This document shows, piece after piece, positions 1 to 64,000 of a stretch of 64,000 nt of DNA. A program made the position numbers and the translations under genes. Origin of the DNA: an uncultured Enterobacteriaceae bacterium. Lineage in GTDB: Bacteria; Myxococcota_A; UBA796; GCA-2862545. Numbering within the stretch: the stretch's first letter is position 1; each line of letters begins with the position of its first letter. The notes under the pieces are model-generated. The model was not told the origin of the DNA. It saw only the letters and a program-made list of their open reading frames with translations, and ran no database searches. The stretch spans positions 7,971 through 71,970 of the forward strand of contig CAYNFK010000006.1 in NCBI GenBank assembly GCA_964396405.1. Reading direction: 5' to 3'.

Positions 1-2032
1 CATCCACAAACAGCCGCCAGACCTTGCCCAGGAACCGGTAGACGCCCTCGACCCCCGAGGTCTGCCAGGGCTTGACCTGCTCCAGCGGGCCCATGAACAT
101 CTCGTAGAGGCGGAGCGCATCGGCGCCGTAGCGGTCGACCACCTCCATCGGGTCCACCACGTTCTTCTTCGACTTGGACATCTTCTCGATCTGGGTGCTC
201 ACCGGCGTCTCGGTGCCCTTCACGAACCAGACGTCGCCACGCTGCTCGACCTCGGAGGGGTGGTAGTGCTTGCCGGCTGCATCCGTGTAGCTGAACGCCA
301 GGATCATGCCCTGGTTGAACAGCTTCTGGAACGGCTCCTTGGTGTGCACGAGGCCGCAGTCGAACAGCACCTTGTGCCAGAAGCGGGCGTAGAGCAGGTG
401 CAGCACCGCGTGCTCGATGCCGCCGATGTAGAGGTCGACCGGACCCCAGAACTTCTCTTTGCCCGGGTCGAAGGGCAGCGTGGTGTTGTGGGGGTCCATG
501 TAGCGCAGGTAGTACCAGCAGCTCCCCGCCCACTGCGGCATCGTGTTGAGCTCGCGGGTGGCGGGCTGCCCGTTCACCGTGGTGTGCAGCCAGCTCGCAT
601 CGGCACGACCCAGGGGCGGCAGGCCCTCGGCGGTGGGCTTGAACGCCTCCACATGGGGCAGCTCCACCGGCAGTGCGTCGTAGCCCAGCGGGATCACCTC
701 GCCGTCTTCGGTGTGCACCACGGGGAAGGGCTCGCCCCAGTAGCGCTGGCGCGAGAAGAGCCAGTCTCGGAGCTTGTAGTTGACCTGGCCGACGCCGGAG
801 CCGCGCCCTTCGAGCCAGGTGGTGATGGTGCGCTTGGCGTCTTCGACGCCCAGGCCGTTGAGCAGGCCCGAGTTCACGGCCACACCGTCGCCCGCCCAGG
901 CCTCAGCCTGCACGTCGAAGCCTTCCGGCGCCGACACCACCTGCACGATCGGCAGGCCAAAGGTCTTCGAGAACGCGTGGTCGCGCTCGTCGTGGGCGGG
1001 CACGGCCATGATCGCGCCGGTGCCGTAGGTGGCGAGCACGTAGTCGGCGATCCAGATCGGCACGGCCTCGCCGCTGACCGGGTTGATCGCGTAGGCCCCC
1101 GTGAACACACCGGTCTTCTCCTTCTCGCTCCCCTTCTGGCGGTCGAGATCGGAGCGGTTGCGGGCGGTGCTCACGTAGGCCGCGACGGCCTCACGCTGGG
1201 CCGGCGTGGTGATCGCATCCACCAGGGCATGCTCGGGCGCGAGCACACAGTAGGTGGCCCCGAACAGGGTGTCGGGGCGGGTGGTGAACACCGTGAACTG
1301 GGCTTCGTGGCCCTGCACCGCGAAGTGCACCTCGGCGCCCTCGGAGCGCCCGATCCACTGCCGCTGCATCTCCTTGACGTGCTCGGGCCAGTCGACGCCT
1401 TCGAGGTCCTCGTGCAGCCGGTCGGCGTACGCCGTGATCTTCAGCATCCACTGCTTCATCAGGCGACGCTCAACCGGATCGCCGGTCTCCACGTACTTGC
1501 CGTCGACCACCTCTTCGTTGGCCAGCACGGTGCCCTGCGCGGGGCACCAGTTCACCGCTACGTCGGCCAAGTAGGCCAGGCCGCGCTCGTGCAGCTTGAG
1601 GAAGATCCACTGCGTCCACCGGTAGTAGTCGACCTCGCAGGTGCTCACCTCGCGGTCCCAGTCGTACGAGAAGCCCAAGCGCAGCGTCTGGTGCTTGAAG
1701 TTCGCGATGTACTCGCGGGTGATCTCGGCCGGGTGACGGCCCTCGCGCACGGCAGCGCGCTCGGCGGGCAGGCCGAAGCTGTCCCAGCCGATGGGGTTGA
1801 GCACCGCGAAGCCCTTCATGCGCTTGTAGCGGGCGACGATGTCGACCGCCGTGTAGGACTCAGGGTGGCCCACGTGCAGGCCTGCGCCCGACGGGTACGG
1901 GAACATGCAGAGCACGTAGTACTTGGGCTTGCTGGGATCCTCGACCGCTGCGAACGTGCGGTGTTCGGCCCAGTGGGCCTGCCAGCGGGGCTCAAACGAG
2001 GCGGGATCGAAGGCGTGCGGTCGGGTGCTCAC
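1..2032 (-). CDS. leuS: leucine--tRNA ligase, N-terminal ~677 aa (C-terminus lies left of the window)
   Basis: Own minus-strand translation from GTG at 2030-2032: [45 protein letters not shown] (HIGH-type motif). MSKSKK (KMSKS motif) is encoded at about 164-181, in frame. It is absent from the ORF track because it runs off the window. The 260..2047 + ORF is its antisense shadow. Confidence 0.95.
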
Positions 2033-2127
2033 GGTATGGCTCCGTAGGGGAGCGCGGTCGTAACCTGACAGGGTCGCGTGGCCCCACCTCGTCGCGCGAG
2101 CCCTGGGCAGACGATAGACGGCCCCCC

Positions 2128-2427
2128 ATGCGCCTCCCGACCCTCCTGCTGCTCTGCGCCTGTGGTTCCACGCCGGCGTCGTTCCAGACCGACTACGCCA
2201 CCCGCAGCTGCGAGGTGCTCGACGAGCAGTGCCGGCCCGAACAGCTCCCGGAGCTGTGCCGCAGCATTGGCATCGCACCGCTCGCTGAGCCTGTCACTGC
2301 CTGCACGTTCGACACCCTCACGGCCGATGCCTGCCTCAACGGCGCGTGGTCCTGCGGGGAAGACGGCGAGGTGGTGCCACCCGCCGCGTGCGCGCGCGTC
2401 TGGACCTGCCCCGAACAAGATGGGTGA
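2128..2427 (+). CDS. small Cys-rich putative lipoprotein
   Basis: The N-terminus [14 protein letters not shown] is lipobox-like. The mature part has 8+ Cys. The stop overlaps the next ATG (ATGGGTGA). Confidence 0.5.
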
Positions 2428-3454
2428 ACCGCCTCCGAGCGCCAAACGGCCCTATCGACCCGGCCGGGTCTGGGCCGAGCGCGTGGGCAAGCTCACGGTG
2501 ATGGTCGCGCTCTTCGTGTGCACCGGCGAGCTGGCGATTCGGTGGCTGCGTCCGTCGCCGAGCGTCTTGGTGGTGCGTCCCAGCGGCATCCTGGCCAATG
2601 TAGCGAAGAACTTCGCCGTGGTGGATGGCCATCCGATCTGGGCGGATCGAGACACCGAGACGAGGCTGAATCCACCCTGCGCGCCCGACGCGCCCGAGGT
2701 GTGGTTGGTCGGTGACTCGATCTTCTTTGGCGTAGGACTGGAGCCCTCCGCTTCGCCAGGCGCCCAGCTTCAGCTCCTTCTCGACCGCGCCGGCGCTGCA
2801 GCTTGTGTGCGAAACCTCTCCCAGCCCGGATACGGCGGGGCCGCCCGCCATCGGGCCTTCCTGGCCGAGCTGGAGCGGCGTCGCCAGCCCGACGTTGTGG
2901 TGATCGAGAGCTGGGAGAGCGACCCCATGACCCTCACACGCTTGGACGACGCGTGGTACGCGCTCGCGGATGTGCGCACCGACGCGTCGGGCTGGCCGGC
3001 GCCGCCTGTTTCCGTCCCCACCTGGGCTCACATCCTCGCGTTCCGTCACTCCCGGCTCTGGTGGTATGCAACGCTCACGGCGCAAGTCAGCGATCCCGAC
3101 GCGATGACTGAGGCCCGAGCCACCTACCGCAAGCAGCACTACGTCCCGATGATTCGGCAGGCGCAGGCCCTGGGCGCTCGGGTGGTCACGTTCGTGATGC
3201 CACGACTCGACCGGCCCTTCGCTGCATCGGTGTCGTCCAGCTGGGAAGCCACCGACGAGCGCGCCTTGCTGCGTGAGGCCAGCGCCGACCTCGGCGTGCC
3301 CGTGATCGCGATCGCCGACCGTCTCGTCGACGAGGACGTGACCGAGCTTCGGCAGGACACCTGCTGCCATGTGTCTCCAGCGGGCGCCGAGGCCTACGCA
3401 CGCGCCATGCTGCCCGAGGTGCTGGCAGGGCTTCAGCGGACCGCGCCGCGGTAG
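2420..3454 (+). CDS. SGNH/GDSL-family hydrolase, membrane anchored
   Basis: Internal ATG of ORF 2078..3454. There is a TM segment (LTVMVALFVCTG), a GDS block (WLVGDSIFFG) and a C-terminal DxxH-like block (DTCCHVSPAG). Confidence 0.7.
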   Translation: MGEPPPSAKRPYRPGRVWAERVGKLTVMVALFVCTGELAIRWLRPSPSVLVVRPSGILANVAKNFAVVDGHPIWADRDTETRLNPPCAPDAPEVWLVGDSIFFGVGLEPSASPGAQLQLLLDRAGAAACVRNLSQPGYGGAARHRAFLAELERRRQPDVVVIESWESDPMTLTRLDDAWYALADVRTDASGWPAPPVSVPTWAHILAFRHSRLWWYATLTAQVSDPDAMTEARATYRKQHYVPMIRQAQALGARVVTFVMPRLDRPFAASVSSSWEATDERALLREASADLGVPVIAIADRLVDEDVTELRQDTCCHVSPAGAEAYARAMLPEVLAGLQRTAPR

Positions 3455-3457
3455 CGG

Positions 3458-4939
3458 CTACGGGCAGTCCCACACGGTGTACGCAGGAGACTCGAGCCGC
3501 GCCGTGCAGCCCTCTCCGAGCGTGGCGGGGCGGTTGCGGTCGAAGGCCACGAGCAGCGCTGGACCTGCAGGCCGGGCATCGACCCCGCGCCACGTGAGAT
3601 CGCCGTGTGCGTAGCAGGCCCGCTCGTTGTTGCAGACGCCCAGGTGGTCGTAGGCCGAAGGCGCCTGCCCTGACGCCTGGGTCCACAACCACCCGGCCGC
3701 GTAGGCCGGGAACACCAAGACGGGCCGGCCCTGCGACCAAGACGCTGCGTGGTCCAAGAAGTGCGGCATCGCCTCCCGATCCGCGAGCTGACCCAGCACC
3801 AGCCGCTGCGCACCCGCCCAGCCGGGCAGCACCAGCGCGAGCAGCAGCCCCCAGGTCGGGAGGCGCAGCCACGCCCGGGTGAGCAGCGCCGGCACCGACA
3901 CCAGCAGCGGGAGCAAGAACACAGCCAGCTGGCTCGCGGCGTGCGGTCGCACGTACTGCCCTTGGGCCGCCAACCCAAACGCCAGCAGCGTCGACGCAGC
4001 TCCCACCCCTGCCACCTGTCGGGCCGTCGACTGCCACCGCAGGGTGACGAGGTGCAGCAGCAGCACACCGAGCACCAGGCCGCCCAACCACACCTGGGCG
4101 CGCGGGGGTTCCCCGCCCAGCGCTCGGGTGAGCGCGCCTGCGTTCTTCACCAACCACGGAGGGGCCTGGAGGCCCAGCGAAGCGAGGCGCAGCACGGTGT
4201 CGAGCGGACCATCCGGCGACGGCACCCGGCGACCCGAGCCCATCAGCACCCGGTCCAGCCACGGCACGAGCACCAGCACCGCCGGTGCGCCCACGACAAG
4301 AGGGAGCCGCCACGAGCGCGTGCGCACCGCACCGAGGCCCAGCAGCGCCGCGAGCGGCACCACCGCCACGTAGTGCAGCTGAACCCAGAGCGCGCCGAGC
4401 AGTGCCACCCCCAGCCAGCGGCCACGCCCCCCCTGTTCGAGCGCTGGCACCAGCACCCTCTGCAGGCCCAGGCCCACCAGCAGGAAGGCCGCGTAGGACC
4501 GGTGCAGCGTGGAGACATCGAGCAGCACAGGCAGGAGCGCCAGCCCGAGGCCCGTGAGCAGGCCCGCCACCGGGCCACCGAGGCGACGCCCCACCCCCAC
4601 GCCCGACGCCACAGCGACCGTGCCCGACACGATCGCCACAGCCCGTCCCAGCGTGATCGCGCCCACCCCTGGACCCCCGAGCCAGCCCAAGAAGCGCCAC
4701 AGCGGCGGGTTCACCGCGTTCTCGGGATCGAGGACCAGCGCCCACAGGCCACCGGCCTGCAGGTTGCCGATCTCATCGGGCGTGAGGCCCGCGTCCCACC
4801 ATGGCACCCGCATCGCCAGCGCGAGCAACACGAGCGCGACCGTGAGGATCGCGGTGGCGACAGGCTCGCGGGTCAGAAGGTCTCCGTCACCACGTCGGAC
4901 ACGCGGCAGGAGGCTGCATCCACCGCCACAAAGCGCCAC
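3458..4939 (-). CDS. polytopic GT-C-type (ArnT/PMT-like, GT39/83-like) membrane glycosyltransferase
   Basis: About 12 hydrophobic segments. A DE motif follows the first TM segment (WWDAGLTPDEIGN). It sits next to a GT2 polyprenyl-phosphate glycosyltransferase-like gene. The start is uncertain; a CTG at 4876 would overlap the upstream stop. Confidence 0.65.
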   Translation of the reverse strand: MALCGGGCSLLPRVRRGDGDLLTREPVATAILTVALVLLALAMRVPWWDAGLTPDEIGNLQAGGLWALVLDPENAVNPPLWRFLGWLGGPGVGAITLGRAVAIVSGTVAVASGVGVGRRLGGPVAGLLTGLGLALLPVLLDVSTLHRSYAAFLLVGLGLQRVLVPALEQGGRGRWLGVALLGALWVQLHYVAVVPLAALLGLGAVRTRSWRLPLVVGAPAVLVLVPWLDRVLMGSGRRVPSPDGPLDTVLRLASLGLQAPPWLVKNAGALTRALGGEPPRAQVWLGGLVLGVLLLHLVTLRWQSTARQVAGVGAASTLLAFGLAAQGQYVRPHAASQLAVFLLPLLVSVPALLTRAWLRLPTWGLLLALVLPGWAGAQRLVLGQLADREAMPHFLDHAASWSQGRPVLVFPAYAAGWLWTQASGQAPSAYDHLGVCNNERACYAHGDLTWRGVDARPAGPALLVAFDRNRPATLGEGCTARLESPAYTVWDCP

Positions 4940-7101
4940 GACGTGCCCGCGAGGCTCGGAGGCGGCCGTCCGGTGCGTGTGGCCACCGTATCCTCACCCA
5001 CCACCGCTACGGCGAGCACGACAGCGCCCTTCAGCGGCATCGACGCCGTGGGGCATCCCGGCACGGAGACGAGGCCCTGACGCCGGGCTGCATACCAAGT
5101 GATCGAGCCGCCAGGCGTGGCCCCCTGCACCCGCAGCGTGTTGGTGACGCCCGCCGTGCCCGGCGTGATCGGCGACAGGACGAAGTCGCCAAGCTGACAG
5201 GTGGCGGTGCAGCCGTCCCCATCGATCGCGCCGCCGTCGTCGCAGACCTCGCCGCCCTCCACCGTGCTGTTGCCGCAGGTGGCCGCGCAGTCGGGCGTGC
5301 CATCGCTGTTGAGGTCGACATCGGGCGCGCCGCAGCCGCAGTCGCCGGGCTCCACCTTGTCGGGGTCGGCAGGACAGCTGTCGTCGCAGTCCTTCGTGCC
5401 GTCGCCGTCGCCATCGGTGTCGGCGGTTCCGCACCCGCACACGCCCGGTACCACCTTGGCGGGATCGGAGGGACAGGCGTCGCTGGCGTCCGGAGTGCCA
5501 TCACCATCCCCATCGGGAGCGGGTCCACCCCCACACGCGCTCGATGGGGTGAGGCGGACGGCATCGGCCACCACGTAGGCGCCGGCGGCCGTCCAACGCG
5601 ACAGCAGCACCTCGTTCCAGCCGGCGGGAAAGCGCCAGGTGCCCAAGCGGTTCCACTGGCTGCCCAGCGCGCGCTGGTCCACCGAGGCACGGCCCAGCTC
5701 GGTGCCCGACGGATTCAGGGCCACGTAGGTGGCCGCGGGCGCGCGGTCGCTGGCCGACGTCCACCAGGCTTCGACGTCGTAGCAGGTGGAGGCCGCGTTG
5801 AGGAACCGAAAGTGCGCGGCGTCGCTCACCGCCTCGGTGGGGGCCACGAGGTAGCCGGTAGACCAGAAGCCGCCGACGTTGGTGCTGCTGACCCAGTTGG
5901 CCGAGGCCGTGATCTCGGCGGTGGCCGTGTCGTTGGAGGCGTTGTTGCTGTCGATCACGCGCTGACCGGGCACGGGCGTGGTGCCGCCCCCGCACGCGAC
6001 GTCGACGCGGCTGAGGTAGTCGGTCCAGGGCCAGTTCGCGCCGGGATCGGTGCGGTTCCAGGGCTGGAGCTTGCCGTGCGCCACGATGTGGTAGCGGTCG
6101 CGGGGCACGGTCTGGCGCTGGGTGATGCCGCAGGTGAGCTCGGCCGACTTCTGAATCAGCGTGCTGTTCCAGGTGGACTGGCTCGCGTAGCCGGCGTGCT
6201 CGATGCCCACCGAGACGGTGTTCATGCTGGTGCCGTTGCGGTTGCACTCCACGTTGTCGTTGTTGACGCAGTCGTAAGCGGCCGAGATGTGCCAGGCGCG
6301 GTCGGACTCGTTGACGAGCTGGCTGATCTCCGTGCCGGCTTCGTTCACGACGTAGTGCGCGCTCACGCCGGAGGCGCTGTTGACCAGCCAGCCCCAGCAG
6401 CCTGAGTACACGCCTTCGCAGGTGTGGATGATCACGAAGTCGACGTTGCTGCCGCTGCGGCTGTTGAAGTTGGGCGAAGGTCGCCACACGGCGTTCGACG
6501 CGTCCAGGCCCACCCGATCCACCACGGCCGGGAGCGGAAAGAGCGCGTCGGCGTCGTGCTTGCCGAGGCTTGCGCCTTCCAGGATCGCGCCGGTGTGCAG
6601 GCGCGCGTACACCGCGTCGTGCACGTAGCTGGACCGCACCTCGGCATCGGTCTCGCCCGTGTAGTCCGCCACCACCGGGGCCCACTCGCCGAGGGAGGCC
6701 GGCTGCAGGCCCAGAACGGCCGCACGATCCGCCAGCCACGATGCTGCGGCAAGCACGTTGCTGTCGAGGTCGTGCTGCACCAGCTCCGGATCGAGCCCAG
6801 CCAGCGCCGCCGCCTCCTCCAGCGCACCTGTCCGTAGGCCCATCACGCCATAGGCACGCGGACGCCCCGGGAACTCCTCCTCGCCCACCACCATCTGCAT
6901 GCCGGTCTCAGCGAGCGCGATCGCCACCAGCAAAGACGCCGGCACGCCGGTCGCCTGCTCGGCCTCGTCGTACGGCGCGAGTGCGTCCCGGCCGGGCCGC
7001 TCGCCCACAGACACGTCCTCACCGACCGCACCTTGGGAGGGCACGTCAGCGCACGCGCTGAGCAGCATCCCCGCTCCTGCAACCCACCAACCCCACCGCA
7101 T
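4873..7101 (-). CDS. multidomain cell-wall hydrolase lipoprotein: SLT-like + N-acetylmuramoyl-L-alanine amidase (Amidase_2) + carbohydrate-binding-like domain + Cys-rich/TSP3-like repeats
   Basis: Start taken at MRWGWWVAGAGMLLSAC (lipobox). IALAETGMQ..AYGVMGL is SLT-like. FVIIHTCEG..AHYVV..WHI..SVGIEHAG..IVAHG is the amidase_2 pattern. The C-terminus carries DGDGDGT..CP.DP repeats and CGNSTVEGGEVCDDGGAIDGDGCTATC, a myxococcal Cys-rich repeat. Confidence 0.85.
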   Translation of the reverse strand: MRWGWWVAGAGMLLSACADVPSQGAVGEDVSVGERPGRDALAPYDEAEQATGVPASLLVAIALAETGMQMVVGEEEFPGRPRAYGVMGLRTGALEEAAALAGLDPELVQHDLDSNVLAAASWLADRAAVLGLQPASLGEWAPVVADYTGETDAEVRSSYVHDAVYARLHTGAILEGASLGKHDADALFPLPAVVDRVGLDASNAVWRPSPNFNSRSGSNVDFVIIHTCEGVYSGCWGWLVNSASGVSAHYVVNEAGTEISQLVNESDRAWHISAAYDCVNNDNVECNRNGTSMNTVSVGIEHAGYASQSTWNSTLIQKSAELTCGITQRQTVPRDRYHIVAHGKLQPWNRTDPGANWPWTDYLSRVDVACGGGTTPVPGQRVIDSNNASNDTATAEITASANWVSSTNVGGFWSTGYLVAPTEAVSDAAHFRFLNAASTCYDVEAWWTSASDRAPAATYVALNPSGTELGRASVDQRALGSQWNRLGTWRFPAGWNEVLLSRWTAAGAYVVADAVRLTPSSACGGGPAPDGDGDGTPDASDACPSDPAKVVPGVCGCGTADTDGDGDGTKDCDDSCPADPDKVEPGDCGCGAPDVDLNSDGTPDCAATCGNSTVEGGEVCDDGGAIDGDGCTATCQLGDFVLSPITPGTAGVTNTLRVQGATPGGSITWYAARRQGLVSVPGCPTASMPLKGAVVLAVAVVGEDTVATRTGRPPPSLAGTSWRFVAVDAASCRVSDVVTETF

Positions 7102-7153
7102 GCGCGCCTCGGCCCTTGAGAGGCCATGATACCCCAGCCACCGAGGACCCCCC

Positions 7154-7942
7154 ATGGCCGTCGACACCGTGCTGGTGGTTCCCTGCTACGACGAGGCCGC
7201 GCGTCTCGACGTCGACGCCTTCGAGGCGTGGTGCGATCTCCACCACGACGTGCGCTTCCTGTTCGTGGACGACGGCTCCCGCGACGGCACGGCCACCCTG
7301 CTCACCACCCTGGCCGCGCGTCGACCGGACCGGTTCCAGGCGCTGATCCTTCCCAAGAACCAAGGCAAGGCTGAGGCCGTGCGCGTGGGCATCTCCACGG
7401 CGCTGTCGGACGACACGGTGGCGGTGGTCGGCTTCTGGGACGCGGACCTCGCCACCCCGCTCGACCACATCCCGCTGCTCCTCTCGGTGCTGCGGAGCCA
7501 GCCGCAGGTGGAGGTGGTGCTGGGCTCGCGGGTGCGTCTGCTGGGGCGCACCATCGAGCGGCCGGCCCTGCGGCACTACTTCGGTCGGGTGGCGGCGGGT
7601 GCGGCTTCCTTCTTGCTGGGCATGCCGGTGTACGACACCCAGTGCGGGGCGAAGCTGTTTCGCCGCACGCCCACGATCTCCGAGCTGTTTGCGGAGCCCT
7701 ACAGCACGCGCTGGGCCTTCGACGTGGAGATCCTCGCGCGCTGGCTCGGCACCCACCCCGCGGTCACCGTGTCGCAGATGGGCACCTACCTGGTGGAGGT
7801 GCCGCTGCGGGTGTGGCGCGATGTGGACGGCAGCAAGGTGCGCCTGTGGCACATGCTGGAAGCGCCTTGGGATCTGCTACGGATCGGGCTGCGCTACAGG
7901 CGGCTGCTCCGCCGCGTCGTCGAGCCCCAGCGCCCGGCGTAA
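7154..7942 (+). CDS. family 2 glycosyltransferase (polyprenyl/dolichyl-phosphate sugar synthase-like)
   Basis: VLVVPCYDEA, FVDDGSRDGT, FWDADLATP (DxD region) and DTQCGAKLF. Confidence 0.85.
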   Translation: MAVDTVLVVPCYDEAARLDVDAFEAWCDLHHDVRFLFVDDGSRDGTATLLTTLAARRPDRFQALILPKNQGKAEAVRVGISTALSDDTVAVVGFWDADLATPLDHIPLLLSVLRSQPQVEVVLGSRVRLLGRTIERPALRHYFGRVAAGAASFLLGMPVYDTQCGAKLFRRTPTISELFAEPYSTRWAFDVEILARWLGTHPAVTVSQMGTYLVEVPLRVWRDVDGSKVRLWHMLEAPWDLLRIGLRYRRLLRRVVEPQRPA

Positions 7943-8404
7943 GCGCGGATCGGTGGGCTCCGCAGGGGGCGCGTCGTCGACCGGGGTGAGCGCGACCTCG
8001 CGCAGCACCTCCTCAAACAGGTCGGCCTCGACGCTCCGCCCGACCGGGCAGGCCACCGAGCGCTTGGGGCCCACCACCATCAGGTGCTCGCCCACGCGAT
8101 CGATCGTCGCGCCCCGCAGAGGCACGGACGCCGTCTCCACGCCGCCATCCCAGCGGGTGAGCTCACCGTCCACCACGAGGCAGCCACTGTGCGCGCCGTC
8201 GTGCGGGTGCCAGATCTGGATCTCCACCCCTTCGGCGACGATGCCGGCGGCCACAAGCTCGTCGAGCGCCTGACGGTCGCGCACCATCAGCGCCACCGAC
8301 CCCACCACACCGAGCAGGCCGAGCACACCGCCGCCGAGCAAGAGGATCGCAAACAGGGCAGCGCCGGGGCCGTAGCCGCGGTCGGGTGGGGCGCGCAGGG
8401 TCAT
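7877..8404 (-). CDS. hypothetical membrane-anchored protein
   Basis: 175-aa ORF with an N-terminal TM segment (ALFAILLLGGGVLGLLGVVGSVALMV). It makes a 66-nt convergent overlap with the GT2 gene. Confidence 0.45.
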   Translation of the reverse strand: MTLRAPPDRGYGPGAALFAILLLGGGVLGLLGVVGSVALMVRDRQALDELVAAGIVAEGVEIQIWHPHDGAHSGCLVVDGELTRWDGGVETASVPLRGATIDRVGEHLMVVGPKRSVACPVGRSVEADLFEEVLREVALTPVDDAPPAEPTDPRLRRALGLDDAAEQPPVAQPDP

Positions 8405-8448
8405 GCTGAGCTGATATCTCTTGTCCGCGCCCCGTCGCGACGGCTAGC

Positions 8449-9354
8449 GTGCGCGCCGGGATGCCCACCATGCTCTGGACCTACCTGCTGCCCATGTCTG
8501 CCCTGGCGGCACCGCCTCCGTCGCACCCCGACGACATCTGGACCGGTGCCGACGTCGCGCCAGTGCCAGCGCCGGAGGAGGAGGCGGAGACCGAGGCCCC
8601 GCCAGCACCCGCGCCCATCGAGCGTCCGCCCGTGGTGGGCTCCGAGGTGGAGCTGCCCGAGCCCCGGCAGCGCAGGCGCCCGGGCGACGATGACGGCGTG
8701 CGCATGCGCTACGAGCTGGGCGTGCGCGCCCGCTACATCAGCGCTCCCAACGGTCTACTCGACCTGTGGTTCACCGACAGTGCGGTGCCCGGATGGCCCA
8801 CCGGTGCGGGCGAGCGCCCCGCCGTGCTCGGCGCGTCGTATGGCCTCGAGTTTCTGTTCTTTCGCGGACGCACCGTGGGCACGATCTACGTGGAGGCCCT
8901 TCAGTCGCTGGTGGGCGAGGGCTACTGGGACGACACCGACAACCCCAACGTCTTCTGGGACGGCGACTGGCTGCGTCCTTCGCCCTTCTTTGGCGGCGTG
9001 ATCGTGGGGGCCAACGGCGCGTACCACGCCCCGATCGTGAAGGCGTCGCAGACCCAAGGCAAGTTCACCCTGGACTTCGTGGTCGGCGGCGGCTTGGGCA
9101 TCGTGGCGGTGGTGGGCGAGATGGAGAAGTGGACCTTCGACCCCACCGTGCTCCCTGCGGGCCGGACCGCCTGGGAGCGCGCGATCTCCGGAGAGCCCTC
9201 CGACTACCCCGCCGACCTCAAGAGCCCAGTGTGGCCCGTGCCCGACTTCGAGCTGGGCCTGAGCTTTGGTTTTGTCGACAAGGGCTGGATTCGCATTGTG
9301 GGCGGACTGCACGGCGGGCTCTCGCTCGGCGGCTCCGCCGGCGGACGCTTCTAG
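8449..9354 (+). CDS. secreted hypothetical protein (possible beta-rich outer-membrane protein)
   Basis: Signal-like N-terminus (MLWTYLLPMSALAAPP), an acidic Pro-rich linker and a Gly/aromatic-rich C-terminal half ending in F. Confidence 0.5.
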   Translation: MRAGMPTMLWTYLLPMSALAAPPPSHPDDIWTGADVAPVPAPEEEAETEAPPAPAPIERPPVVGSEVELPEPRQRRRPGDDDGVRMRYELGVRARYISAPNGLLDLWFTDSAVPGWPTGAGERPAVLGASYGLEFLFFRGRTVGTIYVEALQSLVGEGYWDDTDNPNVFWDGDWLRPSPFFGGVIVGANGAYHAPIVKASQTQGKFTLDFVVGGGLGIVAVVGEMEKWTFDPTVLPAGRTAWERAISGEPSDYPADLKSPVWPVPDFELGLSFGFVDKGWIRIVGGLHGGLSLGGSAGGRF

Positions 9355-9361
9355 CCGTCGC

Positions 9362-9661
9362 TCAGACTGGCGCGGGCAGGCGGATCTGGGGGTCCTTCTT
9401 GCGGCGACGGTAGAGCACCATCGTCTTGCCGATCACCTGCGCCAGCTCGGCGCGGGTGGCCAGCGCGAGGGCCGGCGCAGCCTCTTTGGCCGACACGGGG
9501 CCATCGAGAACCTTCACCTTGATCAGCTCGTGGATCTCGAGCTCCTTGTCGACCTTGTCGACCACGGCGTCGGTGACACCGGCCTGGCCCACCATCACCG
9601 AGACCTGGACGGGGTGCGCCAGGGCGCGAAGATGGGCGCGCTGCTTGCCGGTGAGTGTCAT
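9362..9661 (-). CDS. yhbY: ribosome assembly RNA-binding protein YhbY (CRM domain)
   Basis: LTGKQRAHLRALAHPVQVSVMVGQAGVTDAVVDKVDKELEIHELIKVKV matches the YhbY family pattern. Confidence 0.85.
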   Translation of the reverse strand: MTLTGKQRAHLRALAHPVQVSVMVGQAGVTDAVVDKVDKELEIHELIKVKVLDGPVSAKEAAPALALATRAELAQVIGKTMVLYRRRKKDPQIRLPAPV

Positions 9662-9710
9662 GAGAGCCTCCGAGGTGGGCCCGGGCTAACGCCGCCGACA
9701 GGATGGAGCG

Positions 9711-10355
9711 ATGAAGCCCGACCGAGCCCGCCGACTGTCCGACGTCGCCGCCGCCCGGCTGGGCTGGGTGGAGTGTGCGCTGGAGCACGTCCACCACCGC
9801 CACAATGCCTCAGCGATGCTGCGCACGGCCGACGCGCTCGGGGTGCACCGGGTGCACATGGTGGGCGACCGCGCGTTTCGTGCCTCGGTGGGTCCAGCGC
9901 GCGGAGCCGATCGCTGGCTTGACCTGCACGCGCACGCTGACACAGCCTCGGCGATCGCGGACCTGCACGCACGAGGCGTGGCGCTGTGGGTGGCCGACCT
10001 CGACGCCGACGCGGTCGCCCCCGAGGATCTGCCGCTCGATCAGCCGGTGTGCTTGTGGTTCGGTGCGGAGGTGCTGGGCGTCGACCCGATCGCGCGAGCG
10101 GCTGCCGCCGGCGTGGTGGGGCTGCGCATGCACGGGTTCGCGCAGTCGCTCAACGTGTCGGTGGCGGCGGGGATGGTGCTGCACACCGTGACCGAGCGCG
10201 CACGTCGACGCGGCCGGTCGGTGTTGCTGTCGGCGGAGGAGCAGGCGCACGCTGTGGCCGCTTGGACGGCTCGCGACCTGACGGAAGAAGCCGACGCGAC
10301 CCGCGAGGTGAAGCGTCAGCGTGGCCTGAGCCGCGCGCTACGGGACGACGGGTAG
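9711..10355 (+). CDS. SpoU/TrmH-family RNA 2'-O-methyltransferase
   Basis: The three SpoU motifs are present: NASAMLRTADALG, LWFGAEVLGV and FAQSLNVSVAAGMVLH. Confidence 0.8.
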   Translation: MKPDRARRLSDVAAARLGWVECALEHVHHRHNASAMLRTADALGVHRVHMVGDRAFRASVGPARGADRWLDLHAHADTASAIADLHARGVALWVADLDADAVAPEDLPLDQPVCLWFGAEVLGVDPIARAAAAGVVGLRMHGFAQSLNVSVAAGMVLHTVTERARRRGRSVLLSAEEQAHAVAAWTARDLTEEADATREVKRQRGLSRALRDDG

Positions 10356-11183
10356 GGGCTCGGGCTCGACGGGAGCTGGCTCGGCCTCGACCGGCTCGGC
10401 CTCGACGGGAGCTGGCTCAGGGGCAGGCGGTGCCACGAGCGCCGGGATCCCCTGGGGCACAGAGGCGCCGAATGCTGGCTCCACCGAGAGCGGACCCCGC
10501 ACGAGGTCGGTCGTGAGCTGCCGCCAGGTAGGCCAGGCGTGACCGCCCTCGGCCACCCGCACCCGCTCGGCCGGGAGGTAGCCCGAGAGCCAGGTGTGGT
10601 TCTGCATGCCGAGATCGGTGGTGCCGTAGCCCAGGTAGATGGGCGGCAGGCGCTCAGCATCCCCATCGAGGCGCTTGAGCCAGTCCCAGAGGTCCTCATC
10701 CCACGCGCGGATGTTGGGCGGGCTGTAGTCGGACATGCGCTGGCCGCTCCGCACCGCTTCCAGCGTGCGCTTGCGCCCGAGGTAGGGCGAGAGGAGCACC
10801 ACCCCATCCACCTCGTGCGCGAAGTCCTTCGCGGTAAGCAGCGCGCCGAGGCCGCCCATCGAGATGCCGAGCACCCACACATGCTCGTAGCGACCGGACA
10901 GCGGACCGATCACATCCTCGCCCAGGCGCGTCTTGAGCTGGTCGCGCAGGTAGTAGCCAAGGGTGGCGTCCACAGCGAGCAGATCGGCCTTCACGCCGGC
11001 CTCGCGAGCGGCGCTCACGATGCCCTTGTCGCCGAATGCACGATCGTGCGCACCCAGGCCGGGCATCAGCAGCACGAGGGTGTCGGGGTCCGAGCCCGGG
11101 TAGAGCGTGGTGCGCAACGGCACGCGCGCGGGGAAGCACCCAGCGAGCACGGCCACGAGCGGAAGAAGCAGTCGGTAGGTCAT
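10338..11183 (-). CDS. alpha/beta hydrolase lipoprotein
   Basis: LLPLVAVLAGC lipobox, a GxSxG nucleophile elbow (VLGISMGGLG) and a Pro/Glu/Ala-rich C-terminal tail. Confidence 0.75.
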   Translation of the reverse strand: MTYRLLLPLVAVLAGCFPARVPLRTTLYPGSDPDTLVLLMPGLGAHDRAFGDKGIVSAAREAGVKADLLAVDATLGYYLRDQLKTRLGEDVIGPLSGRYEHVWVLGISMGGLGALLTAKDFAHEVDGVVLLSPYLGRKRTLEAVRSGQRMSDYSPPNIRAWDEDLWDWLKRLDGDAERLPPIYLGYGTTDLGMQNHTWLSGYLPAERVRVAEGGHAWPTWRQLTTDLVRGPLSVEPAFGASVPQGIPALVAPPAPEPAPVEAEPVEAEPAPVEPEPLPVVP

Positions 11184-11239
11184 GCGCGGCGAAGAACGCG
11201 CTGGATGAGCGGCCGCAAGCCGTGTGACCGCAAGCGACG

Positions 11240-11854
11240 CTACTCGGCTCCGCCCGCCTCTTCACCGAAGATCTGACCGAAGTTGGCCTCGGTGAGCGGC
11301 ACGCCCCAGCCCAGCTCGTCGCCCTCGGTCATGTCGAAGCCCAGGGCCTCCTTGAGCGCCTTGGCGTCTTCCGGCGAGGCCACGCCGTCGAAGCCGATCG
11401 CCGCGTCGAGCCGGATCTGGATCACGCGCTGCTTAGCCTCGGCCACGGCCACGTTGCCCGCCGCCACCTCGCGCTCCACCGCACCCAGCTCGTCGACAGC
11501 GCGATCGAGGACGGCCGCCACGCCTTCTTCATCATCGGGCAGGGCCACGCGCGCCCCTTCGAGCTGCACAGCCAGCGCGCGCAGATCGGAGGCCACAGCG
11601 CCGGGACCCTGGGGGTCTCCAGCGGCTCCGATGGGCGCAACGTAGCCGCCCGGCGGCGTAGGCATCGGCGTGAGAGCACGGCCCGCGACGTCGCCTTCCG
11701 AACCTGCAGACGCCGCAGGAGCGGCCTCTTCCGGCGGCGCATCCGGTTGCGTGCGTGCGGCGATCTCCTCGCCGCCATCTCCCGGCGACATGGCCCAGAA
11801 TCCAACGCCAGCGGCCAACACCGCAGCCAAGCCGCCGATCACGCGCTTGTCCAT
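11240..11854 (-). CDS. hypothetical membrane-anchored acidic protein
   Basis: 204-aa ORF with an N-terminal TM segment (VIGGLAAVLAAGVGFWA). No recognisable domain. Confidence 0.5.
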   Translation of the reverse strand: MDKRVIGGLAAVLAAGVGFWAMSPGDGGEEIAARTQPDAPPEEAAPAASAGSEGDVAGRALTPMPTPPGGYVAPIGAAGDPQGPGAVASDLRALAVQLEGARVALPDDEEGVAAVLDRAVDELGAVEREVAAGNVAVAEAKQRVIQIRLDAAIGFDGVASPEDAKALKEALGFDMTEGDELGWGVPLTEANFGQIFGEEAGGAE

Positions 11855-11902
11855 TCCGACCTCCGTCCGACCTTGTTCCTACCCAACCGGCAACCGGTGG
11901 CG

Positions 11903-12652
11903 CTACTCGGCCGCCAGGAAGCTCTCCACGGCGGTGGTGCTGAGCATCATCGGGTGACCCCGCCACACCACCTCGCCGTGGTGCACCAGCGCCACCGCCG
12001 GCACGCCGTCCACGCCGAACGCGTCGGTGATCGTGCCCGACTCCGCCCCGAGCGCGAAGGTCACACCGTGCTCGGCAGCAAAGGCCAGCAGGTCGGTGGA
12101 GGTGGTGCCGCGCGAGAGCTTCGAGATGCCCAGCACCTGCAGACCCTGCCCCGCGTAGGCCTGCGACATCGCCTCGAGCTTCGGCAGCTCCTGGCGGCAG
12201 TAAGGGCACCAGGTCTCCCAGAACACCAGCATCGTGAGCGGCGCGTCGGCGTAAGCGCCGGTGCCCTGCAGCCAGGTGACGTCGACCAGCGGAGCGGCCG
12301 GGCGCCCGATCACCTCGAGCTCAGAGAGCAGCGAGGACGCGAAGTTGGCTGCCGACGACTTCGGCCACGCCGTGACGATCGCGGTGAGGCGCACCTTCAG
12401 CTCGGGCACCGGGAGGGTGTCGTACTGCTCCAGCAGGGACTCCATCGCCTCACCGGCCGCCTGACCGCCGTCGTCCGCCACGAGGCGGGTGAGGAGGGCC
12501 TCGGCTTCCGCATACTCACCCAGGCGCACCAAGCGCGTGGCCTCGCGCAGCATCGGAAGCGCAACCGGCGACGCGAGAGGACCCGCGCCAGGCGGGGGCG
12601 TGCGCACGGCGCAACCCGCAACCAGCAACAGCACACTCAGAGCACCGCGCAT
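11903..12652 (-). CDS. TlpA-like thioredoxin-fold thiol:disulfide oxidoreductase lipoprotein
   Basis: LLLVAGC lipobox and a WCPYC active site (VFWETWCPYCRQELP). Confidence 0.8.
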   Translation of the reverse strand: MRGALSVLLLVAGCAVRTPPPGAGPLASPVALPMLREATRLVRLGEYAEAEALLTRLVADDGGQAAGEAMESLLEQYDTLPVPELKVRLTAIVTAWPKSSAANFASSLLSELEVIGRPAAPLVDVTWLQGTGAYADAPLTMLVFWETWCPYCRQELPKLEAMSQAYAGQGLQVLGISKLSRGTTSTDLLAFAAEHGVTFALGAESGTITDAFGVDGVPAVALVHHGEVVWRGHPMMLSTTAVESFLAAE

Positions 12653-12741
12653 CCGACCTCCGCGGGCCCCCCTATCGACAGCGCACCCTCCGGCCCATGG
12701 AACGGATGCAACTGCGCCACCGAAGGGTAGAAGGGGCGCAC

Positions 12742-13614
12742 ATGTCGGACACCCTGCCGCCCCTCGATCTCGATGCCCATGCCCGCACCCGGGTGATCCG
12801 CGAGGCCATAGGTCTCGTGTTCACCACGCTGCTCGTGGGCACGATCTTCCTTGGCCCCCTGATCGGGGTGCTCACGGTGTCGATCCCGCAGGTGATGGTG
12901 GCCGCACCGGAGCCGATTCGGCAGGCCACGATCTACCTGGTGGGCCTGGAGGGTACGTCGGAGGAAGAAGCCACAGGGGCCGATGGCGAAGACCCCGACG
13001 GCGAGGCCGTCCCCGAAGAAGCGGAGCAGCCGAGCCAGGCCGTCGAGGAGGTCCCAGAACCGCCCGAGGACGTCGCAGAGACGCCCGAGGCCGCAGCCTC
13101 ATCCCCCAGGCCGAAGCCAAAGCCCGAGCCGGAGACGCCGTCCGAACCGGCGCCCGCGGAAGCGAGCGAAGCGCCGCCCCAGCAGAAAGGTCAGGACGGC
13201 GCCGTCGCCGCCACGGAGCCGGAGCCGCCCAAGGCGCGTCGGGGTCGATCCGGCCGCTGCGAGAACCTCGTCCCCGAAATCGAGCGTGTGGGGGAAGGCG
13301 AGTTCACCATCCGACGCGCCCTCATCGACCACTACACGGCCGACCTGAAGACCTTCAACACCCTGGGCTGGAGCCGTCGCTACGAAGCCGACGACACCAA
13401 GGGCTGGCAGGTGGGTGGGTTCGGCTGCACCAGCCCGCTGTTCAAGGCTGGTCTGCGTTCGTCGGATGTGGTCCGGTACGTGAACGGCAAGAAGACCTGG
13501 AATGTGCTGCAAATCCTTGGACTTTGGCTGGGTCAGCGCAAGAAGGAGACCTTTGAGGTGGTGGTGCTGCGCAAGGGCCAAGAGCTGACGTTGCGCTATA
13601 CGCTCCTCGACTGA
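12742..13614 (+). CDS. membrane-anchored PDZ/GspC-like protein
   Basis: Start at MSDTLPP within ORF 12697..13614. There is a TM segment, an acidic Pro-rich linker and a C-terminal PDZ-like region ([30 protein letters not shown]). Confidence 0.55.
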
Positions 13615-13630
13615 CGCCGAGGAGGGGAAC

Positions 13631-13864
13631 CTGCTGCGGACCCTGCTGATTGCGCCCATCCGGTTCTACCAGCTGGGGATCTCCCCGTTCCTGCCGCCGT
13701 CGTGCCGGTACACGCCCACCTGCTCCGCGTACACGGTGGAGGCGATCCAGCGCTACGGCGCGTACGGGTTGGTGCTGGGTGCGAAGCGCATCGCGCGCTG
13801 CCATCCGGGCCGCGTGGGGGGCTACGATCCCGTGCCCGACCTGGGCCCCAAGGCCCTGCCATGA
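13631..13864 (+). CDS. yidD: membrane protein insertion efficiency factor YidD
   Basis: Own translation: [69 protein letters not shown]. It has a GAGGAGG RBS 5 nt upstream and a CTG start, so it is missing from the ATG-biased ORF track. Its stop overlaps the next ATG (ATGA). Confidence 0.8.
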
Positions 13865-15159
13865 TCGGGCTGCTGCTCGCGACGGCGCTGGCCGATCACG
13901 GCCCCCAGCCCCACCCTGGGCTTCAGCAGGCCACCGACGCTCTGCACGCCGCGGTCGCCGATGTGCGCGGACTGCCCTTCTTGCGCGACGTGCCCGTGGT
14001 GATCGAGGACGAAGCGAGCGTGCGCGCACGCACGGCCCGAGAGAACCGCCGCGGCCGGTCCCGACGCGACATGGAGCGCCTAGGCCTCGTGCTCGAGGCG
14101 CTGCGCCTGGGTCCGCCGGGGCTCGATCTGGCGCAGCTCCAGGAGGACGCCTTCGGGGAGAGCCTGGGCGGCTGGTACGACCCCCGCCTGGAGCGCCTCG
14201 TGCTGGTCACGCGGCCTGGCGAGTTCGAGGGCAACGGCTTCGCGCCCACCAGCACCGACGGTCTCGTGGCGTCGCACGAGCTGGTTCACGCGCTGCAGGA
14301 TCAGCACGGCAGCATCGACGCGCTCCTGGAAGGGGGGTGGCCGTCCGGCGACCTGAGCCTCGCGTTCCGATCGGCGCTGGAGGGTGACGCCACCTACGCG
14401 ATGCTGCGCCTCGCCGCGGGCGATCGAAGGGACCTCCTCGATGCGCTCCCCGCCGACGACTTCGTCTCCACCTACCTGCCCACCCCCGACCCCGACGACC
14501 TCGCCCCGGCGCTGACCCGCCTTCCGCTGGCCGTTCGCATGGCGCTGCTCGCTCCGTACGAGCAGGGCGTGCGGTTCGCCCACGCTGTGGTGCAGGCACG
14601 TGGGATCGCAGGGCTCGACGCCGCGCTGGTCACGCCTCCCCTGTCGACCGAGCACATCCTCCACCCCGAGCGGTGGCTGGAGCTCGACGATCCGCCGCGC
14701 TGGCCGCTGCTCACATCCCCTACCCGGCTGGCGGGCCCGGGCTGGAGGCTGCTCGACGATGACGCGCTGGGCGAGCTGGGGACCCGCGCGCTGCTGGCCA
14801 CCTGGCTCGACCGGAGCCCGCACGATGACGTCGTGGTGCAGGCCGCAGCGGGCTGGGGAGGCGATCGGTACGCTGTGCTCTCCCATCGTGCTCATGGCCT
14901 CGCCGTGCAGTGGTGGACCGCCTGGGACAGCGCCGAGGACGCCGATCAGGCCGCCGTGGCCCTGCGAGCCGGCCTCGCCCGAGCGGACGGCACCCACGCA
15001 CTCCAGGTGCACGGCGACCGGGTGCTCCTCACCTTGGGCCTGTCACCCGACACCAGCCAGCGCGTGCTCGCCGCCCTCGCCCAAGCCGAGGAGACCCGGT
15101 GGACCTCCCTGGACGATGCCCGTCGAACGAGACATCCGGGGCGCGAGGCCACACCATGA
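13861..15159 (+). CDS. putative secreted zinc metalloprotease (HExxH)
   Basis: Start at [11 protein letters not shown] within ORF 13702..15159. It carries an [11 protein letters not shown] motif and is ATGA-coupled to both yidD and the downstream gene. Confidence 0.6.
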
Positions 15160-15668
15160 CCGATCCGCAGATCCCGTTGATGTCCGACCAGCTGGACGAG
15201 ATCCTCACCACGGGCGTGGATGACGAAGAGGAAGCGCTGGAGCTGGCGGCGTTGGCTGGGATGCTGGTGCGACTCGGCGCCGATCCGGCCCTGCTCCACG
15301 ATGCGCACGCGTGGCGCACCGGCCCGGGTGCGGTCCTGCTCAGGGAGGCCTTCGAAGCGGTCGACCTCGAAGCCTACCTGGACGCCATCGAGGACGCTGT
15401 CCACGACGGTGAAGACGAGGCCCAGATTGAAGAGGCCGTGCTCGACCTCGACGAGTTGGTCGCGGCCGCAGTGTGGGCCGGACGCACGGCCCTCGTGGCC
15501 CCGGCGGCGCGGGAGCTGGAGCGCACCGTGCGGGCGATGCCGGAGCGCTTCGCTGCGATGGCCCCGATGGGGCGCGCGCTGGCACGGGAGCGGGAGGTCG
15601 CCATGCACCTCGACCTGTACGGCTTCTGGCTCGCGATCGCCGATGCTGGGCAGCACCTCGAGAGCTGA
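15156..15668 (+). CDS. hypothetical acidic protein
   Basis: Start at MTDPQIP within ORF 14910..15668, with an ATGA overlap on the upstream gene. Confidence 0.5.
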   Translation: MTDPQIPLMSDQLDEILTTGVDDEEEALELAALAGMLVRLGADPALLHDAHAWRTGPGAVLLREAFEAVDLEAYLDAIEDAVHDGEDEAQIEEAVLDLDELVAAAVWAGRTALVAPAARELERTVRAMPERFAAMAPMGRALAREREVAMHLDLYGFWLAIADAGQHLES

Positions 15669-15760
15669 GGTCTCAAGGCCGTCAGGCCCTGCATCCAGTT
15701 CACGCGCCGACGATCGCCTGGGTTAGAGTCGGGCTCTTTCCGACGACCAAGAGGGTGGGC

Positions 15761-16576
15761 ATGAACATCGCGGTGGGCCTCGACCTGAAGCTCGGGGGGT
15801 ACGACTGGCTCCTCGGTCGGGCCATGTCGTTGTCGAAGTTCGTTCGCGGACGGCTGGATCTGGTCTACATCGGCACGCTGCCCGACGCGGCTGAGCGCCT
15901 CGAAGCGCTCTTGCAACAGGTGCCGGAGTCCGAGCGTGGGGCCGCTCGCGTGGTGCAGGGCGAGCCGGAAGAGGAGCTGGTGGCGATCACCAAGCACTAC
16001 GACGTGCTGGTGGTGGGTCCGCGCGAGCCGCAGGGCCTGGAGCGCCTCTTCCAGTCTGCGATGGCCGTGCGCGTGCTGCGTCGCTCCTTCTGCCCGGTCT
16101 ACGTGCCGCGAACGGATCGTCAGCCGGTCGGCAAGGTCCGGATGCTGGTGGGCATCGACCCCGAGAGCAGCCGCCTCGCCTTCGTGCTGCGCGAGACGAA
16201 CCGCGTCGCGCTGCGGTTCGGTGCGATCGTCGACCTGCTGCACGCCGTGCCTGGCACCTTGGTGAGCACCCGCCGTCCCGAGCTCAACGCTGTGCTCGAT
16301 CGCGAGTGGCAGGCCAAGCAGAAGCAGTTCCTGGTCAGGGTGAGTGAGCACCTCGAGACGCTGCACCCCGACGTGCGCGGCGAGGCGCTGGTGCTTCGTG
16401 GTGAAGCCGCCGACCTGCTGGTCGAGGCCTCCTCCCGCTACGACGTGCTGGTGGTGGGCAACCGCGACCACACGGGCATCGAGCGCTTCCTGCTCGGCGG
16501 CGTGGCCCGCAGCGTCGTCGTGAAGTCGGCCTGCGACGTGCTGGTGCTGCCCACCGAGCTGGGCGACGGCGCGTAG
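15761..16576 (+). CDS. tandem universal stress protein (UspA) domain protein
   Basis: Start at MNIAVGLD within ORF 15473..16576. Two Usp C-terminal motifs are present: VLVVGPREPQGLERLF..VLRRSFCPVYV and VLVVGNRDHTGIERFLLGGVARSVVVKSACDVLVLP. Confidence 0.75.
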   Translation: MNIAVGLDLKLGGYDWLLGRAMSLSKFVRGRLDLVYIGTLPDAAERLEALLQQVPESERGAARVVQGEPEEELVAITKHYDVLVVGPREPQGLERLFQSAMAVRVLRRSFCPVYVPRTDRQPVGKVRMLVGIDPESSRLAFVLRETNRVALRFGAIVDLLHAVPGTLVSTRRPELNAVLDREWQAKQKQFLVRVSEHLETLHPDVRGEALVLRGEAADLLVEASSRYDVLVVGNRDHTGIERFLLGGVARSVVVKSACDVLVLPTELGDGA

Positions 16577-16669
16577 GCTCCGAGGGGCCCTCTAAGCCAA
16601 GAGGCCCCGGAGGACACGAGGTCTTCCGGGGCCTGGATGGAGGAGGCGGGACCTGCCCGCCTCGGGGGC

Positions 16670-18898
16670 TCACTCGGCGGGGCTCTCTTCCGGGAAGAAG
16701 ACCACGTCGGCGATGCTGATCGAGGGGTCCGTGAGGTCGTTCACACGGACACCGTAGTTGGAGATCGTGTACAGATTGTCCTCGATGTAGACCGAGCGGC
16801 GGACCTGGGCGTACCAGTAGTTGTCCCAGCCGCAGGGGTCCCACTCGCCCACGTCGCCGGGCTCGGAGTCCACGTCACCGCCGTCGTCGGGAGGCTCGAC
16901 CGGGTCGACCTCGCCGCTCCCGGTGGAGCCGTCCGAGCCGCCGGCGCTGTCGCCGCCCTCATTGCCCTCGACGACATCGCCGCCGTCACTGACGCCCACA
17001 TCGCCCTCGACGCCGCCGCCGTAGTAGCTCTGCCACAGGCACTCGGACTGCGCGACCAGCTCGCGGTGATCGACCCGGCCCAGCTCGCTGATGCCCGTGG
17101 TGGTGGCACGGAACGAGATGGTGCCGGAGAAGCCCGACCAGGTGCCCGCCACCTCGTCGTAGCTCTCGGTGAACGCGGGGATGGTGAGCGTGTCGCGGTG
17201 GAAGGTGAAGGCGTGGTGATCCCACAGGGCCTCCGACCAGGCCCAGCCGTTGCCCGCCACCTCGTGCTGTGCCGCGATGCTGGGGTTGGCGAGGTCGCTC
17301 ACGTCGAACACGGTGACCGCGAGGCCGGTGAGCTCACCGGTCTCCAGGCCGGCCATGCCCACGGCGAGCAGGTGGTCGTCGTCCATCGGGTGCAGGTAGG
17401 CCGAGTAGCCGGGCATGTGCAGCTCACCCACCACGCGGGGGTTCGTGGGGTCCGACAGGTCGAGCGTGAACAGCGGATCGGTCTGCCGGAAGGTGACCAC
17501 GTAGCCCTTGTCGCCCATCATCCGGGCGGCGTAGATGCGCTCGTTGGGGCCCAGGCCGCCGACGTGCCCGACCACACCGAGGTCGCCCGCGCCGTCGTCC
17601 TTGAGCACGAACACGTTGTTCGCGGGCTCCTCGACGTCGGCCTCCTCACCCTGCATCCACCAGTTGGTGAGGTCGGTGGTGGCCACGCGCAGGTGACCCT
17701 CGTACTCCGACATCGCGAACTGGTCGTAGAGCCAGCCATCGACCACACCCGAGGCTAGGTAGGCCGGCTCGCTGCCCGACTGGAGCGAGAACTTGTGGAT
17801 GTGGCTCTTGCCCTCATCCTCGAAGCCCCACCACCACTGGCTGGTCTGCGCCACGTAGAGGTTCTCCGAGGAGGCGTAGATGGTCCAGCCATCCGACATC
17901 AGGCCGGTGCTGCCGAGGTCGCCGGTCTTCGTGTCGAGCTGCACGACCGAGAGCATGGAGAGCGGCGTGAGCACGGCCGGCGCGTAGAGATCTTCGCAGG
18001 CGTACATGCTCTCGACCGACTCACCCGCCGCCTGACGCCAGCGCGGCAACACGGTGTCGAGGTCGAGCGAGGCCACGAGCGCAGCCACCTGGGGGGCCAG
18101 GCGAGCGCGCGCCTCATCCTCGGCGGCCGACCAGGCCTCCTCGTCCTCCCAGTCGACCGGGTAGGCCGGCAGATCGCCCTGATCCGACCACACCAGCTCC
18201 CAGAAGCTGTTGGGGAGGGCCATGTACTGGTTCAGCACAAAGGTGACGTCGTCGCCCACAAGGCGCGCATCGGCCACCCAGCCATCCACATCGACCGTGC
18301 GCTCGACGGTGGGCGCGGCGGGATCCGAGACGTCGATCACCGTGACGCGGGTGGAGGGGTACCAGCTGCGCTCGGTGCCATCGGAGCCGAACGGCGACTG
18401 ATCGAGCTGCGTGAACACCACGGCGCGGTCGCCGACCAGGAACAGGCCGGTGGCCCACCCATCGAGCGCGAGCGTGGCGAGCTTCTCGGTGTCGGCCGCA
18501 GGCCAGGACTTCACGATGTGGAGCGAGCGATCCTGCGCCACGAACATGTGCGTGCCGTTCGTCTTCACGAGGTCGAGCTCGTCGACGCCGGCTTCCTGGT
18601 TGTTGGTGCCGGTGAAGTCGTCGGGCGCATCGGCCGCGTCGCCATCACCACCCGCCGCGTTGTCGGAGGGGGCGCCTTCAGCGCCGTCTTCGAGCACGCC
18701 GCCACGGTAGCCGTAGTAGCCGGTGACGAGCTGCTCGGTGATCACATCGGAGAGGCGCGACTTGAGGTCGTCGCAGTTCTCCATGCGCCGAAGCGAGGCA
18801 TCATTCGCCGGATCTGGCGCGCCTTCGGGGGTGCCGCAAGCGCCGAGCGCCGCAAGCGCGATGACGCCGAAAGAAGGAATCCAGGTCGAGGGTCGCAT
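16670..18898 (-). CDS. beta-propeller domain (PF09826-like) lipoprotein
   Basis: Start at MRPSTWIPSFGVIALAALGAC. YVVTFRQTDPLFTLDLSDPTNPRVVGELHMPGYSAYLHPM is typical of that family. Confidence 0.75.
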   Translation of the reverse strand: MRPSTWIPSFGVIALAALGACGTPEGAPDPANDASLRRMENCDDLKSRLSDVITEQLVTGYYGYRGGVLEDGAEGAPSDNAAGGDGDAADAPDDFTGTNNQEAGVDELDLVKTNGTHMFVAQDRSLHIVKSWPAADTEKLATLALDGWATGLFLVGDRAVVFTQLDQSPFGSDGTERSWYPSTRVTVIDVSDPAAPTVERTVDVDGWVADARLVGDDVTFVLNQYMALPNSFWELVWSDQGDLPAYPVDWEDEEAWSAAEDEARARLAPQVAALVASLDLDTVLPRWRQAAGESVESMYACEDLYAPAVLTPLSMLSVVQLDTKTGDLGSTGLMSDGWTIYASSENLYVAQTSQWWWGFEDEGKSHIHKFSLQSGSEPAYLASGVVDGWLYDQFAMSEYEGHLRVATTDLTNWWMQGEEADVEEPANNVFVLKDDGAGDLGVVGHVGGLGPNERIYAARMMGDKGYVVTFRQTDPLFTLDLSDPTNPRVVGELHMPGYSAYLHPMDDDHLLAVGMAGLETGELTGLAVTVFDVSDLANPSIAAQHEVAGNGWAWSEALWDHHAFTFHRDTLTIPAFTESYDEVAGTWSGFSGTISFRATTTGISELGRVDHRELVAQSECLWQSYYGGGVEGDVGVSDGGDVVEGNEGGDSAGGSDGSTGSGEVDPVEPPDDGGDVDSEPGDVGEWDPCGWDNYWYAQVRRSVYIEDNLYTISNYGVRVNDLTDPSISIADVVFFPEESPAE

Positions 18899-18960
18899 GA
18901 GGGCCTCCGTGTGTCCGTGCCCACCCACAACATGCCCGACCACGGGTCCCGCGTCCACAC

Positions 18961-18984
18961 ATTTCGGCAATATTCTGCCGAAAT
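18961..18984. promoter_or_regulatory. AT-rich perfect inverted repeat ATTTCGGCA-N6-TGCCGAAAT (candidate operator)
   Basis: Read directly from the sequence. It lies in the divergent region between the genes starting at 18898 (-) and 19060 (+). Confidence 0.3.
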
Positions 18985-19059
18985 AGATCGCCGACCCCTG
19001 GATCCGTCCAGCTCCCCCACCCCCGACCAGCGTGCTAGGGACGGCATCCTGGAGGGCGG

Positions 19060-19704
19060 ATGCGCATCGTCGAGCGGGCCGCGCGGATCCACGATCAGCT
19101 GGCCGCGTTGTACCCCGAGACGCCCATTCCGCTCGATCACGTGGATCCGTTCACGCTGCTGGTGGCTGTGGCGCTCTCCGCCCAGACCACCGACAAGAAG
19201 GTGAACCAGGTCACGCCGGCCCTGTTCGCCCTCGCGCCCAACGCCCGAGCGATGGCCGCCCTGCCTGCGGAGACCGTGCAGGCGCTGATTCGCGAGGTGG
19301 GCCTCGCCCCCACCAAGGCGCGCAACCTGGTGCGCATGTCGACGCTGCTGGTGGAGCGCCACGGCGGCGAGGTCCCGAGCAGCTTCGAGGCCTTAGAAGA
19401 CCTCCCCGGTGTGGGTCACAAGACCGCCAGCGTCGTGATGAGCCAGGCCTTCGGCGTGCCCGCCTTCCCTGTGGACACCCACATCCACAGGCTGGCCTGG
19501 CGCTGGTCGCTCTCGTCGGGTGCGAACGTAGAACGCACCGAGCGTGATCTCAAGGCCCTGTTTCCGAGAGAGCACTGGAACGCGCTGCACCTTCGGATCA
19601 TCTTCTTCGGGCGCGAGCACTGCCCGGCCCGCGGACACGACGCCGCGGTCTGCCCGATCTGCTGCTGGGCCTCCCCCAAGACCCGGCACGGCGCCGTGCC
19701 GTAG
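19060..19704 (+). CDS. nth: endonuclease III
   Basis: FTLLVAVALSAQTTDKKVN, the HhH motif LPGVGHKTASVVM, VDTHIHR and a C-terminal Cys cluster. Confidence 0.9.
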   Translation: MRIVERAARIHDQLAALYPETPIPLDHVDPFTLLVAVALSAQTTDKKVNQVTPALFALAPNARAMAALPAETVQALIREVGLAPTKARNLVRMSTLLVERHGGEVPSSFEALEDLPGVGHKTASVVMSQAFGVPAFPVDTHIHRLAWRWSLSSGANVERTERDLKALFPREHWNALHLRIIFFGREHCPARGHDAAVCPICCWASPKTRHGAVP

Positions 19705-19710
19705 CCGCGC

Positions 19711-21438
19711 TCAGAGCGCGTTGCGGCCCCAGCAGCGCAACCGGCCATCCACGGCCACAGCACAGCTGATGCCCGCGCCGGCGCTCACGGTGGCGTAGGT
19801 GCCGGCAGGCGGGGCGGTGGCACCGTTCGTGGTGTCGCCCCAGCACTGGAGGCCGCCGTTGGTGCGAACTCCGCAGGTGTGAGAGGCACCGGTGGCCAGG
19901 TCGGAGAACTTCACGCCAGCAGGCACGACGTTCTTGCCCTTGTCGTCGAAGCCCCAGCACTTCGCAGACCCATCGGTGAGGATGCCGCACGAGTTCTTCG
20001 TGCCGGCCGCCACGCGCACGAAGCGCGCCGCGGTGTCCTCGTTGCGCTGACCATCCGCATTGGCGCCCTGATCGGAGAGCCGGCCATCCGCCTTGACGGC
20101 CACGTAGTGGAAGTCGCCAGCGTGCAGGTCGGTGTGAGCGCCGGTGGTGGCGGCCAGCGCGCGGGTGCCCCAGCACGACACGCCGGCGTTCGCGCCGCCG
20201 AGGCCGCAGCTCGTCTGCCGACTGACCGAGACATCGACCCAGCCGGCCGATCCAGGGGGCGTGGACTGGGCGAACGCGTTGTCGCCCCAGCAGGCCAAGC
20301 GGCCGTTGCTGGTGACGGCGCAGGCATGCGCCTCCCCCACGCTCACGCGCACGTACGTGCCGACGGGCGGCTGGGTGGCGGCCGAGTCAGGCCCAAAGCA
20401 CACCAGGCGGCCACCGACGCGCACGGCGCACCCGATGTTGCCGAGCCCCACCGAGACCTGTTCGGCGTCGAGCACCGGCGCTGTGGCCTGGAACCGATCG
20501 TTCACGCCCCAGCAGGTGATCGCGCCACCCACGTCCACACCACAGGCGTGGTCGAGGCCCAAGGCCAGCGCGGCGTAGTCGGTGCCGGCAGGGGCGGCGT
20601 CTTGCCCAGCGGTGACATCGCCCCAGCAGCGCACGCCCCCATCGGACTCCACACCGCAGGTGGTCTTGCTACCAGCCGCCAGGCTCGTGTAGGGTCCGCC
20701 CAGCGGTCGGGCCTGCCCTTCATCGTTGGTGCCCCAGCAGGTGACGTCGCCTTCGGGATCGAGCGCACACGCGTGGCCCGCACCGGCGACGATCTCCACG
20801 AACACGCCGGCGTCGGGCGCGTCGGTGACGGCCTTGCCGGTACCCAGGCACTGCACGGCCGATCCTGAGACCGTGATGCCGCACACAAAGCCGTTCCCGA
20901 CAGCGAGCCGGTTCCAGGGTGCGGCCTCGGGCGTGGTGAGCCCAGGACCCCAGCACGTGAGCGCACCCTCGTCGTCGAGCGCACACATGGTCTCGGAGCC
21001 CGACGACAGGCCCGAGAAGCTGCCGGCAGGGGCTGCACGGCGGCCGGCCTCAGCCGCACCCCAGCAGGTGATCGCGCCGGCACCGTCGAGCGCGCAGGCA
21101 TGGCGGTCGGCGGTGGCGACGGCCGTGAAGGTGCCCACGGGCGGCAACGCCTGAGCGTCGTCGTTGGCGCCCCAGCACGCGAGCTGCCCGCCGGAGACCA
21201 GCCCGCAGGCGTACTTGTTGGCGGCGTCCAAGCGGAGCGAGCCCACTGGCACCGCGGCGGTGTCGTCGGTGACATCGTCGGTCTCGGCCGGCTGCGGAGG
21301 CTCACCCGGCTGGATGGGATCGTTCGGGAGCGTGGTGCCCACGTCGTCGGTCGCGACAAGGCCCTCCTCGAACGCAGCCACACGGTCGGTGCCGCACGCC
21401 GACACGAGGCTCAGAGCCAACCACCAGCGCGCTCGCAT
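19711..21438 (-). CDS. RCC1-like repeat lipoprotein (about 14 CWG blades)
   Basis: Start at MRARWWLALSLVSAC. Repeated HACA..G..TCWG units run throughout. Confidence 0.8.
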   Translation of the reverse strand: MRARWWLALSLVSACGTDRVAAFEEGLVATDDVGTTLPNDPIQPGEPPQPAETDDVTDDTAAVPVGSLRLDAANKYACGLVSGGQLACWGANDDAQALPPVGTFTAVATADRHACALDGAGAITCWGAAEAGRRAAPAGSFSGLSSGSETMCALDDEGALTCWGPGLTTPEAAPWNRLAVGNGFVCGITVSGSAVQCLGTGKAVTDAPDAGVFVEIVAGAGHACALDPEGDVTCWGTNDEGQARPLGGPYTSLAAGSKTTCGVESDGGVRCWGDVTAGQDAAPAGTDYAALALGLDHACGVDVGGAITCWGVNDRFQATAPVLDAEQVSVGLGNIGCAVRVGGRLVCFGPDSAATQPPVGTYVRVSVGEAHACAVTSNGRLACWGDNAFAQSTPPGSAGWVDVSVSRQTSCGLGGANAGVSCWGTRALAATTGAHTDLHAGDFHYVAVKADGRLSDQGANADGQRNEDTAARFVRVAAGTKNSCGILTDGSAKCWGFDDKGKNVVPAGVKFSDLATGASHTCGVRTNGGLQCWGDTTNGATAPPAGTYATVSAGAGISCAVAVDGRLRCWGRNAL

Positions 21439-21514
21439 CCTGCCTCCCGACATCGGTCCCAGGCATAGCACAGCCCGCCGGGGAGCCGCGCGGTGATCCG
21501 CTGGAGCGCGGGGA

Positions 21515-22324
21515 TCAGCCCTCGGCGGGGAGCAGCTCGAACTCGACGAGCGGGCCATCGGCCTCGCCATCGTTGGCCACCACGCTGACCTTCCAGCCCG
21601 CCTTGCTCGACGCAAGCGTCTTCTTGTCGAGCATCAGGCCCGTGTACTCGGACACCTCGCCCTCGGCGGGCGTGGCATCGGCGGGCCACCATGCGACCGT
21701 GTAGGTGCAGGGATCCGGCCGGGCCGCGAGCTCTTCCGGCGTGAACGGGGGCGAACCCGCAGCGCGCCGGGCCGCAGCTTCGTCGCGGTCGTTGTTCATC
21801 GCGTCGGCATCCACGCAGGAGAGCTGCAGGGACACATCCGACTTGCCGTCGTACGACGTGATCTCAGCCTCTTCGGCACCGATGAACCGCAGGCGAGCCG
21901 TGGGCGGCGTGTTCTGGATCGTGACCGATGCGGTGGCCGAGATGGCGCCGGCGCAGTCGCGCCACGGGAGGCCGCAGCCCCAGCCCTCGAAGGTGCCATC
22001 GTTGGGCGTGACGATCACGTCCCAGGTGTCGCCCGAGCGGGTGTCCTTGGCCGGCACGGTCTTGCTGGACTTGGTCTCATCGACCACGCCGTTGCGCTTC
22101 CACACGAACGTGTAGTCGATGGAGTCGCCATCCGGATCCACCGACTCGGTGGCGATCTGCAGCTCGAGCTTCGTGATGGTCATCACGGGCTCTTCTGCCC
22201 ACTTCAGCTCGGGCGCGCTCGGCGCTCCGTTGCTCGTGATGTAGACGCCAAGCAAGGCCACACCGGTCCAGAAGACACCGAGGTAGAGGCCCACAATCGG
22301 GGTGCTGATGTCGCGTCGAGCCAC
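21515..22324 (-). CDS. membrane-anchored protein with two Ig/cadherin-like repeat domains
   Basis: GTG start and a TM anchor. DPDGDSIDYTFVWKRNG...SGDTWDVIVTPNDG..VTIQNTPP is the same repeat type as in the 24515..28897 protein. Confidence 0.6.
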   Translation of the reverse strand: MARRDISTPIVGLYLGVFWTGVALLGVYITSNGAPSAPELKWAEEPVMTITKLELQIATESVDPDGDSIDYTFVWKRNGVVDETKSSKTVPAKDTRSGDTWDVIVTPNDGTFEGWGCGLPWRDCAGAISATASVTIQNTPPTARLRFIGAEEAEITSYDGKSDVSLQLSCVDADAMNNDRDEAAARRAAGSPPFTPEELAARPDPCTYTVAWWPADATPAEGEVSEYTGLMLDKKTLASSKAGWKVSVVANDGEADGPLVEFELLPAEG

Positions 22325-22400
22325 CGTTCGCCTCCTGTTGGCTGGGCCGCAAACCCCGCCACAAAGCGCCCCGACGCTATCACGACACCCCCATTCCCCC

Positions 22401-22420
22401 AGGGTTCACAACAGAACCCT
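22401..22420. promoter_or_regulatory. 20-bp inverted repeat AGGGTTC-ACAACA-GAACCCT (candidate operator)
   Basis: Read directly from the sequence. It lies in the divergent region between starts 22324 (-) and 22481 (+). Confidence 0.25.
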
Positions 22421-22480
22421 GACGATCGCGGCGGAACGAATGGGGCCGATGGGCTAGAGGGCGACGGCCTGGGAGGTCGA

Positions 22481-23071
22481 ATGACGACGGCGAAAGAACA
22501 GCGGGATGCGAAGGCGCGCAAGCGCCAGAAGGAACGGCGCGCCGAGGCGCAAAAGGTCCGCTCAGCCCGCACCGTCCGGGCCAAGGCCACCCCAGGGCGT
22601 GTCGCTGCCTGGCCGATCACCGATGCCTGGATCAGCCAGGACTGGTACGAGCGCGAGCGCACCCTGCACGCCGCCCTCGTGCGCGGTCACGGCGATGGTG
22701 CGCGCGCGGTGCTCATCGTCACGGTGGACTGCGCCGATGCCGGCCTCACCACCCTGCAGCTGCGCACAGGCCTGTCGCAGGGCAACGTCAACGCCCTGGT
22801 GGCCGACCACGCCGAGACGCAGCCGATGGTCGCGGCCGAGGCCGAGGATGTGGCGCGCCTGCTGCACGATGGCCTCGCGTGGCGACGCGACCGCGGTCTC
22901 CCCGAGGTCTCCGGCCTCGAGAGCGCGCTCGCGTTCCTCGGCGACCTCGACCCCGATCTCTCCTCCGTGGAGGTCCTGTTCGGCTTTGAGGACGACGAAG
23001 AAGACACCGTCGAGGTCCGCCCTGAAGGCCTCGTGAGCCGCATCACCCGGTGGGTGGGCCTCAGCCGATGA
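22481..23071 (+). CDS. hypothetical protein with a basic N-terminus
   Basis: 196-aa ORF with a Lys/Arg-rich first 35 aa. No recognised domain. Confidence 0.5.
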   Translation: MTTAKEQRDAKARKRQKERRAEAQKVRSARTVRAKATPGRVAAWPITDAWISQDWYERERTLHAALVRGHGDGARAVLIVTVDCADAGLTTLQLRTGLSQGNVNALVADHAETQPMVAAEAEDVARLLHDGLAWRRDRGLPEVSGLESALAFLGDLDPDLSSVEVLFGFEDDEEDTVEVRPEGLVSRITRWVGLSR

Positions 23072-23128
23072 GCCGCGGCCTCGTGCACGCTCTCTAGCGA
23101 CACACCCCCCCTCGCGATAGCCGCGCGC

Positions 23129-24379
<1,251 letters not shown>

Positions 24380-24514
24380 TCTCAGGCCGACGCACCGGAA
24401 CTCCTGTCGCCGACCCGCCTGGGTCCGCCTGACATTTCCCTGACGAAGATGCGGACCCCCCCTGTGTCGGCGTACAGTGCGCCTGCGGGCTCGCTGGTCC
24501 CGCAGGATGGGTTG

Positions 24515-27500
24515 ATGCTACGGTCGACGTGGTCCCTGGTCTTGTTCGGGATGGCGTGCTCTCCTCCGTCGGAGCCGCCGCCGGTGCACATCGAGCCTGA
24601 GGCACCCACCACCCTCGACACGCTCCGTGCGGTGTTCGACGGTGGCCAGGAGCTGCCGGTCGTGGCCACCTGGAAGCGCGATGGCGCCGTGGTGCCCGGG
24701 CTGAACACCCTGGAGGTGAGCGCGGATCAGACCAGCCGCGACCAGCGCTGGACCGTGGAGCTCGCCCTCGACGCCGGCGACCCTGATGCGCCCACCACAT
24801 CGGCCTCGGTCACCATCGGCAACGCGCCCCCCACCGGCACGGTCACCCTGGGGCCTGAGGGCGCAACGGCCAACGGCACCTTGCTCGTGGAGGGTGCGGG
24901 CTCGGATCCCGATGGCGACCCCGTCACCTTCCGCTGGAGCTGGTCGATCGACGGCACCGAGCTGCCCGGCGAGTCCGCCGAGACCCTGCAGCCCGCCACC
25001 GGACGACGCGGCTCCGTGGTGCGCGCCACCGGCATCCCGTCCGATGGTCGGGTCGACGGCGAGCCTGCCACGGACGAGCTCACCTTGGGCAACACCACGC
25101 CCATCGTGCGCTCGGTCTCCATCCTCCCCGATCCCGCCACCCGCGCCGCCGATGTGCGCGCCGAGGTCGACGCGATCGACCCCGATGGGGACGAGATCAC
25201 CCTCGTGTACGCCTGGAAGATCAACGGCGAGGAAGCTGGCACCAGCCCGATCATCCCGGCCGAGCGACTCTACCGCGGCGCGGTGATCACGCTCGATGTC
25301 ACCGCCTCCGATGCCACCACCACCAGCGAGCCCAAGGCGGCCGGTGCGGTCTACGTGCGCAACGCACCGCCCACCATCGCCTCCGCCACGCTGAGCCCCG
25401 GCAACGCCACCGAAGCCACAGTGCTCACCTGCACACCCTCGGGTGTGGTCGATGCCGATGGCGACGATGTCGTCGAGCTCTACCGTTGGACGGTGAACGG
25501 GCAGGCCCTGCCCGACGCACGGTCCTCCACGCTCACCGGCGCTGACTTCTCGCGCGGCGACGCCGTGTCCTGCGAGGTCTCGGGCGACGACGACGATCAG
25601 GTTGGTCCCAGCGTCATCAGCAACACCGTCACCATCGGCAACTCGCCTCCCACGGTCACCGGCGTCATCCGCACGGCGTCGCCGCTCCCGGGGCAGTCGT
25701 TGCAGCTCGACCTGGTGGTCACCGACCTCGACGGCGACGAGGTCGAGCTCGACTACGTGTGGCTCGTGGAGGGCGCTGAAGCCGGCTACGCGAGCAACCT
25801 CCCGCCCAATACGTTCTCGAACGACCTCGACGTGGCCTGCCGCATCACCCCGTCGGACCCATCCGGGGCCGGGCCCAGCTTCACCACGCCCACCGTGCGC
25901 ATTCGTAATGCGATCCCGCAGATCACCGGCGTGGTCTACACCCCCGAGACCCCCACCGCGCTCACCGATCTGCGGGTCTCGGCCTCCGCCACCGACCCCG
26001 AGAACGACCCGGTGAGCCTCATCATCACCTGGGAGGTGAACGATGTGGCCGTGCCCGGCGTGATCAGCGACACCCTCACCAAGAACTACCTGAGCCGCGG
26101 CGACAGCGTTCGCGCCGTGATCGTCGTGTCGGATGCCACGGGCACCGCCACGCCCTACAAGGCCATGCCGGTGGTGGTGGCGAACGCGCCTCCGATGGTC
26201 AGCGCGGCCTCGATCTCACCCAGCCCGCCCACCCGCGCCGGACCCGCCACGTGCACGGCGACCGGGTGGATCGATGCCGATGGCGATCCTCAGGACGTCG
26301 TCTACAGCTGGTTTCTCAACGCGGCCCCCCTCGCGAACGCCACGCCGAGCCTGTCGGCCAGCCTGTTCAAGCGCGGCGACACCCTGCGCTGCGCCGTGAT
26401 CCCCGATGACGGCTTCGACCTGGGCAGCTCGGTGTCGAGCAGCACCGTCACCGTAGGCAACGCGCCGCCCCGGCTCACCTCGGTCACGCTCTCCCCCGCT
26501 ACGCCCACCGAAGCCAGCACGATCATCGCCTCAGTGTCGGGCCTCACGGACCCCGACACCCAAGACACCAACAACCTCTCGGTCAGCTACGTCTGGTACG
26601 TCAACGACGCCATCGTGACGGGTGCGGCGGCCGCTCAGCTCCCGGCCGTGGCGTTCAACCGTGGCGACAGCGTGCGCGTGCTGGCGACGCCTCGCGATCC
26701 CACCACGTCCGGCACCGCGGTCGCCAGCGCACCGGTGGTGGTGGCCAACTCCCCTCCTTCGATCCAGTCGCTCACGATCTCGCCGGCGTCCCCGAACACC
26801 AGCACCACCGTCACAGCGGTCCTGGGTGCTACCGACCCCGATCCCGTCGATGCCGCAAGCCTCACCACCACGTACCGCTGGCGAGTCGACAACTTCACTG
26901 TGCAGGAGAGCAGCCTCAACACCCTCTCGGGGTCGTTCTTCGCACGCGGCCAGCAGATCGAGGTGTCCGCGGTGGTGTCGGATGGTGCCGCGGCGAGCCC
27001 TCGGTTCACCGCGACGAAGGTCACGGTGGTGAACGCACCGCCCACCTCACCAGGCGTGCGGGTCAACCCGCGCTGGAGCCGCACCAACGCCGACGACCTC
27101 TACTGCGAGCTGCTCACGCCTCCCACCGACCCCGACAGCGACCTGCCGTTCACGACCTTCTCCTGGCTGCGCGACGGCGTCGCCTACCCCCAGGCCGGCG
27201 ATGTGGGACCGCAGCGCACGGTCTACACCAACGACACCGTGCCCGCCGAGGACCTCGGCGAGGGCGAGGTGTGGACCTGCCAGGCCACGGCGTCGGACGG
27301 AACCACCACGAGCGTTCCGGGCACCTCCTTGGCGCGCACGGGCGGGTTCGAGCTCAGCTCGCTGCGGTCCGGAACCCGGTACGGCTGCGGCGTTGATGAG
27401 AACGGTGTGGTCCGCTGCTGGGGCCTCAACGACGTGGGCCAGGCGCTGCCCCCCGATGGCCTCCTTGCGCGCCGGGTCGACACCGGCTCCTCCATCGCGT

Positions 27501-28897
27501 GCGCGATCCGCGACACGGGCCAACTCGCGTGCTGGGGCTCGATCACCACCGCCCCCGCCGGCAGCACCTATGTCGAGATCGGGGTCGGCCTGCAGCATGC
27601 CTGCGCCCGCAATCAGATCGGCAGCCTCACCTGCTGGGGCGCGGCCACCAACGGGTCCACCACACCGCCACCGGGCGCGTTCAAGCGGCTGGCCGTGGGC
27701 GGCAACCACGCCTGCGCGCTGGCGTCCAACGGCACCGCCACCTGCTGGGGCTCCAACTCAGAGCTGCAGTCCACGCCGCCCGCTGGCGTCACCTTCCTCG
27801 ACCTGGCGGCAGGCGGGGAGTTCACCTGCGGCCTCACCACCGACCACACCCTGCGCTGCTGGGGCGACGAGCGCATCGGCACGCCGCCGTCGGGCACCTT
27901 CGAAGACGTGCAGGCCGGCGCGGTCCACGCGTGCGCCATCGACGCCGACGACCAGCTCACCTGCTGGGGCGACTCAGGGTTCGTGAGCCTCGATGTGCCC
28001 GCCGGGGACTACGCGGAAGTAGCACCCGGGAGCACCCACACCTGCGCGAACCGCACCGATGGTTCCACCACTTGCTGGGGCACGTCCTCGTACGGCGAGC
28101 AGATTCCGCCCACCATCGCTTACAACGTGCTCGTGCCCGGCAACCGCACCATCTGCGGCATCCGCAGCTCCAACGGCCAGGTCAACTGCTGGGGCGACAA
28201 CACGTACGGCGTGGCGAGTCCTCCCCTGCTGCCCAACGCCGTTGCGCTGGCGGTGGGCCCCACCCACGCGTGCGCCTTGCTCTCAGGGGGCTTGCTGTTC
28301 TGCTGGGGCGACGACACCTACGGCAAGGCCACCTCGCCGGGTGGACAGGGCTGGAAGTCCGTCGACGTCGGCGCCGAGCACACCTGTGGCGTGAACGATG
28401 TCGGCGCGATCGACTGCTGGGGCGACGACACGTTCGGCGAGGTCACGGGTCCGTTCACGGGCGGCCCCTACGCATCCGTCGCGGTGGGCACCGACCACAC
28501 CTGCGGCCTCACCCCCGGCGGCGCGATCTCGTGCTGGGGCACCAGCTCCCTCAACCGCCTCGCGGCACCGACCTCGGGCATTCACGCTGCGATCAGCGGC
28601 GGCGACCTCAACACCTGCGCGATCACGCCCTCCACCACGCTCACCTGCTGGGGTGACAACCAAGCCAACCGCTCCACACCCACCGTGCTCCCCGGCTGGA
28701 CCGCGCTGAGCATGGGCAGCTCACACGGCTGTGCGCGCAGCGCTGCCGGCGCGCTCACCTGCTGGGGCGACACCATCTACAAGGCCACCACCGTCCCGTC
28801 CTCAGAGCCCTACACCAGCGTGTTCGCAGGCGAGCGCATGACCTGCGGCCGCCGCTTCGACGGCCGGTCGCAGTGCTGGGGACTCATGGCTCATTGA
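24515..28897 (+). CDS. giant lipoprotein: about 10 tandem ~95-aa Ig/cadherin-like repeats followed by about 14 RCC1-like blades
   Basis: Start at MLRSTWSLVLFGMAC. Repeats are delimited by (V/T)xxxN(A/S)PP and contain DPDGD..Y.W..NG...RGD. The C-terminal 560 aa has 14 CWG units. Confidence 0.85.
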   Translation: MLRSTWSLVLFGMACSPPSEPPPVHIEPEAPTTLDTLRAVFDGGQELPVVATWKRDGAVVPGLNTLEVSADQTSRDQRWTVELALDAGDPDAPTTSASVTIGNAPPTGTVTLGPEGATANGTLLVEGAGSDPDGDPVTFRWSWSIDGTELPGESAETLQPATGRRGSVVRATGIPSDGRVDGEPATDELTLGNTTPIVRSVSILPDPATRAADVRAEVDAIDPDGDEITLVYAWKINGEEAGTSPIIPAERLYRGAVITLDVTASDATTTSEPKAAGAVYVRNAPPTIASATLSPGNATEATVLTCTPSGVVDADGDDVVELYRWTVNGQALPDARSSTLTGADFSRGDAVSCEVSGDDDDQVGPSVISNTVTIGNSPPTVTGVIRTASPLPGQSLQLDLVVTDLDGDEVELDYVWLVEGAEAGYASNLPPNTFSNDLDVACRITPSDPSGAGPSFTTPTVRIRNAIPQITGVVYTPETPTALTDLRVSASATDPENDPVSLIITWEVNDVAVPGVISDTLTKNYLSRGDSVRAVIVVSDATGTATPYKAMPVVVANAPPMVSAASISPSPPTRAGPATCTATGWIDADGDPQDVVYSWFLNAAPLANATPSLSASLFKRGDTLRCAVIPDDGFDLGSSVSSSTVTVGNAPPRLTSVTLSPATPTEASTIIASVSGLTDPDTQDTNNLSVSYVWYVNDAIVTGAAAAQLPAVAFNRGDSVRVLATPRDPTTSGTAVASAPVVVANSPPSIQSLTISPASPNTSTTVTAVLGATDPDPVDAASLTTTYRWRVDNFTVQESSLNTLSGSFFARGQQIEVSAVVSDGAAASPRFTATKVTVVNAPPTSPGVRVNPRWSRTNADDLYCELLTPPTDPDSDLPFTTFSWLRDGVAYPQAGDVGPQRTVYTNDTVPAEDLGEGEVWTCQATASDGTTTSVPGTSLARTGGFELSSLRSGTRYGCGVDENGVVRCWGLNDVGQALPPDGLLARRVDTGSSIACAIRDTGQLACWGSITTAPAGSTYVEIGVGLQHACARNQIGSLTCWGAATNGSTTPPPGAFKRLAVGGNHACALASNGTATCWGSNSELQSTPPAGVTFLDLAAGGEFTCGLTTDHTLRCWGDERIGTPPSGTFEDVQAGAVHACAIDADDQLTCWGDSGFVSLDVPAGDYAEVAPGSTHTCANRTDGSTTCWGTSSYGEQIPPTIAYNVLVPGNRTICGIRSSNGQVNCWGDNTYGVASPPLLPNAVALAVGPTHACALLSGGLLFCWGDDTYGKATSPGGQGWKSVDVGAEHTCGVNDVGAIDCWGDDTFGEVTGPFTGGPYASVAVGTDHTCGLTPGGAISCWGTSSLNRLAAPTSGIHAAISGGDLNTCAITPSTTLTCWGDNQANRSTPTVLPGWTALSMGSSHGCARSAAGALTCWGDTIYKATTVPSSEPYTSVFAGERMTCGRRFDGRSQCWGLMAH

Positions 28898-29096
28898 CCC
28901 TCGGTGCTCGGGCCGGTACGCGGGCCGGCGAACCCGCGACTACGGCTCGAGACCGCTACGCGCCCTGATGCTTGGGTTCCGCCTCCGCAGCCGCCTGTCG
29001 AAGCGTCTGCTTCCGGCGGAACCCAGCCGGGCGCTTCGCTCACCGATCCGCCTCGGGCGGCAGGTCCGCCGGCCCGCGTGTGGGCACGCTACGCAC

Positions 29097-30437
29097 TCAG
29101 ACGTTGTGGCTGGCCCAGCCGCGACGGTTCCACACCGAACCCAGCACCACCGCCTGCGCCACGCGCTGCAGGGCCTGAGCCACCCATACGGCGAGGAGCC
29201 CGAGCCCAAACACGGGGCCCAGCAGGTAGGCCAGGGGCAAGAACACCACCCACTGGAAGACGATCGACACGCGCATCACCACGCGCGCCGAGCCTGCTCC
29301 CAGCAGGGCGTTGAGCAGCACGAGCCCGATGGCGTCGGCCGAGAGCGAGAGCGCGCTGATCCGCAGCGGCCACGTGGCGAGCGCCACCACCTCCGGCTCC
29401 GTGGGGAGGAACAGCGTGAGGATCGGCACCGCCCCCACGGCGAGCACCACCCCCAACGAACCCGACACGAGCGCCGTGAGCTTGGCCACATCCCAGCCCC
29501 ACACCCACGCGTCCTCGGGGTCTCCGCGCCCGAGCGCCTGGCCCACCAGCGAGGTGGCCGCGAGCCCCGCGCCGATCGACGGCAGGATCCCCACCAGGAT
29601 CAGGTTGATCAGCACGTTGGCTGCCGCCAGCTCGGCCGTGCCGATGCGGCCCACGATCCAGAACAGCACCGTCATGCCGCCCGAGAACAGGGTCTGCTGA
29701 ATCGACGCTGGCACCGCCAGCCGCACCAGCGAGCGCAGCGTGTCGCCCGTGAGCGTGGACTCCGGCATCATCAGGCCGTACGCCCGACCTTCCTGCCAGT
29801 TCCACAGTGCGTACGCGATCGCGCCCACCCACGCCGCGATCGCCGTGCCCAGGCCCGCCCCTTCACTGCCCAGCTCGGGCAGGCCCCACACGCCGTAGAT
29901 CAGGCCGTAGCTGACCACCACGTTCACCACGTGCATCAGCAGCAGCGTGCGCAGGTAGAGGCCTGGCTTGCTCACGCCATTGAAGAAGCCCCGGAAGGCG
30001 AAGTTGGCCCCGACCGCCACCACTGAGAGCAGGCGGGCCTGGTAGTAGGGCACGGCGTGGGCGCGCGGGCCGGGGTCGGCGAGCAGCAGCGCGAAGATCG
30101 GCTCCGCAAAGACGTACAGCAGGAGCGCCAGCGGCGTGCCCACCACGAGGCTGATCACCAACGCACCGTGAAGTCCCGATGCCGCCGCCAGCGGACGTCC
30201 TTCCCCCACACGCCGCGCCGCGATCGCCTGCACCGAGGACGACAGGCCCACGATCGCGCCGCAAGAGACGAAGAACACGAAGCTGGCGATGCCCACGCCC
30301 GCCACCGCGTCGCGCCCCAGCGACCCCACCATCGCCGTGTCGACGAGGTTCAGCAGGTTCTGGCTCACCATGCCGCCTACGATCGGCGCAGCCAGTGTCA
30401 TCACCGACCGCACCCGATCGCCCCTCAGCCAGGTCAT
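29097..30437 (-). CDS. MATE family efflux transporter
   Basis: MTLAAPIVGGMVSQNLLNLVDTAMVGSLG plus a 12-TM-like profile. Start taken at MTWLRG so that it does not overlap the upstream stop at 30446. Confidence 0.85.
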   Translation of the reverse strand: MTWLRGDRVRSVMTLAAPIVGGMVSQNLLNLVDTAMVGSLGRDAVAGVGIASFVFFVSCGAIVGLSSSVQAIAARRVGEGRPLAAASGLHGALVISLVVGTPLALLLYVFAEPIFALLLADPGPRAHAVPYYQARLLSVVAVGANFAFRGFFNGVSKPGLYLRTLLLMHVVNVVVSYGLIYGVWGLPELGSEGAGLGTAIAAWVGAIAYALWNWQEGRAYGLMMPESTLTGDTLRSLVRLAVPASIQQTLFSGGMTVLFWIVGRIGTAELAAANVLINLILVGILPSIGAGLAATSLVGQALGRGDPEDAWVWGWDVAKLTALVSGSLGVVLAVGAVPILTLFLPTEPEVVALATWPLRISALSLSADAIGLVLLNALLGAGSARVVMRVSIVFQWVVFLPLAYLLGPVFGLGLLAVWVAQALQRVAQAVVLGSVWNRRGWASHNV

Positions 30438-30445
30438 CGTGGGGC

Positions 30446-31510
30446 TCAAGGTGCCGGCACCCTTCCGACCGCGTCGCCGGTCAGCGAGCCCAGCCACAGC
30501 GTGCCGTTCGCCTCCTGCACGCTGGTGATCGTGGAGAACGTGGCCGCTTCGGGGTCCTGCAGCACGTGCGTGACCTCCCCTTCGGCGCTCAAGCCCACCA
30601 CCATCGCGAACGGCGACGGCGACGGCTGCATCGAAGCGGGCAGGCCGCCGACGAGGCTGCGGAGCCAGGGCCAGCCGGCGAGCGCATCCACCACAGCGTT
30701 GCGAGGTGCTGGCACCGCCAACCAGAAGCGGCCACCCTCACCGCGTGAGAGGCCGTCGGGGAAGCCGGGGAGGCCGTCCACAAACACGTCGTCCTGGCCG
30801 GCCTTCGGGCCCGACAGCCACAGGCGGCGCACGCGATAGCGCGAGGTCTCCACCACCAGCACGAAGCGGTTCTGCGCATCCACCGCCACGCCGTTGGCAA
30901 ACGCGAGGCCGTCCAGCGCTACCCAGCACCGGCCCGTGGCGAGGTCGACTGCGAGCAGCCGGCCCGTGGTGCGGTTCTCGATGAGGTCGTCCTTCCAGTC
31001 GGAGAGGGCAAAGCGCTGCGTGGCGTCTGAGAACCACGCCACCCCGTCGGGGCCCACCTCCACGTCGTCAGCAAAGTGCACGGGCACACCGCCGGCCGTG
31101 TCGCACAGGACCTCGACGTGGCCGTGCGGATCCACGCCCAGCAGGCCGCGTTCTCCGTCCGCGACGATCAGCCGCCCTCCGGCGTCCACATCGAGACCCA
31201 GGGCGCGTCCCCCCGTGTTCACCCAGCGCTCGGCCGTCCCGCCCGACAGCGGCGTGGCCAGCAGGTCTCCGCCCGTCACACCCGTCACCCAGCGGTCGCC
31301 CACGACCGCCACATCTTCCGGGCCCGAGACGCCGGGAAGCTCCAGCCGCTCCACGCCCGCGAGCGCGCGGTTGGGGGTCCACACGCCCGTCGCAGCCACG
31401 GCTACGGACGGCTCCCACGCCACCGGGTCCAGCGGCGTACGTAGGCGCAGGCCCACCCCAGCGACCGCAATCAGGCCGCCCACCCCGACCAGAACCGCGC
31501 CGACCCTCAC
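30446..31510 (-). CDS. strictosidine synthase-like / SMP-30-gluconolactonase-type beta-propeller protein
   Basis: This is the C-terminal 355 aa of ORF 30446..32293. It starts at GTG (VRVGAVLVGVGG, TM anchor) with a GTGA overlap on the upstream stop. LDGLAFANGVAV..FVLVVETSRYRVRRLWLSGPKAGQ..GLPGFPDGL. Confidence 0.75.
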   Translation of the reverse strand: MRVGAVLVGVGGLIAVAGVGLRLRTPLDPVAWEPSVAVAATGVWTPNRALAGVERLELPGVSGPEDVAVVGDRWVTGVTGGDLLATPLSGGTAERWVNTGGRALGLDVDAGGRLIVADGERGLLGVDPHGHVEVLCDTAGGVPVHFADDVEVGPDGVAWFSDATQRFALSDWKDDLIENRTTGRLLAVDLATGRCWVALDGLAFANGVAVDAQNRFVLVVETSRYRVRRLWLSGPKAGQDDVFVDGLPGFPDGLSRGEGGRFWLAVPAPRNAVVDALAGWPWLRSLVGGLPASMQPSPSPFAMVVGLSAEGEVTHVLQDPEAATFSTITSVQEANGTLWLGSLTGDAVGRVPAP

Positions 31511-32526
31511 GCGCTCACCCGCACCACGATCTTCCCCACATGACCACCCGAGGCCATGCGCTGGAAGGCCGCGGGCACGTCCTCGAAGGCGTAGGTCTGG
31601 TCGAGCACGGGCCGCACCTCGGGGTGGGCCTCCAGCGCCCGCACCAGGGCTTCGAGGTCGGCCCGCGACCCCACCAGGATGCCGGTGATCTTCACGCCGT
31701 GCATGAACACCCGCGCCAGCGTGAGCTCCAGCTTGCCGCCGCCCAGCACGCCGATCAGCGCGATGCGACCCCCGGGTCGAATGCAGCGCAGCGACTGCTC
31801 CAGCGTGCCCGCGCCGCCCAGCTCCACCACCACGTCGGCCCCGCGGCCCTCGGTCCACTCCATGACGGAACGACCCCACGCGGGCTCGTCGACGTAGGAG
31901 ATCACGTGGTCGGCACCGAGCTGACGGGCGACCTCTCCCTTCTCCAAGCGCGACGTGGTGAGCACCACCCGTGCCCCCACCATCTTCGCCACCTGCACGG
32001 CGAACAGCGACACGCCGCCCGTGCCTTGGGTGAGCACCACCGACCCGGGCTGCGCGCCGCCATCGGTGACCACAGCCCGCCACGCCGTGACGCCTGCGCA
32101 GGGCAGCGTAGCCGCCTCTTCGGGCGTGTAGTGCGCTGGCGGCAGGGCCAGCGCGGAGGCCGGCACCACCATCGACTCCCGCAGCGTGCCATCCAGCGGG
32201 CCGCCGATCGTCTGGAAGTGCAGGCCGTAGGGGATCGCGCCGTCGATCCACGTGGCGTGGAAGGCCACCACCGCGCGCTGACCGGCCGTCCACCCGATCA
32301 CGCCGGGGCCGACGGACTCCACGATGCCCTCGACGTCGGAGCAGGGCACGAGCCGCGCGGGCATGCGCGGGTGGTACTCCCCGCGGATCATCATCAGGTC
32401 GCGGTAGTTCAGGCTGACGGCGCGCACACGCAGCCGCACCTCCCCCGGACCCGGCACCGGCTCAGGGAGGTCGACGAGGTGCAGGTGCTCGATGCCCAGC
32501 CCGCCTTCCAACACCCATCCGCGCAT
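31507..32526 (-). CDS. zinc-type/MDR-family NAD(P)H quinone oxidoreductase-like dehydrogenase
   Basis: Start at MRGWVLE. GEVRLRVRAVSLNYRD and the Rossmann motif LTQGTGGVSLFAVQVAKMVGARV. Confidence 0.85.
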   Translation of the reverse strand: MRGWVLEGGLGIEHLHLVDLPEPVPGPGEVRLRVRAVSLNYRDLMMIRGEYHPRMPARLVPCSDVEGIVESVGPGVIGWTAGQRAVVAFHATWIDGAIPYGLHFQTIGGPLDGTLRESMVVPASALALPPAHYTPEEAATLPCAGVTAWRAVVTDGGAQPGSVVLTQGTGGVSLFAVQVAKMVGARVVLTTSRLEKGEVARQLGADHVISYVDEPAWGRSVMEWTEGRGADVVVELGGAGTLEQSLRCIRPGGRIALIGVLGGGKLELTLARVFMHGVKITGILVGSRADLEALVRALEAHPEVRPVLDQTYAFEDVPAAFQRMASGGHVGKIVVRVSA

Positions 32527-32576
32527 GGCCACCTCCGACCCCTGCGCCCTACCCGACCGCAGCACCCCCGGCCCGA

Positions 32577-33056
32577 TCAGGCCGTCAGCGGGCCATCCGC
32601 CACGATCACGCCGTCTTCGTCGGCGGCCAGCCAGGCGCCCTTCCAGAAGGTGACGCCGCCGAACCGCACCGGCTCGTCCACCCGACCTACGTTGCGCTTG
32701 ATGCTCTTACGAGGATGCGCCGCCAGCGCGAGCACGCCCACCGCTGTGGCACCCAGCTCCGCCGTGTCGCGCACGCAGCCGTTCACGATGAGGCCGGCCC
32801 AGCCGTTCTGGAGGGCGAGCACCCCGAGGTTACCGCCCACCAGGGCGCAGCGGAGCGAGCCGCCGCCGTCGACCACGAGCACAGCACCCTCCCCCGGGGT
32901 CTCGAGCGCAGCGCGCACCAGGCCGTTGTCCTCAAACACCGCGAGCGTGCGCACGCGGCCGGCGAAGCGCTTCGTACCGCCGAAGTGCGTGAGGATGGGC
33001 TCGAGCACGTCGGCGTCGGGGTGGGCGTCGGAGAGGTCGGTGGTGGCGTAGGACAT
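32577..33056 (-). CDS. rraA: RraA family protein (RNase E regulator / 4-hydroxy-4-methyl-2-oxoglutarate aldolase family)
   Basis: The C-terminal 159 aa of ORF 32577..34586: [70 protein letters not shown]. Confidence 0.85.
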
Positions 33057-33067
33057 GCGGGCTCCGG

Positions 33068-34981
33068 TCAGGGGCAGGCGGGAACCTCGACGGTCCACAC
33101 CCCCTCCAGCGTGTTCCCTTCTACGGTCGCGGTGCCGCGGCAACCCACAAAGGTCACCTCGATGCGTGCGCGCACGGCGCCTTCGGGCACGCCGAGGATC
33201 AGCGGGTTGTTGGTGCCGGGCGCCCCCACCGTAGACGCCACCGAGATCAGGATCTCCTCTGTGCCGGGCAGCACGGCGTCGGCCGCATCGTAGAAGACAG
33301 GGCGCGCCACGGCGCCTGCCACCGACAGGTCGGTGCGCGGCCCCACCTGCAGCGCCAGCCAGCGTGTGCCCTCGGCGGCCTGCCAGCGCACCACCTGCGC
33401 TTGGGCATCCGCGGCCTCGGCCTCGGCGTGGCTGCTCCACCACACCAGCACCGACCACGCGCCGCTGGGGTCCTGCACGGGCTGGAGGAAGCTCGCGTAG
33501 TGATGGGCCGCGGGCATCGGCAGGTCCACCACCGTGAACCGACCGCAGGTCGTGTCGTAGCAGTCGGGGCGCTGCAGGTAGGCCCGCTGGTTCATCTTCG
33601 GAAAGGGTCCGGCATCGCGCCCGAAGGTGACCAACACGTCCATCCAGCCATCGGCGTTCACGTCCCACTGCGCGCTCGGGAGCCACGCGATGTGGGTGAC
33701 GGGGGATGGCGGGGCCGCCAGCGCCCGGCTCAGCGGACCGGACTCCTCGAAGCCGTCGCCGGCTGCACGGGGACACAGCACCGAGACCGGCCACCTGCTC
33801 GACAATGTCGACACCAGCAGGCAGTCCTGCACCACGCGACCGGTCGGCGTGTCGGTGGGGAAGCGCACCATCGACGCCCCCATCGGCGTGAAGCAACCCG
33901 GCGACGACGACCCGCACACAGGCTCCAGGAACAGCGCGCCGTCCACCACGGCGCCCGTCAGGGAGTCGCGCGTGGGCTCGATGAACGTGTCGGGAACGCG
34001 CCGACCGCCCGGGAGGTACCAGCTGTAGTCGTGCGTGACGCCCGGCAGCACGCCGGTGGCGAACAGCAGGGCCCACGGGCGCACCGTCGGCTGCAGCGCG
34101 TAGGGCACCAGCGACCAGCCAAAGATGCCCGGCACGTCGTCGAAGCGCCCGACCTCCAGCACCAGGTCGTCGGTTGTGGCCGTTCGCAGCACAGCCAGGA
34201 TGTGGTCCGACCGATCCGCCTTCCACACCGGGAACACCAGGTCCATCCGGCCGTCGTTCTCGAGGTCCACCACCCCCAGCGGACCCCCGTCGGCGAACGA
34301 GAAGGCGGGCCCGGCCGTGCGGTAGGGTGCCGGTGTGAACTGCCCGGTGCCGTCGTTCCACCACAGCGGTGCCACCGCATCCGCCTCGTCGCCATTCACG
34401 ATGCCGCCCACGAGATCCGCGTCCCCGTCCCGATCCACGTCGAGCAGGGTGACGGTCGACAAGGAGCGCGTGATCGTGCCGCCCACCAGCCGGTCGGACA
34501 GCGGCTCGCCCACCACCAGCGTGCCCAGCGCCGGGTCGTAGCGGACCCATGGCGAGATCACGTCGACGCCATCGGCGTTCGGGCACACCTGGTTGGCCAG
34601 CAGCGCCTCCACGTGACCGTCGCCGTCGATGTCGGCGATGGCGATCGCCATGGCGCGGGCGCGGCGGCCGTCAGCGACGAGGGGCACACAGTCAGCGAGC
34701 GCCGCTTGGAGTTCATCGGAGAACAGCACGCCGTCGAGGGTGGGTCCGGGCGGCAGGTCGGTGTCGGCGATGGTGTCGGTGTCGGTGTCGGGAGGCGCGT
34801 CGGTGTCCGTCTCGTCGGTGGTGTCGGTCTCGGGAGGGGAGTCGGTGTCTGTGTCCGTGACCGTGTCGGTCTCGGTCTCCGTGACGTCGTCGGTGGCGGT
34901 GTCGGCAGCGTCCGGCCTGGGCGGCACGCAGCCGACCGCGAAGATCCACGCCGCAAGTGTAGGAGGACCCCTGTTTCTCAC
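33068..34981 (-). CDS. FG-GAP/VCBS repeat lipoprotein with an Asp/Thr-rich linker
   Basis: AWIFAVGC lipobox and a DTDTD linker. Repeated [29 protein letters not shown] and [10 protein letters not shown] Ca-binding-type loops. Confidence 0.75.
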
Positions 34982-35048
34982 TGCGCTTTGCCGTCCGCGC
35001 CCTAGACTACACCCGGCTCCGGCGCGCCGCCTGCGATAGTCGCCGCCG

Positions 35049-36650
35049 ATGCAGTGCCGTCACCACCCCATCTGTCCCGGTTGCCCCCTCCTCGACCGGT
35101 CCTACGAAGAGCAGCTCCAGATCAAGCGCGACCGCTTGGATCGGGCGCTCGCGCGCTACCCGCACTTGGGCCTGCGCGCGCCGCCGGTGCGTCCGGCGCT
35201 GCGCGAAGAAGGCTACCGCCACCGGCTCAAGCTGCCGGTCGATGTGGGCCGCGACCATGTGGCGGCCGGCCTCTACGACCGCCGAAACGGCAAGATCGTC
35301 GACACGCCCGACTGCCCCGTGCTGGTGGAGGGCCTGCGCGAGACGCTGCAGAACGTGCTGGTGTGGCTGCGCAACAAGAGTGGGGTGCACAGCATCGACC
35401 TGCGCTGGTCGGACGCGAGCCAGGCGGCCCAGCTCGTGGTGGCCTGCGAGGGCGCGAGCCTCCCGGGTGGCAAGCGCAGCGCCGAGGCGCTGTGCAAGGC
35501 GGTGCCGGCGATCGTGTCGGTGGCGGTGTCTGAGGCCGATCCCGAGGGCAAGCGCGTGATGGGGCGCTCCCCCACCGTGTTGTTCGGCGAGCCGTGGATC
35601 GACGAAGCCATCGGCAGCACCCACTACCGCCTCCTGCCCGGCAGCTTCTTCCAGGCCGACCCCCAGAACGCCGCCGTGCTGCACGAGCGGGTGAAGGCGC
35701 TGGTGGGTCGCGCGAGCACCGTGCTCGACCTCTACGCGGGCGTGGGGGCGTACGCGCTGGCGCTGGCGCCGGGCCGCGAGCGCGTGCTGGCCGTCGAGGA
35801 GGTGCCGCAGGCCGCCGAGTCGGCGCGCGCGATGGCTCCGCCCAACGTGGAGGTGCTCACCTCCCGGGTGGAAGACCTCAACTTGCGCGAGCCCTTCGAC
35901 GTGGCCGTGATCAACCCCGCCCGTCGCGGCAGCGATCCCGATGCGCTCGGTCGTCTGGCTTCGCTGGCGAAGCGCCTCGTGTATGTGTCGTGCGGTCCGG
36001 AGGCCCTCGCGCGCGACCTCGACATCCTCGCAGCGCACGGGATGAAGGTGGTGGCGATGGAGGCCATCGACCTGTTCCCCCAGACGCCCGAGGTGGAGAC
36101 GATCGTGCACCTCTCGAAGGGCCCGCCGCTGAAGACCTGGCCCGTGCAGGGCGGTCGTGCCGGTGGACCCTGGCTGGGCTTCCCGAGCGGTGCCGTAGGA
36201 CGTCCCGACGAGGTGCTCGTGCTCGTGATCGGCGACCCCGGTCCGAAGGGTGCGCTGATGGGCGCGAACTTCGTGCGCGAGGGTCTGTTCGCCGGCCACG
36301 CGCTGCTGCGCCTGTTCCTGCGGGGTCCCCTGGAGCTCGCGCTGGGCGCGCTGCAGCGTAAGGGCCACAGCGTGGCCGGCACCGACGGCAAGACCGCCCG
36401 CTTCTTCGCCGAGAAGACCGGCCTCGTGCGCCCGTTCGTGCACATCCTGCGCGCGGGCGACGCCTTCGCGCCCCCGCACGGCGACCTCACCGAGGCGCTC
36501 GACACCCTGGCCGATCACCGCCCGAACCGTGACGGGCGTCCGCCGAAGCCTCCCAAGTCATCGAACCTGGTTCTCCGCGATGGACCGCCGCGCCGGGACG
36601 GGCCGAAGGGGCGGGGCGGGCCGCCGAGGGGGAGGCCGAAGGGGCGGTGA
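35049..36650 (+). CDS. RumA/RlmD-like SAM-dependent RNA (uracil-5) methyltransferase fused to a degenerate RluA-like C-terminal region and an Arg/Gly/Pro-rich tail
   Basis: N-terminal Cys cluster (CRHHPICPGCP..DCP), FFQADP, the SAM motif VLDLYAGVGAYALALA, VINPARRG and YVSCGPEALARD. After that come GRPDEVLVLVIGD and LLRLFLRGPLELALGALQRKGHSVAGTDG..VRPFVHIL, which resemble pseudouridine synthase motifs. Confidence 0.8.
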   Translation: MQCRHHPICPGCPLLDRSYEEQLQIKRDRLDRALARYPHLGLRAPPVRPALREEGYRHRLKLPVDVGRDHVAAGLYDRRNGKIVDTPDCPVLVEGLRETLQNVLVWLRNKSGVHSIDLRWSDASQAAQLVVACEGASLPGGKRSAEALCKAVPAIVSVAVSEADPEGKRVMGRSPTVLFGEPWIDEAIGSTHYRLLPGSFFQADPQNAAVLHERVKALVGRASTVLDLYAGVGAYALALAPGRERVLAVEEVPQAAESARAMAPPNVEVLTSRVEDLNLREPFDVAVINPARRGSDPDALGRLASLAKRLVYVSCGPEALARDLDILAAHGMKVVAMEAIDLFPQTPEVETIVHLSKGPPLKTWPVQGGRAGGPWLGFPSGAVGRPDEVLVLVIGDPGPKGALMGANFVREGLFAGHALLRLFLRGPLELALGALQRKGHSVAGTDGKTARFFAEKTGLVRPFVHILRAGDAFAPPHGDLTEALDTLADHRPNRDGRPPKPPKSSNLVLRDGPPRRDGPKGRGGPPRGRPKGR

Positions 36651-36656
36651 CGACCC

Positions 36657-36833
36657 CTACACCACCGGCTCCCGATCGAGGTCGGCGTAGGGGTAATGGC
36701 CGTGCTCGATGAGCTTGGCGAACAGGGCCTCAGTGCCGTTCTCGCGGGCGTAGTCCAGCTCCGAGCGATGGATGCGGACGGCAGCCATCAGCCTGGCATG
36801 ATCGTCGAAGGCGGCGCACTGCTCGGCGTCCAT
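36657..36833 (-). CDS. small hypothetical protein (58 aa)
   Basis: Only the C-terminal part of ORF 36657..36995 looks protein-like (MDAEQCAAFDDHARLMAAVRIHRSELDYARENGTEALFAKLIEHGHYPYADLDREPVV). The call is weak. Confidence 0.3.
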   Translation of the reverse strand: MDAEQCAAFDDHARLMAAVRIHRSELDYARENGTEALFAKLIEHGHYPYADLDREPVV

Positions 36834-37419
36834 GACCAGCCGGGCCGTCACGGGGCGTTCGCAGGCATGGCCCACCCGACGCCGTTGGCGAGCGAGCGGC
36901 TGGTGTGTCGAGGCAGTCCGGGCAGGGACGCAAGGACCCCACGACTCGTCGCCGCCGGAGACGTACACCGTTGTGGCATTGGTCGTGCTGACCAAAAAAC
37001 TGGGACGCCGTCGCGCAAGTCAGAGCCACGCCGTTTCTGATCGGCCTCCACTTCAGCGAGCGCGACATGGCCTGGATGACGAATAGCGCGCTTCGGTCCT
37101 AGCCACCCCAGCTTCACCGCTGGCGGAGCGCTCGTGAGGTTCCGCGGCCCATGTTGGGCCTTGTTCGTGGCATGCCAGCTTGTGGCGGGAGTCTCCCAAA
37201 GTCGGTCGCGGACGCCCCTTCGACCATCGCAGCCTCGCTAGTGCCGTCGAGACGACCGACCATTCCGGGGTGCCCAGAGCGCATTTGGGCCATCCACGTT
37301 CGTCCGTCTCTTGCCCCCGCCGGACTTGAACCCCATTCTCCTGATGACATTGCAGCCGAGGAGCCCCATCGGACCGGATGGCATCGGCGGAATTCTTAGA
37401 TTCGGTTCCACAAAGTGCC

Positions 37420-37447
37420 TTGACACGCCAAGCGGCGCGTCTAGAGA
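37420..37447 (+). promoter_or_regulatory. candidate sigma70-like promoter (TTGACA-N16-TAGAGA)
   Basis: Read directly from the sequence, about 35 nt upstream of the GGGAGGAG RBS and ATG at 37482. Confidence 0.3.
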
Positions 37448-37481
37448 TCCACGTCGCATGAATCGCGGGAGGAGACGTCAG

Positions 37482-37757
37482 ATGGCGGAAGACAAGAAGG
37501 GGCCGATGGAGAAGACTGGTGGCGCAGGCGCCGCCTCGGGCAGAGCCGACGGCGCAGGCGCGTCATTTTACGGTATCGCGAGTGATGGTGCCGGCTCGCG
37601 GCGCATCCCGATCCAGAAGGGTGCTGGCGCAGCCGGCGGTCTGGGTTCGTCCGACCCATTCGCAGCGGCCGCGATAAATCCGCAGGGATCGGCGGGGGGA
37701 CCCAACCCCGCGCCCGGGTCGAGCGGTTCTTCGACCAACGGTTCGTCAAAGAAGTGA
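37482..37757 (+). CDS. small Gly/Ala/Ser-rich, probably disordered protein (91 aa)
   Basis: Internal ATG of ORF 37311..37757, preceded by GGGAGGAG. The sequence is MAEDKKGPMEKTGGAGAASGRADGAGASFYG...GSSGSSTNGSSKK. Its stop overlaps the GTG start of the CHAT gene (GTGA). Confidence 0.45.
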   Translation: MAEDKKGPMEKTGGAGAASGRADGAGASFYGIASDGAGSRRIPIQKGAGAAGGLGSSDPFAAAAINPQGSAGGPNPAPGSSGSSTNGSSKK

Positions 37758-39151
37758 CGGCACGGGTCTCCCAGGAGCGAACCGTCGTCCTACTTCAAAC
37801 CGGCGATTTACGCGAGTACATCGTCGTCAGGGTCGAGAACTCTGGGACGAACGATGAGATCTTCAAGGAGTACTGGGAGTTCTACATCACGGACTCCGTG
37901 AACCGCTACCCGTACGCCTCCGATGGCGTCCTCGGTGAGGCCCCGCCACACTACAAGTGGGGGCCGCTCCACGGAAGGTTCGTCATCGCAGTCCAGCTTC
38001 GCGATCGCACGCTGCGACCGGGCGAGGTCCGCTACATCGGGGCCGGCGCGCTCCGGGTAAAGCGCGCGACGGTCGACGGGGTCGCGATCAGTCTCGACGA
38101 TCCCTGCTTGGAGTTCGACGGGCCAGAGCAGTCGTCCGTGCACGTGGTGTTCCCATTTCGTGCAGAGGGGTGGGCGATCACCACAAAGGACATGACCGCA
38201 TGTACTCACGTGGCATCTACGTCGTTCATCCCAAGTCCGGACGAACCGCGGCACGTCCAGGTACGCGGGACTCACCCCCGCCGGCCGCTGTGGACCGAAC
38301 TCGTCAAGCTCGATGTCCGGGTCGCCATGCTTCGGGCCGTCGTCGCGGCCGACGCGTGCGGAGAGGATGTGGCCATCCTCGCGCCTGCGCACGACGACCC
38401 GCTTCGCTCGCAGTGGGACAGCCTGTTAAGCGAAATCCGCTTCAATTCCGCCGAACCCGTCGCGACCCGTCAAGCCAGTTACCGGGCCCACCTTCGGCGA
38501 CTGCAAGACAGCCGTCCAGCGTTGGCGGCAAGGATGCCGTCAATGCCCGATACCGTCAGCGTGCTCTACCTCGCCTCCAGCCCCGTCGACGCGACGACGC
38601 TCGGGACCGACGAGGAAGCGCGAGAGATTCGTGACGAGCTCCAACGCGCCGAACTTCGCGACAAGTTCGAGTTCGTCGTCCGTCAAGCCGTCCGCGCCGA
38701 GGACCTGCAACGCCACGTCCTACGCGAAAGGCCCGTCGTGCTCCACTTCAGCGGCCACGGAGCAGAAGACGAAGGGCTGGTCTTCGAGGATCGCGACCGC
38801 CTCGGCGTAATTGTGTCCGCCGGTGCACTCGCCCGGTTGCTAAAAGCGGCCGAAGGTCCGACCCGCGTCGTGCTGTTGAACGCCTGTTACTCGGCCCATC
38901 ACGTCGAGGAGCTCGCCAAGGCCGTCGACGTGGTCATCGCAATGACTCGCGTCGTGCAGGATCATGCGGCAGTTCGCTTCGCGGCAGCGTTCTACCGAGC
39001 CCTCGCGTTCGGCAGTTCGGTGTCCGCAGCTTTCAATCTCGCGGTGAACGAGCTGGAGATACTCGGCATCACTGGTGAGACCGACGTTCCGTCGATGCAC
39101 ACGCGCGCAGGGGTCATCGCCAGCGACATCTTCCTCGCGCCACCGCGGTAG
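37754..39151 (+). CDS. protein with an unassigned N-terminal ~270 aa and a C-terminal CHAT (caspase-like) protease domain
   Basis: The C-terminal 190 aa reads SVLYLASSP...RPVVLHFSGHG (His), TRVVLLNACYS (Cys) and VVIAMTRVVQDHAAVRFAAAFYRALAFGSSVSAAF, the CHAT tail pattern. Confidence 0.8.
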   Translation: MTARVSQERTVVLLQTGDLREYIVVRVENSGTNDEIFKEYWEFYITDSVNRYPYASDGVLGEAPPHYKWGPLHGRFVIAVQLRDRTLRPGEVRYIGAGALRVKRATVDGVAISLDDPCLEFDGPEQSSVHVVFPFRAEGWAITTKDMTACTHVASTSFIPSPDEPRHVQVRGTHPRRPLWTELVKLDVRVAMLRAVVAADACGEDVAILAPAHDDPLRSQWDSLLSEIRFNSAEPVATRQASYRAHLRRLQDSRPALAARMPSMPDTVSVLYLASSPVDATTLGTDEEAREIRDELQRAELRDKFEFVVRQAVRAEDLQRHVLRERPVVLHFSGHGAEDEGLVFEDRDRLGVIVSAGALARLLKAAEGPTRVVLLNACYSAHHVEELAKAVDVVIAMTRVVQDHAAVRFAAAFYRALAFGSSVSAAFNLAVNELEILGITGETDVPSMHTRAGVIASDIFLAPPR

Positions 39152-39174
39152 CAATCGCGCCGTCTGAACTCGAC

Positions 39175-39219
39175 CGCGGCCCGGCGTGCATGCACCCGCC
39201 CACGTTGGAAGGGCCCGCG
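39175..39219. terminator. GC-rich hairpin between convergent CHAT and RT genes (candidate bidirectional terminator)
   Basis: CGCGGCCC...GGGCCCGCG forms a stem with one bulge. It encloses the 10-bp palindrome GTGCATGCAC. There is no U-tract. Confidence 0.3.
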
Positions 39220-39240
39220 AGAACGATCTAGAAGCCTGAC

Positions 39241-40854
39241 CTACGAGTACGGGTCCGTCCCGCGCTCGCGTAGAGTCTCCGCGTTGATGCGGGGCGGCGC
39301 AGGGACGAACTGCGCATCCGCGAGGTGCTCGATGAAGCCCACGAGTGTCTCACCCTCGAAGTCCTTCTTCTTGATGGTGCGGTACTCGGGTGTCCGTTCA
39401 GCCGATTGCAAGGCCTGAACCGCGATCCGACGGGCGCGGGTCACCATGTGCGAGGCGTCGGCGTTTACGTACCGCTTGATGCTGTGGTGGTCCGTGTAGT
39501 CGCCGCACTGTGCCAAATAGAGCGTCGCCCCCATAACCTCTGGGTCGTGGCCGTCTCCCGAAAGCAGCTGGTGCGCCCGTCTCGTGATCGCAGCGCTCTG
39601 AACCTTCATCTGCGTTGCGAGCAGCCAAAGCTGGTAGTTCTGCCAAGGGTAGACGAAGATCGGGTCCCCGGTCAGCATCTTCTCCAGTTCCCGACACTCG
39701 CGGTCCCCGAACGGCATCACCGACAGGAAGCGGCACAGCTTCTCCGACGCCTCCGGCCACCGACGAAGGGCACCCAACGCAAGCAACGGCAACTCAGCAA
39801 TTAACGGGTGCGTCACATCCTTGTACTGCATGATGTCGACGATGCGGCCCAAGCTAAACCTGAACACCGATTCCCCGACGCCGCCCTGAAGAAGCAGCTC
39901 GTGCATCTTGTCGAAGAGCAAGGCAGCGGCCCGCTCGACCGTACCACGATTTTTCGCGCCGTTGAGCAGGCCCTCCACGGTCTCGAAGAACGGATCCGGC
40001 AGGTCATGCACCTTTTTCATCCCGTCGTCGTCGGGGCCGACAATTACCGTCTTCGAGGCGTTCACATCCAGCCCGATATTGCGCAGCTCGTCGATGAGCG
40101 CGATCATCGCCCGGCGAGCAGTTGCCTCGTCGGGCGCCACGATTTTGAAGTCGTCGACCCATCGAAAGCAGGTGAATCCCATCCGCTCCATCTTTTTGTC
40201 GATGGAGTCGAGGAAGACATTACCAAGAAAAGAGCTGGGGGCCATATTCTGCGGCAGGCCGACATCGCCCTGCGGCGCCCATACCTTTAGGCAGTCGAAC
40301 AATGATTTCAGGGTCGCATCAATCGAGGGCGTCATCTCGCCTACAAGAATGCCGCGAAGGCGATCCGAAAGGGTCCGAAATCGGAGGTTCGAAAAGTAGG
40401 AGGTGATGTCCGTCTTGACCAGCCAGCTCGCCGGCTCCTTGACAAGCAGATCCCGCACGTCACCGTTGAACTTGTTCCACTGCGCGGGGAACTGGCGAAG
40501 GAACATCCAGGGCGAGTCCGGCGAGCGCAGCCGGTACCCGTATGAACTCGGACTGAGCTTCGCGTCGACCAGCGGGGCGAGCTTGTCCACGAGGGCTTGG
40601 TACACGATGCGGTCGATGGGCCGCATCTGAACAGCGTGCCTCAACGTGTAGTTCGACTTGGGGATGTACAGATCCACAGCGGGCAACGGAATAAAGCTGT
40701 CCGCCGCCTTCTCAAGACGAAGCACCGTGTCGTCCATCGATGCGAAGAGGTCGGCACACCCCAAGGGGTCCGGCCAGAAGTCGTCGTGGATGTCGTTCTT
40801 GTACCGCTTGAGCGCGAGCTTCCAGTCAAGCTCAAGTGCCGTTAGGTCGATCAC
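39241..40854 (-). CDS. reverse transcriptase, defence-associated (UG/Abi/DRT-like) type with a long helical C-terminal extension
   Basis: GTG start. RT motifs present: IPKSNYTLRHAVQMRPIDRIVYQAL; LVKTDITSYFSNL; GLPQNMAPSSFLGNVFLDSID; FRWVDDFKIV; GLDVNASKTVIV. About 250 aa of helical sequence follows. Confidence 0.9.
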   Translation of the reverse strand: MIDLTALELDWKLALKRYKNDIHDDFWPDPLGCADLFASMDDTVLRLEKAADSFIPLPAVDLYIPKSNYTLRHAVQMRPIDRIVYQALVDKLAPLVDAKLSPSSYGYRLRSPDSPWMFLRQFPAQWNKFNGDVRDLLVKEPASWLVKTDITSYFSNLRFRTLSDRLRGILVGEMTPSIDATLKSLFDCLKVWAPQGDVGLPQNMAPSSFLGNVFLDSIDKKMERMGFTCFRWVDDFKIVAPDEATARRAMIALIDELRNIGLDVNASKTVIVGPDDDGMKKVHDLPDPFFETVEGLLNGAKNRGTVERAAALLFDKMHELLLQGGVGESVFRFSLGRIVDIMQYKDVTHPLIAELPLLALGALRRWPEASEKLCRFLSVMPFGDRECRELEKMLTGDPIFVYPWQNYQLWLLATQMKVQSAAITRRAHQLLSGDGHDPEVMGATLYLAQCGDYTDHHSIKRYVNADASHMVTRARRIAVQALQSAERTPEYRTIKKKDFEGETLVGFIEHLADAQFVPAPPRINAETLRERGTDPYS

Positions 40855-40985
40855 ACACCCCCGGGGAAGCGGGTATCACGGCGCGCCAGAACGAGGACAG
40901 CCGCGGCACACCTGCACGTGGAAGCGGCCCCACCGCGCCGCACCATCGCCCCGGGCTTGCCACCCCGCTCCGCCATGAACGCCCC

Positions 40986-41822
40986 CTACGGACACCCCAC
41001 CACCACCTCCAGGTCATACGTCACACACCCCACCTCGGTCGTGTACACCACAAACCACACCCGCCGGTCCACCGTGCGCGTGTTGGTGAACGACACGGTC
41101 TCCACGTCCGCGGTGGTGTCGGACATGTCGAGCATCAGGTAGCTGCCGGCCTCATGCACCGACAGATCGAGGTCCTTGCTCGCATGGGCGAACGTAATCT
41201 CGGCGGTGAAGCTGCACCCCGCAGGCACCACCTGATCGAAATAGTCGACGTCGCCCGGCGCATGCTCGAGGGCGGCGTAGGTCTGAGCCACGCCGTTGGG
41301 TGGCACCGCCAACGGGGTGCCCGTCAGCCAGGTGTTGTTGAGCTCGAACGCATCTGAGCCGCAGATGCCGGTGAAGCCGCCCCCATCGGTGTCGCCGTCC
41401 GTGTCCGCGACGGTGCCGGTGTCGACCTCGGTGTCCACGTCCGTGTCGCCGTCCGTGTCCGTGTGCGTCTCGACCTCCGTGTCCACGTCGGTGTCGGGGA
41501 GCGCATCGGTCTCCGGGTCGGTGTCCGTCTCGACCTCGGTGTCCGTCTCCAGGTCGGTGTCCGACTCCACGTCCGTGTCCGACTCGACCTCGGTGTCCGA
41601 CTCCACCTCGGTGTCCGACTCCACGTCCGTGTCCGACTCCACGTCCGTGTCCGTGTCGCCCGGGGTGTCCGACTCGGTCCCGCTCGGATCGTCGGTCTCG
41701 ACCTCGGTGTCCGTGGCCTCCGCCTCGGTGTCGTCCTTCAGCCGGATCGACCTCGTAGTGGTGCAGGCCGCAAGCAGGCAGACGGCGAGCACGCAGCTTC
41801 GGGACGTCGACGTGGCGCGCAA
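40986..41822 (-). CDS. lipoprotein with a DT/ES-rich repeat linker and a C-terminal pre-peptidase-C-terminal-like beta domain
   Basis: ORF 40986..41942. The probable start is the TTG at about 41822 after GAGG, giving LRATSTSRSCVLAVCLLAAC (lipobox). (DTDVES/DTEVES)n repeats are present. Confidence 0.65.
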   Translation of the reverse strand: MRATSTSRSCVLAVCLLAACTTTRSIRLKDDTEAEATDTEVETDDPSGTESDTPGDTDTDVESDTDVESDTEVESDTEVESDTDVESDTDLETDTEVETDTDPETDALPDTDVDTEVETHTDTDGDTDVDTEVDTGTVADTDGDTDGGGFTGICGSDAFELNNTWLTGTPLAVPPNGVAQTYAALEHAPGDVDYFDQVVPAGCSFTAEITFAHASKDLDLSVHEAGSYLMLDMSDTTADVETVSFTNTRTVDRRVWFVVYTTEVGCVTYDLEVVVGCP

Positions 41823-41957
41823 GGGGACCTCGGCGGGGTGGTGAGCCCTAACGGATGGGCGCGTCGCAGACCCCACCACCCTGGACGGCCCGTGTTTGCA
41901 GATCGTGCCGCCGCCGCACCCAGGGTGCGTCACCGCGCTCACTGTCGGAGGTTCTTC

Positions 41958-42218
41958 ATGCGCTCGACCGTTGTTCTTCTGTGCTCGCTGCTCGCAGTCC
42001 CTGCCGCTGCGCAGGAGGTCGACGCCGAGTCGGGCCGCACGATCAAGTACAAGGAGCGCACCGAGCTCACGTTCGAGAACCTCGACGTGGAGGCCACCAC
42101 CACGAAGCCTGCGTTCGTGTACCTTGCAGAGGCCGGCCGCACCGCCTTCAACCCGCTGCTGCGTCTTCGCGAGAGCTTCGAGCCCGAGCTGCGCGCCAGT
42201 TTGGCCGAGGTGAAGTGA
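41958..42218 (+). CDS. small secreted hypothetical protein (86 aa)
   Basis: Start at MRSTVVLLCSLLAVPAAAQE (signal peptide) within ORF 41463..42218. Confidence 0.55.
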   Translation: MRSTVVLLCSLLAVPAAAQEVDAESGRTIKYKERTELTFENLDVEATTTKPAFVYLAEAGRTAFNPLLRLRESFEPELRASLAEVK

Positions 42219-42429
42219 GGCTACGCATCGGAGAAGGGTTCACCGGGCTCGGAGCCTGCATCGCGAGGGCGCCGTCGCGCGCCGAAGCGGTTCAGAGCAC
42301 CTCTTCCGCCGGCTGCACGTCGACGGCGATGGGCACCTCCTCCAGCACGTCTTCCCCGGAGTTGAACCGCACAAGGCACTGGAACAGACCGGGCTCGCTC
42401 GACACAAAGCGCCACCACCGCGAAAGCCC

Positions 42430-42840
42430 TCATGACGGACCTCCATGGCGGACGAGGCGCGCCCGCGCGTCCTGATACGCCTGCCGCACCAGGGCCTCCA
42501 CCGCGGCCACGTCCACCTCCTCCCCCGGCCGCAGCTTCACATGCCGCATGAACCGTCCGGTGCCCTGCAGAAGGCCCCGGGGATCGTGCAGCTCGGCCCC
42601 GAGGAAGAACCCGAGGTTCCCGTGCGCCTTGAACGTGTTGACATACGCGAAAGCCACGTCCTCCACACAGGCCGTGGGCTGCCCATCGTGAAGCAGCTCG
42701 ACCACGTCGGTCCCGCAGCCGCGCACCACCTCGAACCAGGTCCGCGCGATCGCACCCAGCGCGCCAGGGCGCTCAGCCAGCCAGGCCTCCACGGCGGGGT
42801 CGCGCCGCTGGCCACCTGAGAGTCGGAAGAGCCGGCTCAT
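42430..42840 (-). CDS. DUF1801 (YdhG-like) domain protein
   Basis: Start at MSRLFRL. DPAVEAWL...FAYVNTFKAHGNLGFFLGAEL...MRHVKL is the pattern recalled for DUF1801. Confidence 0.6.
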   Translation of the reverse strand: MSRLFRLSGGQRRDPAVEAWLAERPGALGAIARTWFEVVRGCGTDVVELLHDGQPTACVEDVAFAYVNTFKAHGNLGFFLGAELHDPRGLLQGTGRFMRHVKLRPGEEVDVAAVEALVRQAYQDARARLVRHGGPS

Positions 42841-43093
42841 GGGGTCTCCCCTGGCTCGACCGCCCCACAGCAGGCCCTGTGCATCACGCCGCACCTCGCT
42901 GGAGCCCAAGTCTAGCCCACGACTGCACCGCAGCGGCGCACACGCTGAGGCTGACCGTGCGGCTCGTTCGTCGTCCGCGACCCGCGCGAAGCGCGCCTTG
43001 GTCCGACCTGCACGGGGCGCGCTCGAAACCGACCTCAGTCTCTCTGCGGTTTATCCGAACTCATGTGGTAGCTTTCCGCAGGATGGACCCCAG

Positions 43094-45409
43094 ATGCGCG
43101 CTGCCTCCCTCCTCCTCCCCATGCTGGTCGCCTGCAGCGCCGCGATCCTCGGCACCGACGATCCGAACGACACCGACCCGTTCGGCGACGCCCTCTGTGA
43201 TGGCAACCCCTGGTACCCCGACGTCGATCGCGACGGCGCGGGGGACGAGGCGCGGCTGGTGCGCCAATGCGACCGACCCGAGCCCGACTGGATCGCGGTG
43301 GGCGGGGACTGCGACGACGGCTCGGCCGACGTGGGGCCCGGCGCCGAAGAGCGGCCCAACGCGATCGACGACAACTGCGACGGCACGGCCGACGAGGGCA
43401 CGGTGCTGGTCGACGACGACCTCGACGGCGCCTGCGAGGACCCTGTCGGGCCCTGCACCGACGGGACGGTGCCCGGCGACTGCGACGACGCCGACGCCGC
43501 GCGCTTCCCCGGCGCGGTGGAGCTGTGCAACCGCGTCGACGACGACTGCGACGGCGTGGTGCCCGCTGACGAGGCCGACGGCGACTCCGACGGCTTCCTC
43601 GCCTGCGCGGACTGCAACGACAAGCGGGCCGAGATCTCGCCGGACGCGGCCGAGACGTGCAACGGCATCGACGACGACTGCGATCGGGTCGTCGACGACG
43701 TCGATGCGGACGGTGACGGGGCGATCGCCTGCGAGGGCACCACGGCGCTCGACGTCCTGCTGGTGGTCGACAACTCGTGCTCGATGTTCGCCGTCCAGGC
43801 ATCGCTCGCCGCACAGTCCGGGTTCCTCCTGCGCACGCTCGAGCGCGAGCGCATTGCGTGGCGCGTCGGCGCCCTCGCCGCCGACGACGGCCTGCGCTTG
43901 TTGGCACCGGCGATCGACGCCGCCGCTGGGGACACGCTTGCTGCGGTCGCGGAGGCCGTCCGGCCGGCCGACCGCACGATGGACCCGGAGCGGCCGCTGC
44001 AGAGCGCCGTCACCTTCCTGGCCACCCCTGCGGGGCGCGCCTTTCGCCGCCCCGGCGCCGGACTGGCGGTCGTGGTGGTCACCGACGAAGACGACCGCTC
44101 CGTCCTGCTCCCCGAAGAGGCGCTTGCAGGACTTCGCGGGAGCGTGGATGCGTTCGTGCTCGGCGTCGTCGGGGGTGGATGGACGGGATGTGAGGCGGCG
44201 CGGGGCGCGGCGAGCCCGTCACCACGGCTGCTGGCCACCCTCGAGCTCACCGATGGCCCCTTCGCCAGCGTGTGCACCGACACCTGGTTCAAGGACTGGG
44301 GCACCGCCTGGCTGCCCAGGGCGGGTGTCGACTGCGACGACACCAACGCTGCCGTGCACCCGGAGGCGCAGGAGCGCTGCAACACCGTCGACGACGACTG
44401 CGACGGGGTCGCCGACGACGACCACGACCAGGACGGCAGCACGACCTGCAACGGCGACTGTGATGACCGCGACCGAACGCGAGCACCCGGCCTACCCGAG
44501 CTGTGCGACGGCCTCGACAATGACTGTGCCAACGGCGTCCCGGCCGAGGAAGACGACCGCGATGCCGACCGCTGGCGGGTGTGTGACGGCGACTGCGACG
44601 ACGCCGTGCGCTCCGTTCACCCCGGCGCGGTCGAGATCTGCGGCGACAGCATCGACCAGGACTGCGACGGGCCCGACGGCGGCACCGTCGATGACGACGG
44701 TGACGGCTACACCGTGTGCCAGGGCGACTGCGACGACCAGGACGACCTCACGTTTCCGTGGGCGCCTGAGCATCCGTTCTCGGGTCGCGACGAGGACTGC
44801 GACGGCTATGTGGACGGACAAGACGCCGATGTGATCACCGCAGCCCAGGATGTCGGTGACAGCTCGCTGCTCACGGTGGGCAGCCCCCGTCCGCTGGTCA
44901 CCCTGTGCGGCAAGACCTGGTACGAGGCCACCGTCTCGGCCAACGGCTACTTCGTGCCCGGCTACAGGCTCTACTTCGAGGACCAGCCGACCCTGGCCGA
45001 TCTGCGCATCCAGGCCCCGTTCGTGGCCGCGGCATGGGGCGACCTTGATCCCTCCGCCTGGACCGGCGGCAGCTTCCTGCAGGGGCACGGCGCGCGAGGT
45101 CCGATATGGTTCATCCAGCGCCAGGGTGGCGCGTTCACGGTTGTCTGGGACGACGTGCCCGACAAGGCCACGGGCCTGCCGGTGCGGGCCATCGCCACCG
45201 TGCACAACGACCAGGTGGAGATCGCCCGCCCCTACGCCGGGGGCGCCAAGCTCATGGGAGCGAGCTGCGATCCCGACCCCGCCACCTTCCTCAAGCCCGC
45301 GCCCACCGAGTCCACCCTGTGCCTCGCCGGCTTCGACGTCGGAGCGGCCGGCGCGTTCGTCAACCAGAGCACCGAGGGCATGGTGGCCACGTCGGTGTGC
45401 ACGCCGTGA
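43094..45409 (+). CDS. lipoprotein with MopE-type Cys-rich metal-binding-like repeats and a vWA-like insert
   Basis: Start at MRAASLLLPMLVAC. There are at least 9 repeats of DCDDxxxxxxPGAxExCNxxDDDCDG, plus LLVVDNSCSM (a vWA MIDAS-like DxSxS). Confidence 0.8.
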   Translation: MRAASLLLPMLVACSAAILGTDDPNDTDPFGDALCDGNPWYPDVDRDGAGDEARLVRQCDRPEPDWIAVGGDCDDGSADVGPGAEERPNAIDDNCDGTADEGTVLVDDDLDGACEDPVGPCTDGTVPGDCDDADAARFPGAVELCNRVDDDCDGVVPADEADGDSDGFLACADCNDKRAEISPDAAETCNGIDDDCDRVVDDVDADGDGAIACEGTTALDVLLVVDNSCSMFAVQASLAAQSGFLLRTLERERIAWRVGALAADDGLRLLAPAIDAAAGDTLAAVAEAVRPADRTMDPERPLQSAVTFLATPAGRAFRRPGAGLAVVVVTDEDDRSVLLPEEALAGLRGSVDAFVLGVVGGGWTGCEAARGAASPSPRLLATLELTDGPFASVCTDTWFKDWGTAWLPRAGVDCDDTNAAVHPEAQERCNTVDDDCDGVADDDHDQDGSTTCNGDCDDRDRTRAPGLPELCDGLDNDCANGVPAEEDDRDADRWRVCDGDCDDAVRSVHPGAVEICGDSIDQDCDGPDGGTVDDDGDGYTVCQGDCDDQDDLTFPWAPEHPFSGRDEDCDGYVDGQDADVITAAQDVGDSSLLTVGSPRPLVTLCGKTWYEATVSANGYFVPGYRLYFEDQPTLADLRIQAPFVAAAWGDLDPSAWTGGSFLQGHGARGPIWFIQRQGGAFTVVWDDVPDKATGLPVRAIATVHNDQVEIARPYAGGAKLMGASCDPDPATFLKPAPTESTLCLAGFDVGAAGAFVNQSTEGMVATSVCTP

Positions 45410-45426
45410 TCCCGAGGCCCCTGACC

Positions 45427-46257
45427 ATGCTGAGCTTGCCGCGTCCGTTGCTGGTGTGGACCTTTCTCGCAGCGTGTGCCGGAGGCGTGTCCGACGAGAA
45501 CGACAAGCCGTCCGACACCGACGACACCGACACCGACACGGTCGAGACGGACCCCGTCACCACCGACGACACCGACACCGACACGGTCGAGACGGACCCC
45601 GTCACCACCGACGACACCGACTCCGATGTCGGCAGCACCGACGAAACAGACACCGTCGACACCGACACCGTCACCACCGACGAAACAGACACCGTCACCA
45701 CCGACGAGACGGACACCGTCACCACCGACGAGACGGACACCGTCGACACCGACACCGTCACCACCGACGAGACAGACACCGTCGACACCGACACCGTCAC
45801 CACCGACGAGACGGACACCATCGACACCGACACCGACACCGACACGGGTTCCGACACCGACACCGACACCGACTTCGTCGACACGGACACGGGCACGTTC
45901 CCGCCCACGCCCGTGGACCCCTGCCTGGCGGTCATCCCGCCTCAGACGGTGCTCATCACCTCGGACCAGCCCTCCGCCGTCAACGACGGCTTCTTCTGGG
46001 TGTGTCGCAACGTGACCCTGTCGATCACCGGCCAGCGCAACATCGTGTTCGTGGAGGTCGGCGGAGAGGTGATCCTCAACGGCCCGCGCAACGTGGTGTA
46101 CGCGAAGGACCGGTCGGACGTGGTGGTGGTTGGACGCGAGCAGGACATCCGCCACGACACCCGCACGGGAATCCTGATCCTCACGGGCGGCCAAGCGCAG
46201 ACCCAGCTCTGCCCGGGCCTCACCTTCGACCTCACCCAGGCACCCCCGGGCTGCTGA
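45427..46257 (+). CDS. lipoprotein with a long Asp/Thr repeat linker and a C-terminal beta-rich domain
   Basis: Start at MLSLPRPLLVWTFLAAC within ORF 45106..46257. The linker is (DTDTVETDPVTTD)/(ETDTVTTD)n. Confidence 0.7.
   Translation: MLSLPRPLLVWTFLAACAGGVSDENDKPSDTDDTDTDTVETDPVTTDDTDTDTVETDPVTTDDTDSDVGSTDETDTVDTDTVTTDETDTVTTDETDTVTTDETDTVDTDTVTTDETDTVDTDTVTTDETDTIDTDTDTDTGSDTDTDTDFVDTDTGTFPPTPVDPCLAVIPPQTVLITSDQPSAVNDGFFWVCRNVTLSITGQRNIVFVEVGGEVILNGPRNVVYAKDRSDVVVVGREQDIRHDTRTGILILTGGQAQTQLCPGLTFDLTQAPPGC
45523..45612 (+). repeat. two tandem 45-bp units (encoding DTDTDTVETDPVTTD) within the DT-repeat tract
   Basis: Read directly: units at 45523-45567 and 45568-45612 are identical. Confidence 0.8.
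45568..45626 (+). repeat. left arm of a perfect 59-bp inverted repeat
   Basis: GACACCGACACCGACACGGTCGAGACGGACCCCGTCACCACCGACGACACCGACTCCGA equals the reverse complement of 46852-46910. Confidence 0.85.
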
Positions 46258-46322
46258 TCCCGCGACGGTGAGCCCGCGCTGGGGCGTCCCGACGCAGGCC
46301 CACTCGACCTACGCGCTACCGA

Positions 46323-47234
46323 CTACGAGTCGCAGAGCGTCGACGGGAAGATGTCGCGGAGGTGGCCCGCGTGGGGGATGCACGACCGGATGCGGGTGTC
46401 GATCACCGACCACTTCCCAGGCGCGTTGCGGTGGCAGAAGATCACCTTGCCGTCGCCAGGGGTCTGGAATTGATCCAGCCAGCCCGGCACCCTCGAGGCC
46501 TTGACGCAGTCCGACTCGCTGATGGTGCCCGGATCGGTGTCGGTGTCGGCACCGGTGTCGGTGTCGGACCACGGCGCGGTGTCCGACTCGACCCATTCGG
46601 CGGTGTCGGTCTCAGTGTCCGGGACGGTGTCGGTGTCGTCCGGGTCGGTGTCGACGGGGTCCGTGTCGACGGGGTCGGTCTCGACGGGGTCCGTGTCGAC
46701 GGGGTCCGTCTCGGAAGGGTCCGTGTCCACCGGATCGTCGGTCTCCTTCGGGTCGGTGTCCACGGGATCCGTGTCGACGGGGTCGGTGTCGTCGGTGTCG
46801 GTCTCGTCGGTGGTGACGGGGTCGGTGTCGGTCTCGTCGGTGGTGACGGTGTCGGAGTCGGTGTCGTCGGTGGTGACGGGGTCCGTCTCGACCGTGTCGG
46901 TGTCGGTGTCGTCGCCGGTGTCCGTGTCGGCACCCGTGTCGGTGTCGACAGCGGTCTCCGGCACGGGATCGACGACCTCGTAGGTGACCGACGGGTTGTC
47001 GTCGGCCGGCCGAGGGGGTGGCTCATCGACCGGCGGGGGCCCCGTGTCGTCGATCTCTTCGAAGACCGGAGGATCGCTCTCCTCGCCGTCGAGATCCGGC
47101 AGGAGACCGTTGTTGCTGACCTTGCCGTCCTCCGGACACGCCGCGAGCAGGATCGCGAGGCTTGCGATGCCGAGGGTTCGCAGGGTCAAGGGACGCTCCT
47201 TCGTAAACACCGAAGTCCACTGGGGTAAACCCAC
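46323..47234 (-). CDS. lipoprotein with an Asp/Thr repeat linker and a small Cys/His C-terminal domain
   Basis: LGIASLAILLAAC lipobox and a DT linker. The C-terminus is KVIFCHRNAPGKWSVIDTRIRSCIPHAGHLRDIFPSTLC. The start is uncertain. Confidence 0.7.
   Translation of the reverse strand: MGLPQWTSVFTKERPLTLRTLGIASLAILLAACPEDGKVSNNGLLPDLDGEESDPPVFEEIDDTGPPPVDEPPPRPADDNPSVTYEVVDPVPETAVDTDTGADTDTGDDTDTDTVETDPVTTDDTDSDTVTTDETDTDPVTTDETDTDDTDPVDTDPVDTDPKETDDPVDTDPSETDPVDTDPVETDPVDTDPVDTDPDDTDTVPDTETDTAEWVESDTAPWSDTDTGADTDTDPGTISESDCVKASRVPGWLDQFQTPGDGKVIFCHRNAPGKWSVIDTRIRSCIPHAGHLRDIFPSTLCDS
46852..46910 (-). repeat. right arm of a perfect 59-bp inverted repeat
   Basis: I wrote out the reverse complement of 46851-46910 by hand. 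It matches 45568-45627 at 59 of 60 positions. Confidence 0.85.
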
Positions 47235-47429
47235 ACTACCTCATGCGAGGCACCCGTGGGAGACGGCGAAGGCCACACCGTTGGCGCGTCGTCTCGGGTC
47301 CGAAAAATGTCGACGGACCGAGGTGCCGATCACGGTACCGTAGTCCGGCGCCACCCCGTGTGGATCTTGGCCGCGCGACCGCGTGATGGGCGACGACGAG
47401 GCGCGAAGCGCGTGCGCCGCCGCCCCTGC

Positions 47430-49499
47430 TCACCGGCTGAGGTCGGCCGCACGGGTGACCAGCTCCGCCAGCTCGGCCGTCTCCTTGCCGCCCTGCGCCG
47501 CGAGCGACGACGACCACGCGCGCAGGTCCTGCCAGGCGATGCGCTCGGCCAGCGGCCCACCCCGCAGCTTCTCGGTGAACGCCGCCACGGTGACGGCGAG
47601 CCGAATGCCGCGGGGCGCATTCGCCAAGGAAGGTGCCGGGTGAGACACCGACATCGGCCACGCGTGCTCGCTGGCGGGAGCGTCGGCGCCGGGTGCCTTC
47701 CACCGCAGGCGCACCGTGCCCAGGCTGGGCGCGCCGGGCCCCGTGAGCGACACCTCGTAGACGGCCGTCACGTGGTGGCCCAGGCCGATCTCCCCGGCGT
47801 CCACAGCGTCGTTGCGGAAGTCCCGGTCGGCGATGGCTCGGTTCTCGTAGCCGAGCAGCCGGTACCAGCTCACCGCCGACGGATCCCAGTCCACCTGGAT
47901 CTTCACGTCGCGGGCCAGCACCTCGGCCGTTGCCGCGAACCGCTCCACGAACACCCGCTGCGCCTCGTCCTGGCTGTCCAGGTAGACGTACTGGCCGTCC
48001 CCCTCGTCGGCGAGGCGCTCCATCATCGTGTCGCGGTAGTTGCCATCCCCTACGCCCACCGTGGTGAGGGCGATGCCCTGCTTCGCGTAGTAGCGAATGG
48101 ACTCCACCAGCGGGCCGTGGGTGGTCGCGCCCACGTTGGCGTCGCCATCGGACAGTAGGATGACGCGGTGCGTGCCCGACTGCCGCAGACGCGACTCGGC
48201 CAGCGTGTAGGCCGCCTGAATGCCCGCCCCCATGGCCGTGCTGCCGCCCGCACGCAGGTCTTCGATCGCGCGGAGGATCTGCGACCGACCCTCGATGCCG
48301 GTCGGCTGGAGCACGACGCCCGCGCTCCCCGCGTAGACCACGATCGCCACGGTGTCGCCATCGGAGAGCTGCTCCACCAGCATCCGGAGCCCCGCCTGCA
48401 CCATGTCGATCTTGTCGGCGGACTGCATCGAGCCCGAGGTGTCGACCAGGAACGTGAGATGAACGGGCGGGCGGGACCCGGAAGGTCGGCGCCCTTGCAC
48501 ACCCACCCGCACCAGTCGGGTGTTGGGGTCCCACGGCGTGACCACCGCCTCAGTGACCACCTCGAAGGGTCGCGAGGCCGGCGGCGACGGGTCGCTGTAG
48601 GTGAACCAGTTCAGCGCTTCCTCGGTGCGAACGGCGGCCGCGGGCGGGAGGTAGCCCTCGCGCAGCTTGCGCCGCACGATGGTCCAGGAGCCGGTGTCCA
48701 CATCCGCGGCAAAGGTCGACACGGGATCGTCGGCCGTGATCGTGCGGCCGTGAACGCCCGGATGGGTGTAGGTCTCCGTGTTGACCACGTTCGGACGCTC
48801 ACCCGCCGTGACCCTCGGCGACACACTCACCGCCTCCTGGTAGCTCCGGCCGCCGGGGATGCGACGGAGAAAGTCTGCCGTGAGCACCGTGCCCACGTCG
48901 TTCGCATGGTTCGCGTCCGACCCGCTGGCGACGCTTGGATCGGGGGTGGGATCCTCGACGTAGCCGAGCGACACGAGCTCGCGCATGACGTCCTTCTCTA
49001 CGGGGGCGTCCCCGTCGACGTCTGCGACGGACACGACGGCATCGGACTCCTCGGCGGGCGCGGGAGCCGCAGCCGCGCTCGCGCCGCGGATGATGATGAT
49101 GGTGCGGTCTGGGGCGGTCGACTCCAACTCCCGCGGGGGAACCGCGCTGGCGGACGGGGGGGTCTCCACCGGCCACCGCTCGCGCGCCGCCCGGTCCGGA
49201 GCCCTCTCGCCCTCGACCTCCGCCCGGAGCACTGAGTTTTCTTCCAACACCGCGTAGGTGGGCACTCCGACGGCCACCACCAAAGCGGCGGCCGCTACAA
49301 GGCCCCGACCCCAGGCCCGCCCGGTCGTGCGGGGCAGGCCGAGCGCACGCGGTGCCTCCACCGGCTCCAGCACGGCCGGCACGAAGCGGGCGTCGAAAGC
49401 GGCGCGGAGCTCGGGGTCCTGGTCGATGGCGGCGGCGAGCTCATCGGACAGGTCACCTTCCTCGGGGTTCCAGGCGCGGAGCTGTTCCAGGCGGGTCAT
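47430..49499 (-). CDS. anti-sigma factor fused to a periplasmic vWA (YfbK-like) domain
   Basis: ATGA-coupled to the ECF sigma gene and carries a single TM segment. vWA MIDAS motif HLTFLVDTSGSM and LLSDGDANVG. Confidence 0.85.
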   Translation of the reverse strand: MTRLEQLRAWNPEEGDLSDELAAAIDQDPELRAAFDARFVPAVLEPVEAPRALGLPRTTGRAWGRGLVAAAALVVAVGVPTYAVLEENSVLRAEVEGERAPDRAARERWPVETPPSASAVPPRELESTAPDRTIIIIRGASAAAAPAPAEESDAVVSVADVDGDAPVEKDVMRELVSLGYVEDPTPDPSVASGSDANHANDVGTVLTADFLRRIPGGRSYQEAVSVSPRVTAGERPNVVNTETYTHPGVHGRTITADDPVSTFAADVDTGSWTIVRRKLREGYLPPAAAVRTEEALNWFTYSDPSPPASRPFEVVTEAVVTPWDPNTRLVRVGVQGRRPSGSRPPVHLTFLVDTSGSMQSADKIDMVQAGLRMLVEQLSDGDTVAIVVYAGSAGVVLQPTGIEGRSQILRAIEDLRAGGSTAMGAGIQAAYTLAESRLRQSGTHRVILLSDGDANVGATTHGPLVESIRYYAKQGIALTTVGVGDGNYRDTMMERLADEGDGQYVYLDSQDEAQRVFVERFAATAEVLARDVKIQVDWDPSAVSWYRLLGYENRAIADRDFRNDAVDAGEIGLGHHVTAVYEVSLTGPGAPSLGTVRLRWKAPGADAPASEHAWPMSVSHPAPSLANAPRGIRLAVTVAAFTEKLRGGPLAERIAWQDLRAWSSSLAAQGGKETAELAELVTRAADLSR

Positions 49500-50041
49500 G
49501 CGAGCACCCCTTCTTCGGTAGCGAGGTCATGAAGCAGATCGCGAAGCGCGAGGCGACCGCGCGCGACACGGGACGCGACGGTGCCGATGGGTGCGTCGAG
49601 CACCGTCGCCGCCTCGGCAAAGGAGAGACCTTGGCCGTCCACCAGAAGGACGGCCTGACGCTGCGGCTCAGGGAGCGTGGCCAGCGCAGCGTCCAAGCCT
49701 TCGCGAAGTCGGCTTCGCTCCAGCGCCGCCGCCGGCCCGTCCCGAACGGCGCTGAACGCCAGCACCTTGCCGTCGTCGGACACCTCGTGGTGATGGTGGG
49801 CGCGCGCACGGTCGTTGAGGAAGGTGGTGTAGATGATGCGGTGCATCCAGCCCCGAAACGCCGACGGCTCGTCCAGCTGGTGGCGGCGCGCGAGCGCCTT
49901 CGACACGGCGCTCTGCACCAGGTCGTCCGCCGCCGCGGCGTCGCGTTCGAGGCGGAAGGCGTAGCGCCACAGGGAAGGCAGGGCGTCCTGGAGCTGCTGC
50001 TCCAAGTCCTGGCGTGGTCGTGTGAGAGGCCAGACTGCCAT
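49496..50041 (-). CDS. ECF-type RNA polymerase sigma factor
   Basis: Region 2 (DLVQSAVSKAL..FRGWMHRIIYTTFLN) and region 4 (LPEPQRQAVLLVDGQGLSFAEAATVLDAPIGTVASRVARGR). Confidence 0.9.
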   Translation of the reverse strand: MAVWPLTRPRQDLEQQLQDALPSLWRYAFRLERDAAAADDLVQSAVSKALARRHQLDEPSAFRGWMHRIIYTTFLNDRARAHHHHEVSDDGKVLAFSAVRDGPAAALERSRLREGLDAALATLPEPQRQAVLLVDGQGLSFAEAATVLDAPIGTVASRVARGRLALRDLLHDLATEEGVLA

Positions 50042-50123
50042 GCCAACTCCGCGCGTTCCACCCCAAGACCGGTTGCGGACTCCGGCTTATCCATCGATGT
50101 CCGAGATGCTCACGGAAGGCGCC

Positions 50124-51485
50124 TCACCGCCGCCCGGCACGCCTCGGCTCGAACGCCACGTCCACCACCGCGCGCTGCTTCGGAAGCGCGCCGTCCAGCA
50201 CCAACACGGACCCACTGGCCGTCAGGCTGAACGCTGCTGCCCGTTGATCCACCCGCACCTCGACCGGCCCCGTGGCCTCTGCGCCGAGCGAGATCACGGG
50301 CCGACCCACCTGCCCGCCCTTGGCCGCCAGCGCGCGCACGAACGGGACGTAGGAGGTGGCCGTGCACACGTCGAGCAGCTCACCGCCCGTGAGCTTGACC
50401 GGCCGCACATAGGACCGGTCCGAACGCCCGAGCCGCTCCCCACACGAAGACAGCGGGACGATGCCGTGCAGGCGCACCTCGGCCACCACCTGGTCCTGCT
50501 CCACGGCCGCCAGCACCTGATCCACCGACGGGCGGAGGGCGACGAGCGCGGCGTAGTCGGGGTGGACGGGTGCGACGCCGGGATCGTGCGTGTCGGACAC
50601 GAAGATCACGTGCACCGTGGCCCCCTCGCGAAAGCGCGGCTCGGGCCCGGAGGCCTCGATCCACTGCACCAGCGCGGTGAGGCCCGCCTCCACGCCCACC
50701 GGCGCCAGCGGGGTCTGCGTGGCCCCCACGAGGCAGGGCACGTTGTGCACATCGGTGGCGCCGGGCTCGAACCAGTCCTCACAGCCACGCTGGTTGTAGA
50801 AGACCTTCTCCTCCAGGGGCAGCGCTGCACGAAAGCGCTCGATGCTGCGTGCGCTCACGAGCCGCTGGAAGCCGGGCTCGATGTCCATCGGGAGATCGCC
50901 GTAGCGCACCGCCGGGTGTGGCATCCAGGGCGCTTGGGGGTCGGCGGGCGTGGTGGAGATCACGCCCACCCGTGCACCGAGCGGGAACGCCTCCGAGCGG
51001 GCCAGCTCCGAGAACGCGGCGTTGACCTGTGCCATGACCGGCACCATCGACACCGAGGGGTCCAGCACGAACAAGAAGTCCGCGATCGGCGTGGTCGCAC
51101 CCGGCCCCACCTCGTGCCGCTCACGGCGCACCCGGCCGTCCGGCGTCGCCCAAGCCCCTCGCGCGCTGGACGAGCGTGGATCGAGCGCCGCGGGCCGCAG
51201 GGCATCGGGGGCCCCGCTCGGCGACGGTGCGCCCGAGGCTGTGGACGTCGGCTGTGCGACGGGCAGCTCCACGTCGAGCACCCGACGCAGGCGCCTCACC
51301 TCGGGCGACAGCTCGCGCACGGGATCCGATGACGCATCGGACGTGGGGTGCAGCGCCTCGAGGTCTTCGGTGACCACGGCGGGCGGGTCGGCCACGGCAG
51401 GCGCACGCCCGGCAATCCCGAAGTCCTGGCTGCAGGCCCAGAGCATCAGCACCATCATGCCGCACCTCGCTGGTTCGGGTTTCAT
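50124..51485 (-). CDS. lipoprotein with a vWA-like domain
   Basis: Start at Met128 of ORF 50124..51866 (MKPEPARCGMMVLMLWAC). FLFVLDPSVSM is MIDAS-like. Confidence 0.65.
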   Translation of the reverse strand: MKPEPARCGMMVLMLWACSQDFGIAGRAPAVADPPAVVTEDLEALHPTSDASSDPVRELSPEVRRLRRVLDVELPVAQPTSTASGAPSPSGAPDALRPAALDPRSSSARGAWATPDGRVRRERHEVGPGATTPIADFLFVLDPSVSMVPVMAQVNAAFSELARSEAFPLGARVGVISTTPADPQAPWMPHPAVRYGDLPMDIEPGFQRLVSARSIERFRAALPLEEKVFYNQRGCEDWFEPGATDVHNVPCLVGATQTPLAPVGVEAGLTALVQWIEASGPEPRFREGATVHVIFVSDTHDPGVAPVHPDYAALVALRPSVDQVLAAVEQDQVVAEVRLHGIVPLSSCGERLGRSDRSYVRPVKLTGGELLDVCTATSYVPFVRALAAKGGQVGRPVISLGAEATGPVEVRVDQRAAAFSLTASGSVLVLDGALPKQRAVVDVAFEPRRAGRR

Positions 51486-51596
51486 AGCCCGCAACCCGGC
51501 GGTGGCTACCGTCCGACACCCTCCCGCTCGGGCCCAGCACCCGAGCCGACCGCCGCCGCACGACGCTCGGCCCACCCTTGGCGTGCGTTTCGTACC

Positions 51597-51749
51597 GCGG
51601 AGCGCTGCGAAGCCGGTGCGGAAGACTGCGAAGTCGGTGCGGAAGACTGCGAAGGCACCGCGGAAGACTGCGAAGCCGGTGCGGAGAGCTGCGAGGGCAC
51701 CGCGGAGAACTGCGAAGGCGGTGCGGAAGACTGCGGAGTCGGTGCGGCG
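51597..51749. repeat. seven tandem 21-bp units (consensus GCGGAAGACTGCGAAGNCGGT) plus a partial eighth
   Basis: Read directly from the sequence. It lies in the divergent intergenic region between starts 51485 (-) and 52044 (+). Confidence 0.85.
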
Positions 51750-52043
51750 GCCCATTCCATGGGGGTGTCCGACGTCCCCCAGAACGGGGAACACGCGCCA
51801 CCGCCTCCCTGCGGCGAGGCCGCGACCTGCTGCGACGGACGCCCCGGTCTGGACGCGTCCCGCCACGAACGCGACATCGCGACCGGTTCGCGTAATCCAG
51901 CCTCACTCCAACTGTATCGAGGTACCCGACTCTGGCCCCTCAATCCCTGGACCTAATGTCCAAGCGTGGTGCTGCGGTTTTTCCGATTGTATTTTCGTCG
52001 CGTGTCCTGTGGAATACCCGCAGCCTGTTGCGGAGAACCACCG

Positions 52044-53009
52044 ATGCTGTCCACCTGGGTGATGCTCACGTTGTTCGGTTGCCAGGAGTACGGGCTGGGC
52101 GCCTCGCTGGACGACGCCCCGGAGGTCGCCGACACCGAAGGCCTGGGGGACCCGACGTCGCCCCCGGCCACCTCGGACGACACCGATCCCGCTGCGCCCG
52201 CACCGGACGCGCTCCCCGATCCCGGGGGGACCGACACGCCCGCCGACACCGATCCGGCCGACCTCCCGCCGACCCCGGACGAAGCCGACACGTCCGCGGA
52301 GCCTGCAGAGTCCGACGTTCCCCTCGACACCGACGTCCCGCCCGACACCGAGGTCCCCATTGACCCCGGCGAAGACACCGACGTCCCGGGCACCTCCGAC
52401 GACACCGACCCTCCCGCCCCTCCACCCGACTGCGACCTCGACCCCCACCAGATCCTTCAGGCCACGGTCACCTTTCCCGCACGCCGCGACTGTGCGTGGA
52501 GCCAGGGAACCAACCTGGGTCGAAAGAACGAGCACAACCAGGCGATCGCCACCGACGAGGAGGTCGTGCAACTGCCGCCCGGCGCGACCCTGTGCACGCT
52601 CGCCCTCCGCTCCACCACCGACGACCTGGAGTTCGACGACCACATGACCTTGGCCCTCGACGACATCGTGCTCGTCGGCGGCGGCTCCGGCTACGCCAAG
52701 TCCCAGCTCCCCGTGGTGGGCGGGCTCTCGCGCTTCGACTGGTCCCTGCTGCGCGGTCAGCCCTTCGTGGGCCGCTACGACCCCTACTTCTGCCTTGGCG
52801 GGAGCGTCTCGCCCTGCGAGGTCCCGCCCACCGAGCAGCACGGTGCGCTGGCGATGGAGCCGCTGGGGCCGGACCTGGACCTGTTGGTGGACGCGGTGCG
52901 TGATCGCCAGGATCTGCCGTTTCGTCTGCATGTTCTCGGGGACGACAACGACGGGGACTGTCGGCACACGGACACGGTGTTGGAGGTGACGGTCGGGTAT
53001 GTGGAGTAG
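52044..53009 (+). CDS. lipoprotein with an acidic Pro/Asp/Thr linker and a C-terminal domain of unknown function
   Basis: Start at MLSTWVMLTLFGC within ORF 51966..53009. Confidence 0.65.
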   Translation: MLSTWVMLTLFGCQEYGLGASLDDAPEVADTEGLGDPTSPPATSDDTDPAAPAPDALPDPGGTDTPADTDPADLPPTPDEADTSAEPAESDVPLDTDVPPDTEVPIDPGEDTDVPGTSDDTDPPAPPPDCDLDPHQILQATVTFPARRDCAWSQGTNLGRKNEHNQAIATDEEVVQLPPGATLCTLALRSTTDDLEFDDHMTLALDDIVLVGGGSGYAKSQLPVVGGLSRFDWSLLRGQPFVGRYDPYFCLGGSVSPCEVPPTEQHGALAMEPLGPDLDLLVDAVRDRQDLPFRLHVLGDDNDGDCRHTDTVLEVTVGYVE

Positions 53010-53065
53010 CCCTGCCTCCGCGGACGACATCGGTGGTAGCGGCATTGTCGTGGGGGTCGGAGGGG

Positions 53066-53111
53066 CTGTTCCCGGCCCGAGGGGGCCGGATCCGGCCCGG
53101 AGCGGGAACAG
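53066..53111. terminator. nested GC-rich hairpin between convergent genes (candidate bidirectional terminator and left edge of the accessory region)
   Basis: CTGTTCCCG...CGGGAACAG forms a stem that encloses the perfect palindrome GGCCGGATCCGGCC. Confidence 0.35.
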
Positions 53112-53118
53112 TTCCCGG

Positions 53119-56100
53119 TCACCTGGGCACGCATTGGACGGCCACGCGATCGATGTCGTCCAGCCGGCCTGGGGTCGTCCTCCTCATCACCTGCAGCAGT
53201 GGCTCGACCTGGCGCTCACGGACGACGAGCGAGACGAGGTGGGACGCCACCGCCGCTGGCGTGGCGATCCCACCAGGGAGTTGGTCGTCTAGACGCGGGC
53301 CCGGCAGGTCCCTCACGAGCCGACGCATCTGTGCGTCGCTGTAGAGGTCGAGGAGCAGCCGTTCGAGTTCTTTAACCCCGCCTTCGGGGACGGTCCGGAC
53401 GCCCTCCCGGATGACCTTCAGAACCTCCGACGGTCCCGGTGGACGCCACGTCCCATGGCTGGCCCTCTCCGTGCCCACCATGCGCTTCCAGGGGACAGCG
53501 TGCCAGTCGGGGAACATGCGCTCCAACCTTGCAAGCTCGTCGACCGCGCGCCACCCGAGCGTACGCGCGAGCTCCACGAGCGTGTCGAGGCACCGATCAC
53601 GCTCGTTGCGCAGCGCGTCTTCGGGACCGAACCAATGCGACCCGTCACGGCGAGGATCCTCGCGCGGCGGGTAGTGTCGCGCGAGGAGCTCCGCGAATCG
53701 GCCGACCACCACGGCATCCGACCACGACGCCGACAAGTTCGGCTCGTACACGTGCGTATGGGCCCCCAATCGTTCGAGGACGGCGCCGGCCGCCCCGGGG
53801 TGCTCGTCGACGAACTCGAGCACGCGGGCTGCGTCCTCGGCGCTGCCCCGCAGCAGGGCGAATGCGGAGACGACCGCCATCTGGAAGTCTGGACTGTCGG
53901 GCTGGCCGGCCAGCGGAGGCAACCGTGCCTGGGCCCACGCTCGCGCGGTCGCGACGCCGCGGCCGAGCAATCCCGGCAAGAGGATCTCCGCCTGCTTCGG
54001 ATCGGATGTCTCCACCAGAGCCTCCGTCAAGACGCGCTCGACGGCGGGCCCCCAGCGGCGCTCGAAGGCGACCAGCGGAAGGTGACCCGACTCGCCGCGC
54101 AGCATCGCGACCCAGGTCCGGGCGACGGCTTCGGGAACCCGGTCCACGAGGAACTCCAGCAGCTCACTGTGTTCCTTGTGCTCGCGGAACATACTGCCGT
54201 GATCGACCACGGCCGGTGCCCAGGTCGCGAGCTTGTCGTCGTGGAGTTCGCCGAGTTTCCCGCTGCTCCAAAGCAGGCGCATCGCCCCCAAGCCCATGAA
54301 CGCGTGCGCCACCTCGCGGTGGTTCTGCCTGCCCAGCCATGCCTCGGTGCGTGGGGTGTCGCGGAGCAAGAATGACCGTGCCGCGTCCACGACCCGGCTC
54401 TGCTCGTCGCCGTCGAGGGTTCCCCAGCCGAAGGACTTGTCCGGGGAGACGTGCCAGTCGACGTCCCAGCCGCGGTCCGGGGGCGCCCTGTGGAGATGGT
54501 GCAGCAACGACCACCACTTGTCGGATTCGCCGTCGTGAGCGGCCGCCAGCGCGCTTCGAAGCCGGACCGCAAGCGGCGGATCGAGCTTCGGTGGCTCGCG
54601 CTCCGGTTGCGCCCACCGCGTGGCAAGCTCGGCGTCGCGACGCGCGATCTCCGCGACGATCTGGTCTGGCGACTCCCCCAGCTTACCGAGCTCGACCCCA
54701 ACCTCTCGAAGCTCCGGGTGCTTCGCTGCTCCATGCAGCAGTCGCTCCACGGACGCTGCGTCACCTCGCGGACTCCACCTGATGAGGGCGTCTGCCAGCC
54801 ACGTGCGCTCGCGCGGATCGGTCGCCGTGTCGAGGAGCGTCCACGCGGGGTCGACCAGCTCGGCAGCGACTACGCCGAGGCGCTCGGGCACTCGGTAGGC
54901 GAGCGTGCTCGGGCCGCCCTCCGGGCCCGCCATGGCGAACAGCGCTCGAACGAAGGCGGGAGTCCGAGCACGCAGACGGAGCTCATCGACGAGCTCGGCC
55001 GACGGAGAGAACGACACGTAACTGTCGAGGTGCGCGCGAAGGATCTCCTTCAGGATCGCAGGCTGGTCGAGCAGCCCGAGTGCTCGTGCCCGCTCGGCGA
55101 GCGCCTCCAGCACCTGAGATGCCATCGGAAAGCGGTCGACTCCGCCGGAGCCGAGCCGCGACTTGCCCGCAGCCCAGCGCAGAGCACGCGGAAGAATCCC
55201 GGGCTCGATCGCCCTGGCCATCTCGAACAGGAAGCCCTGATACGCTCCGAAGTGCATGCGATGATGCGGCGAGCGGAGGTGCTCGAACAGCGCCTCGGAC
55301 GACAGGTGATCCGGCCAAAGCACCCGCAGTGCAAGCCCGAGCAGGTTGTCGTCCGGGTCGAGGTTGCGACCGAAAGCGAGAACGTCCTTGCAGAGCGCAA
55401 CGACTTCGCGGGTGCCGTCATCGTTGAGGAGGTCGTCGTCGACCATCTCTCGCAGGGCGCGTAGCGCATGGACGGCCGCCATGCGGTTCGCATCTGCCGA
55501 CCAGGGCTCTCGGACGATGGGAGCCAAGGCGGAGACACACTCGACGGCGCCCGTCGCGCCTGCGAGTCGGGCCGCCGACCGGACCGCTACGGGGCGGTGG
55601 GCTGTCGGATCGAGCCACCGGATGATCTGGCGGCCGATGCCGCGATGCACGAGGTTACCCAGCCGATCGTCGAGTTCGAGGAGGTCATCCGCGAACTCTC
55701 CACGCTCGAGGCCGCAGAGCCACGCTTCGACGAGGCGTTCCCGATCCTGATCTGAGCGAGACCCGGGATCGGCGTCGATGAGCGCGCGCGGGTCCTTGCT
55801 GGCCAGCCAGGACCAGGCATCCGGGTACAGGTCCGCGATCCACCCGACCGTGCCGCGAAGCGTGGCCACGGTTCGCCTCTCGGGATCGTGCGGGTGGACG
55901 AGCAGGGCATCCAGCGTCGCCGTGTCGGGCCGGTAGGTCGCCAGATGTCGCGCGGCGAGGAACTCCTCGTAGGCCCTGCTCGACCAGACGACGACATCTC
56001 CGAAAGGCGTGAAAGGTCCCACCGCGACCGTCTCGCGAAGGGCAGCGAGCGTGGCCTGCACCCGAGAGGGTCCCTCCTCGGAACCCTCCCACGGACCGAC

Positions 56101-57039
56101 GAGGTCTTCGAGCCGAGTCGTGATGTCCTCGGGAGCCTCCACGCTTCCGGACGCGACGAATGGGCGCCGTGAGAAGGTGGTCGCAGCGGCGATCCGACCG
56201 GCGAGCGCCATCCGCTGATGCTCGGTCAACGTACGCTTGTCGCGAGCGTCCTCGCCGTGCCCGCGGAACACGGCCACGAGGTGGTGCTCGAACAGAGACG
56301 CCCGGGAGGTCGGCAGCGCGCCGAATCCCTTCTCGACGTCGAGAAGCATGCGCAGGGTCAGCGGACGGGAGGCCAGCGGCTCGGCACGGTGGCGATCTAC
56401 CCAATCGAGGAGCGCGCCGGCATCCCACGACCTTTCGGCAGCGGCAAGTGCCACGTCCTCGCGCTCCAGCGGCAGCAGCGACAGCACGGTCGCTCCTCCG
56501 TCTCCGGCGATGCCGGAGAGCACGCGGGAGAGCCCGCTCGTCCAGGCGTGCGCCCGACCAGCCGTGCGGATCCGGAGTCTCGCGAGATGGTCTTGCGAGG
56601 ATTCCACGAACGCCTGGATCTCCGCGGCGAGCCGGCGGAGCTCGCCCGGGAACTCATCGAGGCCGTCGAGGAACAACTCCAGGACTCCGCTCGCAGAGCG
56701 CCACTGTTCGACGTCGGGGTGCGCGAACCACCGCGCCGCGAGTCCTGAGGGGGACTGAAGTGCGAGGTTGATCCGGCAGGTCGAGGCTCCCGCAGCTTCG
56801 CGGCTATCGGCCCAGGTCGCCAGAGCACGGCTCTTCCCGATCCCGGCCTCGCCGAGCAACACCACCACACGGGCGTCGTGCCAGTGGTCGAGGGTCCTTG
56901 CGGTCGCGGGACGTCGCTCTCCACGGCGCGAACTGTCGAGATCGCCGGCCGCGATCGGCGGCAGGAAGCCAGCCACGGGCACGAACGTGCCGACCGGCGC
57001 AGCGTGTCGGGGGCGGGGGAGGTGGAGTTCGGCCATCAC
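53119..57039 (-). CDS. NACHT-type STAND NTPase with a long helical/HEAT-like repeat region and a C-terminal effector-associated (EAD1-like) domain
   Basis: Walker A VVLLGEAGIGKSRAL and Walker B LELFLDGLDEF. About 1000 aa of helical sequence follows. The last ~90 aa align with the N-terminus of the 58662..59417 protein. Confidence 0.85.
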   Translation of the reverse strand: MMAELHLPRPRHAAPVGTFVPVAGFLPPIAAGDLDSSRRGERRPATARTLDHWHDARVVVLLGEAGIGKSRALATWADSREAAGASTCRINLALQSPSGLAARWFAHPDVEQWRSASGVLELFLDGLDEFPGELRRLAAEIQAFVESSQDHLARLRIRTAGRAHAWTSGLSRVLSGIAGDGGATVLSLLPLEREDVALAAAERSWDAGALLDWVDRHRAEPLASRPLTLRMLLDVEKGFGALPTSRASLFEHHLVAVFRGHGEDARDKRTLTEHQRMALAGRIAAATTFSRRPFVASGSVEAPEDITTRLEDLVGPWEGSEEGPSRVQATLAALRETVAVGPFTPFGDVVVWSSRAYEEFLAARHLATYRPDTATLDALLVHPHDPERRTVATLRGTVGWIADLYPDAWSWLASKDPRALIDADPGSRSDQDRERLVEAWLCGLERGEFADDLLELDDRLGNLVHRGIGRQIIRWLDPTAHRPVAVRSAARLAGATGAVECVSALAPIVREPWSADANRMAAVHALRALREMVDDDLLNDDGTREVVALCKDVLAFGRNLDPDDNLLGLALRVLWPDHLSSEALFEHLRSPHHRMHFGAYQGFLFEMARAIEPGILPRALRWAAGKSRLGSGGVDRFPMASQVLEALAERARALGLLDQPAILKEILRAHLDSYVSFSPSAELVDELRLRARTPAFVRALFAMAGPEGGPSTLAYRVPERLGVVAAELVDPAWTLLDTATDPRERTWLADALIRWSPRGDAASVERLLHGAAKHPELREVGVELGKLGESPDQIVAEIARRDAELATRWAQPEREPPKLDPPLAVRLRSALAAAHDGESDKWWSLLHHLHRAPPDRGWDVDWHVSPDKSFGWGTLDGDEQSRVVDAARSFLLRDTPRTEAWLGRQNHREVAHAFMGLGAMRLLWSSGKLGELHDDKLATWAPAVVDHGSMFREHKEHSELLEFLVDRVPEAVARTWVAMLRGESGHLPLVAFERRWGPAVERVLTEALVETSDPKQAEILLPGLLGRGVATARAWAQARLPPLAGQPDSPDFQMAVVSAFALLRGSAEDAARVLEFVDEHPGAAGAVLERLGAHTHVYEPNLSASWSDAVVVGRFAELLARHYPPREDPRRDGSHWFGPEDALRNERDRCLDTLVELARTLGWRAVDELARLERMFPDWHAVPWKRMVGTERASHGTWRPPGPSEVLKVIREGVRTVPEGGVKELERLLLDLYSDAQMRRLVRDLPGPRLDDQLPGGIATPAAVASHLVSLVVRERQVEPLLQVMRRTTPGRLDDIDRVAVQCVPR

Positions 57040-58586
57040 AAGGGCTCCGCGGGAGGGTCACCGAAGCAGAGAAACGGTATTGCACCCTCGCCTGCCGCCA
57101 GAGCAAGGCGGCGACAGGTGTCCCATGCGACCCCGGGCCGGACACCCCTCCCCGCGAGGCGCGCCCAGAAGGCCTCCAGCCCACGGACATCCGAAAGGGG
57201 CGCGAGGACCACGACGGGAACATCGCGACTGAGCAGGCAGGCGGCTTGACGGAGGGCGGGCGGCGCGGTCCCGTCGATGCGGAGCACGAAGACCTGAACG
57301 CCGGCGCGACGGACGTAGAGTTCGATCTGGTCGAACACAAGGTCCAGGTCGCCAGAGCGCAGTCGGCCCTCTTGGTCCAGGGACGCCGAGACCTGCACGG
57401 CCCACGGCGGAGCGTCGACGGGTCTGAAGTCCGCGACGACCCTCGTCTCTGTGACGTTCGAAGGAACGAGCAGCGGGGGCGAACCACCGATCACATCGAG
57501 CGAACCCGGCCCCGAACCGACGGGCCGAGCCCCGTCCAGCCACCGTCGCGGGTACCGGACGGAACGGCGGACCTTGACCTGCTCCCACGGCGCAGCGAGC
57601 AGCTCCACGGCGGCTGGATGGGTGGTGCCCACCATGCGGACTTCGACCGGATGGACGATGACATCGGGGTATCCGAGGGACGTCGGCTTGGCGTTTCCCG
57701 CAGAAGCACCGGCCGTTTCCCACCGCCGGATCCCGCGATCGTCTACGCGGAATCGGTCCGGCACAAGCCCGGTCGTCACAGAGGCCACCGCCGGAAGATC
57801 GAGGAGCACGCCGCGAGCCTCCCGACAGCGGTGTCCGGTGAGCCAAGCCCCCCGGCACAACCAGGTCGCCAGCCCGTCGGGTGGGGGAAGACTCCCGTCC
57901 TCGCCGAGAACGGCCGTGAGGCGCGGAACGATTGGCCCGTCACCGTCCGCGAGTTCGTTCGGGAGCTTGAAGCGCTCTACGAGTTGCTCCAACGCCCCCT
58001 CCAGCAGACCAGCACCACGCAGTTCACGGATGAGGACGTCAACCAGGTCCCAGTCTGGGCTGGCTACGACGAGATCGGGGTCGTCCGCGTGGTCCTCCGA
58101 ACGGACGAGCACGGGCACCGGCACCGCGTCGAATCCCGCGACCGGGGCCGCCAGCCGCGCCACGATCGTCGCGTCCCGCCCACGGAGGTCGCGCGCCGCA
58201 AAAGCCGTCGCCCAGGGTGGCAGCAAGCTCCGGACGGACCCGGTCCCGTCCAGGACCACGTGCACGTAACGCTCGGGCTCGTGGAGCTGTCCGTCTCGGA
58301 TCCACAGGCCCTCGCCGTAGATGCCGGTGCTGCGGTCTCCAATGGCAGCGGAGTAGCGCACCGTGACGGCGACCACGACCAAGTCAGCGTCCAACATCGC
58401 GCCCCACTGCCACTCCGCGAGCGATGCCCCCGAAGGCAGGTCCCGCTCGTCCCACACGACGCGCACGTAGCGCTCGAGCTCGCGGACCAGCCACGCAACC
58501 GGCTCGTCCACGCCGCCATCGGGCGTCCGCTTGTGGGAGACGAACACCCTCCGGGATGTCGTCCCGGCGACCACCCCGTCCATCAC
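57036..58586 (-). CDS. TIR-domain protein with an unassigned ~370-aa C-terminal region
   Basis: The N-terminus RVFVSHKRTPDGGVDEPVAWLVRELERYVRVVWDERDLPSGASL...ADLVVVAVT is TIR-like. The stop overlaps the STAND gene start (ATGA). Confidence 0.75.
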   Translation of the reverse strand: MMDGVVAGTTSRRVFVSHKRTPDGGVDEPVAWLVRELERYVRVVWDERDLPSGASLAEWQWGAMLDADLVVVAVTVRYSAAIGDRSTGIYGEGLWIRDGQLHEPERYVHVVLDGTGSVRSLLPPWATAFAARDLRGRDATIVARLAAPVAGFDAVPVPVLVRSEDHADDPDLVVASPDWDLVDVLIRELRGAGLLEGALEQLVERFKLPNELADGDGPIVPRLTAVLGEDGSLPPPDGLATWLCRGAWLTGHRCREARGVLLDLPAVASVTTGLVPDRFRVDDRGIRRWETAGASAGNAKPTSLGYPDVIVHPVEVRMVGTTHPAAVELLAAPWEQVKVRRSVRYPRRWLDGARPVGSGPGSLDVIGGSPPLLVPSNVTETRVVADFRPVDAPPWAVQVSASLDQEGRLRSGDLDLVFDQIELYVRRAGVQVFVLRIDGTAPPALRQAACLLSRDVPVVVLAPLSDVRGLEAFWARLAGRGVRPGVAWDTCRRLALAAGEGAIPFLCFGDPPAEPL

Positions 58587-58627
58587 GCACCCGCTCGGCG
58601 GGCGAGATATTCGACTTCGACCCGGTC

Positions 58628-58637
58628 GTCACGTGAC
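58628..58637. promoter_or_regulatory. perfect 10-bp palindrome GTCACGTGAC in the 75-bp divergent TIR/TIR intergenic region
   Basis: Read directly from the sequence. Confidence 0.25.
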
Positions 58638-58661
58638 TAGGAGAATGGAGCCCGGAGACGC

Positions 58662-59417
58662 ATGCAGCGAGCCGACGTCCGCCAGCTCTCCGACTTGCTC
58701 CGCACGCTCCTCGACGAGCACAAGCTGCGCAGGATCGCGCGCGAGCTTCCCGAAGGCGACGAACTCGCCCACTGGCTTCCAGGGGCCGGCGTGTCGTTCG
58801 TCCAGCTCGCCGATGCCCTGGCCGACGAGGCGGTCCGCCGCGGGCGCGCCCGCGCGCTCTTGGCGCTCCTCCGGAACCAGCTCCCTGGCCGTGCTGCCGA
58901 GATCGATGCGGTCGTGGCGAGGTTCGATATCGCCCAAGTGACCGAGAGCGCGCCTCGAACTACCGAGGAGCCCGAGACCTGGGACGTGTTCTTGGCGCAT
59001 CCGAAGGAGCTGGAGAGCCGTGCGGCGCGTCTGTACGACGCGCTCGTCGCTCAGCCCCACGGCCGGCGCGTGTTCCTCGACAAGCGCTGCATCGCACCCG
59101 GTGACGCGTGGCTGGACCGGATCCGCGGTGCGCTTCGCCGCACCCGAGTCTTCGCCGTCCTCATCGGTCCCACGAGCGACACTGCGTGGTTCCAGTCCGA
59201 GGAGATCCTCACGGCGATCGAGGTCACGCGCCGCGAACCCGACGACCACAAGATCGTCCCCGTCCTCGTCGACGGTGCCGAGCTCTCGTTCCCCCTGCTG
59301 CAACGGCAAGCGATCGGCTGGAGTGACAGTGCCGACGCCTCCGCCGTGGTCTCCGGCCTCGTTCGAGCCGTTGCCAACGTGGAGGCCAAGGCGGCGAGCC
59401 GTCCGGGGCCGGTGTGA
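58662..59417 (+). CDS. EAD1-like helical domain + TIR domain protein
   Basis: TIR region: WDVFLAHPKELESRAARLYDALVAQPHGRRVFLDKRCIAPGDAWLDRIRGAL..VFAVLIGP..AWFQSEEI. The N-terminal 90 aa is helical with ELP..LPG..PGR landmarks. Confidence 0.8.
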   Translation: MQRADVRQLSDLLRTLLDEHKLRRIARELPEGDELAHWLPGAGVSFVQLADALADEAVRRGRARALLALLRNQLPGRAAEIDAVVARFDIAQVTESAPRTTEEPETWDVFLAHPKELESRAARLYDALVAQPHGRRVFLDKRCIAPGDAWLDRIRGALRRTRVFAVLIGPTSDTAWFQSEEILTAIEVTRREPDDHKIVPVLVDGAELSFPLLQRQAIGWSDSADASAVVSGLVRAVANVEAKAASRPGPV

Positions 59418-59434
59418 CCGCGAGGCCCGCGGTC
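59416..59434. terminator. hairpin GACCGCG-AGGCC-CGCGGTC between the convergent TIR gene and integrase gene
   Basis: Read directly from the sequence: a 7-bp perfect stem. Confidence 0.35.
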
Positions 59435-59454
59435 GCGCCCCCGCGCGATGCGCT

Positions 59455-60588
59455 CTACGGCGACGCTTCGGACGAGCGGGATTCCTCCCCGTGCACCTCG
59501 GTGCGGATCTCCGGGAACGCCGCCAGCGCAGCCTTCGCCACGGCCGCCTCCCGATCCGCCTCGGTCACCTGCCGGTAGAACCGGAGCATCACCACGACCG
59601 AGTGCCCCGTCAGGCTCGCCGCCGTCGCCGGGTCCACACCCGCCCGCAGCATTCGATCCACCACCATCCGCCGAAGCCCGTGCGGCGTGAACGCCTTCAC
59701 GCCCGCTCGGCGACACGCGCGGGCCAGCCGCGACCGCACTGCCTGATCCCGTGGCAGTCCCAGCGTGGGGAATGCTGGCGATTCGTCCGACCCCGCGCGC
59801 GCCAGGACTTCATGGCCAATCACCTCGGGGAGCGGGAACCTGCGGGTGCCCGTCTTGCCCGTCAGACGAAGCTGGACGCGATTCCCGTCCACCTCGATGT
59901 CGCACCGGCGGAGGTTCGCGATCTCCGCGACTCGCGCCCCCGTGACCGCGAGAAGTTGGATCGCAAGGTGCGACTCGCCGTTGGTGGCACCAAGAACCCT
60001 GGCCACGTCGACCGGGGTGGGCGTGTGGTGGTTCAAGACGTAGCCCTCCACCTTCACCACCACCCTGGGGAACGGACGCGCAGGCACCATCACGCCTTGG
60101 CTGCCCCACCGCCACGCCATCGACCACACCCTGAACTCTTGGACGACAACTCTGGGTGAGGCACGCTCACGAAGTCTGTGGTCGCGGTACCGCTCTGCGA
60201 TGTCTCGGTCCATCCGGTGAACCTCAACTTCGCGGAGCCACGCCACAAGGTGCCGGCAGGCCTTCTCGTAGTGGTCCACCGTGCGGGGGGACAGGTCCGC
60301 ACGCTCTGCTTGCCGCGCGTACCAGCGGTCGAACAGCTCCCCCAGCGTCGTCACGGGACCCCTGGCGACGGTGGACTCCGGGGCTGGGAGGCCTCGCACC
60401 ACCCTGTCCGCGAGCATCACCTGCGCCTGCTCACGCGTGGCCCAACCCGACCACACCAGATCCCGGATCCCCTTGCGACGCGCCCGCCAATACCACTGCG
60501 TTCCCGCCGCGCTCTCTCGCGACCGGTTCATCGGTGACGCACGAATGGGACCAATCTCGACGGACTTCGGCCGCAACGCTTTGGTCAT
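59455..60588 (-). CDS. int: tyrosine-type site-specific integrase
   Basis: Start at MTKALRP within ORF 59455..60747. Catalytic landmarks are LLAVTGARVAEI (Arg), FTPHGLRRMVV (H-x-x-R) and TGHSVVVMLRFYRQV (His, Tyr). Confidence 0.9.
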   Translation of the reverse strand: MTKALRPKSVEIGPIRASPMNRSRESAAGTQWYWRARRKGIRDLVWSGWATREQAQVMLADRVVRGLPAPESTVARGPVTTLGELFDRWYARQAERADLSPRTVDHYEKACRHLVAWLREVEVHRMDRDIAERYRDHRLRERASPRVVVQEFRVWSMAWRWGSQGVMVPARPFPRVVVKVEGYVLNHHTPTPVDVARVLGATNGESHLAIQLLAVTGARVAEIANLRRCDIEVDGNRVQLRLTGKTGTRRFPLPEVIGHEVLARAGSDESPAFPTLGLPRDQAVRSRLARACRRAGVKAFTPHGLRRMVVDRMLRAGVDPATAASLTGHSVVVMLRFYRQVTEADREAAVAKAALAAFPEIRTEVHGEESRSSEASP

Positions 60589-61121
60589 CGCGCACCCCGC
60601 GCCAGGCCTGGACCGCCCAACGGACGGAGCGGAACCGCACCTGTGGCTCTGACGCGCCCCGTCCGCACCTTCGCCTCGGTGGCATCTGCCAAAGCCTCCA
60701 GGTCGATGCGAAGGGCTCGAAGCCAGTCGCCGAAGGGAGCCATCCACGCGCGGCCAATTCTCCGCGCCGTCTCTGGCCGAACCGCTCGAACGTCCCCCTG
60801 GCGGAGACCGAAAACGTCGGCCACGTCCTCAGTGCTGCACAGCGTTTCGGGCGTGGCGAACAGCGCAGCCCGTGCCTGAAGGCGGCGCAGCCGGTCGAGT
60901 TGAACGCGAGGGGCGGCCGGCACAACGTCGTCTTCGTCTCCACCGAACACCGGCGAGCACGGAGCACGGCGGCCCGGCCGGTCGAGGCGCAGGCGCCGTA
61001 CGGCTCGGAGGTCCGACCCAACGGGCGGCACGCGCCAGACGTAGACGACCCGACCGACCCTTAGGACCCCAAGATGTCGCTGAGGTCCGCTCTGGAAGGC
61101 GAAGCAGGTGGTGGTGCTCAT
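60585..61121 (-). CDS. hypothetical protein with an excisionase/MerR-like HTH segment
   Basis: Start at MSTTTCF. It has ATGA overlaps with both the upstream gene and the integrase. The LCSTEDVADVFGLRQGDVRAVRPETARR segment is HTH-like. Confidence 0.5.
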   Translation of the reverse strand: MSTTTCFAFQSGPQRHLGVLRVGRVVYVWRVPPVGSDLRAVRRLRLDRPGRRAPCSPVFGGDEDDVVPAAPRVQLDRLRRLQARAALFATPETLCSTEDVADVFGLRQGDVRAVRPETARRIGRAWMAPFGDWLRALRIDLEALADATEAKVRTGRVRATGAVPLRPLGGPGLARGAR

Positions 61122-61903
61122 GGGCGCACCCACCCTGGACAAAGCCGCTCGACTCGATCGACGAAGAGATGAAACTGGCGACGCTCACGATCTTGCTCGC
61201 GTTTCACGCTGCCTAGCGTCCGCCGGAGTTGAAGTACTGCGTCCTCAGAGGCGGCCAGCTTCCGTCTGACCCCCGCCAACTCGCTCTCAAGCTCCGACAC
61301 ACGCCCACGGGACAGATCCGCGAGCGACGGGAAGCCGCTCAACGGGACGCGCCTTGGGGCGGCAGGCGGCGCAGTTCGCGCGGGGACGCGCCGCTGCTCT
61401 ACGGCAGGCGGGTCGTACGCGCGGATCATGTCGCGCTGCGCTGCGTCGTCGTCAGGACTGAAGATCTCGTGCTTGCTAGGCAGGCGAAACTTCGCTCCGG
61501 CGATCGGACGACCGCTGCGATCCCATAGGCGCACGCGACTGTGGGTGTAGCGCCCCTCACACTCCCACACGATGGACGCGATTTCGATGATGAGCCAGCA
61601 GATCGGCGTGTCGATCTCATCGACCGGCACACGAAGGCGCTGCCGCTCCTTGCCGTCGAAGCCATAGTTGGAGATCGTCACGCTGGCGGTAGGGCCTTCG
61701 TGAACCTGCTGCATCACCAATTCGACCAACAGCGATGGCTTCCACGCGCCGGGGCGGGTGCCGTGAGACCGGGTAGGACCACGGGTGGTGGGAGGCGTGG
61801 TGGAGGGCGTGGTGGCGGGTGTGGTGGCGGGTGTGGTGGCGGGTGTGGTGGGAGCCATGGTGGCGCTCGTGGTTGTGATGTGCCAGGACGTTAGAAGCCG
61901 CAC
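61118..61903 (-). CDS. hypothetical element-encoded protein with an N-terminal (TTPA)n tract
   Basis: 261-aa ORF. The start could be Met1, Met16 (61858) or Met64 (61714). The C-terminus is coiled-coil-like (ELESELAGVRRKLAASEDAVLQLRR). Confidence 0.5.
   Translation of the reverse strand: MRLLTSWHITTTSATMAPTTPATTPATTPATTPSTTPPTTRGPTRSHGTRPGAWKPSLLVELVMQQVHEGPTASVTISNYGFDGKERQRLRVPVDEIDTPICWLIIEIASIVWECEGRYTHSRVRLWDRSGRPIAGAKFRLPSKHEIFSPDDDAAQRDMIRAYDPPAVEQRRVPARTAPPAAPRRVPLSGFPSLADLSRGRVSELESELAGVRRKLAASEDAVLQLRRTLGSVKREQDRERRQFHLFVDRVERLCPGWVRP
61809..61850. repeat. 3.5 tandem copies of the 12-bp unit GTGGTGGCGGGT
   Basis: Read directly. It encodes TTPA repeats if the 61118..61903 ORF starts upstream of it. 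Confidence 0.7.
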
Positions 61904-61954
61904 TTCGAGACATTCGATGCGCCGACATCCCGATCATAATCGCAAGTTGCCATA

Positions 61955-62467
61955 ATGCCAATCAAACGAGACCGTGGACCCAGGTTCGTTCGAGCCCGTG
62001 CGGTCCGCCTGGCCACCGACCCCAACGACCCTGACCGCCTCGTGTGGCAGGACGATCATGGGCGCGCCGTCCTGATGCTGGAGATCCTCGGCCGTGTGCT
62101 GTCGCTCGCTCGACGCCGCCTCCGCCTGTCGCAGCAAGAGATGGCGCACAGGTTGCGCTGGCCTCAGTCCGTCGTCAGCAAGGTCGAGAACGGCGAGGTC
62201 CACCTGACGGTCGAGCAGCTCGACGCTTGGGTGACCGTCGTTGCCGAGGTGGGTGAAGCCGACGACGACGGCGCGACTGCAGACCTTACCCCCGGGCAGG
62301 CTTTCGACATCGCCGACGCGCTTGCCGAGGCTCTCGACGAGGAAGCCTACGAGGTTCGGTGGGGAACGGGTCGGCTGTACGACGGCGAGCGACCACTGGT
62401 GCGCGGAGCCGAGCTGGAAGCCCTGCTCCTGCGACGCTGGCCGTCGGACTACCCGCGCCTACGATAG
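61955..62467 (+). CDS. XRE/cI-like helix-turn-helix transcriptional regulator
   Basis: LRLSQQEMAHRLRWPQSVVSKVENGE. It is divergent from the hyp-xis-int operon. Confidence 0.8.
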   Translation: MPIKRDRGPRFVRARAVRLATDPNDPDRLVWQDDHGRAVLMLEILGRVLSLARRRLRLSQQEMAHRLRWPQSVVSKVENGEVHLTVEQLDAWVTVVAEVGEADDDGATADLTPGQAFDIADALAEALDEEAYEVRWGTGRLYDGERPLVRGAELEALLLRRWPSDYPRLR

Positions 62468-62611
62468 CCCAAAAGCCCGACTCGCACCGGGCCCGCGATG
62501 GCCTCCGCGCACCGCCCCAAGCGAGCCGCGACGGCAGGTCGCGCACGCAACCCGCGACGCCACCAAGGAAACAAGAGTGAGCGAACAGGCCCTTGCGTTC
62601 CCAGCCAGGCG

Positions 62612-63115
62612 CTACGCGACCAAGCCGTCACGGTAGCTGGTCCTGCCTGCGACCCTCGCCGCGGTCAACACCTGATGCCGATTGTCGGCCGCACGCAACG
62701 ACACGTGCACCCACCCAGAGTTCGGCACCCCCGGCGTGTAGAACTCCAGGATGAGCTGATCGAACGCGACGTGGTCGCGAATCCACGTGGCGACGTCGGC
62801 GTTCGCAACGCCCGTGATCTCCAGGTCGGCCGCCTCGCCGGCAAGATGCTGCGACGTCGCCGACCCCTTCACCGCCCGATTGACCGCGGGGCTTCGATAG
62901 CCACTGTTGATGTGCACCGGCCGGCCGAAGTGGACGCGAACGGGCTCAAGCACCCCAAGGCACAGTCGTTCGAGTCGACGAACCACCTCCAACGACCCGG
63001 GCCAGTTGTTGGCCCTCACGTTCGTCCGGCACAGCTCGACCAACGTGAAGTGGTTGCTCAGGCGCAGGTCCGCCCTCTGATCGAGCGCGGAGTGGATCTG
63101 ATCATCGGTCAGCAT
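62612..63115 (-). CDS. peptidase M15A (zinc D-Ala-D-Ala carboxypeptidase / endolysin-like)
   Basis: INSGYRSPAVNRAVKGSATSQHLAGEAADL (SxHxxGxAxD motif) and WVHVS. Confidence 0.8.
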   Translation of the reverse strand: MLTDDQIHSALDQRADLRLSNHFTLVELCRTNVRANNWPGSLEVVRRLERLCLGVLEPVRVHFGRPVHINSGYRSPAVNRAVKGSATSQHLAGEAADLEITGVANADVATWIRDHVAFDQLILEFYTPGVPNSGWVHVSLRAADNRHQVLTAARVAGRTSYRDGLVA

Positions 63116-63529
63116 GGAGCCTCCTATGAACGTTCAACGAAACGATGGCAGCACCCGTTCGCGGGATGGCCACCCCTGACGCGACACGGGCAAGCGCACA
63201 CTCGGGGACGCCTCCCACCCCGCGGTGTCGCCGCGAGAGGTGTACACGTCGCCGTCCCCAGGCTCGCCCGGTGCGGTGCGCGTTGCCCGCGCCATGGACC
63301 ACGCCAGCGCAACAACTCCGCGTTTGGGCAGGACCGAACCCCGACGACCGACGCACACGACGTCCGCGCCCCGACCGGGTGACGGTGCCGTGTTTCCGCG
63401 ACGCCGCCAGCACGTTGGACGCCCCGGTCCACAGCGCGAAGGTCAACAGCGTGGCCAGCACGCGCAAGGCGATCCGCTCGGTGGACCGGCGGGGCCCCGC
63501 CCCCTGCTCGCGACCACAGATCCGCCAAG

Positions 63530-63811
63530 TCAGGCGTCTCGGGGGATAGCGACCACGTCCACCTTCACGGTGGTACGAGTCGAAGTGTCCGAGCCGGACT
63601 GGGTCTTGCGGAACACACCCCGGATCTCCCCGCTCTGGTACGACAGGGTGAGCTCCACCTCGATCGTCATCCCCGGCATGCGGTAGCGCACCGGCAGTTC
63701 CGACTGCGCTTGGGCGAGTTCGAGCTGCTGGGCCGCTTGAAGGAACGCGCTCGTGAGTCCCCCGAGCAGCTCGTCCAGCTTGATGCTGTTCTCGGCCGTC
63801 TGGACACTCAT
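63530..63811 (-). CDS. small trypco2-like (trypsin co-occurring domain 2-like) protein
   Basis: 93 aa: an N-terminal helix followed by PVRYRMPGMTIEVELTLSYQSGEIRGVFRKTQSGSDTSTRTTVKVDVVAIP. This resembles the trypco2 pattern as I recall it. It has an ATGA overlap with the upstream ORF. Confidence 0.45.
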   Translation of the reverse strand: MSVQTAENSIKLDELLGGLTSAFLQAAQQLELAQAQSELPVRYRMPGMTIEVELTLSYQSGEIRGVFRKTQSGSDTSTRTTVKVDVVAIPRDA

Positions 63812-64000
63812 CCGTCTTCCTCACCCACCGTGACCTTAAGCCACGACGTCGGCACGACGGCCGCCCCAACCTCAGCCGCCCACACATACCAGGTCCGGGC
63901 GTCCCTCAACTCCGCTAGCGAGTCCTGCTGCCCAGCGAGGCGCACGACGCCCTGACCGTCGATCTCCAGGTCTGCCCGGCCCGCCAGATCAAGTGGCACG
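63808..64000 (-). CDS. 3' end of an unidentified gene running off the window
   Basis: Open frame to the window edge, ending ...TSWLKVTVGEEDG. It is translationally coupled to the trypco2-like gene. Confidence 0.35.
   Translation of the reverse strand, partial: VPLDLAGRADLEIDGQGVVRLAGQQDSLAELRDARTWYVWAAEVGAAVVPTSWLKVTVGEEDG

Follow-up and report, generated by a model that had tools for sequence, protein, structure and literature searches.

A reverse transcriptase (RT) gene and a two-gene operon encoding a CHAT (caspase-like) protease lie tail to tail in the 64,000-nucleotide stretch of DNA analysed here (the window). The initial annotation of this DNA proposed the pair as an undescribed RT-plus-CHAT abortive-infection (Abi) module, and gave as the alternative a small defence islet holding two systems that are independent of each other. 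Are the two loci parts of one system, or neighbours that happen to share an islet?

The two loci share a compositionally foreign islet

The islet, its gene remnant, and the spacer between the two loci have the following positions.

36651..40985, no strand: islet of lower GC, bounded by the host genes for a U5-methyltransferase (ends 36650) and a lipoprotein (ends 40986)
36657..36995, minus strand: probable gene remnant with similarity, over its C-terminal ~50 aa, to the end of a SUFU-family domain
39152..39240, no strand: convergent intergenic spacer, 89 bp, without significant structure

The islet is ~4.3 kb in size and compositionally foreign. GC content is 58–67% over ~36.7–41.2 kb compared with 70–74% in the flanks, and GC3 is 0.78–0.81 for islet genes versus ~0.90 for host genes. 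Ordinary host genes border the islet on either side, and the flanking genes also code for MopE, FG-GAP, and RCC1 repeat proteins. The scanned ORFs (the islet plus the larger called genes, ~21.5–57 kb) include neither an integrase nor a transposase, in agreement with the earlier description of an A/T-rich islet of ~4.2 kb without an integrase. The gene remnant matches only positions 122–172 of the 172-position Pfam SUFU profile (E=1.5e-4; 22.2 bits, under the cut-off of 25), and the Logan gene caller calls only its last 58 aa. The convergent orientation of the RT gene and the CHAT operon and their 89-bp separation are confirmed. A hairpin that the two loci were thought to share is not borne out: the spacer has a folding energy of -29.4 kcal/mol and its shuffles average -29.9 (z=0.17), and no terminator-like site was found in it.

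The reverse transcriptase is an intact member of the UG9 group

The RT gene and its parts are as follows.

39241..40854, minus strand: UG9-group (Class 1 UG/Abi) stand-alone reverse transcriptase, 537 aa; PADLOC RT_UG9_small E=7.6e-95
40039..40665, minus strand: RT fingers/palm, residues 64–272 (Pfam RVT_1)
40150-40155, minus strand: RT catalytic VDD (D234, D235), within the fingers/palm region
39265..40026, minus strand: RT C-terminal alpha-helical repeat (alphaRep/HEAT-like) domain and conserved flexible tail

The complete RT palm originally recognised in this ORF stands. Catalytic motifs 1-2 and A-D are intact when read in translation, Pfam RVT_1 matches residues 64–272 above its cut-off (E=7.7e-12), and D149, D234/D235, and K268 are invariant among homologues. 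The helical sequence described after the palm is also present in the AF2 model (pLDDT 89.2), in which residues ~277–530 are helical; positions 433–510 match artificial alphaRep proteins by profile comparison. The C-terminal tail motif EPxYV..PP..EDL..PSVY is kept across the clade to which the RT belongs and places a Tyr near the terminus. The top full-length Foldseek matches are DRT4/UG15, DRT6, AbiK, AbiA, and Abi-P2.

Identification as a group II intron, retron, or DGR RT was rejected: the RT scores 88.9 bits with group_II_RT_mat (cut-off 300) and 14.9 with retron_St85 (cut-off 235), no Rfam family matches in the window, and no long repeat pair of the TR/VR type is found close to the RT. PADLOC RT_UG9_small matches residues 2–487 over profile positions 3–496 of 541 with 316.7 bits (E=7.6e-95), ~106 bits above the best non-UG9 model (UG21, 210.9 bits). 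The RT belongs to the UG9 sequence group of Class 1 UG/Abi, and three close relatives (P0002, P0003, and P0006) also classify as UG9-small. The initial annotation had set the RT outside the well-described classes; it was correct that maturase, retron, and DGR features are missing, but the enzyme is clearly a UG9-group RT, and so clean a UG9-small assignment argues against the proposed RT-plus-CHAT module.

The window RT has the RT-plus-alpha-repeat architecture of UG9 RTs (family D of Kojima & Kanehisa), gives its best full-length HMM match to RT_UG9_small, and like other members lies near other conflict genes. It differs from the 'large' variant in lacking the N-terminal protease. The RT aligns only to positions 241–727 of the 772-position UG9-large model and has no N-terminal extension, and the gene upstream is the host lipoprotein gene; neither the fused trypsin-like protease nor the upstream MBL hydrolase of UG9-large is present at this locus. 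Mestre et al. describe UG9 as enriched in defence islands and not validated, and our literature search found no experimental report on the group.

The window RT belongs to a lineage without PolA

Canonical UG9 systems pair the RT gene with an overlapping gene that codes for PolA, a DNA polymerase of family A, found with 94% of the UG9 RTs of complete genomes (PMC8934634). In contrast, the window RT and its clade have neither PolA nor a fixed partner. PolA directly follows the RT gene in 43 loci, all with at most 32% identity to the window RT, and is absent from 17 of 17 loci with at least 34.5% identity (best relative, 40%). These PolA-less loci make up a single monophyletic clade of at least 14 distinct RT sequences. 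A tblastn search (E<=0.01) of the whole 64-kb window found no PolA-like sequence. No recurring neighbour protein was found in the clade, whose members stand alone in variable contexts; for many of the RT loci the contig is short and gives little flanking sequence. Among eight PolA-less clade members (34–40% identity), 88 alignment columns are invariant, those of the conserved C-terminal tail included. This conservation, combined with the shared absence of PolA, points to long-term selection without the polymerase, and the comparison of sequences indicates that the lineage has dispensed with its family A partner.

The missing polymerase could also be taken as a sign of decay, with the RT a non-functional orphan of a UG9 system that has lost its partner. 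The prevalence of PolA among UG9 RTs in complete genomes and the SUFU-fragment remnant in the same islet would fit such a history. We nonetheless consider decay very improbable, since the ORF runs its full length uninterrupted and retains every catalytic residue, its AF2 model is confident (pLDDT 89), and the absence of PolA is common to the whole clade with its invariant columns.

The CHAT protease is part of a two-gene cassette with a putative sensor domain

The operon (37482-39151) contains the following features.

37482..37757, plus strand: gene for a small low-complexity peptide (91 aa, rich in Gly, Ala, and Ser), coupled in translation to the CHAT gene
37638..37682, plus strand: conserved peptide core motif GLGSSDPFAAAAINP, which fits G-x-G-x(2-7)-[DNS]-P-[FL]-x(3-7)-P
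37754..39151, plus strand: CHAT protein, 465 aa, second gene of the operon
37754..38530, plus strand: beta-rich N-terminal domain of the CHAT protein (~1–178) and helical linker (~179–259), putative sensor/peptide-binding module
38531..39151, plus strand: CHAT (caspase-like) protease domain, residues ~260–465 (Pfam CHAT E=1.8e-10)
38756-38758, plus strand: catalytic His335 of the CHAT domain
38885-38887, plus strand: catalytic Cys378 of the CHAT domain

As first described, the product of the second gene carries a CHAT/caspase-like cysteine protease with an intact His/Cys dyad. The protein scores 41.2 bits with Pfam CHAT against a cut-off of 24, and H335 and C378 are invariant in 25 CHAT homologues. 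The closest Foldseek match to the CHAT domain is SAVED-CHAT (8tl0; rmsd 2.5 Å over ~207 columns), followed by caspases, with a probability of 1.00. The protein resembles SAVED-CHAT, TPR-CHAT/Craspase, and gasdermin-activating CHAT proteases in having a putative N-terminal sensor ahead of a C-terminal protease with an intact dyad. It differs from them at the N-terminus and in its surroundings. The N-terminal domain is neither SAVED nor TPR, and the PADLOC SAVED_CHAT match is limited to the CHAT part (profile positions 301–456). Identification as SAVED-CHAT, a type III CRISPR-associated protease activated by cyclic oligonucleotides, was rejected because the N-terminal domain matches no Pfam, PADLOC, or NCBIfam model and no PDB sequence; its AF2 model is unreliable (pLDDT <50 for residues 1–176), whereas the linker has pLDDT values of 78–90. 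The window protein is partnered by a small disordered peptide. Genes for CRISPR, cyclase, TIR, or gasdermin components are missing from its vicinity, and the ORFs scanned around the islet include neither a CRISPR nor a CBASS gene. A gasdermin-protease system was likewise rejected, as only the peptide gene (91 aa, low complexity, without a family match) neighbours the protease gene in the same orientation.

The two genes are GTGA-coupled, as the initial annotation had noted. The peptide gene has a strong Shine-Dalgarno sequence (GGGAGGAG) and an ATG at 37482, and its end overlaps the CHAT start by 4 nt. The peptide is 81% identical in aligned columns to that of a related locus, L001, with indels that are in-frame, and a dN/dS of 0.146 against a homologue indicates that the ORF is under purifying selection. 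Neither the peptide nor its motif matches any Pfam, PADLOC, or NCBIfam model. Every relative of the N-terminal domain has the core motif upstream of it, with 11 non-redundant regex matches in six loci and a variant at L106; the background rate of the regex is 23 matches in 2.03 million six-frame residues. One to three motif-bearing small ORFs precede the N-terminal-domain gene in every locus.

The N-terminal domain family comprises ~10 representatives, with seven loci having genomic context. Its distant relatives (E=3.6e-8 to 5.6e-4) bear other effector domains, which match TIR_2, ThsB (E=2.5e-51), and LmuA (E=7e-16); the nuclease-like assignment of P0138, P0141, and P0142 stems from visual recognition of a motif plus a single weak Pfam match (E=0.035). 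Because the same peptide or peptides and N-terminal domain are joined in relatives to a TIR or LmuA-like region, the N-terminal domain is probably the constant sensor or regulatory part. The cassette family thus joins a constant module to a CHAT, a TIR, or a nuclease-like domain. It recalls Thoeris through the ThsB-type TIR and Lamassu through the LmuA region, but has no ThsA, LmuB, or LmuC partner. As judged from sequence comparisons, the combination of peptide and sensor-effector protein looks undescribed and rare. Genes neighbouring the relatives include an Eco57I-type R-M gene, PemK, and ImmA/IrrE. A PAAR toxin gene adjoins one relative.

The cassette may have a role other than phage defence, as a toxin-antitoxin, a kin-discrimination or programmed-cell-death (multicellular-bacteria type), or a peptide-processing module. 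Many different adaptor domains (TPR, NB-ARC, TIR, EAD-type) are found fused to CHAT domains of this subfamily, and a small upstream gene that overlaps the effector gene by 4 nt is the layout of a type II toxin-antitoxin locus. The MopE, FG-GAP, and RCC1 repeat proteins of the flanks and the PAAR gene beside one relative would also suit such a role. We judge it unlikely, while giving it real weight: the swapped effectors match the anti-phage components ThsB and LmuA, the relatives neighbour the R-M, PemK, and ImmA/IrrE genes, and peptide processing is a poor fit to the TIR and nuclease versions.

The RT and the cassette occur separately

The neighbourhoods of ~97 UG9-like RT loci were searched by tblastn with the CHAT protein and with an HMM built from 120 CHAT homologues. 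None of these relatives, at 40% identity or less, is a true orthologue of the window RT. A CHAT gene was found at none of the loci except the window's own, and the recurrence of CHAT within about 5 kb of RT homologues that a joint module would imply is not seen. The cassette, for its part, occurs without an RT. The closest CHAT homologue (P0015; 74% identity) is present in three contigs, where it is followed by a ParB-like gene and a trypsin/hydrolase gene, and no RT is found near it. It keeps the small ORF. Nucleotide homology between the P0015 cassette and the window (75%) covers exactly 37481-39114, that is, only the two genes of the cassette. An RT is also absent from all six of the other distinct loci coding for the N-terminal domain (seven including the window). 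The initial annotation had named such independent assortment, and RT homologues of a known group without CHAT neighbours, as grounds for abandoning a joint module; with no CHAT at RT loci and no RT at cassette relatives, we abandon it.

Lying 89 bp apart in a 4.3-kb islet, the two loci could also interact functionally in this particular genome. The RT and the cassette might cooperate here as a lineage-specific Abi system in which, for example, the RT product activates the protease. Besides their closeness within the same small, compositionally foreign islet, this idea draws on the absence of the usual PolA partner and on the only described link between a UG9 RT and a protease, the fusion to a trypsin-like protease in UG9-large (PMC9226505). 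That enzyme is a serine protease at the RT N-terminus with an MBL hydrolase upstream, whereas the CHAT enzyme of the window is a cysteine protease, encoded on the strand opposite the RT and with partners of its own. We regard cooperation as highly improbable: 0 of ~97 related RT loci have CHAT, 0 of 6 other cassette loci have an RT, and cassette homology stops exactly at its two genes. The convergent genes are not co-transcribed and have no shared regulatory structure, a conserved N-terminal module and a peptide partner already come with the CHAT protein itself, and the entire RT clade is stand-alone in variable contexts. The separate occurrence of both loci supports the alternative of two independent systems. 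With high confidence, we interpret them as independent defence-type modules that are co-located neighbours, one a single-gene UG9-group RT and the other a peptide/CHAT cassette.

Proposed modes of action of the two modules

The best full-length structural matches of the window RT, DRT4 (UG15), DRT6 (UG12), AbiK, and Abi-P2 (TM 0.5–0.64), have the same single-gene organisation, with a helical repeat domain after the RT palm, but are only 11–16% identical to it in sequence and belong to a different UG group. DRT4 is a single-gene, template-independent, Tyr-primed system that acts by abortive infection (PMC12783706). By analogy, protein-primed, untemplated ssDNA synthesis of the DRT4 type is the expected working model, and the window RT would most likely make such ssDNA. 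Its build-up during phage infection would be toxic and result in abortive infection. No equivalent of the DRT4 priming residue Tyr125 was found in the window RT, in which the conserved near-C-terminal Tyr is no more than a candidate.

In the cassette, the constant N-terminal domain would act as sensor or regulator, and CHAT would be a killing effector, one of several that can be exchanged. The most likely role of the peptide is antitoxin-like binding to the N-terminal domain, whether as an inhibitor or as a ligand of the sensor. A more complete model, which we advance tentatively as having a little under an even chance of being correct, is that the cassette is an undescribed conflict or anti-phage family and the RT a stand-alone PolA-less UG9 lineage that acts alone, like DRT4 and AbiK. 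Members of the family would encode one to three disordered peptides in tandem, with a G-x-G…[DNS]PF…P core, that regulate a beta-rich N-terminal domain or serve as its sensor ligands; this domain would control CHAT, a ThsB-type TIR, or an LmuA-like nuclease.

Implications for UG9 and for peptide-linked effectors

The idea of a new RT-plus-caspase immune system fails, and a cloning campaign on the wrong unit is spared. UG9 holds a coherent lineage that lacks the family A polymerase considered a defining part of the system, and a comparison of UG9 lineages with and without PolA could reveal what the polymerase contributes. The CHAT cassette belongs to a rare module, made up of tandem small peptides and, after them, a putative sensor domain whose effector (CHAT, TIR, or nuclease) can be swapped. 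Covered by none of the defence or domain libraries tested, this module is a compact candidate sensor-effector system with a peptide partner.

Gene layout and genomic setting of the islet

The reverse transcriptase (RT) gene and the CHAT protein gene converge on an 89-bp spacer, with a small ORF overlapping the start of the latter. These genes and two repeat tracts in the flanks are listed below.

Features of the islet and its flanks
37482-37757 (+): small ORF, ATG at 37482 and end at 37757, Shine-Dalgarno sequence GGGAGGAG; GTGA overlap between its TGA stop and the GTG start of the CHAT protein gene
37754-39151 (+): CHAT protein gene, 465 aa
39241-40854 (-): RT gene, 537 aa, from ORF reading
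41374-41598 (-): Thr-Asp/Thr-Glu tract inside ORF 40986-41942; DNA repeat with a 12/18-nt period, 11 copies
N-terminus of ORF 33068-34981 (-): Thr-Asp/Thr-Glu tract in a host lipoprotein-like gene

The ORFs and the GTGA coupling are as described in the initial annotation, and all of the RT motifs quoted there are present in the translation of 39241-40854 (-). The low-GC islet is equally clear: GC content is 58-67% across approximately 36.7-41.2 kb versus 70-74% outside, and GC3 is 0.78-0.81 in the islet genes versus approximately 0.90 in host genes. We considered whether base composition could distinguish one acquisition from two. Both modules, the RT and the cassette formed by the small ORF and CHAT gene, show a similar drop in GC3, and base composition is therefore uninformative on the number of acquisitions. 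The hairpin that the two genes were proposed to share is unsupported, since the spacer folds no better than shuffled sequence (z=0.17) and a terminator scan found no terminator-like site within it.

The flanks and wider surroundings consist of ordinary host genes, encoding a U5 methyltransferase, FG-GAP, MopE and RCC1 repeat proteins, MatE, an aminotransferase, a vWA protein and an ECF sigma factor. Neither an integrase, as first noted, nor a transposase is present among the proteins scanned in these regions. Direct repeats or att sites bounding the islet were sought, and just weak 23-27-nt matches of 81-87% identity were found, which we judged to be chance. A Logan assembly contig of 4495 bp from run SRR15237804 (L008) corresponds to 36521-41015 at 100% identity and covers the islet with short pieces of both flanks. 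This coincidence was not accepted as evidence of a mobile unit, because high-GC flanks could break up a short-read assembly; the contig could reflect strain variation or, equally, flanks of >70% GC that assembled poorly. An ORF at the islet's left edge, 36657-36995 (-), is probably the remnant of an immunity-type gene: of the SUFU domain, its last ~50 aa match the C-terminal end alone (E=1.5e-4, below the Pfam cut-off). The long, acidic Thr-Asp/Thr-Glu repeat tracts lie in two host lipoprotein-like genes flanking the region.

The RT belongs to group UG9

The initial annotation treated the RT as an orphan outside the known classes. Classification against PADLOC profiles instead gives a clean assignment, with RT_UG9_small matching residues 2-487 (E=7.6e-95). 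The second-best model, UG9_large, aligns at its RT part alone, and UG21, the highest-scoring model outside UG9, is approximately 106 bits lower. Pfam RVT_1 matches residues 64-272 (E=7.7e-12). UG9 is a published Class 1 UG/Abi group, "family D" of Kojima & Kanehisa, that is overrepresented in defence islands and has no experimental validation; a minority "large" variant combines a fusion of the RT to a trypsin-like protease with an upstream MBL hydrolase gene (PMC9226505). A group II, retron or DGR identity, already doubted in the initial annotation, is ruled out by Rfam, by a repeat-pair search and by NCBIfam, where the group II, retron and Drt2-5 models score far under their cut-offs.

No ncRNA template for the RT was found by Rfam, which has no match in the window, and the window contains zero tRNA or tmRNA genes. 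The gap upstream of the RT is 131 bp in the window and 16 bp in a relative (L011), and the genes downstream of the RTs overlap or sit within ~150 bp. A conserved ncRNA would not fit into such short gaps, in agreement with untemplated Class 1 enzymes. The window RT, modelled confidently by AF2 (pLDDT 89.2, pTM 0.89), has an RT core followed by helices at 277-530, matching the 250 aa of helical sequence originally noted. The best full-length structural matches of the model are DRT4/UG15, DRT6, AbiK, AbiA and Abi-P2, and at positions 433-510 a sequence profile gives matches to artificial alphaRep proteins. Together these identify the helical region as the Class 1 alpha-repeat domain.

A UG9 lineage without PolA

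The family A DNA polymerase PolA (PRK14975) adjoins 94% of UG9 RTs in the myRT survey (PMC8934634). Among 5.8 billion proteins the window RT has few relatives, of which the best is 40% identical. It was compared with another 94 UG9-like loci, drawn from genomes and metagenomes. PolA lies directly 3' of the RT in 43 loci, every one of them ≤32% identical to the window RT, and is absent from all 17 loci that are ≥34.5% identical, several of which have 8 kb of downstream sequence. No PolA-like sequence occurs across the entire 64-kb window. By neighbour joining, the window RT and the other PolA-less loci group in a single clade, sister to the PolA-linked RTs.

Members of the PolA-less UG9-like clade (monophyletic)
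39241-40854 (-): window RT
L004-L007, L010-L012, L040-L049: RT loci of the comparison set

The RT is a new member of a known group and falls in a variant lineage that lacks the partner defining the group. Members of the clade match UG9_small as firmly as PolA-linked RTs do and retain 88 invariant columns. They also have a clade-wide C-terminal tail, EPxYV…PP…EDL…PSVY, with a near-terminal Tyr at its end that is a possible priming residue; in the AF2 model, confidence is low for the last ~7 residues of the tail only. The window RT is a maintained stand-alone enzyme, not a decaying remnant. An all-against-all comparison of flanking ORFs revealed no recurring neighbour protein in the clade, whose RTs sit beside transposase fragments, toxin-antitoxin genes, or a large helicase/MZB gene and then a HEPN gene. 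The downstream ORFs of two members (L004, 244 aa; L011, 220 aa) were considered as a conserved partner and are unrelated singletons.

The canonical layout, seen in annotated plasmids and at L009, has RT and "DNA polymerase" genes with an 8-nt overlap. Such pairs occur on conjugative plasmids, adjoining relaxase and type IV coupling protein genes in Dinoroseobacter shibae pDSHI01 (L110) and a PRTRC system in Paraburkholderia sprentiae pl2WSM5005 (L111). From these settings one may ask if canonical UG9 has a role in plasmid biology instead of, or besides, phage defence.

The RT and the CHAT cassette are independent across genomes

An RT-plus-CHAT abortive-infection module had initially been favoured over the alternative of two systems that share a small islet but are independent. 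Being convergent, the RT and CHAT genes are not co-transcribed, and their association does not recur from either side. At UG9-like RT loci, neither tblastn with the CHAT protein nor an HMM from 120 CHAT-domain homologues detects a CHAT gene other than the window's own. The sole close relative of the full-length CHAT protein (P0015, 74% identity) is present in three contigs, none of which has an RT; all three retain the small overlapping upstream ORF, and ParB-like and trypsin/hydrolase genes lie downstream. Nucleotide homology between the P0015 locus and the window (75%) covers 37481-39114, from the small-ORF ATG to just within the end of the CHAT gene, and none is found outside these limits. 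Loci of more distant cassette relatives also have no RT by tblastn and RT profile. With RT loci lacking CHAT and cassette relatives lacking RT, these neighbourhoods give the outcomes that the initial annotation named as refuting the RT-plus-CHAT module, and they support two independent systems.

A small peptide accompanies a domain with exchangeable effectors

The 465-aa protein scores 41.2 bits against Pfam CHAT (cut-off 24). The domain occupies residues ~260-465 and keeps the intact dyad first noted, His335/Cys378, which is invariant; its closest structure is a SAVED-CHAT immune protease (rmsd ~2.5 Å, ~207 columns), followed by caspases. The first 266 residues have zero model matches in Pfam, PADLOC and NCBIfam. 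For this N-terminal domain, a profile search against PDB sequences gave nothing meaningful, tblastn against plasmids gave no match, a word-indexed search returned P0015 alone, and the AF2 model is of too low confidence to be informative. Searching 1.84 billion representatives exhaustively with HMMER recovered ~8 distant relatives (E=3.6e-8 to 5.6e-4), similar in length, which have the N-terminal ~200 residues and a helical linker in common and differ in their C-termini. Two end in a TIR domain (P0134 and P0136; Pfam TIR_2, 7.6e-17 and 7.1e-12; PADLOC ThsB, 2.5e-51 and 2.8e-36), and P0135 matches a Lamassu LmuA model in the C-terminal region of that model (7e-16). P0138, P0141 and P0142 have a GRIDFLL…ELK motif in common with P0135, with weak support for the family. 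Stand-alone defence proteins are usually built in this way, with a constant module to which different killing domains are joined.

Judged by its conservation, the small ORF is a real gene: compared with the P0015 locus L001 it has 81% identity, exclusively in-frame indels and a dN/dS of 0.146. At every N-terminal-domain locus, 1-3 small low-complexity ORFs (64-91 aa where delimited) lie directly 5' of the gene on the same strand. Their common core is G-x-G-x(2-7)-[DNS]-P-[FL]-x(3-7)-P, with a variant, SAGISAANPFPLGGTP, at L106. Run as a regular expression on 2.03 million six-frame residues from all collected sequences, this core gave 37 matches; 11 non-redundant matches lie ≤700 nt upstream of 6 of the 7 distinct genes, versus ~0.06 expected. 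No Pfam, PADLOC or NCBIfam model matches the peptide.

Module members and their motif-bearing small ORFs
Window, 37482-39151: 1
L001: 1
L107, L108, L109: 2 each
L112: 3
L002, L003, L106: further members

Sequence comparison indicates that small peptide ORFs, the N-terminal domain and a swappable CHAT, ThsB-type TIR or LmuA-like nuclease region are a rare module that the libraries searched do not cover. Standard gene calling overlooks the peptide partners, as at L112, where 2.8 kb without called genes (2171-5001) holds three tandem motif ORFs, GVGVAAAPISPFAAQGRPP, GIGVRAAAQSPFASANVQP and GIGVTAGPRSPFASAGIRP.

Genes near the relatives include a PAAR toxin gene, an Eco57I-type R-M gene, PemK, ImmA/IrrE and an HNH gene. 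L001 6994-16756 looks like a larger conflict island: the cassette relative lies beside a gene for a 1037-aa trypsin/alpha-beta-hydrolase protein, a ParB-HTH-like gene, a gene for another CHAT protein, 711 aa long and unrelated to the first, and a 1565-aa ORF.

Proposed mechanisms

By analogy, the RT may share the mode of action of the other stand-alone Class 1 enzymes. DRT4 synthesises template-free random ssDNA, primed from Tyr125, and kills the infected cell once a phage DNA-binding protein shields this ssDNA from degradation (PMC12783706). Class 1 DRTs are described as synthesising without a template (PMC13174585).

The peptide accompanies the N-terminal domain whatever the effector, which suggests that it binds this domain, possibly as an inhibitor or sensor ligand in an antitoxin-like manner; for the same reason, a role as dedicated substrate of the protease is disfavoured. 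The cassette would then be a peptide-regulated sensor-protease that sets off proteolytic cell arrest or death, and it seems to represent a variation on the sensor-effector theme that has not been described before.

What the first reader, a model, noticed from the sequence alone, without database searches (positions are those of the whole stretch)
37482..39151. CHAT protease with an unassignable N-terminal region, co-translated with a 91-aa Gly/Ala/Ser-rich protein
The 465-aa protein has a compact C-terminal CHAT domain (LHFSGHG ... LLNACYS ... FAAAFYRAL). Its first ~270 aa look beta-rich (e.g. REYIVVRVENSG, RFVIAVQLRD, VHVVFPFRAEGWAITT) and match nothing I recognise. The upstream ORF, MAEDKKGPMEKTGGAGAASG...GSSGSSTNGSSKK, is low-complexity. 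It has a strong RBS, and its stop overlaps the GTG start of the CHAT gene. A disordered small protein coupled to a caspase-like protease could be a substrate, pro-toxin or inhibitor. This would be analogous in logic, not sequence, to protease-activated effectors such as bacterial gasdermins. It is much shorter than a typical bacterial gasdermin and is not recognisably one.
Basis: partly seen in the sequence, partly recalled or inferred. Interest (0 to 1): 0.65.

Follow-up and report, generated by a model that had tools for sequence, protein, structure and literature searches.

The report
Disordered peptide plus swappable-effector defence protein
A small disordered peptide gene and a CHAT-protease gene form a conserved two-gene unit from a rare, unannotated family of probable bacterial immune modules, in which the same peptide and sensor-like domain are joined to different killing domains, so the peptide is probably a partner of the sensor domain and not a substrate of the protease.

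Summary
A 91-aa Gly/Ala/Ser-rich ORF (37482-37757) overlaps by 4 nt the GTG start of a 465-aa protein (37754-39151) with a C-terminal CHAT domain (His335/Cys378 present). The small ORF is a real gene: against the only full-length homologue (74% identity), differences fall 10/6/35 on codon positions 1/2/3 and all indels are in frame. DNA homology between the two loci covers exactly these two genes.

The interpretation needs changing. A profile of residues 1-270 found ten remote relatives. They share the N-terminal region but carry other C-terminal effectors: ThsB-type TIR, an LmuA-like domain, a PNP nucleosidase, EAD5. In all ten contexts read, 1-3 tandem small disordered ORFs lie directly upstream, and in nine they carry a G-x-G...[S/D/N]-P-F core. 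The peptide therefore follows the N-domain, not the protease. A substrate or pro-toxin role (gasdermin/EACC1 logic) is unlikely; a ligand or regulator of the N-domain fits better.

The N-domain models confidently as a beta-sandwich distantly like VIT, M1-peptidase N-terminal and ribophorin-I domains. Neither it nor the peptide matches Pfam, NCBIfam or PADLOC.

Best reading: a new, very rare peptide-plus-sensor-effector defence module in Myxococcota. The mechanism is inferred. The adjacent UG9 reverse transcriptase is probably a separate system.

The parts
37467..37474 (+). Shine-Dalgarno sequence GGGAGGAG, 7 nt upstream of the small ORF's ATG
   Evidence: Read directly from the sequence. L001 has GAAGGAGG at the equivalent place.
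37482..37757 (+). Small peptide gene: 91 aa, Gly/Ala/Ser-rich, predicted disordered
   Evidence: ORF list. Coding signature against L001: codon-position differences 10/6/35, in-frame indels. DNA homology with L001 begins at 37481. Orthologues are L001 5126-5362 and P0122. pLDDT is below 50 except around the DPF motif.
37617..37670 (+). Conserved peptide core K-G-A-G-A-A-G-G-L-G-S-S-D-P-F-A-A-A (aa 46-63), followed by Pro67
   Evidence: Identical in the three close variants. P59, F60 and P67 are invariant in nine peptide/N-domain pairs. Related G-x-G...[SDN]PF cores occur in the upstream peptides of the distant relatives.
37754..39151 (+). Sensor-effector gene: 465 aa; the GTG start overlaps the peptide gene's TGA stop (GTGA)
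   Evidence: The full-length orthologue P0002 is 74% identical, and both genes are conserved together.
37754..38278 (+). N-domain, aa 1-175: 13-stranded beta-sandwich shared with relatives that carry other effectors
   Evidence: Profile search E=2e-8 to 1e-4 against 1.84 billion representatives. Alignment A3. AlphaFold2 pLDDT 88.8, pTM 0.87. Foldseek matches to ribophorin-I/Ost1, the M1-peptidase/LTA4H N-terminal domain and VIT.
38294..38563 (+). Helical region, aa 181 to about 270, linking the N-domain to the effector; its first helix carries the conserved D-D-x-x-A-x-L motif
   Evidence: Helix 181-201 in the model. D187 and A191 are conserved. Pairwise homology among relatives extends to about aa 260-310.
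38591..39043 (+). CHAT (caspase-fold) protease domain, aa 280-430
   Evidence: Pfam PF12770 E=1.8e-10. The closest solved structure by sequence is 8tl0_A, 'CHAT domain-containing protein', E=2.7e-11. More than 200 CHAT-domain homologues are fused to TIR, NB-ARC, AAA, TPR and EAD domains.
38756..38758 (+). Codon of the predicted catalytic His335 (HFSGH*G)
   Evidence: Position computed. It aligns with HFIGHG of 8tl0_A.
38885..38887 (+). Codon of the predicted catalytic Cys378 (LNAC*YS)
   Evidence: Position computed. It aligns with LNACC of 8tl0_A.

Best explanation
The locus is a self-contained two-gene conflict (anti-phage type) module from a previously unannotated, very rare family. Gene 1 encodes a short intrinsically disordered peptide with a conserved core (G-x-G, a few residues, then [S/D/N]-P-F, then a Pro about 7 residues later) and a variable Pro/Ser/Ala/Gly-rich tail. 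Gene 2 encodes a sensor-effector protein with three parts: a constant N-terminal beta-sandwich and helical region, and a swappable C-terminal effector. Here the effector is a CHAT protease with an intact His/Cys dyad.

Shown:
- The two genes are conserved as one unit.
- The peptide gene is under purifying selection.
- The N-domain recurs with TIR, LmuA-like, PNP and EAD5 domains in the effector position.
- Peptide genes (1-3 in tandem) accompany the N-domain whatever the effector is.

Inferred:
- The peptide's core docks on the N-domain. The nearest folds of that domain (M1-peptidase N-terminal domain, ribophorin-I, VIT) are, from general knowledge, non-catalytic protein- or peptide-binding modules.
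- This complex controls the effector, most likely by holding it off, much as a labile antitoxin or a guarded bait would.
- Loss, modification or displacement of the peptide during infection would release the effector, possibly through oligomerisation. The CHAT domain would then act as the toxic output by cleaving cellular or phage proteins, in the same position where relatives deploy NAD-consuming TIR domains or nucleases.

The confidence of 0.55 is for the whole statement. By part: about 0.8 for 'conserved peptide plus N-domain module with swappable effectors, of conflict-system type', about 0.5 for 'the peptide binds and regulates the N-domain', and about 0.3 for 'it is specifically an inhibitor'.
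For: - Cassette boundaries: blastn homology between the window and L001 runs from 37481 to 39114, covering exactly the peptide and CHAT genes. The flanks are unrelated.
- Coding selection on the peptide gene, plus a third variant with the same overlap.
- N-domain relatives P0123-P0132 carry TIR, EAD5 or PNP domains by Pfam, and ThsB-type TIR (2.5e-51), LmuA (7e-16) or a PN-superfamily effector (2.8e-31) by PADLOC. All-against-all blastp confirms the N-domain homology and finds no third shared gene.
- All ten contexts read have 1-3 small ORFs directly upstream on the same strand, with gaps of -4 to +29 nt.
- The motif regex gave 13 hits in 278,196 six-frame residues, 11 of them within 640 nt upstream of the large gene, against 1.7 hits expected overall.
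- P59, F60 and P67 are invariant across nine pairs.
- The N-domain model is confident and has distant fold matches.
- Neighbourhoods look like defence or mobile islands: a UG9 reverse transcriptase here, and PemK, Eco57I methylase, integrase, resolvase, HNH and transposase genes elsewhere.
- The cassette lies in a low-GC island, 0.57-0.68 against 0.70-0.75 in the flanks.
Against: - No experiment or structure shows that the peptide binds the N-domain. A fused peptide plus N-domain AlphaFold2 run left the peptide disordered, with only residues 57-62 (SDPFAA) above pLDDT 50, so that test is inconclusive.
- By profile alone, the link between the window's peptide and the distant peptides is weak. 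With the window clade held out, a core HMM ranked L001's peptide 1st and the window's 4th of 2,528 ORFs, with non-significant E-values. The window's core also has a 2-residue longer spacing, and the strict regex missed it.
- The peptides next to the PNP relative lack the PF motif, and one of the two next to P0125 has P-L in its place.
- The family has only about 12 representative clusters, so the co-occurrence statistics are small.
- The fold matches are modest (TM 0.45-0.58, rmsd 6-9 A).
- The direction of regulation (inhibitor or activator) and the trigger are unknown.
- A defence role is inferred from domains and context only.
Confidence: 0.55

Rival explanations
1. One reading: the small protein is a substrate or pro-toxin of the CHAT protease. 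Cleavage would release a toxic fragment or remove an inhibitor, as with gasdermin, EACC1 or Pepco.
For: The pair is tightly coupled. Small proteins encoded upstream of caspase-like proteases are established protease-activated effectors (EACC1 and Pepco in 10.1101/2025.11.14.688446; EACC1-caspase in PMC7159879). The CHAT dyad is intact.
Against: The same peptide type accompanies TIR, LmuA-like, PNP and EAD5 versions of the large protein, which have no protease. The peptide has no transmembrane or amphipathic segment (maximum KD19 0.79). It has no Pfam, NCBIfam or PADLOC hit, which rules out EACC1, Trypco and gasdermin models. The caspase_w_EACC1 model scores 19 bits against a cut-off of 140.
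Confidence: 0.1
2. The small ORFs are regulatory leader peptides (upstream ORFs). Their translation, or ribosome stalling on the Pro-rich and S-P-F stretches, would set expression of the toxic downstream gene. The peptide product itself would have no function.
For: Stop and start overlap or lie within 29 nt. Some tails contain poly-Pro runs, such as PPPPPP in L013 and L010. The frequent C-terminal Lys-Lys is encoded by AAGAAG-type purine runs directly before the next start codon, and these could serve as its ribosome-binding site.
Against: An amino-acid motif is conserved across loci with no detectable DNA similarity, and within the close pair the changes are mostly synonymous. The peptides occur as 2-3 tandem paralogues of 56-91 aa, each with its own start, which is unusual for leader peptides. 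The window peptide has its own strong RBS.
Confidence: 0.12
3. The cassette works together with the adjacent UG9 reverse transcriptase (39241-40854, minus strand) as a three-gene RT-protease system, by analogy with the UG9-large variants that carry a fused protease.
For: The RT is convergent, 89 nt away, and lies in the same low-GC island. The identical arrangement appears in a second sample (L005). Some UG9 RTs are fused to a trypsin-like protease alongside an MBL hydrolase (PMC9226505).
Against: The only other full-length cassette (L001-L004) has no RT. None of the other ten family loci has an RT next to it. The orientation is convergent. The RT's GC content (0.57-0.61) is lower than the cassette's (0.63-0.68). 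The known UG9 partners are PolA or trypsin plus MBL, not CHAT.
Confidence: 0.08
4. The large protein is a secreted polymorphic toxin, with a constant N-terminal trafficking domain and a variable C-terminal toxin, used against competitors and not for immunity.
For: The constant-N, variable-C architecture is also typical of polymorphic toxins. One locus, L007, has a PAAR-motif gene 1.4 kb upstream.
Against: No conserved downstream immunity gene exists, and the genes downstream are unrelated and often convergent. One relative carries EAD5, an intracellular adaptor of NTPase-centred conflict systems (PMC7159879). The TIR and nuclease-like domains match Thoeris ThsB and Lamassu LmuA models. Only 1 of 11 loci has a secretion-related neighbour.
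Confidence: 0.05

Closest known systems
EACC1-caspase and Pepco/Trypco-protease two-gene modules (Kaur et al. 2020, PMC7159879; Evans et al. 2025, 10.1101/2025.11.14.688446)
   Same: A small non-enzymatic protein is encoded immediately 5' of a caspase-fold protease gene. Both occur in conflict-system contexts and are enriched in multicellular bacteria such as Myxococcota. The associated domains are modular.
   Different: In those systems the small protein and the protease are the constant pair, and the small protein is a folded, membrane-active pro-toxin that the protease cleaves. Here the constant pair is the peptide and the N-terminal beta-sandwich, the protease is one of several interchangeable effectors, and the peptide is disordered with no hydrophobic segment. 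There is no sequence match.
Single-chain sensor-effector defence proteins with swappable effectors (Lamassu LmuA effector variants, Thoeris ThsB-type TIR proteins, SAVED-CHAT)
   Same: The effector domains of the family match these models: LmuA 7e-16, ThsB 2.5e-51, and the CHAT part of SAVED_CHAT 6.6e-6. Effectors are exchanged on a constant regulatory domain.
   Different: The constant domain is not SAVED, an SMC partner or SIR2/Macro. It is an unannotated beta-sandwich. No LmuB/C, ThsA or cyclase genes are nearby. The obligatory partner is a disordered peptide.
Type II toxin-antitoxin modules
   Same: A small, probably labile, disordered protein is encoded first and is translationally coupled to a larger protein that carries a potentially toxic enzymatic domain.
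   Different: The peptide has no DNA-binding domain. It does not vary with the toxin type, whereas antitoxins are toxin-specific. It occurs in 1-3 tandem copies. The putative toxin has a large constant N-terminal domain.
VIT domain, M1-aminopeptidase N-terminal domain and ribophorin-I luminal domain (fold level only)
   Same: A two-sheet beta-sandwich of about 175-200 residues. Foldseek gives E=2.5e-7 to 3e-4 with probability 1.0.
   Different: Sequence identity is 9-14%, TM-scores are 0.33-0.58 and rmsd is 6-12 A. There is no Pfam hit to VIT or Peptidase_M1_N. Homology is not established.

Membership tests
CHAT / caspase-fold peptidase (Pfam PF12770) | Profile match above the curated threshold | tested here: met
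   41.2 bits against a cut-off of 24, E=1.8e-10, aa 280-430.
CHAT / caspase-fold peptidase (Pfam PF12770) | Catalytic His (G-H-G) and Cys (N-A-C) dyad | tested here: met
   His335 in HFSGHG and Cys378 in LNACYS align with HFIGHG and LNACC of 8tl0_A. Catalysis itself was not tested.
Bacterial gasdermin-protease system | An adjacent gasdermin gene (about 240-300 aa, gasdermin fold) cleaved by the protease | tested here: not met
   The only coupled gene encodes a 91-aa disordered peptide with no family hit.
EACC1-caspase two-gene system | A 5' gene encoding EACC1 (conserved transmembrane helix with a small-residue patch), together with an EACC1-type caspase | tested here: not met
   No Pfam or NCBIfam hit for the peptide at E<=0.1. 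Maximum 19-residue hydropathy is 0.79, so there is no transmembrane helix. The caspase_w_EACC1 model scores 19.2 bits against a cut-off of 140. EACC1 features are taken from PMC7159879.
Pepco/Trypco-protease module | A small folded beta-barrel-forming protein (about 117 aa) that matches Trypco models | tested here: not met
   No Pfam hit. The peptide is predicted disordered.
SAVED-CHAT (CBASS / type III CRISPR-associated) | An N-terminal SAVED cyclic-oligonucleotide sensor domain | tested here: not met
   The PADLOC SAVED_CHAT hit covers only profile positions 301-456, the CHAT part. The N-domain model matches VIT, M1-N and ribophorin folds, and no SAVED structure appears in the top 50.
UG9 reverse-transcriptase defence system | A UG9-class RT | tested here: met
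   The neighbouring ORF at 39241-40854 (minus strand) matches RT_UG9_small with E=7.6e-95. This applies to the neighbour, not to the cassette.
UG9 reverse-transcriptase defence system | An associated family-A DNA polymerase, or a fused trypsin-like protease with an MBL hydrolase (PMC9226505) | tested here: not met
   The RT's neighbours are the CHAT gene and an Asp/Thr-repeat protein gene. The CHAT cassette occurs without an RT elsewhere.
Type II toxin-antitoxin | The antitoxin neutralises the toxin by direct binding and is proteolytically labile | not testable with these tools
   Only the gene order and the coupling are consistent with this.
Polymorphic toxin system | A cognate immunity gene immediately downstream that varies with the toxin domain | tested here: not met
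   No conserved downstream gene exists, and the downstream genes are often convergent and unrelated.
New peptide plus N-domain-effector family (proposed here) | An N-terminal beta-sandwich homologous to alignment A3 | tested here: met
   The window protein seeded the profile. Ten relatives scored E=2e-8 to 1e-4 against 1.84 billion sequences, and reciprocal blastp gave 1e-8 to 1e-13.
New peptide plus N-domain-effector family (proposed here) | One or more upstream, same-strand small ORFs with a G-x-G...[SDN]-P-F core and a low-complexity tail | tested here: met
   The window core is KGAGAAGGLGSSDPFAAA...P. Caveat: with the window clade held out, the profile E-value is not significant.

The most novel reading that the evidence does not exclude
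The family is a new type of peptide-gated immune sensor. Tandem intrinsically disordered peptides would each anchor to a VIT-like beta-sandwich through a shared short linear motif and expose a different variable tail. These tails would act as guarded baits: a phage factor that degrades, modifies or sequesters a bait releases whichever effector is fused (CHAT, TIR, nuclease, nucleosidase or an EAD adaptor). That would amount to a bacterial decoy/guard system built from short linear motifs.
Probability: 0.25. Interest if true: 0.8.

Novelty: new variant of a known kind. Interest (0 to 1): 0.62.

Why it matters
If the inferred logic holds, this adds a new sensor/regulator module to the set of bacterial immune parts: a beta-sandwich domain with an obligatory disordered peptide partner, joined to several of the main effector types (caspase-fold protease, TIR, nuclease, nucleosidase, Death-like adaptor).

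Regulation of immune effectors by short linear motifs in disordered peptides is, to my knowledge, common in eukaryotic signalling but hardly documented in prokaryotic defence. Tandem peptide paralogues with variable tails would suggest a way to diversify what is sensed without changing the sensor.

The family also corrects a tempting misreading. A small ORF next to a caspase-like protease is not necessarily its substrate.

It occurs in Myxococcota, including the cultured Myxococcus dinghuensis (WP_253974322.1), so it can be tested. Its extreme rarity limits its general importance: about 12 representative clusters among 1.84 billion, with every 90%-identity cluster that was checked a singleton.

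Tried and rejected
- Pfam, NCBIfam and PADLOC scans of the peptide and of residues 1-270 gave no hits. The N-domains of the relatives also hit nothing.
- A word-indexed search with the peptide profile returned only the window peptide itself and P0122.
- A word-indexed search with the 12-sequence N-domain profile returned nothing at all, not even the query. I treat this as a limit of the tool's candidate step, not as evidence.
- Collection scans for more loci found nothing: A1 in genome contigs, metagenome contigs and viral contigs, P0130 in viral contigs and A8 in metagenome contigs.
- Rfam, tRNA and promoter/terminator scans of the island found nothing relevant.
- A full-length alignment with CHAT-only homologues was misaligned by MAFFT and was not submitted.
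- The allowed unpaired fusion run was inconclusive.
- A profile of the REase-like C-terminal domain of P0123, P0125, P0129 and P0130 found no solved relative. Calling it a nuclease therefore rests on the PADLOC LmuA hit for P0123 and on a D...E-L-K motif that I read by eye.
- The empty-site/synteny test with the flanking methyltransferase failed: the relatives are only 56-60% identical and share no neighbours.
- Literature searches for EACC1, CATASP, UG9, VIT with conflict systems, and small ORFs in defence systems found no description of this family.
Full report
OBSERVATION

The small ORF runs from ATG 37482 to TGA 37757 (91 aa), with GGGAGGAG 7 nt upstream of the ATG. The 465-aa ORF starts at GTG 37754, overlapping that stop (GTGA), and ends at 39151.

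Pfam finds a CHAT domain at aa 280-430 (E=1.8e-10, 41.2 bits against a cut-off of 24). The predicted catalytic His335 and Cys378 align with the dyad motifs of the closest solved CHAT protein by sequence, 8tl0_A (E=2.7e-11). Residues 1-270 and the small protein hit nothing in Pfam, NCBIfam or PADLOC.

IS THE SMALL ORF A GENE?

This genome is about 70% GC, so long spurious ORFs are common and the question needed a real test. The 5.8-billion-protein search found exactly one full-length homologue of the CHAT protein: P0002, 74% identical, from four metagenome contigs.

- In those contigs a 78-aa ORF sits in the same place with the same 4-nt overlap.
- DNA similarity between the two loci runs from window 37481 to 39114. 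It begins at the small ORF's ATG and ends near the CHAT stop, and the flanks are unrelated.
- Over 77 aligned codons the differences fall 10/6/35 on positions 1/2/3, with 29 synonymous and 15 non-synonymous codon changes. All three indels are in frame, and both loci have an RBS.
- A third variant, P0122 (91 aa, from an NCBI assembly), again has a downstream gene overlapping its stop by 4 nt.

The small ORF is therefore a conserved, translated-frame gene, and the conserved unit is exactly these two genes.

WHAT IS THE N-TERMINAL REGION?

All other CHAT hits cover only the C-terminal 37-57% of the protein. A two-sequence profile of residues 1-270, searched exhaustively against 1.84 billion representatives, returned ten remote relatives (E=2e-8 to 1e-4). 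They align over about 210 residues with a consistent set of conserved positions: G17, N29, T46-D47, D57, R93, D116-P117, P134, A154 and D187. All-against-all blastp confirms the relationship.

Their C-terminal halves differ:

| Relative(s) | C-terminal domain | Evidence |
|---|---|---|
| P0124, P0126 | TIR, ThsB-type | Pfam TIR_2; PADLOC ThsB 2.5e-51 and 2.8e-36 |
| P0131 | EAD5 | Pfam 1.2e-17 |
| P0132 | PNP/nucleosidase | Pfam 1.2e-16; PADLOC PN-superfamily effector 1.3e-27 and PDC-M60C 2.8e-31 |
| P0123 | LmuA-like domain | PADLOC 7e-16 |
| P0125, P0129, P0130 | homologous to the P0123 domain | |
| P0128 | unassigned | no hit |

A constant N-terminal module joined to interchangeable, typical immune effector domains is the signature of a conflict system. 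In this frame the CHAT domain of the window protein occupies the effector position. The CHAT domain itself belongs to a large clade that is fused elsewhere to TIR, NB-ARC, AAA, TPR, pentapeptide and EAD domains.

With the 12-sequence alignment, AlphaFold2 gives a confident model: pLDDT 88.8, pTM 0.87, 13 strands and then a long helix. The best Foldseek matches are ribophorin-I/Ost1 (E=2.5e-7, TM 0.58), the N-terminal domain of LTA4H and M1 aminopeptidases (about 1e-5, TM about 0.46) and the VIT domain of inter-alpha-inhibitor heavy chain. A VIT-family protein is also the top viral hit. Identity is only 9-14% and rmsd is 6-12 A, so this is a fold-level lead, not demonstrated homology. From general knowledge, these are non-catalytic domains that bind proteins or peptides.

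THE PEPTIDES FOLLOW THE N-DOMAIN

I read the context of nine of the ten remote relatives (P0127, a 266-aa sequence on a 1,465-nt contig, was not looked up) and of P0002. Every one has 1-3 small ORFs (48-91 aa) directly upstream on the same strand. The gap between the nearest peptide stop and the start of the large gene is -4 to +29 nt. Several of these ORFs had not been called by the original annotators (L010, L015, L017, L018).

Apart from the divergent pair next to the PNP relative, and one L015 peptide that has P-L instead of P-F, they share a core. Examples:
- KGAGAGASTASPFAA and EGAGFGASRENPFAAA (L008)
- GGGAGISRGNPFVG and KGVGAGISNGNPFTT (L009)
- KGAGGGMSQGSPFTG (L013)
- KGMGGGVSRESPFGG (L016)
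- GIGVTAGPRSPFAS (L017)
- EKGVGFSASRTDPFAG (L018)
- KGAGAAGGLGSSDPFAAA (window)

The core is followed by a Pro/Ser/Ala/Gly/Thr/Gln-rich tail of 24-48 residues. In a nine-pair alignment, P59, F60 and P67 are invariant.

Controls:
- The regex G.G.{4,7}[SDN]PF hits 13 times in 278,196 six-frame residues of the loci. Eleven of those hits lie within 640 nt upstream of the large gene on its strand, against 1.7 hits expected anywhere.
- The link to the window's own peptide is weaker. The window's core has a 2-residue longer spacing and was missed by that regex. A core HMM built without the window clade ranks L001's peptide 1st and the window's 4th of 2,528 ORFs, with non-significant E-values.
- Assignment of the window's peptide to this set therefore rests on motif, position, size and composition together.

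No other gene is shared among the eleven neighbourhoods.

Known small partners of defence proteases are specific to a protease and are folded, membrane-active pro-toxins released by cleavage: gasdermin, EACC1, Pepco/Trypco (PMC7159879; 10.1101/2025.11.14.688446). Here the peptide is paired with the N-domain whether the effector is a protease, a TIR domain, an LmuA-like domain, a nucleosidase or merely an adaptor domain. It has no hydrophobic segment and is predicted disordered. A substrate or pro-toxin role is therefore unlikely. A role as ligand or regulator of the N-domain is the economical reading.

MECHANISM (INFERRED)

The peptide's conserved core binds the beta-sandwich and controls the fused effector. 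An inhibitory role, like a labile antitoxin or a guarded bait, fits three things: the order with the small gene first, the translational coupling, and the toxicity expected of the effectors. The variable tails and the tandem paralogues suggest several baits.

I could not test binding. In the permitted unpaired fusion run the peptide stayed disordered, with only residues 57-62 (SDPFAA) rising above pLDDT 50. That result is inconclusive.

RIVALS

- Leader-peptide regulation. Purine-rich Lys-Lys codons just before the next start could be its RBS, and poly-Pro stretches could stall ribosomes. Against it are the conserved amino-acid motif across loci with no DNA similarity and the tandem paralogues, each with its own start.
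- A combined system with the adjacent UG9 reverse transcriptase. The RT (39241-40854, minus strand; RT_UG9_small, E=7.6e-95) is convergent and lies in the same low-GC island. It is absent from every other family locus, and the known UG9 partners are PolA or trypsin plus MBL (PMC9226505).
- A polymorphic toxin. Against it: there is no downstream immunity gene, one relative carries EAD5, and the effectors are of the ThsB and LmuA types.

CONTEXT AND DISTRIBUTION

The cassette and the RT lie in a stretch of GC 0.57-0.68 between flanks of 0.70-0.75. The host is an uncultured member of the Myxococcota: the flanking methyltransferase is 56-60% identical to Myxococcota MAGs, and the window carries RCC1-repeat and Asp/Thr-repeat proteins.

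One family member, P0130 (WP_253974322.1, annotated 'hypothetical protein'), is from the cultured Myxococcus dinghuensis. The other loci are 56-71% GC and sit among mobile or defence genes: PemK, Eco57I methylase, integrase, resolvase, HNH and transposases.

The family is very rare. There are 11 representatives at E<=1e-3 among 1.84 billion, all eight 90%-identity clusters checked are singletons, and five further collection scans found nothing.

NOVELTY AND VERDICT

No family library and no paper I could find describes the N-domain, the peptide or their pairing. The general logic, a constant regulatory module with swappable effectors and a small partner, is known. The parts, and the use of tandem disordered motif-bearing peptides as the obligatory partner, appear to be new. 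I rate it a new variant of a known kind and of moderately high interest, tempered by its rarity and by the fact that the mechanism is entirely inferred.

Noticed in passing
window 39241-40854 (- strand): A 537-aa reverse transcriptase of the UG9-small class (PADLOC E=7.6e-95; Pfam RVT_1). It is convergent with the CHAT gene, 89 nt away. It has the lowest GC in the region (0.57-0.61) and no adjacent family-A polymerase, which is the usual UG9 partner.
   Followed up: partly
window about 36800-41200: A low-GC island (0.57-0.68 against 0.70-0.75 in the flanks) holding the peptide gene, the CHAT gene and the RT. It was probably acquired horizontally. No tRNA, integrase or flanking repeats were identified, and no empty site could be found in related genomes.
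   Followed up: partly
window 36657-36995 (- strand): A 112-aa ORF with a weak, sub-threshold match to the C-terminal end of the SUFU family (Pfam E=1.5e-4, 22.2 bits against a cut-off of 25). It may be a fragment of an immunity-type protein at the edge of the island.
   Followed up: no
window 40986-41942 (-), 33068-34981 (-), 45106-46257 (+): Several proteins with long Asp/Thr/Glu dipeptide-like repeats (DTDTD..., ETDTV...), apparently secreted or lipoproteins. The opposite-strand frames of these regions give long spurious ORFs.
   Followed up: no
window 24449-28897 (+) and 19711-21615 (-): Two large RCC1-repeat proteins (Pfam RCC1_2, E=7e-61 and 2e-53).
   Followed up: no
L001 6994-16756: The orthologous cassette sits in a protease-rich neighbourhood. 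A 1037-aa trypsin plus alpha/beta-hydrolase protein lies with a ParB-like protein, followed by a 388-aa protein, a second 711-aa CHAT protein and a 1565-aa protein. A 174-aa ORF upstream of the cassette (4501-5025) has no counterpart in the window.
   Followed up: partly
window 37739-37756 and the equivalent positions in L001, L007, L013, L015: The frequent C-terminal Lys-Lys of the peptides is encoded by AAGAAG or AAAGAAG just before the start of the large gene. This conservation may reflect a ribosome-binding site for translational coupling and not a function of the peptide.
   Followed up: partly
window 37482-37616 (peptide aa 1-45): The window's peptide appears to carry a degenerate extra N-terminal copy of the Gly-rich core (GGAGAASGRADGAGASFYG). 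Twelve residues of it are deleted in the L001 orthologue. It may be a remnant of two fused tandem peptide genes.
   Followed up: no
window 38093-38110 (N-domain aa 114-119, LDDPCL) and the same column in all relatives: The N-domain has a conserved D-D-P-x-hydrophobic motif (D116 invariant, P117 in more than 90% of sequences) that resembles the peptides' [S/D/N]-P-F core. In P0128 it reads RDPF. This may be coincidence or an intramolecular mimic.
   Followed up: no
L010/L011 1002-1314 and L015 339-893: The peptides next to the PNP-type relative (P0132) have G-V-T-V-G-G and poly-Pro but no P-F. Those next to P0125 have L-D-G-L-D-L-D in place of G-x-G. The peptide core is therefore not uniform across the family.
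   Followed up: partly
tool behaviour: The word-indexed protein search with the 12-sequence N-domain alignment returned no hits at all, not even the proteins in the alignment. The exhaustive HMMER search with a 2-sequence profile found 11. A negative result from the word-indexed tool should not be read as absence.
   Followed up: no

Follow-up and report, generated by a model that had tools for sequence, protein, structure and literature searches.

The window analysed here, a stretch of DNA of 64,000 nucleotides, carries an NLR-like NTPase gene next to two genes that the earlier note took for TIR proteins, and the question it raises is how an ATPase of this kind, which has no fused effector, would be connected to the enzymes encoded beside it. 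The earlier note read the locus as a three-gene, double-TIR system with effectors supplied in trans. Three open reading frames were found where this reading placed them, with a coding-type GC3 of 0.80–0.85, and the identical trio of genes was called independently on two public contigs:

53119..57036, minus strand: NACHT-clade STAND NTPase, 1305 aa from ATG; an identical product is predicted on a public contig; GC3 0.82
57036..58583, minus strand: orphan protein ('TIR1'), 515 aa from ATG, from translation and gene calls
58584..58661, no strand: divergent intergenic region between the orphan gene and TIR2, 75–78 bp by sequence
58662..59417, plus strand: adaptor-TIR effector 'TIR2', 251 aa; gene calls TIR_2; GC3 0.85

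The sizes needed slight correction, since the NTPase had been given as 1306 aa and both minus-strand proteins are counted here from ATG. The stop codon of the orphan gene does overlap the start codon of the NTPase gene as described, but not as ATGA: the junction reads GTGATG, so that TGA and ATG share 1 nt at the ATG start chosen by the gene callers; a GTG start would instead give a 4-nt overlap, GTGA. TIR2 is transcribed divergently across the short intergenic region, as claimed, and both promoters presumably lie within it. No sigma-70 consensus was matched in this region, a result that is uninformative at a genome G+C of 70%.

From its N-terminus, the NTPase has a short extension, the NACHT module, and a long sensor-like C-terminal region, and it ends in an adaptor. 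Its nucleotide-binding motifs were read from the translation:

56830..56853, minus strand: Walker A, GEAGIGKS, residues 62–69
56653..56676, minus strand: Walker B, LFLDGLDE, with the NACHT signature D[GAS]hDE, residues 121–128

The NTPase thus carries both the GxxxxGK[ST] Walker A and the D[GAS]hDE Walker B of the NACHT clade (signature as defined in bioRxiv 10.1101/2022.07.19.500537), and ca. 61 aa precede the P-loop, in agreement with the ca. 60 aa claimed. In a six-sequence family alignment, G62, E63, A64, G65, G67, K68, and S69 of Walker A and D124, G125, D127, and E128 of Walker B were invariant. Pfam NACHT (PF05729) reached 11.4 bits, below its cut-off of 26.7, and covered the P-loop region alone, and a family search matched no repeat family in the ca. 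1000 aa that the earlier note described as helical repeats. Five homologues showed 42–44% identity with the NTPase, one of them an Archangium NACHT domain-containing protein.

The NCBIfam models matched by the NTPase are those of two NACHT antiphage proteins, EruA (E 5e-27) and HyoA (E 1e-21), whose names we guess to stand for Erebus and Hypnos. The match was confined to profile positions 9–552, and the scores of 94.5 and 76 bits were ca. 10-fold below the equivalog cut-offs of 1000 bits (NF058535) and 1200 bits (NF058534), respectively. A distant, though significant, similarity to EruA and HyoA extends over the first ca. 550–800 residues, with E 5e-27 in the case of the window protein and values reaching 4e-84 among intermediate homologues. 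The NTPase resembles bNACHT proteins and Avs10 (Erebus/Hypnos/bNACHT64; PMC13581612), a family with demonstrated antiphage members, in its NACHT Walker motifs, its size class (ca. 1300–1450 aa), and its short N-terminus; in contrast, the sensor specificity of Avs10 for the major capsid protein is non-transferable to it. No model of PADLOC-DB 2.0.0 (Avs, bNACHT, Thoeris, and others) matched the NTPase at E ≤ 1.

Part of the double-TIR claim holds, for TIR2:

58986..59327, plus strand: TIR domain of TIR2, residues 109–222; Pfam TIR_2 E 1.2e-13, 52 bits against a cut-off of 28
59199-59201, plus strand: candidate catalytic Glu180 of TIR2, from alignment to 4lzp

In an alignment to the Brucella TIR protein 4lzp, E180 (within WFQSE) falls on the Glu of WPARE, presumably the catalytic Glu of bacterial TIR NADases. 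An above-threshold TIR domain together with this conserved Glu makes TIR2 a putative TIR NADase effector. A TIR effector with a conserved Glu is shared with Thoeris, TIR-STING, and TIR-NLR systems, with NAD+ cleavage or signal production as the output to be expected. Unlike Thoeris, however, the locus has no ThsA-like signal receiver, and its ThsB and ThcB4 matches have E values of 0.01–0.06; unlike TIR-NLR fusions, the TIR domain would be delivered to the NACHT protein by an adaptor and is not fused to it.

The NTPase and TIR2 each carry one copy of the adaptor:

53134..53382, minus strand: effector-associated (Death-like) adaptor at the C-terminus of the NTPase, ca. residues 1219–1301; BLASTP, domain HMM 95.5 bits
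58674..58925, plus strand: effector-associated (Death-like) adaptor at the N-terminus of TIR2, ca. residues 5–88; domain HMM 93.8 bits

The two copies are homologous, as had been proposed, with 35% identity over 81 aa (BLASTP, E 6e-7), and a profile HMM search of the 64-kb window detected exactly these two copies of the domain, which is ca. 85 aa in size. AlphaFold2 modelled residues 1–92 of TIR2 as a bundle of six helices (pLDDT 87.5, pTM 0.79). The best Foldseek matches of this model in the PDB were the caspase-9/Apaf-1 CARD, the ASC PYD, and the ankyrin-G Death domain (TM 0.51–0.57, all E > 1); these matches are statistically non-significant and suggestive of a CARD/PYD/Death-like fold. No Pfam EAD family matched the adaptor at threshold (EAD7 reached 12.7 bits on the NTPase against a cut-off of 32), and the best single-member E values were 0.003 for EAD7 and 0.001 for EAD1. 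In the family alignment, the adaptor was C-terminal in all five close NTPase homologues.

Wherever a related locus has enough flanking sequence, the adaptor pair is found again, with a varying effector:

Window and L020: TIR partner adjacent to the NTPase (domain HMM)
L002, L003, and L023: PNP_UDP_1 partner with an N-terminal adaptor, adjacent to the NTPase (domain HMM)
L021: TRADD-like_N partner ending in an adaptor, adjacent to a paralogous NTPase
L022: decayed partner, a frameshifted adaptor remnant upstream of the NTPase homologue

The NTPase paralogue of L021 (1518 aa; hhalign probability 99.9 and 26% identity to the window NTPase) also ends in an adaptor. Effectors are thus swapped between loci, and since the partners vary while the adaptor is kept, the conserved unit is two genes, a sensor-adaptor and an adaptor-effector. 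This recurrence supports, at the level of sequence, the core idea of the earlier note, a STAND sensor protein without a fused effector whose terminal adaptor would be matched by an adaptor-tagged effector in trans. The three-gene system did not stand: the trio does not co-occur elsewhere, which the earlier note had itself named as grounds for refutation, the orphan is absent from the related loci, and the pair alone recurs.

The same recurrence effectively refutes the reading that the genes are chance neighbours sharing a coincidental or generic helical segment. The adaptor is short, lies below Pfam thresholds, and has a non-significant fold match, as such a segment might; but partner adaptors score 60–120 bits at seven independent loci, always beside an adaptor-bearing NTPase, the pairwise E value in the window is 6e-7, and the 64-kb window holds no further copies. 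We give this reading hardly any credence. The pairing has limits among the homologues: the L004/L005 locus has no adaptor partner on its contig, which counts against the main reading given below, and in the distant relatives L006–L019 the domain HMM found neither a C-terminal adaptor nor an adaptor-tagged neighbour.

The novelty of the architecture had been overstated. STAND/NACHT cores coupled by EADs to TIR and PNPase effectors have been published (Kaur, Burroughs, Iyer, Aravind; eLife 2020, PMC7159879; eLife 2021, PMC8195603), and a survey of bNACHT proteins (Kibby et al.; bioRxiv 10.1101/2022.07.19.500537) reported that effectors and adaptors can lie at the very C-terminus. In the Lysobacter gasdermin system, a CARD-like domain is C-terminal in an NLR-like protein and N-terminal in its partner (Wein et al., PMC10312443). 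As in EAD systems, a small, non-enzymatic, all-alpha helical domain (as in the EAD1/6/7 group) is located on the terminus of the core NTPase, with a second copy on the adjacent effector. TIR and PNPase effectors, a TRADD-N partner, and the displacement of effectors between related loci are also common to both; multicellular bacteria, myxobacteria among them, are enriched in EAD systems, and homotypic Death-like coupling has been proposed for them. The window locus differs in its adaptor, a divergent family that resembles EAD7 and EAD1 weakly and scores under every Pfam EAD threshold; in the position of this adaptor, C-terminal on an active NACHT protein and after the sensor region, whereas described STAND/iSTAND proteins mostly carry it N-terminally; in the cognate copies, which are usually closer to each other but here are no closer than non-cognate ones; and in the extra orphan gene. 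The locus is a variant of the described bacterial EAD immune design, not a new kind of system.

The gasdermin-type system (PMC10312443) and LypABC (PMC13236601) have an NLR-like STAND ATPase with a C-terminal Death-fold and a partner with an N-terminal one, and their terminal effectors are swapped between homologous operons. The adaptor role has been demonstrated experimentally there, and the positions of the adaptors match those in the window, with the fold similarity to CARD/PYD described above (TM 0.51–0.57, Foldseek E > 1). On the other hand, the adaptor-tagged partner there is a protease cleaving a downstream effector (gasdermin, a nuclease or a phospholipase, for example), whereas here the adaptor is fused directly to a TIR or PNP effector; the NTPase belongs to another clade and the adaptor to another sequence family. 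A Pfam search detected no peptidase domain in the three window proteins; the systems described by Wein et al. have, besides the tagged protease, a second protease and a cleavable effector. In Apaf-1/caspase-9 and NLRP1/NLRC4, a STAND oligomer clusters a six-helix Death-fold that recruits a partner of the same fold, and NLRP1 carries its CARD at the C-terminus. In contrast to this animal CARD coupling, a TIR or PNP protein, not a caspase, would be recruited here, and the fold match is suggestive of resemblance, not of an evolutionary link.

We hold, with reasonable though far from full confidence, that the locus encodes a bacterial immune module of the NACHT (NLR-like) type, EAD-coupled and borne on a mobile element, with a two-gene functional core. 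In the mechanism that we infer, the NTPase would act both as the sensor and as the switch: once it recognised a ligand derived from an invader, it would bind NTP and oligomerise, its C-terminal adaptors would be clustered, and these would engage the matching adaptor at the N-terminus of TIR2, which is encoded separately. The TIR domains of TIR2 would then be brought together, or freed from sequestration, which would turn on an NADase or signal-generating activity, with abortive infection or growth arrest as the expected outcome. The NLR-like ATPase probably recruits the trans-encoded, NAD-cleaving TIR enzyme via the matching helical adaptors, and the protein delivered by the same adaptor in sister lineages would be a nucleosidase of the PNP family or a TRADD-N protein. 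In an identity matrix, cognate adaptor pairs were no closer than non-cognate ones (23–36% throughout): the cognate TIR2/NTPase adaptors showed 34% identity against 31–36% to non-cognate PNP adaptors, and the cognate pair of L003 showed 25% against 29–32%. Therefore, no specific pairing is evident from sequence.

Deletion of the C-terminal CARD from the Lysobacter NLR-like protein caused toxicity, which indicates repression rather than recruitment (PMC10312443) and counts against recruitment here. By analogy, the adaptor of the resting NTPase could be a brake that sequesters or represses TIR2 until activation frees TIR2 to self-assemble. In Lysobacter the toxicity was reversed by mutating the partner's CARD (PMC10312443), and the adaptor of the window NTPase is in the same C-terminal position as that of the NLR-like protein. 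However, the argument is one of analogy, the partner here is a TIR protein and not a protease cascade, and recruitment is the mode favoured in the EAD literature; the sequence does not discriminate between the two. We regard the brake as possible, though doubtful. EAD or Death-like coupling to trans effectors is mostly a computational prediction, and the few experimental cases are all protease cascades. The family described here is a natural experiment, in which one sensor scaffold and one adaptor would deliver TIR, PNP nucleosidase, or TRADD-N depending on the lineage; it could address whether the adaptor alone specifies the effector, whether effectors are interchangeable, and whether an adaptor in the C-terminal position acts by recruitment or by repression.

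The other part of the double-TIR claim, that the orphan is a TIR protein, depends on a sub-threshold match:

58347..58547, minus strand: TIR-like segment of the orphan, residues 14–80 in GTG-start numbering; Pfam TIR_2 E 3.7e-5

With 24.6 bits, the Pfam TIR_2 match fell short of the cut-off (28 bits), and it was confined to profile positions 1–64 of 122. The same stretch was weakly matched by ThsB and bSEFIR of PADLOC and by NCBIfam ThcB4; for both the orphan and TIR2, PADLOC-DB 2.0.0 gave weak generic TIR matches alone. The orphan showed no significant similarity to TIR2, the domain HMM detected no adaptor in it, and the ca. 430 aa beyond the TIR-like segment belong to no recognisable family. 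Its AlphaFold2 model was unusable (pLDDT 31). In searches of 5.8e9 clusters and a full HMMER scan of 1.84e9 representatives, the sole homologue was the 98%-identical sister-strain copy; a second match in the HMMER scan was rejected as a translated-repeat artefact. The orphan protein was absent from all related loci, and its gene occupies the slot held by the adaptor-PNP gene in relatives. The orphan is most likely a lineage-specific add-on.

The locus could instead be a true three-component system, in which TIR2 alone is insufficient and the orphan is the primary partner of the NTPase, either a divergent TIR co-effector that assembles with TIR2 or a sensor or inhibitor subunit. The overlap of the orphan stop with the NTPase start suggests coupled translation and fixed stoichiometry, and the orphan shares with the adaptor-PNP genes of L003 and L023 not only its slot but also the 1-nt junction, their upstream stop overlapping the NTPase start as in the window. 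The orphan is also intact in the second strain, with a pN/pS of 0.38 that derives from 16 differences alone (8 synonymous and 8 non-synonymous), and three independent TIR-type models weakly match its N-terminal stretch. Nevertheless, the orphan has no adaptor domain, its sub-threshold TIR match ends before the would-be catalytic Glu region, it has no homologue in related loci or in the 1.84e9 representatives beyond the 98% copy, and relatives evidently function without it, so that we consider this alternative unlikely. With a two-gene core, the orphan, translationally coupled to the NTPase, would most likely have an accessory role, as a co-effector or a regulator, and bind the NTPase without an adaptor; this role is a guess. 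It is very unlikely that the orphan, as a highly divergent TIR joined to ca. 430 aa of no recognisable family and coupled in translation to the NACHT protein, is a new kind of NLR partner in a three-part system without precedent, whether in a hetero-TIR assembly with TIR2 or as a built-in component that guards or inhibits the sensor; if true, the hetero-TIR assembly would be a two-TIR composite enzyme or signal generator.

The surroundings of the module show that it is carried on a mobile block:

52979..53118, no strand: left edge of the mobile block; sister-strain identity stops ca. 130 nt past the NTPase stop
59455..60747, minus strand: tyrosine integrase; Pfam Phage_integrase 57 bits, PHROG phrog_1 integrase 136 bits

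The integrase is directly beside TIR2, which confirms the description of the locus as cargo next to an integrase. On this right-hand side of the module, the integrase is accompanied by an HTH regulator and an endolysin. By blastn, L020 was 98.65% identical to window positions 52979–59569 and unrelated outside them, with the junctions read directly; because the sister strain has a different flank, the block is mobile. All three genes are intact in the second strain (pN/pS 0.38–0.63).

Since the module is at the edge of a prophage-like element, it might serve the element itself, in superinfection exclusion, addiction, or lysis control, or act in myxobacterial social conflict or programmed cell death, and not against phages. 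A related CARD-NLR-like system has been co-opted by a gene transfer agent for lysis (PMC13236601), and a myxobacterium-like host accords with the enrichment of EAD systems in multicellular bacteria. However, the closest named relatives of the NTPase are antiphage proteins, and a UG9 defence reverse transcriptase 12 kb from the module suggests that the region is defence-rich. Defence genes on prophages are common. We judge a non-antiphage role quite unlikely, and the family, read as an immune module, gains a prophage-borne NLR-like member in a myxobacterium-like host with an orphan gene in the effector slot.

The host genome looks myxobacterial. The fold energy of the repeat region at the left edge of the block was not better than that of shuffled sequences (z −0.5); the repeat is a G+C-rich inverted repeat at ca. 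53060–53118.

The G+C content of the window is ca. 70%, and a frame-specific GC3 filter resolved three clean coding regions within the interval of interest:
53119-57039, minus strand, NTPase of the NACHT STAND type (GC3 0.82)
57036-58586, minus strand, 515-aa protein (GC3 0.80)
58662-59417, plus strand, TIR2, an adaptor-TIR protein (GC3 0.85)
The same three products are called from ATG starts on two public contigs (1305, 515, and 251 aa, respectively). Where the two minus-strand genes meet, the sequence is CCC TTG TGA TGG; therefore, the stop codon of the 515-aa gene overlaps the ATG of the NTPase gene by 1 base, or by 4 bases with a GTG start. The earlier note, whose observation of the locus was largely right with small errors, had described this junction as an ATGA overlap, which it is not. 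The divergent region of 75 bp that it placed before the 251-aa gene measured 75–78 bp.

The last ca. 85 residues of the NTPase align with the first ca. 88 residues of TIR2 (35% identity, E 6e-7), confirming that the two proteins have this effector-associated domain (EAD; hereafter, the adaptor) in common, as had been noticed from the sequence. An HMM built from eight adaptor copies detected these two, and no others, in the 64-kb window. Positions L29, G32, and R59 of the adaptor (TIR2 numbering) are invariant. Every close homologue of the NTPase also ends in the adaptor, and in three of their loci (L002, L003, and L023, the last from Archangium) the protein encoded just upstream starts with it. 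The cargo of the adaptor in these three loci is a PNP_UDP_1 nucleosidase, in contrast to TIR in the window, and the PNP partners match the PN-superfamily effector model of PADLOC (E 1e-21). In L003 and L023, the end of the PNP gene overlaps the start of the NTPase gene by 1 nt, as in the window. Additionally, L021 encodes a 1518-aa NACHT-like NTPase paralogue that matches the NTPase family (hhalign probability 99.9, 26% identity), retains Walker A and B motifs, and closes with the adaptor; beside it is a TRADD-like_N protein with the adaptor at its end too. In L022, the adaptor is left only as a frameshifted remnant beside a GT4-conflict glycosyltransferase. Of the close homologues, only that of L004/L005 has no adaptor partner on its contig, and an IS91-type gene is found upstream of it. 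The distant EruA-like relatives (L006–L019) lack both the adaptor and a tagged neighbour. Two C-terminal NTPase fragments were all that a profile search for further adaptor family members found. We regard the adaptor as real and as the principle around which the locus is organised. The proposal that effectors are coupled in trans through a homotypic adaptor was thus right, since the adaptor pair recurs across loci with TIR, PNP_UDP_1, or TRADD-like_N partners.

EADs were defined by Kaur et al. (PMC7159879, PMC8195603) as domains with one copy on the core protein and one on the adjacent effector, which can be displaced by directly fused effectors; TIR and PNPase cargos, TRADD-N partners, and STAND/NACHT cores are listed there. 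The window locus shows exactly this pattern of a core copy and an adjacent effector copy. In an experimental study, Wein et al. (PMC10312443) described a bacterial NLR-like protein with a C-terminal CARD-like domain and a partner protease with an N-terminal one, and removal of the C-terminal domain from the NLR-like protein resulted in partner-dependent toxicity. We conclude that the window locus probably works like the systems in these studies, and that the design, which had been regarded as unprecedented, has precedents. The locus resembles EAD systems in most respects compared but differs in two: its adaptor reaches no named Pfam EAD family, and cognate adaptor copies resemble each other no more than non-cognate copies do. 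The locus belongs neither to the CARD-protease systems nor to any PADLOC system.

An AlphaFold2 model of the adaptor from eight aligned sequences was a confident six-helix bundle (pLDDT 87.5, pTM 0.79). In a Foldseek search against the PDB, the top ranks were the caspase-9/Apaf-1 CARD, the PYDs of ASC2 and ASC, a CARD disk, and the ankyrin-G Death domain (TM 0.51–0.57). No match had E <1; therefore, the Death-like reading of the modelled adaptor is suggestive only. The Pfam matches of the adaptor to EAD7 and EAD1, viewed as related all-alpha EADs by Kaur et al. (PMC7159879), were below threshold.

In the NTPase, Walker A (GEAGIGKS, residues 62–69) and Walker B (LFLDGLDE, residues 121–128) are present as previously reported, and both are invariant across the family alignment. 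The Walker B sequence agrees with D[GAS]hDE, the NACHT signature defined by Kibby et al. (bioRxiv 10.1101/2022.07.19.500537), the signature residues of which are likewise invariant in the alignment. The Pfam NACHT model scored far under threshold. The first ca. 550 residues are near two NACHT antiphage proteins of NCBIfam, EruA (E 5e-27) and HyoA (E 1e-21), and intermediate homologues bridge the NTPase to them with E down to 4e-84. Its scores were ca. 10-fold under the equivalog cut-offs, and the NTPase is not a member of either. The origin of the names EruA and HyoA was absent from the literature searched; our guess is that they are linked to Erebus and Hypnos. No model in PADLOC-DB 2.0.0 matched the NTPase, and a search of the PDB with the family profile gave no meaningful sequence relative. 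The family is small, with five homologues at 42–44% identity, one of them from Archangium, followed by a tail of 1350–1500-aa proteins at 24–32% identity. A metagenome scan with the NTPase alignment gave no matches, and a genome scan yielded only distant relatives lacking the adaptor.

The locus had been read as encoding two TIR proteins. This held for TIR2, which carries a bona fide TIR_2 domain of Pfam (52 bits). In an alignment with the Brucella TIR protein 4lzp, E180 of TIR2 (motif WFQSE) falls on the Glu of WPARE, the position that we take as catalytic in bacterial TIR NADases. In the 515-aa protein, three TIR-type models touched residues ca. 10–80, all below threshold (Pfam TIR_2, 24.6 bits, cut-off 28; PADLOC ThsB and NCBIfam ThcB4, E 0.02–0.05), and the match ends ahead of the region expected to hold the catalytic Glu. 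The 515-aa protein has no adaptor detectable by the HMM and no detectable similarity to TIR2. A PDB sequence search gave nothing meaningful, and its AlphaFold2 model was unusable (pLDDT 31). A word-indexed search found only a 98%-identical copy as homologue, and the one further hit when 1.84e9 representatives were scanned in full with HMMER was a translated tandem-repeat artefact; the trio is therefore not the conserved unit that had been assumed. The gene is intact in both strains, with pN/pS of 0.38 from 16 differences, and its slot is exactly that of the adaptor-PNP gene in relatives. Collinear weak BLAST segments raised the possibility of a degenerate or decayed PNP_UDP_1 domain forming its C-terminal half. 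This was rejected: Smith-Waterman z-scores were only 1.4–2.5, the real sequence scored no better than shuffles against an HMM of three PNP domains, and the hhalign probability was 0.14%. A relationship between the TIR-like part and the middle region of adaptor-PNP proteins was rejected on the same tests.

The stretch to the right of the trio (59455-63115) is prophage-like, and the following features were found there:
within 59455-63115, tyrosine integrase (phrog_1, 136 bits)
61118-61903, 261-aa ORF that has an Asd-4-like match and contains a 12-nt tandem repeat (61785-61873)
61955-62467, HTH regulator
62612-63115, M15 endolysin-like peptidase (phrog_894, 138 bits)
The genes for the integrase, HTH regulator, and peptidase are of phage type, and the integrase bears out the placement of the locus beside such a gene. 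The sister-strain contig L020 is 98.65% identical over window 52979-59569 and turns to unrelated genes ca. 130 nt beyond the NTPase stop. Therefore, the block is mobile, and the trio occupies the edge nearest the integrase of an integrated, prophage-like element, whose right end is beyond the window. The left junction has no second copy in the window that could serve as an att-site repeat, the block showed no similarity to known phages, and consensus scans for promoters and terminators were uninformative. At the left junction (window 52979-53118, L020 6451-6590), the identity of the two strains stops within the last ca. 15 nt of the flanking ORF (51966-53009). Immediately beyond the NTPase stop, both strains keep a G+C-rich inverted repeat, the fold energy of which is no better than that of shuffles.

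Window 37000-42000 is a low-G+C patch (0.62–0.65 against ca. 0.70) and is probably a second defence island, ca. 12 kb from the trio. The genes of this patch and those following it are:
37754-39151, plus strand, CHAT-domain protein (weak SAVED_CHAT match)
39241-40854, minus strand, UG9-class defence-associated reverse transcriptase (PADLOC RT_UG9_small, 317 bits)
40986-41942, minus strand, 318-aa ORF of no assigned family
42839-45409, protein with seven MopE-type metal-binding repeats
47430-49499, vWA/YfbK protein, its start overlapping an ECF sigma factor gene (49496-50041)
The MopE repeat, vWA/YfbK, and ECF sigma genes (42839-50041) are host-type, consistent with a myxobacterial origin.

Among the related loci, the paralogue and the TRADD-like_N protein of L021 (509-6126) form a second adaptor-coupled pair, convergent to a main-family NTPase and overlapping its end. 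In L022, positions 1-1218 hold the glycosyltransferase (PF20706, 233 bits) and then the frameshifted adaptor-PNP remnant, upstream of an intact NTPase homologue; this sensor has apparently lost its effector. The Archangium-type loci L002 and L023 have downstream genes in common (LysM/GH19, SnoaL, YceI, Rieske, and CBS). The position of a YhcG/DUF1016 PDDEXK nuclease gene differs: at one locus it separates PNP from the NTPase, and at the other it follows the NTPase. A DUF1016_N fragment remains upstream in L023. The PNP protein of L023 is without the ca. 220-aa linker region found in L002 and L003. Directly downstream of the NTPase homologue of L003 (6361-8179) is what looks like a further defence system of two genes, encoding an ABC-type ATPase (AAA_15/AAA_21, 389 aa) and a protein of 218 aa.

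Follow-up and report, generated by a model that had tools for sequence, protein, structure and literature searches.

The N terminus of a TIR effector protein and the C terminus of a divergently encoded, NACHT-like STAND NTPase are homologous copies of one small, nonenzymatic, all-helical module. Orthologous loci retain the sensor together with both adaptors but have a PNP in place of the TIR effector. Probably, the adaptors at the NTPase tail and at the TIR-protein head dock to one another and so hold the TIR domain on the sensor, whose oligomerization then switches on NAD+ cleavage.

Both proteins are encoded in the window, the whole 64-kb stretch of DNA that was analyzed. The adaptor-TIR gene (positions 58662-59417, plus strand) is an ORF of 251 aa plus stop, with GGAG located 7 nt upstream of its ATG. 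It encodes the N-terminal adaptor copy (residues 3-88; 58668..58925, plus strand; delimited by the family HMM and AF2), an 18-residue linker (residues 89-106; 58926..58979, plus strand; AF2) and the TIR effector domain (residues 107-245; 58980..59396, plus strand; Pfam TIR_2 and Foldseek). A divergent intergenic spacer of 78 bp, read from the sequence (58584..58661), separates this gene from the NTPase operon on the minus strand. The operon comprises an upstream gene for a 515-aa protein with a weak N-terminal TIR-like region (57036-58583, minus strand) and the NTPase gene (53119-57036/57039, minus strand; 1305/1306 aa); the stop of the former overlaps the ATG of the latter by 1 nt. The second adaptor copy, which was delimited by the family HMM, lies at the NTPase C terminus (residues 1219-1302; 53131..53382, minus strand). 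Since the NTPase is encoded on the minus strand, its tail is read as the reverse complement of 53122-53400; this interval and the interval given for the TIR-protein N terminus (58662-58940) had been assigned correctly in the preliminary description. All three frames have a high third-position GC, as in genuine genes of a window with 70% GC. A sigma-70 consensus scan of the 78-bp spacer gave no match, but it is uninformative at 70% GC, and promoter and terminator scans in general carry no information in this GC-rich DNA.

The homology of the two adaptor copies was supported by four kinds of statistics. BLASTP with compositional adjustment aligned residues 6-84 of the TIR protein with residues 1222-1299 of the NTPase (28/79 identical, 35%; 1 gap; E = 9e-8), and no further significant BLASTP alignment between the two proteins was detected outside the adaptor segments. 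The Smith-Waterman score of the adaptor segments was 108, while 5000 shuffles gave a mean of 27.1 (sd, 5.1) and a maximum of 66 (z = 16), so that none of the 5000 reached the score of the adaptor pair; the remaining 85-aa windows of the same NTPase scored at most 37. Furthermore, a family HMM was built from 93 domains obtained as profile-search matches, with both window copies left out. Among the window ORFs it recovered the TIR copy with an E value of 1.6e-25 and the NTPase copy with an E value of 3.5e-24, and since nothing else in the six-frame translation was better than E = 0.2, the 64-kb window contains two adaptor copies only. Finally, hhalign of five NTPase tails (window and four orthologs) against three heads (window TIR protein and two PNP proteins) gave a probability of 98.6% and an E value of 6.7e-16 over 85 columns. 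The homology had been proposed in the preliminary description from a hand alignment with a single indel. BLASTP returned the same alignment with its one gap, the profile-profile comparison bore the proposal out, and the similarity stayed significant under the composition correction, which was one way in which it could have turned out to be an artifact.

L, R and A are abundant in both segments and the pairwise identity is about one-third, as would be seen if chance or composition alone (Leu/Arg/Ala-rich helices in DNA of 70% GC) had created the similarity. The probability of this explanation, as well as that of a functionless recent local duplication, is practically negligible. Chance and composition were rejected, being already refuted by the BLASTP, shuffle, profile and hhalign statistics. 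A recent duplication is excluded because the copies have diverged and both of their lineages are kept at orthologous loci, as described below.

The adaptor domain comprises approximately 85 aa. AF2, provided with a 95-sequence alignment, predicted a six-helix bundle (pLDDT 94, pTM 0.84), in agreement with the helical module that had been suggested from the sequence. In the adaptor of the TIR protein, the predicted helices span residues 2-16, 19-28, 32-38, 46-59, 63-73 and 75-91. Across the family, the nearly invariant positions hold structural residues (L, R, P and I), and the conserved motifs are LRR, LPG and RPxR..EID.

The family is widespread. An exhaustive search of 1.84 billion representatives with a two-segment profile yielded 320 proteins at E ≤ 1e-3. 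Word-indexed searches returned no match with the isolated TIR-protein N-terminal domain and one protein with the 95-sequence alignment, both of which reflect the limit of the word index. The adaptor copies were terminal in 141/168 cases. Among 125 representative adaptor proteins, the partner domains were TIR_2 (19), TIR (9), EAD5 (6) and CHAT (3); further partners were protein kinases, SAVED, PNP_UDP_1, SIR2, calcineurin-like phosphoesterase, FGE-sulfatase, pentapeptide repeats and AAA_16, and STAND modules were also found among the fusion partners. Nine representative clusters had precisely the adaptor-TIR layout at a length of about 250 aa, and 14 of the 150 family representatives consisted of the adaptor only. 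No viral relative of the adaptor was detected by a scan of viral contigs or a fold search of BFVD.

The arrangement in the window resembles that of the effector-associated domains (EADs), to whose EAD1 type the module had been likened. According to Kaur et al. 2020 (PMC7159879), a core component carries one EAD copy at one of its ends, and another copy is fused to an end of an enzymatic effector or signaling protein, which is often encoded by the adjacent gene. PMC7159879 and PMC8195603 describe this principle and propose that the coupling is homotypic. In line with it, the copies in the window are located at the termini of the NTPase and the TIR effector, and those of two orthologous loci, L003 and L004, at the termini of the NTPase and a PNP protein. 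The placement of the same adaptor on an effector and on an NTPase, as claimed in the preliminary description, is thus present in the window and recurs with PNP. In addition, with approximately 85 aa and six predicted helices, the adaptor has the properties of a small, nonenzymatic, all-alpha domain, and it stays constant while the effector varies (TIR in the window, PNP_UDP_1 in L003/L004). EADs would, however, be expected to have adjacent copies that are mutual closest relatives, which was not observed in the window, L003 or L004.

As to which EAD, Pfam gave a less specific answer. The NTPase tail matched VMAP-M0 (PF19916; 24.7 bits, E = 3.5e-5), EAD1 (PF19955; 19.5 bits, E = 1.3e-3) and EAD7 (PF19960; 17.3 bits, E = 4e-3), but did not reach the respective gathering cutoffs of 25.9, 24.2 and 32 bits, and no Pfam model matched the N-terminal adaptor of the TIR protein alone. 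At E ≤ 0.1, the 95 family segments matched EAD7 (27), EAD1 (11), EAD8 (3) and VMAP-M0 (2). The best E values among them were 4.2e-5 for EAD1 and 1.6e-4 for EAD7, and none of any model was below 2e-5. The sole family member to pass the EAD7 threshold was a protein with four copies (P0004), which scored 40.1 bits against the cutoff of 32. No EAD match at E ≤ 0.01 was obtained for P0001, P0005, P0006 and P0009, although these belong strongly to the family and each contain two to four copies in tandem. VMAP-M0 is expected in the middle of a vWA-MoxR associated protein; this placement was not found either, since the window domain lies at the end of a NACHT protein and lacks a flanking MoxR-vWA pair. 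Kaur et al. (PMC7159879) regard the helical EAD1/EAD7 group as interrelated and EAD1, EAD6 and EAD7 as all-alpha. Because EAD7, EAD1 and VMAP-M0 are the nearest models, yet all remain below threshold, the adaptor belongs to the EAD class with EAD7/EAD1 as its closest kin, and its family to the helical EAD1/EAD7 group. Of what had been suggested earlier, the class therefore held, while the label EAD1 is not established: EAD7 was matched by 27/95 segments versus 11/95 for EAD1, and on the window copies all matches were subthreshold. We conclude that the adaptor family is essentially uncaptured by the current Pfam EAD models.

We also looked for relatives of known structure. Sequence and profile searches of the PDB gave nothing relevant for the adaptor. 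Foldseek gave no PDB match at E ≤ 0.001 (best E, 2.1), with a library that reaches April 2026 and should include the bacterial CARD structures. The FADD/Fas DD, ankyrin-G DD, TNFR1 DD and RIG-I CARD2 were matched at chance level (E of 5-10; TM of 0.28-0.45). Neither the PDB sequence search nor Foldseek thus yielded a significant relative that would support membership in the Death fold; judged by the six predicted helices, such a fold is possible.

The NTPase is composed, in this order, of an N-terminal P-loop module, approximately 600 residues, and the C-terminal adaptor. Its Walker A (GEAGIGKS, residues 62-69) and Walker B (DGLDE, residues 124-128) motifs are invariant in six orthologs and agree with the NACHT-clade signature (GxxxxGK[ST] and D[GAS]hDE). 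Pfam detected NACHT faintly (11.4 bits), as it did AAA_16, and the ortholog P0153 bears the source name "NACHT domain-containing protein." The NCBIfam models EruA and HyoA matched at 94.5 and 76 bits (5e-27 and 1e-21), in the first ~600 residues only. With equivalog cutoffs of 1000 and 1200 bits, which the matches miss by a wide margin, the NTPase is not an EruA/HyoA ortholog. The ~600 residues between the match to the NTPase module and the adaptor had no family match.

In the 251-aa protein, the TIR domain was clearly recognized (TIR_2, 52 bits versus a cutoff of 28; E = 1.2e-13). Its model had 46 PDB matches in Foldseek at E ≤ 1e-3, all of them TIRs, with SARM1/TIR-1 as the best; other matches included AbTir (TMt 0.77), the SARM1 TIR (TMt 0.70-0.74) and the SPARTA TIRs. 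The putative catalytic Glu is Glu181, which is shared without exception by 10 adaptor-TIR proteins and is presumably equivalent to the catalytic Glu of SARM1 or AbTir. Thus, the adaptor-TIR protein is presumably a catalytically competent, NAD-cleaving TIR. In the AF2 model of the full-length protein, residues 91-101 had a pLDDT of ~40, as a disordered linker would, and the pTM of 0.60 indicates that the adaptor and the TIR are independently placed domains.

Conservation at orthologous loci supports the coupling of sensor and adaptor. All five NTPase orthologs (5/5), which are 42-44% identical over the full length, keep the C-terminal adaptor (E of 1e-13 to 1e-22). In L003 and L004, the gene directly upstream of the NTPase gene encodes an N-terminal adaptor (E of ~1e-24) followed by a C-terminal PNP_UDP_1 domain. 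These adaptor-PNP proteins are 639-653 aa long, and in L004 the gene overlaps the NTPase gene. Such an exchange of the effector with a constant adaptor is the central prediction of the EAD principle. Two further loci (L005/L006), on short contigs, harbor the NTPase ortholog without a partner. Among the matches listed, the more distant NTPase relatives (22-31% identity) had the adaptor in none of their loci. A profile search of metagenome contigs retrieved 17 loci, which are mostly shorter than 6 kb and are not usable as a pairing statistic. Two adjacent copies were present in only one unrelated locus among them (L035/L036), where they belong to an adaptor-CHAT and an adaptor-kinase protein.

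The partner copies differ considerably from each other. Those of the window are 31-34% identical, and their mutual similarity ranks 77/94 and 60/94 among the family members; the identity within the cis pair is 33% in L003 and 25% in L004. The NTPase tails clustered together (44-59%), and so did the PNP heads (74%). Judged by these sequence comparisons, tails and heads are two old, separately evolving lineages. Moreover, the tail of the window NTPase is 26-32% identical to the tails of its orthologs, while the whole proteins are 42-44% identical, suggesting that this tail has diverged fast or has been replaced. As partner copies are not nearest relatives, any contact between them would be heterotypic within the adaptor family.

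This divergence is also what might be seen if the two copies did not bind each other but a common third partner, for example the same protein of the host or of a phage, or a filament built from adaptor-only proteins. Indeed, each partner copy is as distant from the other as from family members unrelated to the locus, tails and heads belong to separate conserved lineages, and adaptor-only proteins exist. On the other hand, the adaptor has a great many unrelated effectors as fusion partners and is nearly always located at a terminus, its pairing with the same NTPase family persists across the change of effector, and the window, L003 and L004 were not seen to have a third conserved gene in common. 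We therefore consider a common third partner very unlikely.

Direct contact between NTPase tail and TIR head, which we prefer, would lead to the following mechanism. The C-terminal adaptor of the NTPase would dock the N-terminal adaptor of the TIR protein, so that the TIR enzyme would hang on the sensor via the flexible linker. When an invader is detected, the sensor would oligomerize through its NTPase module, and the oligomer would draw the tethered TIR domains together. TIR NADases require self-association for activity. Once active, the TIRs would degrade NAD+ or produce an NAD-derived signal, and abortive infection would follow. We infer the adaptor-adaptor contact, the oligomerization of the NTPase, the NADase activity and the role in defense by analogy, because the EAD literature, bNACHT biology and the analogous bacterial CARD-NLR systems point to such steps.

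The position of the adaptor on the sensor bears on how activation might occur. Twelve P-loop proteins with a length of 700 aa or more contain the adaptor; 9 have it upstream of the P-loop, and only the window NTPase, P0116 and P0014 (3/12) have it at the C terminus. With the adaptor mostly N-terminal elsewhere and here placed after ~600 residues, simple induced proximity at a NOD hub is less obvious. Alternatively, the adaptor contact could keep the TIR monomeric and inactive at the C-terminal end of the resting sensor, and activation would free the TIR or let it polymerize through its adaptor; the adaptor would then be an inhibitor or tether and not a clustering device. The far C-terminal location, being a minority arrangement, would suit such sequestration, and the adaptor-only proteins (14/150 representatives) would be possible competitors. 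However, in most P-loop members of the family the adaptor is N-terminal, as induced proximity expects, and the architecture data are compatible with both models. We regard sequestration followed by release as unlikely.

A related and rather unlikely variant is that sensor tail and effector head are not a usual homotypic EAD pair but a heterotypic "lock and key" pair, formed by two lineages of a Pfam-unmodeled sister family of EAD7/EAD1, with activation by release or repositioning. [quoted passage not shown] In addition, the TIR-like operon protein that lacks an adaptor may be a second component.

The preferred reading, tethering of the TIR protein by adaptor contact and activation by sensor oligomerization, has counterparts in several known systems. 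The EADs (Kaur, Burroughs, Iyer & Aravind 2020/2021) similarly are small, all-helical, noncatalytic modules shared by an NTPase core and an effector encoded next door. They likewise occur as terminal copies with variable effectors (TIR, PNP, CHAT, kinase, SIR2 and SAVED), and the recurrent weak Pfam matches of the adaptor family are to EAD7, EAD1, EAD8 and VMAP-M0 only. In contrast to EADs, the window copies are subthreshold, adjacent copies are not closest kin, and the copy of the core component is borne by a NACHT protein at its C terminus; furthermore, the adaptor of the window family is longer (~85 aa) than the EAD7 model (62). The window pair fits the described EAD principle, and the preliminary description had named the right kind of system.

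The NTPase also resembles the bNACHT proteins of Kibby et al. (EruA/HyoA) in its Walker B motif (D[GAS]hDE), in the ~600 unmatched downstream residues and in its partial EruA/HyoA matches. Kibby et al. described a bNACHT class with "hybrid" C termini that bear a small extra domain. The window NTPase differs in that it has no fused N-terminal effector, and a separate effector is presumed to dock at its C-terminal adaptor. A further parallel is LypABC of Caulobacter, in which CARD-like adaptors link effectors to NLR-like ATPases, with bacterial two-hybrid support (PMC13236601); bacterial CARD-like domains were also described in gasdermin defense (PMC10312443). In these CARD-NLR systems, as would be the case here, a helical-bundle adaptor of ~80 residues couples a separate effector to an NLR-like ATPase. 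The same adaptor logic as that proposed for the window pair applies to animal Death-fold adaptors, as in Apaf-1/caspase-9 and ASC. Unlike in the CARD-NLR systems, the window effector is a TIR and not a protease, and the adaptor has no significant Death-fold match.

In the EAD literature, we found no direct tests of paired-adaptor recruitment for helical EADs, and the idea rests almost wholly on comparative genomics. The locus is of moderate interest as an EAD7/EAD1-like family uncaptured by Pfam, with diverged partners and a C-terminal adaptor on a NACHT sensor. It is a compact test case, consisting of one NACHT sensor and a 251-aa adaptor-TIR protein with a clear linker, for which natural adaptor-PNP relatives exist. 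Because the locus is compact and the PNP relatives are natural, domain-swap, two-hybrid and structural tests would be straightforward. It allows one to ask whether binding is specific at ~30% identity and whether an effector can be activated from the C-terminal adaptor of a STAND protein. Moreover, as the EAD coverage of Pfam is poor, a better delimitation of the family would aid genome annotation.

The 515-aa operon protein has no adaptor detectable with the family HMM and no PDB relative, and it is not similar to the PNP proteins or the adaptor-TIR protein. Its gene was not found at the ortholog loci L003, L004, L005 and L006. At its N terminus, TIR_2 scored 24.6 bits, under the cutoff of 28. 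The presence of this second TIR-like protein without an adaptor at the same locus was counted against the docking reading. The same three-gene layout was present on two short Logan contigs, with identical products (the adaptor-TIR protein corresponds to P0002).

Paired adaptor copies were also detected outside the NTPase ortholog loci. In the metagenome locus L035, neighbouring genes (1415-2482 and 3076-5256) encode an adaptor-CHAT (caspase-like) protein and an adaptor-Ser/Thr kinase protein, and the same gene pair is present in a second metagenome locus, L036. These loci are a further case of paired adaptor-family copies on different enzymes. Furthermore, 14 of the 150 representative adaptor-family proteins, among them P0018, P0027, P0028 and P0032, are at most 140 aa long and are therefore adaptor-only. 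By analogy to CARD-only and pyrin-only proteins, they could act as regulators or decoys.

Two of the NTPase ortholog loci, L003 and L004, carry additional features beside the NTPase gene. Just upstream of the L003 ortholog, a 67-aa ORF fragment (4344-4544, plus strand) partially matches the adaptor over its first one or two helices (E = 1.5e-3; HMM positions 3-28), and this fragment may be the relic of an adaptor-effector gene that has since been lost. In L004, an AAA_21/AAA_15 (AbiEii/OLD-like) ATPase gene and a gene for a 218-aa protein (6361-8179, plus strand) are located immediately downstream of the NTPase ortholog, which suggests an adjoining defence system, i.e., a defence-island context.

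In the window, the NTPase gene is translationally coupled to a gene for a 515-aa protein (57036-58583, minus strand), which is not present in the NTPase ortholog loci. The N-terminus of this protein is TIR-like, with a subthreshold score of 24.6 bits, and about 400 further residues are uncharacterised. The protein contains no adaptor copy and is a second, untethered TIR-like component.

The immediate neighbour past the adaptor-TIR gene is a tyrosine recombinase gene (59455-60747, minus strand; Phage_integrase match, 2e-15), followed by a peptidase M15 endolysin-like gene (62612-63115, minus strand), 142 bp of which show 74% identity to endolysin genes of Caulobacter phages. Between 50 and 64 kb of the window, no tRNA genes were detected. 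The defence locus appears to lie at the margin of an integrative element or of a prophage remnant.

Elsewhere in the window, a gene pair (47430-50041, minus strand) encodes an ECF sigma factor and then a vWA/YfbK_C protein; it has no relation to the adaptor finding. A local GC dip at 38001-42000 (approximately 0.645 versus approximately 0.70 in the rest of the window) may mark another foreign insert.
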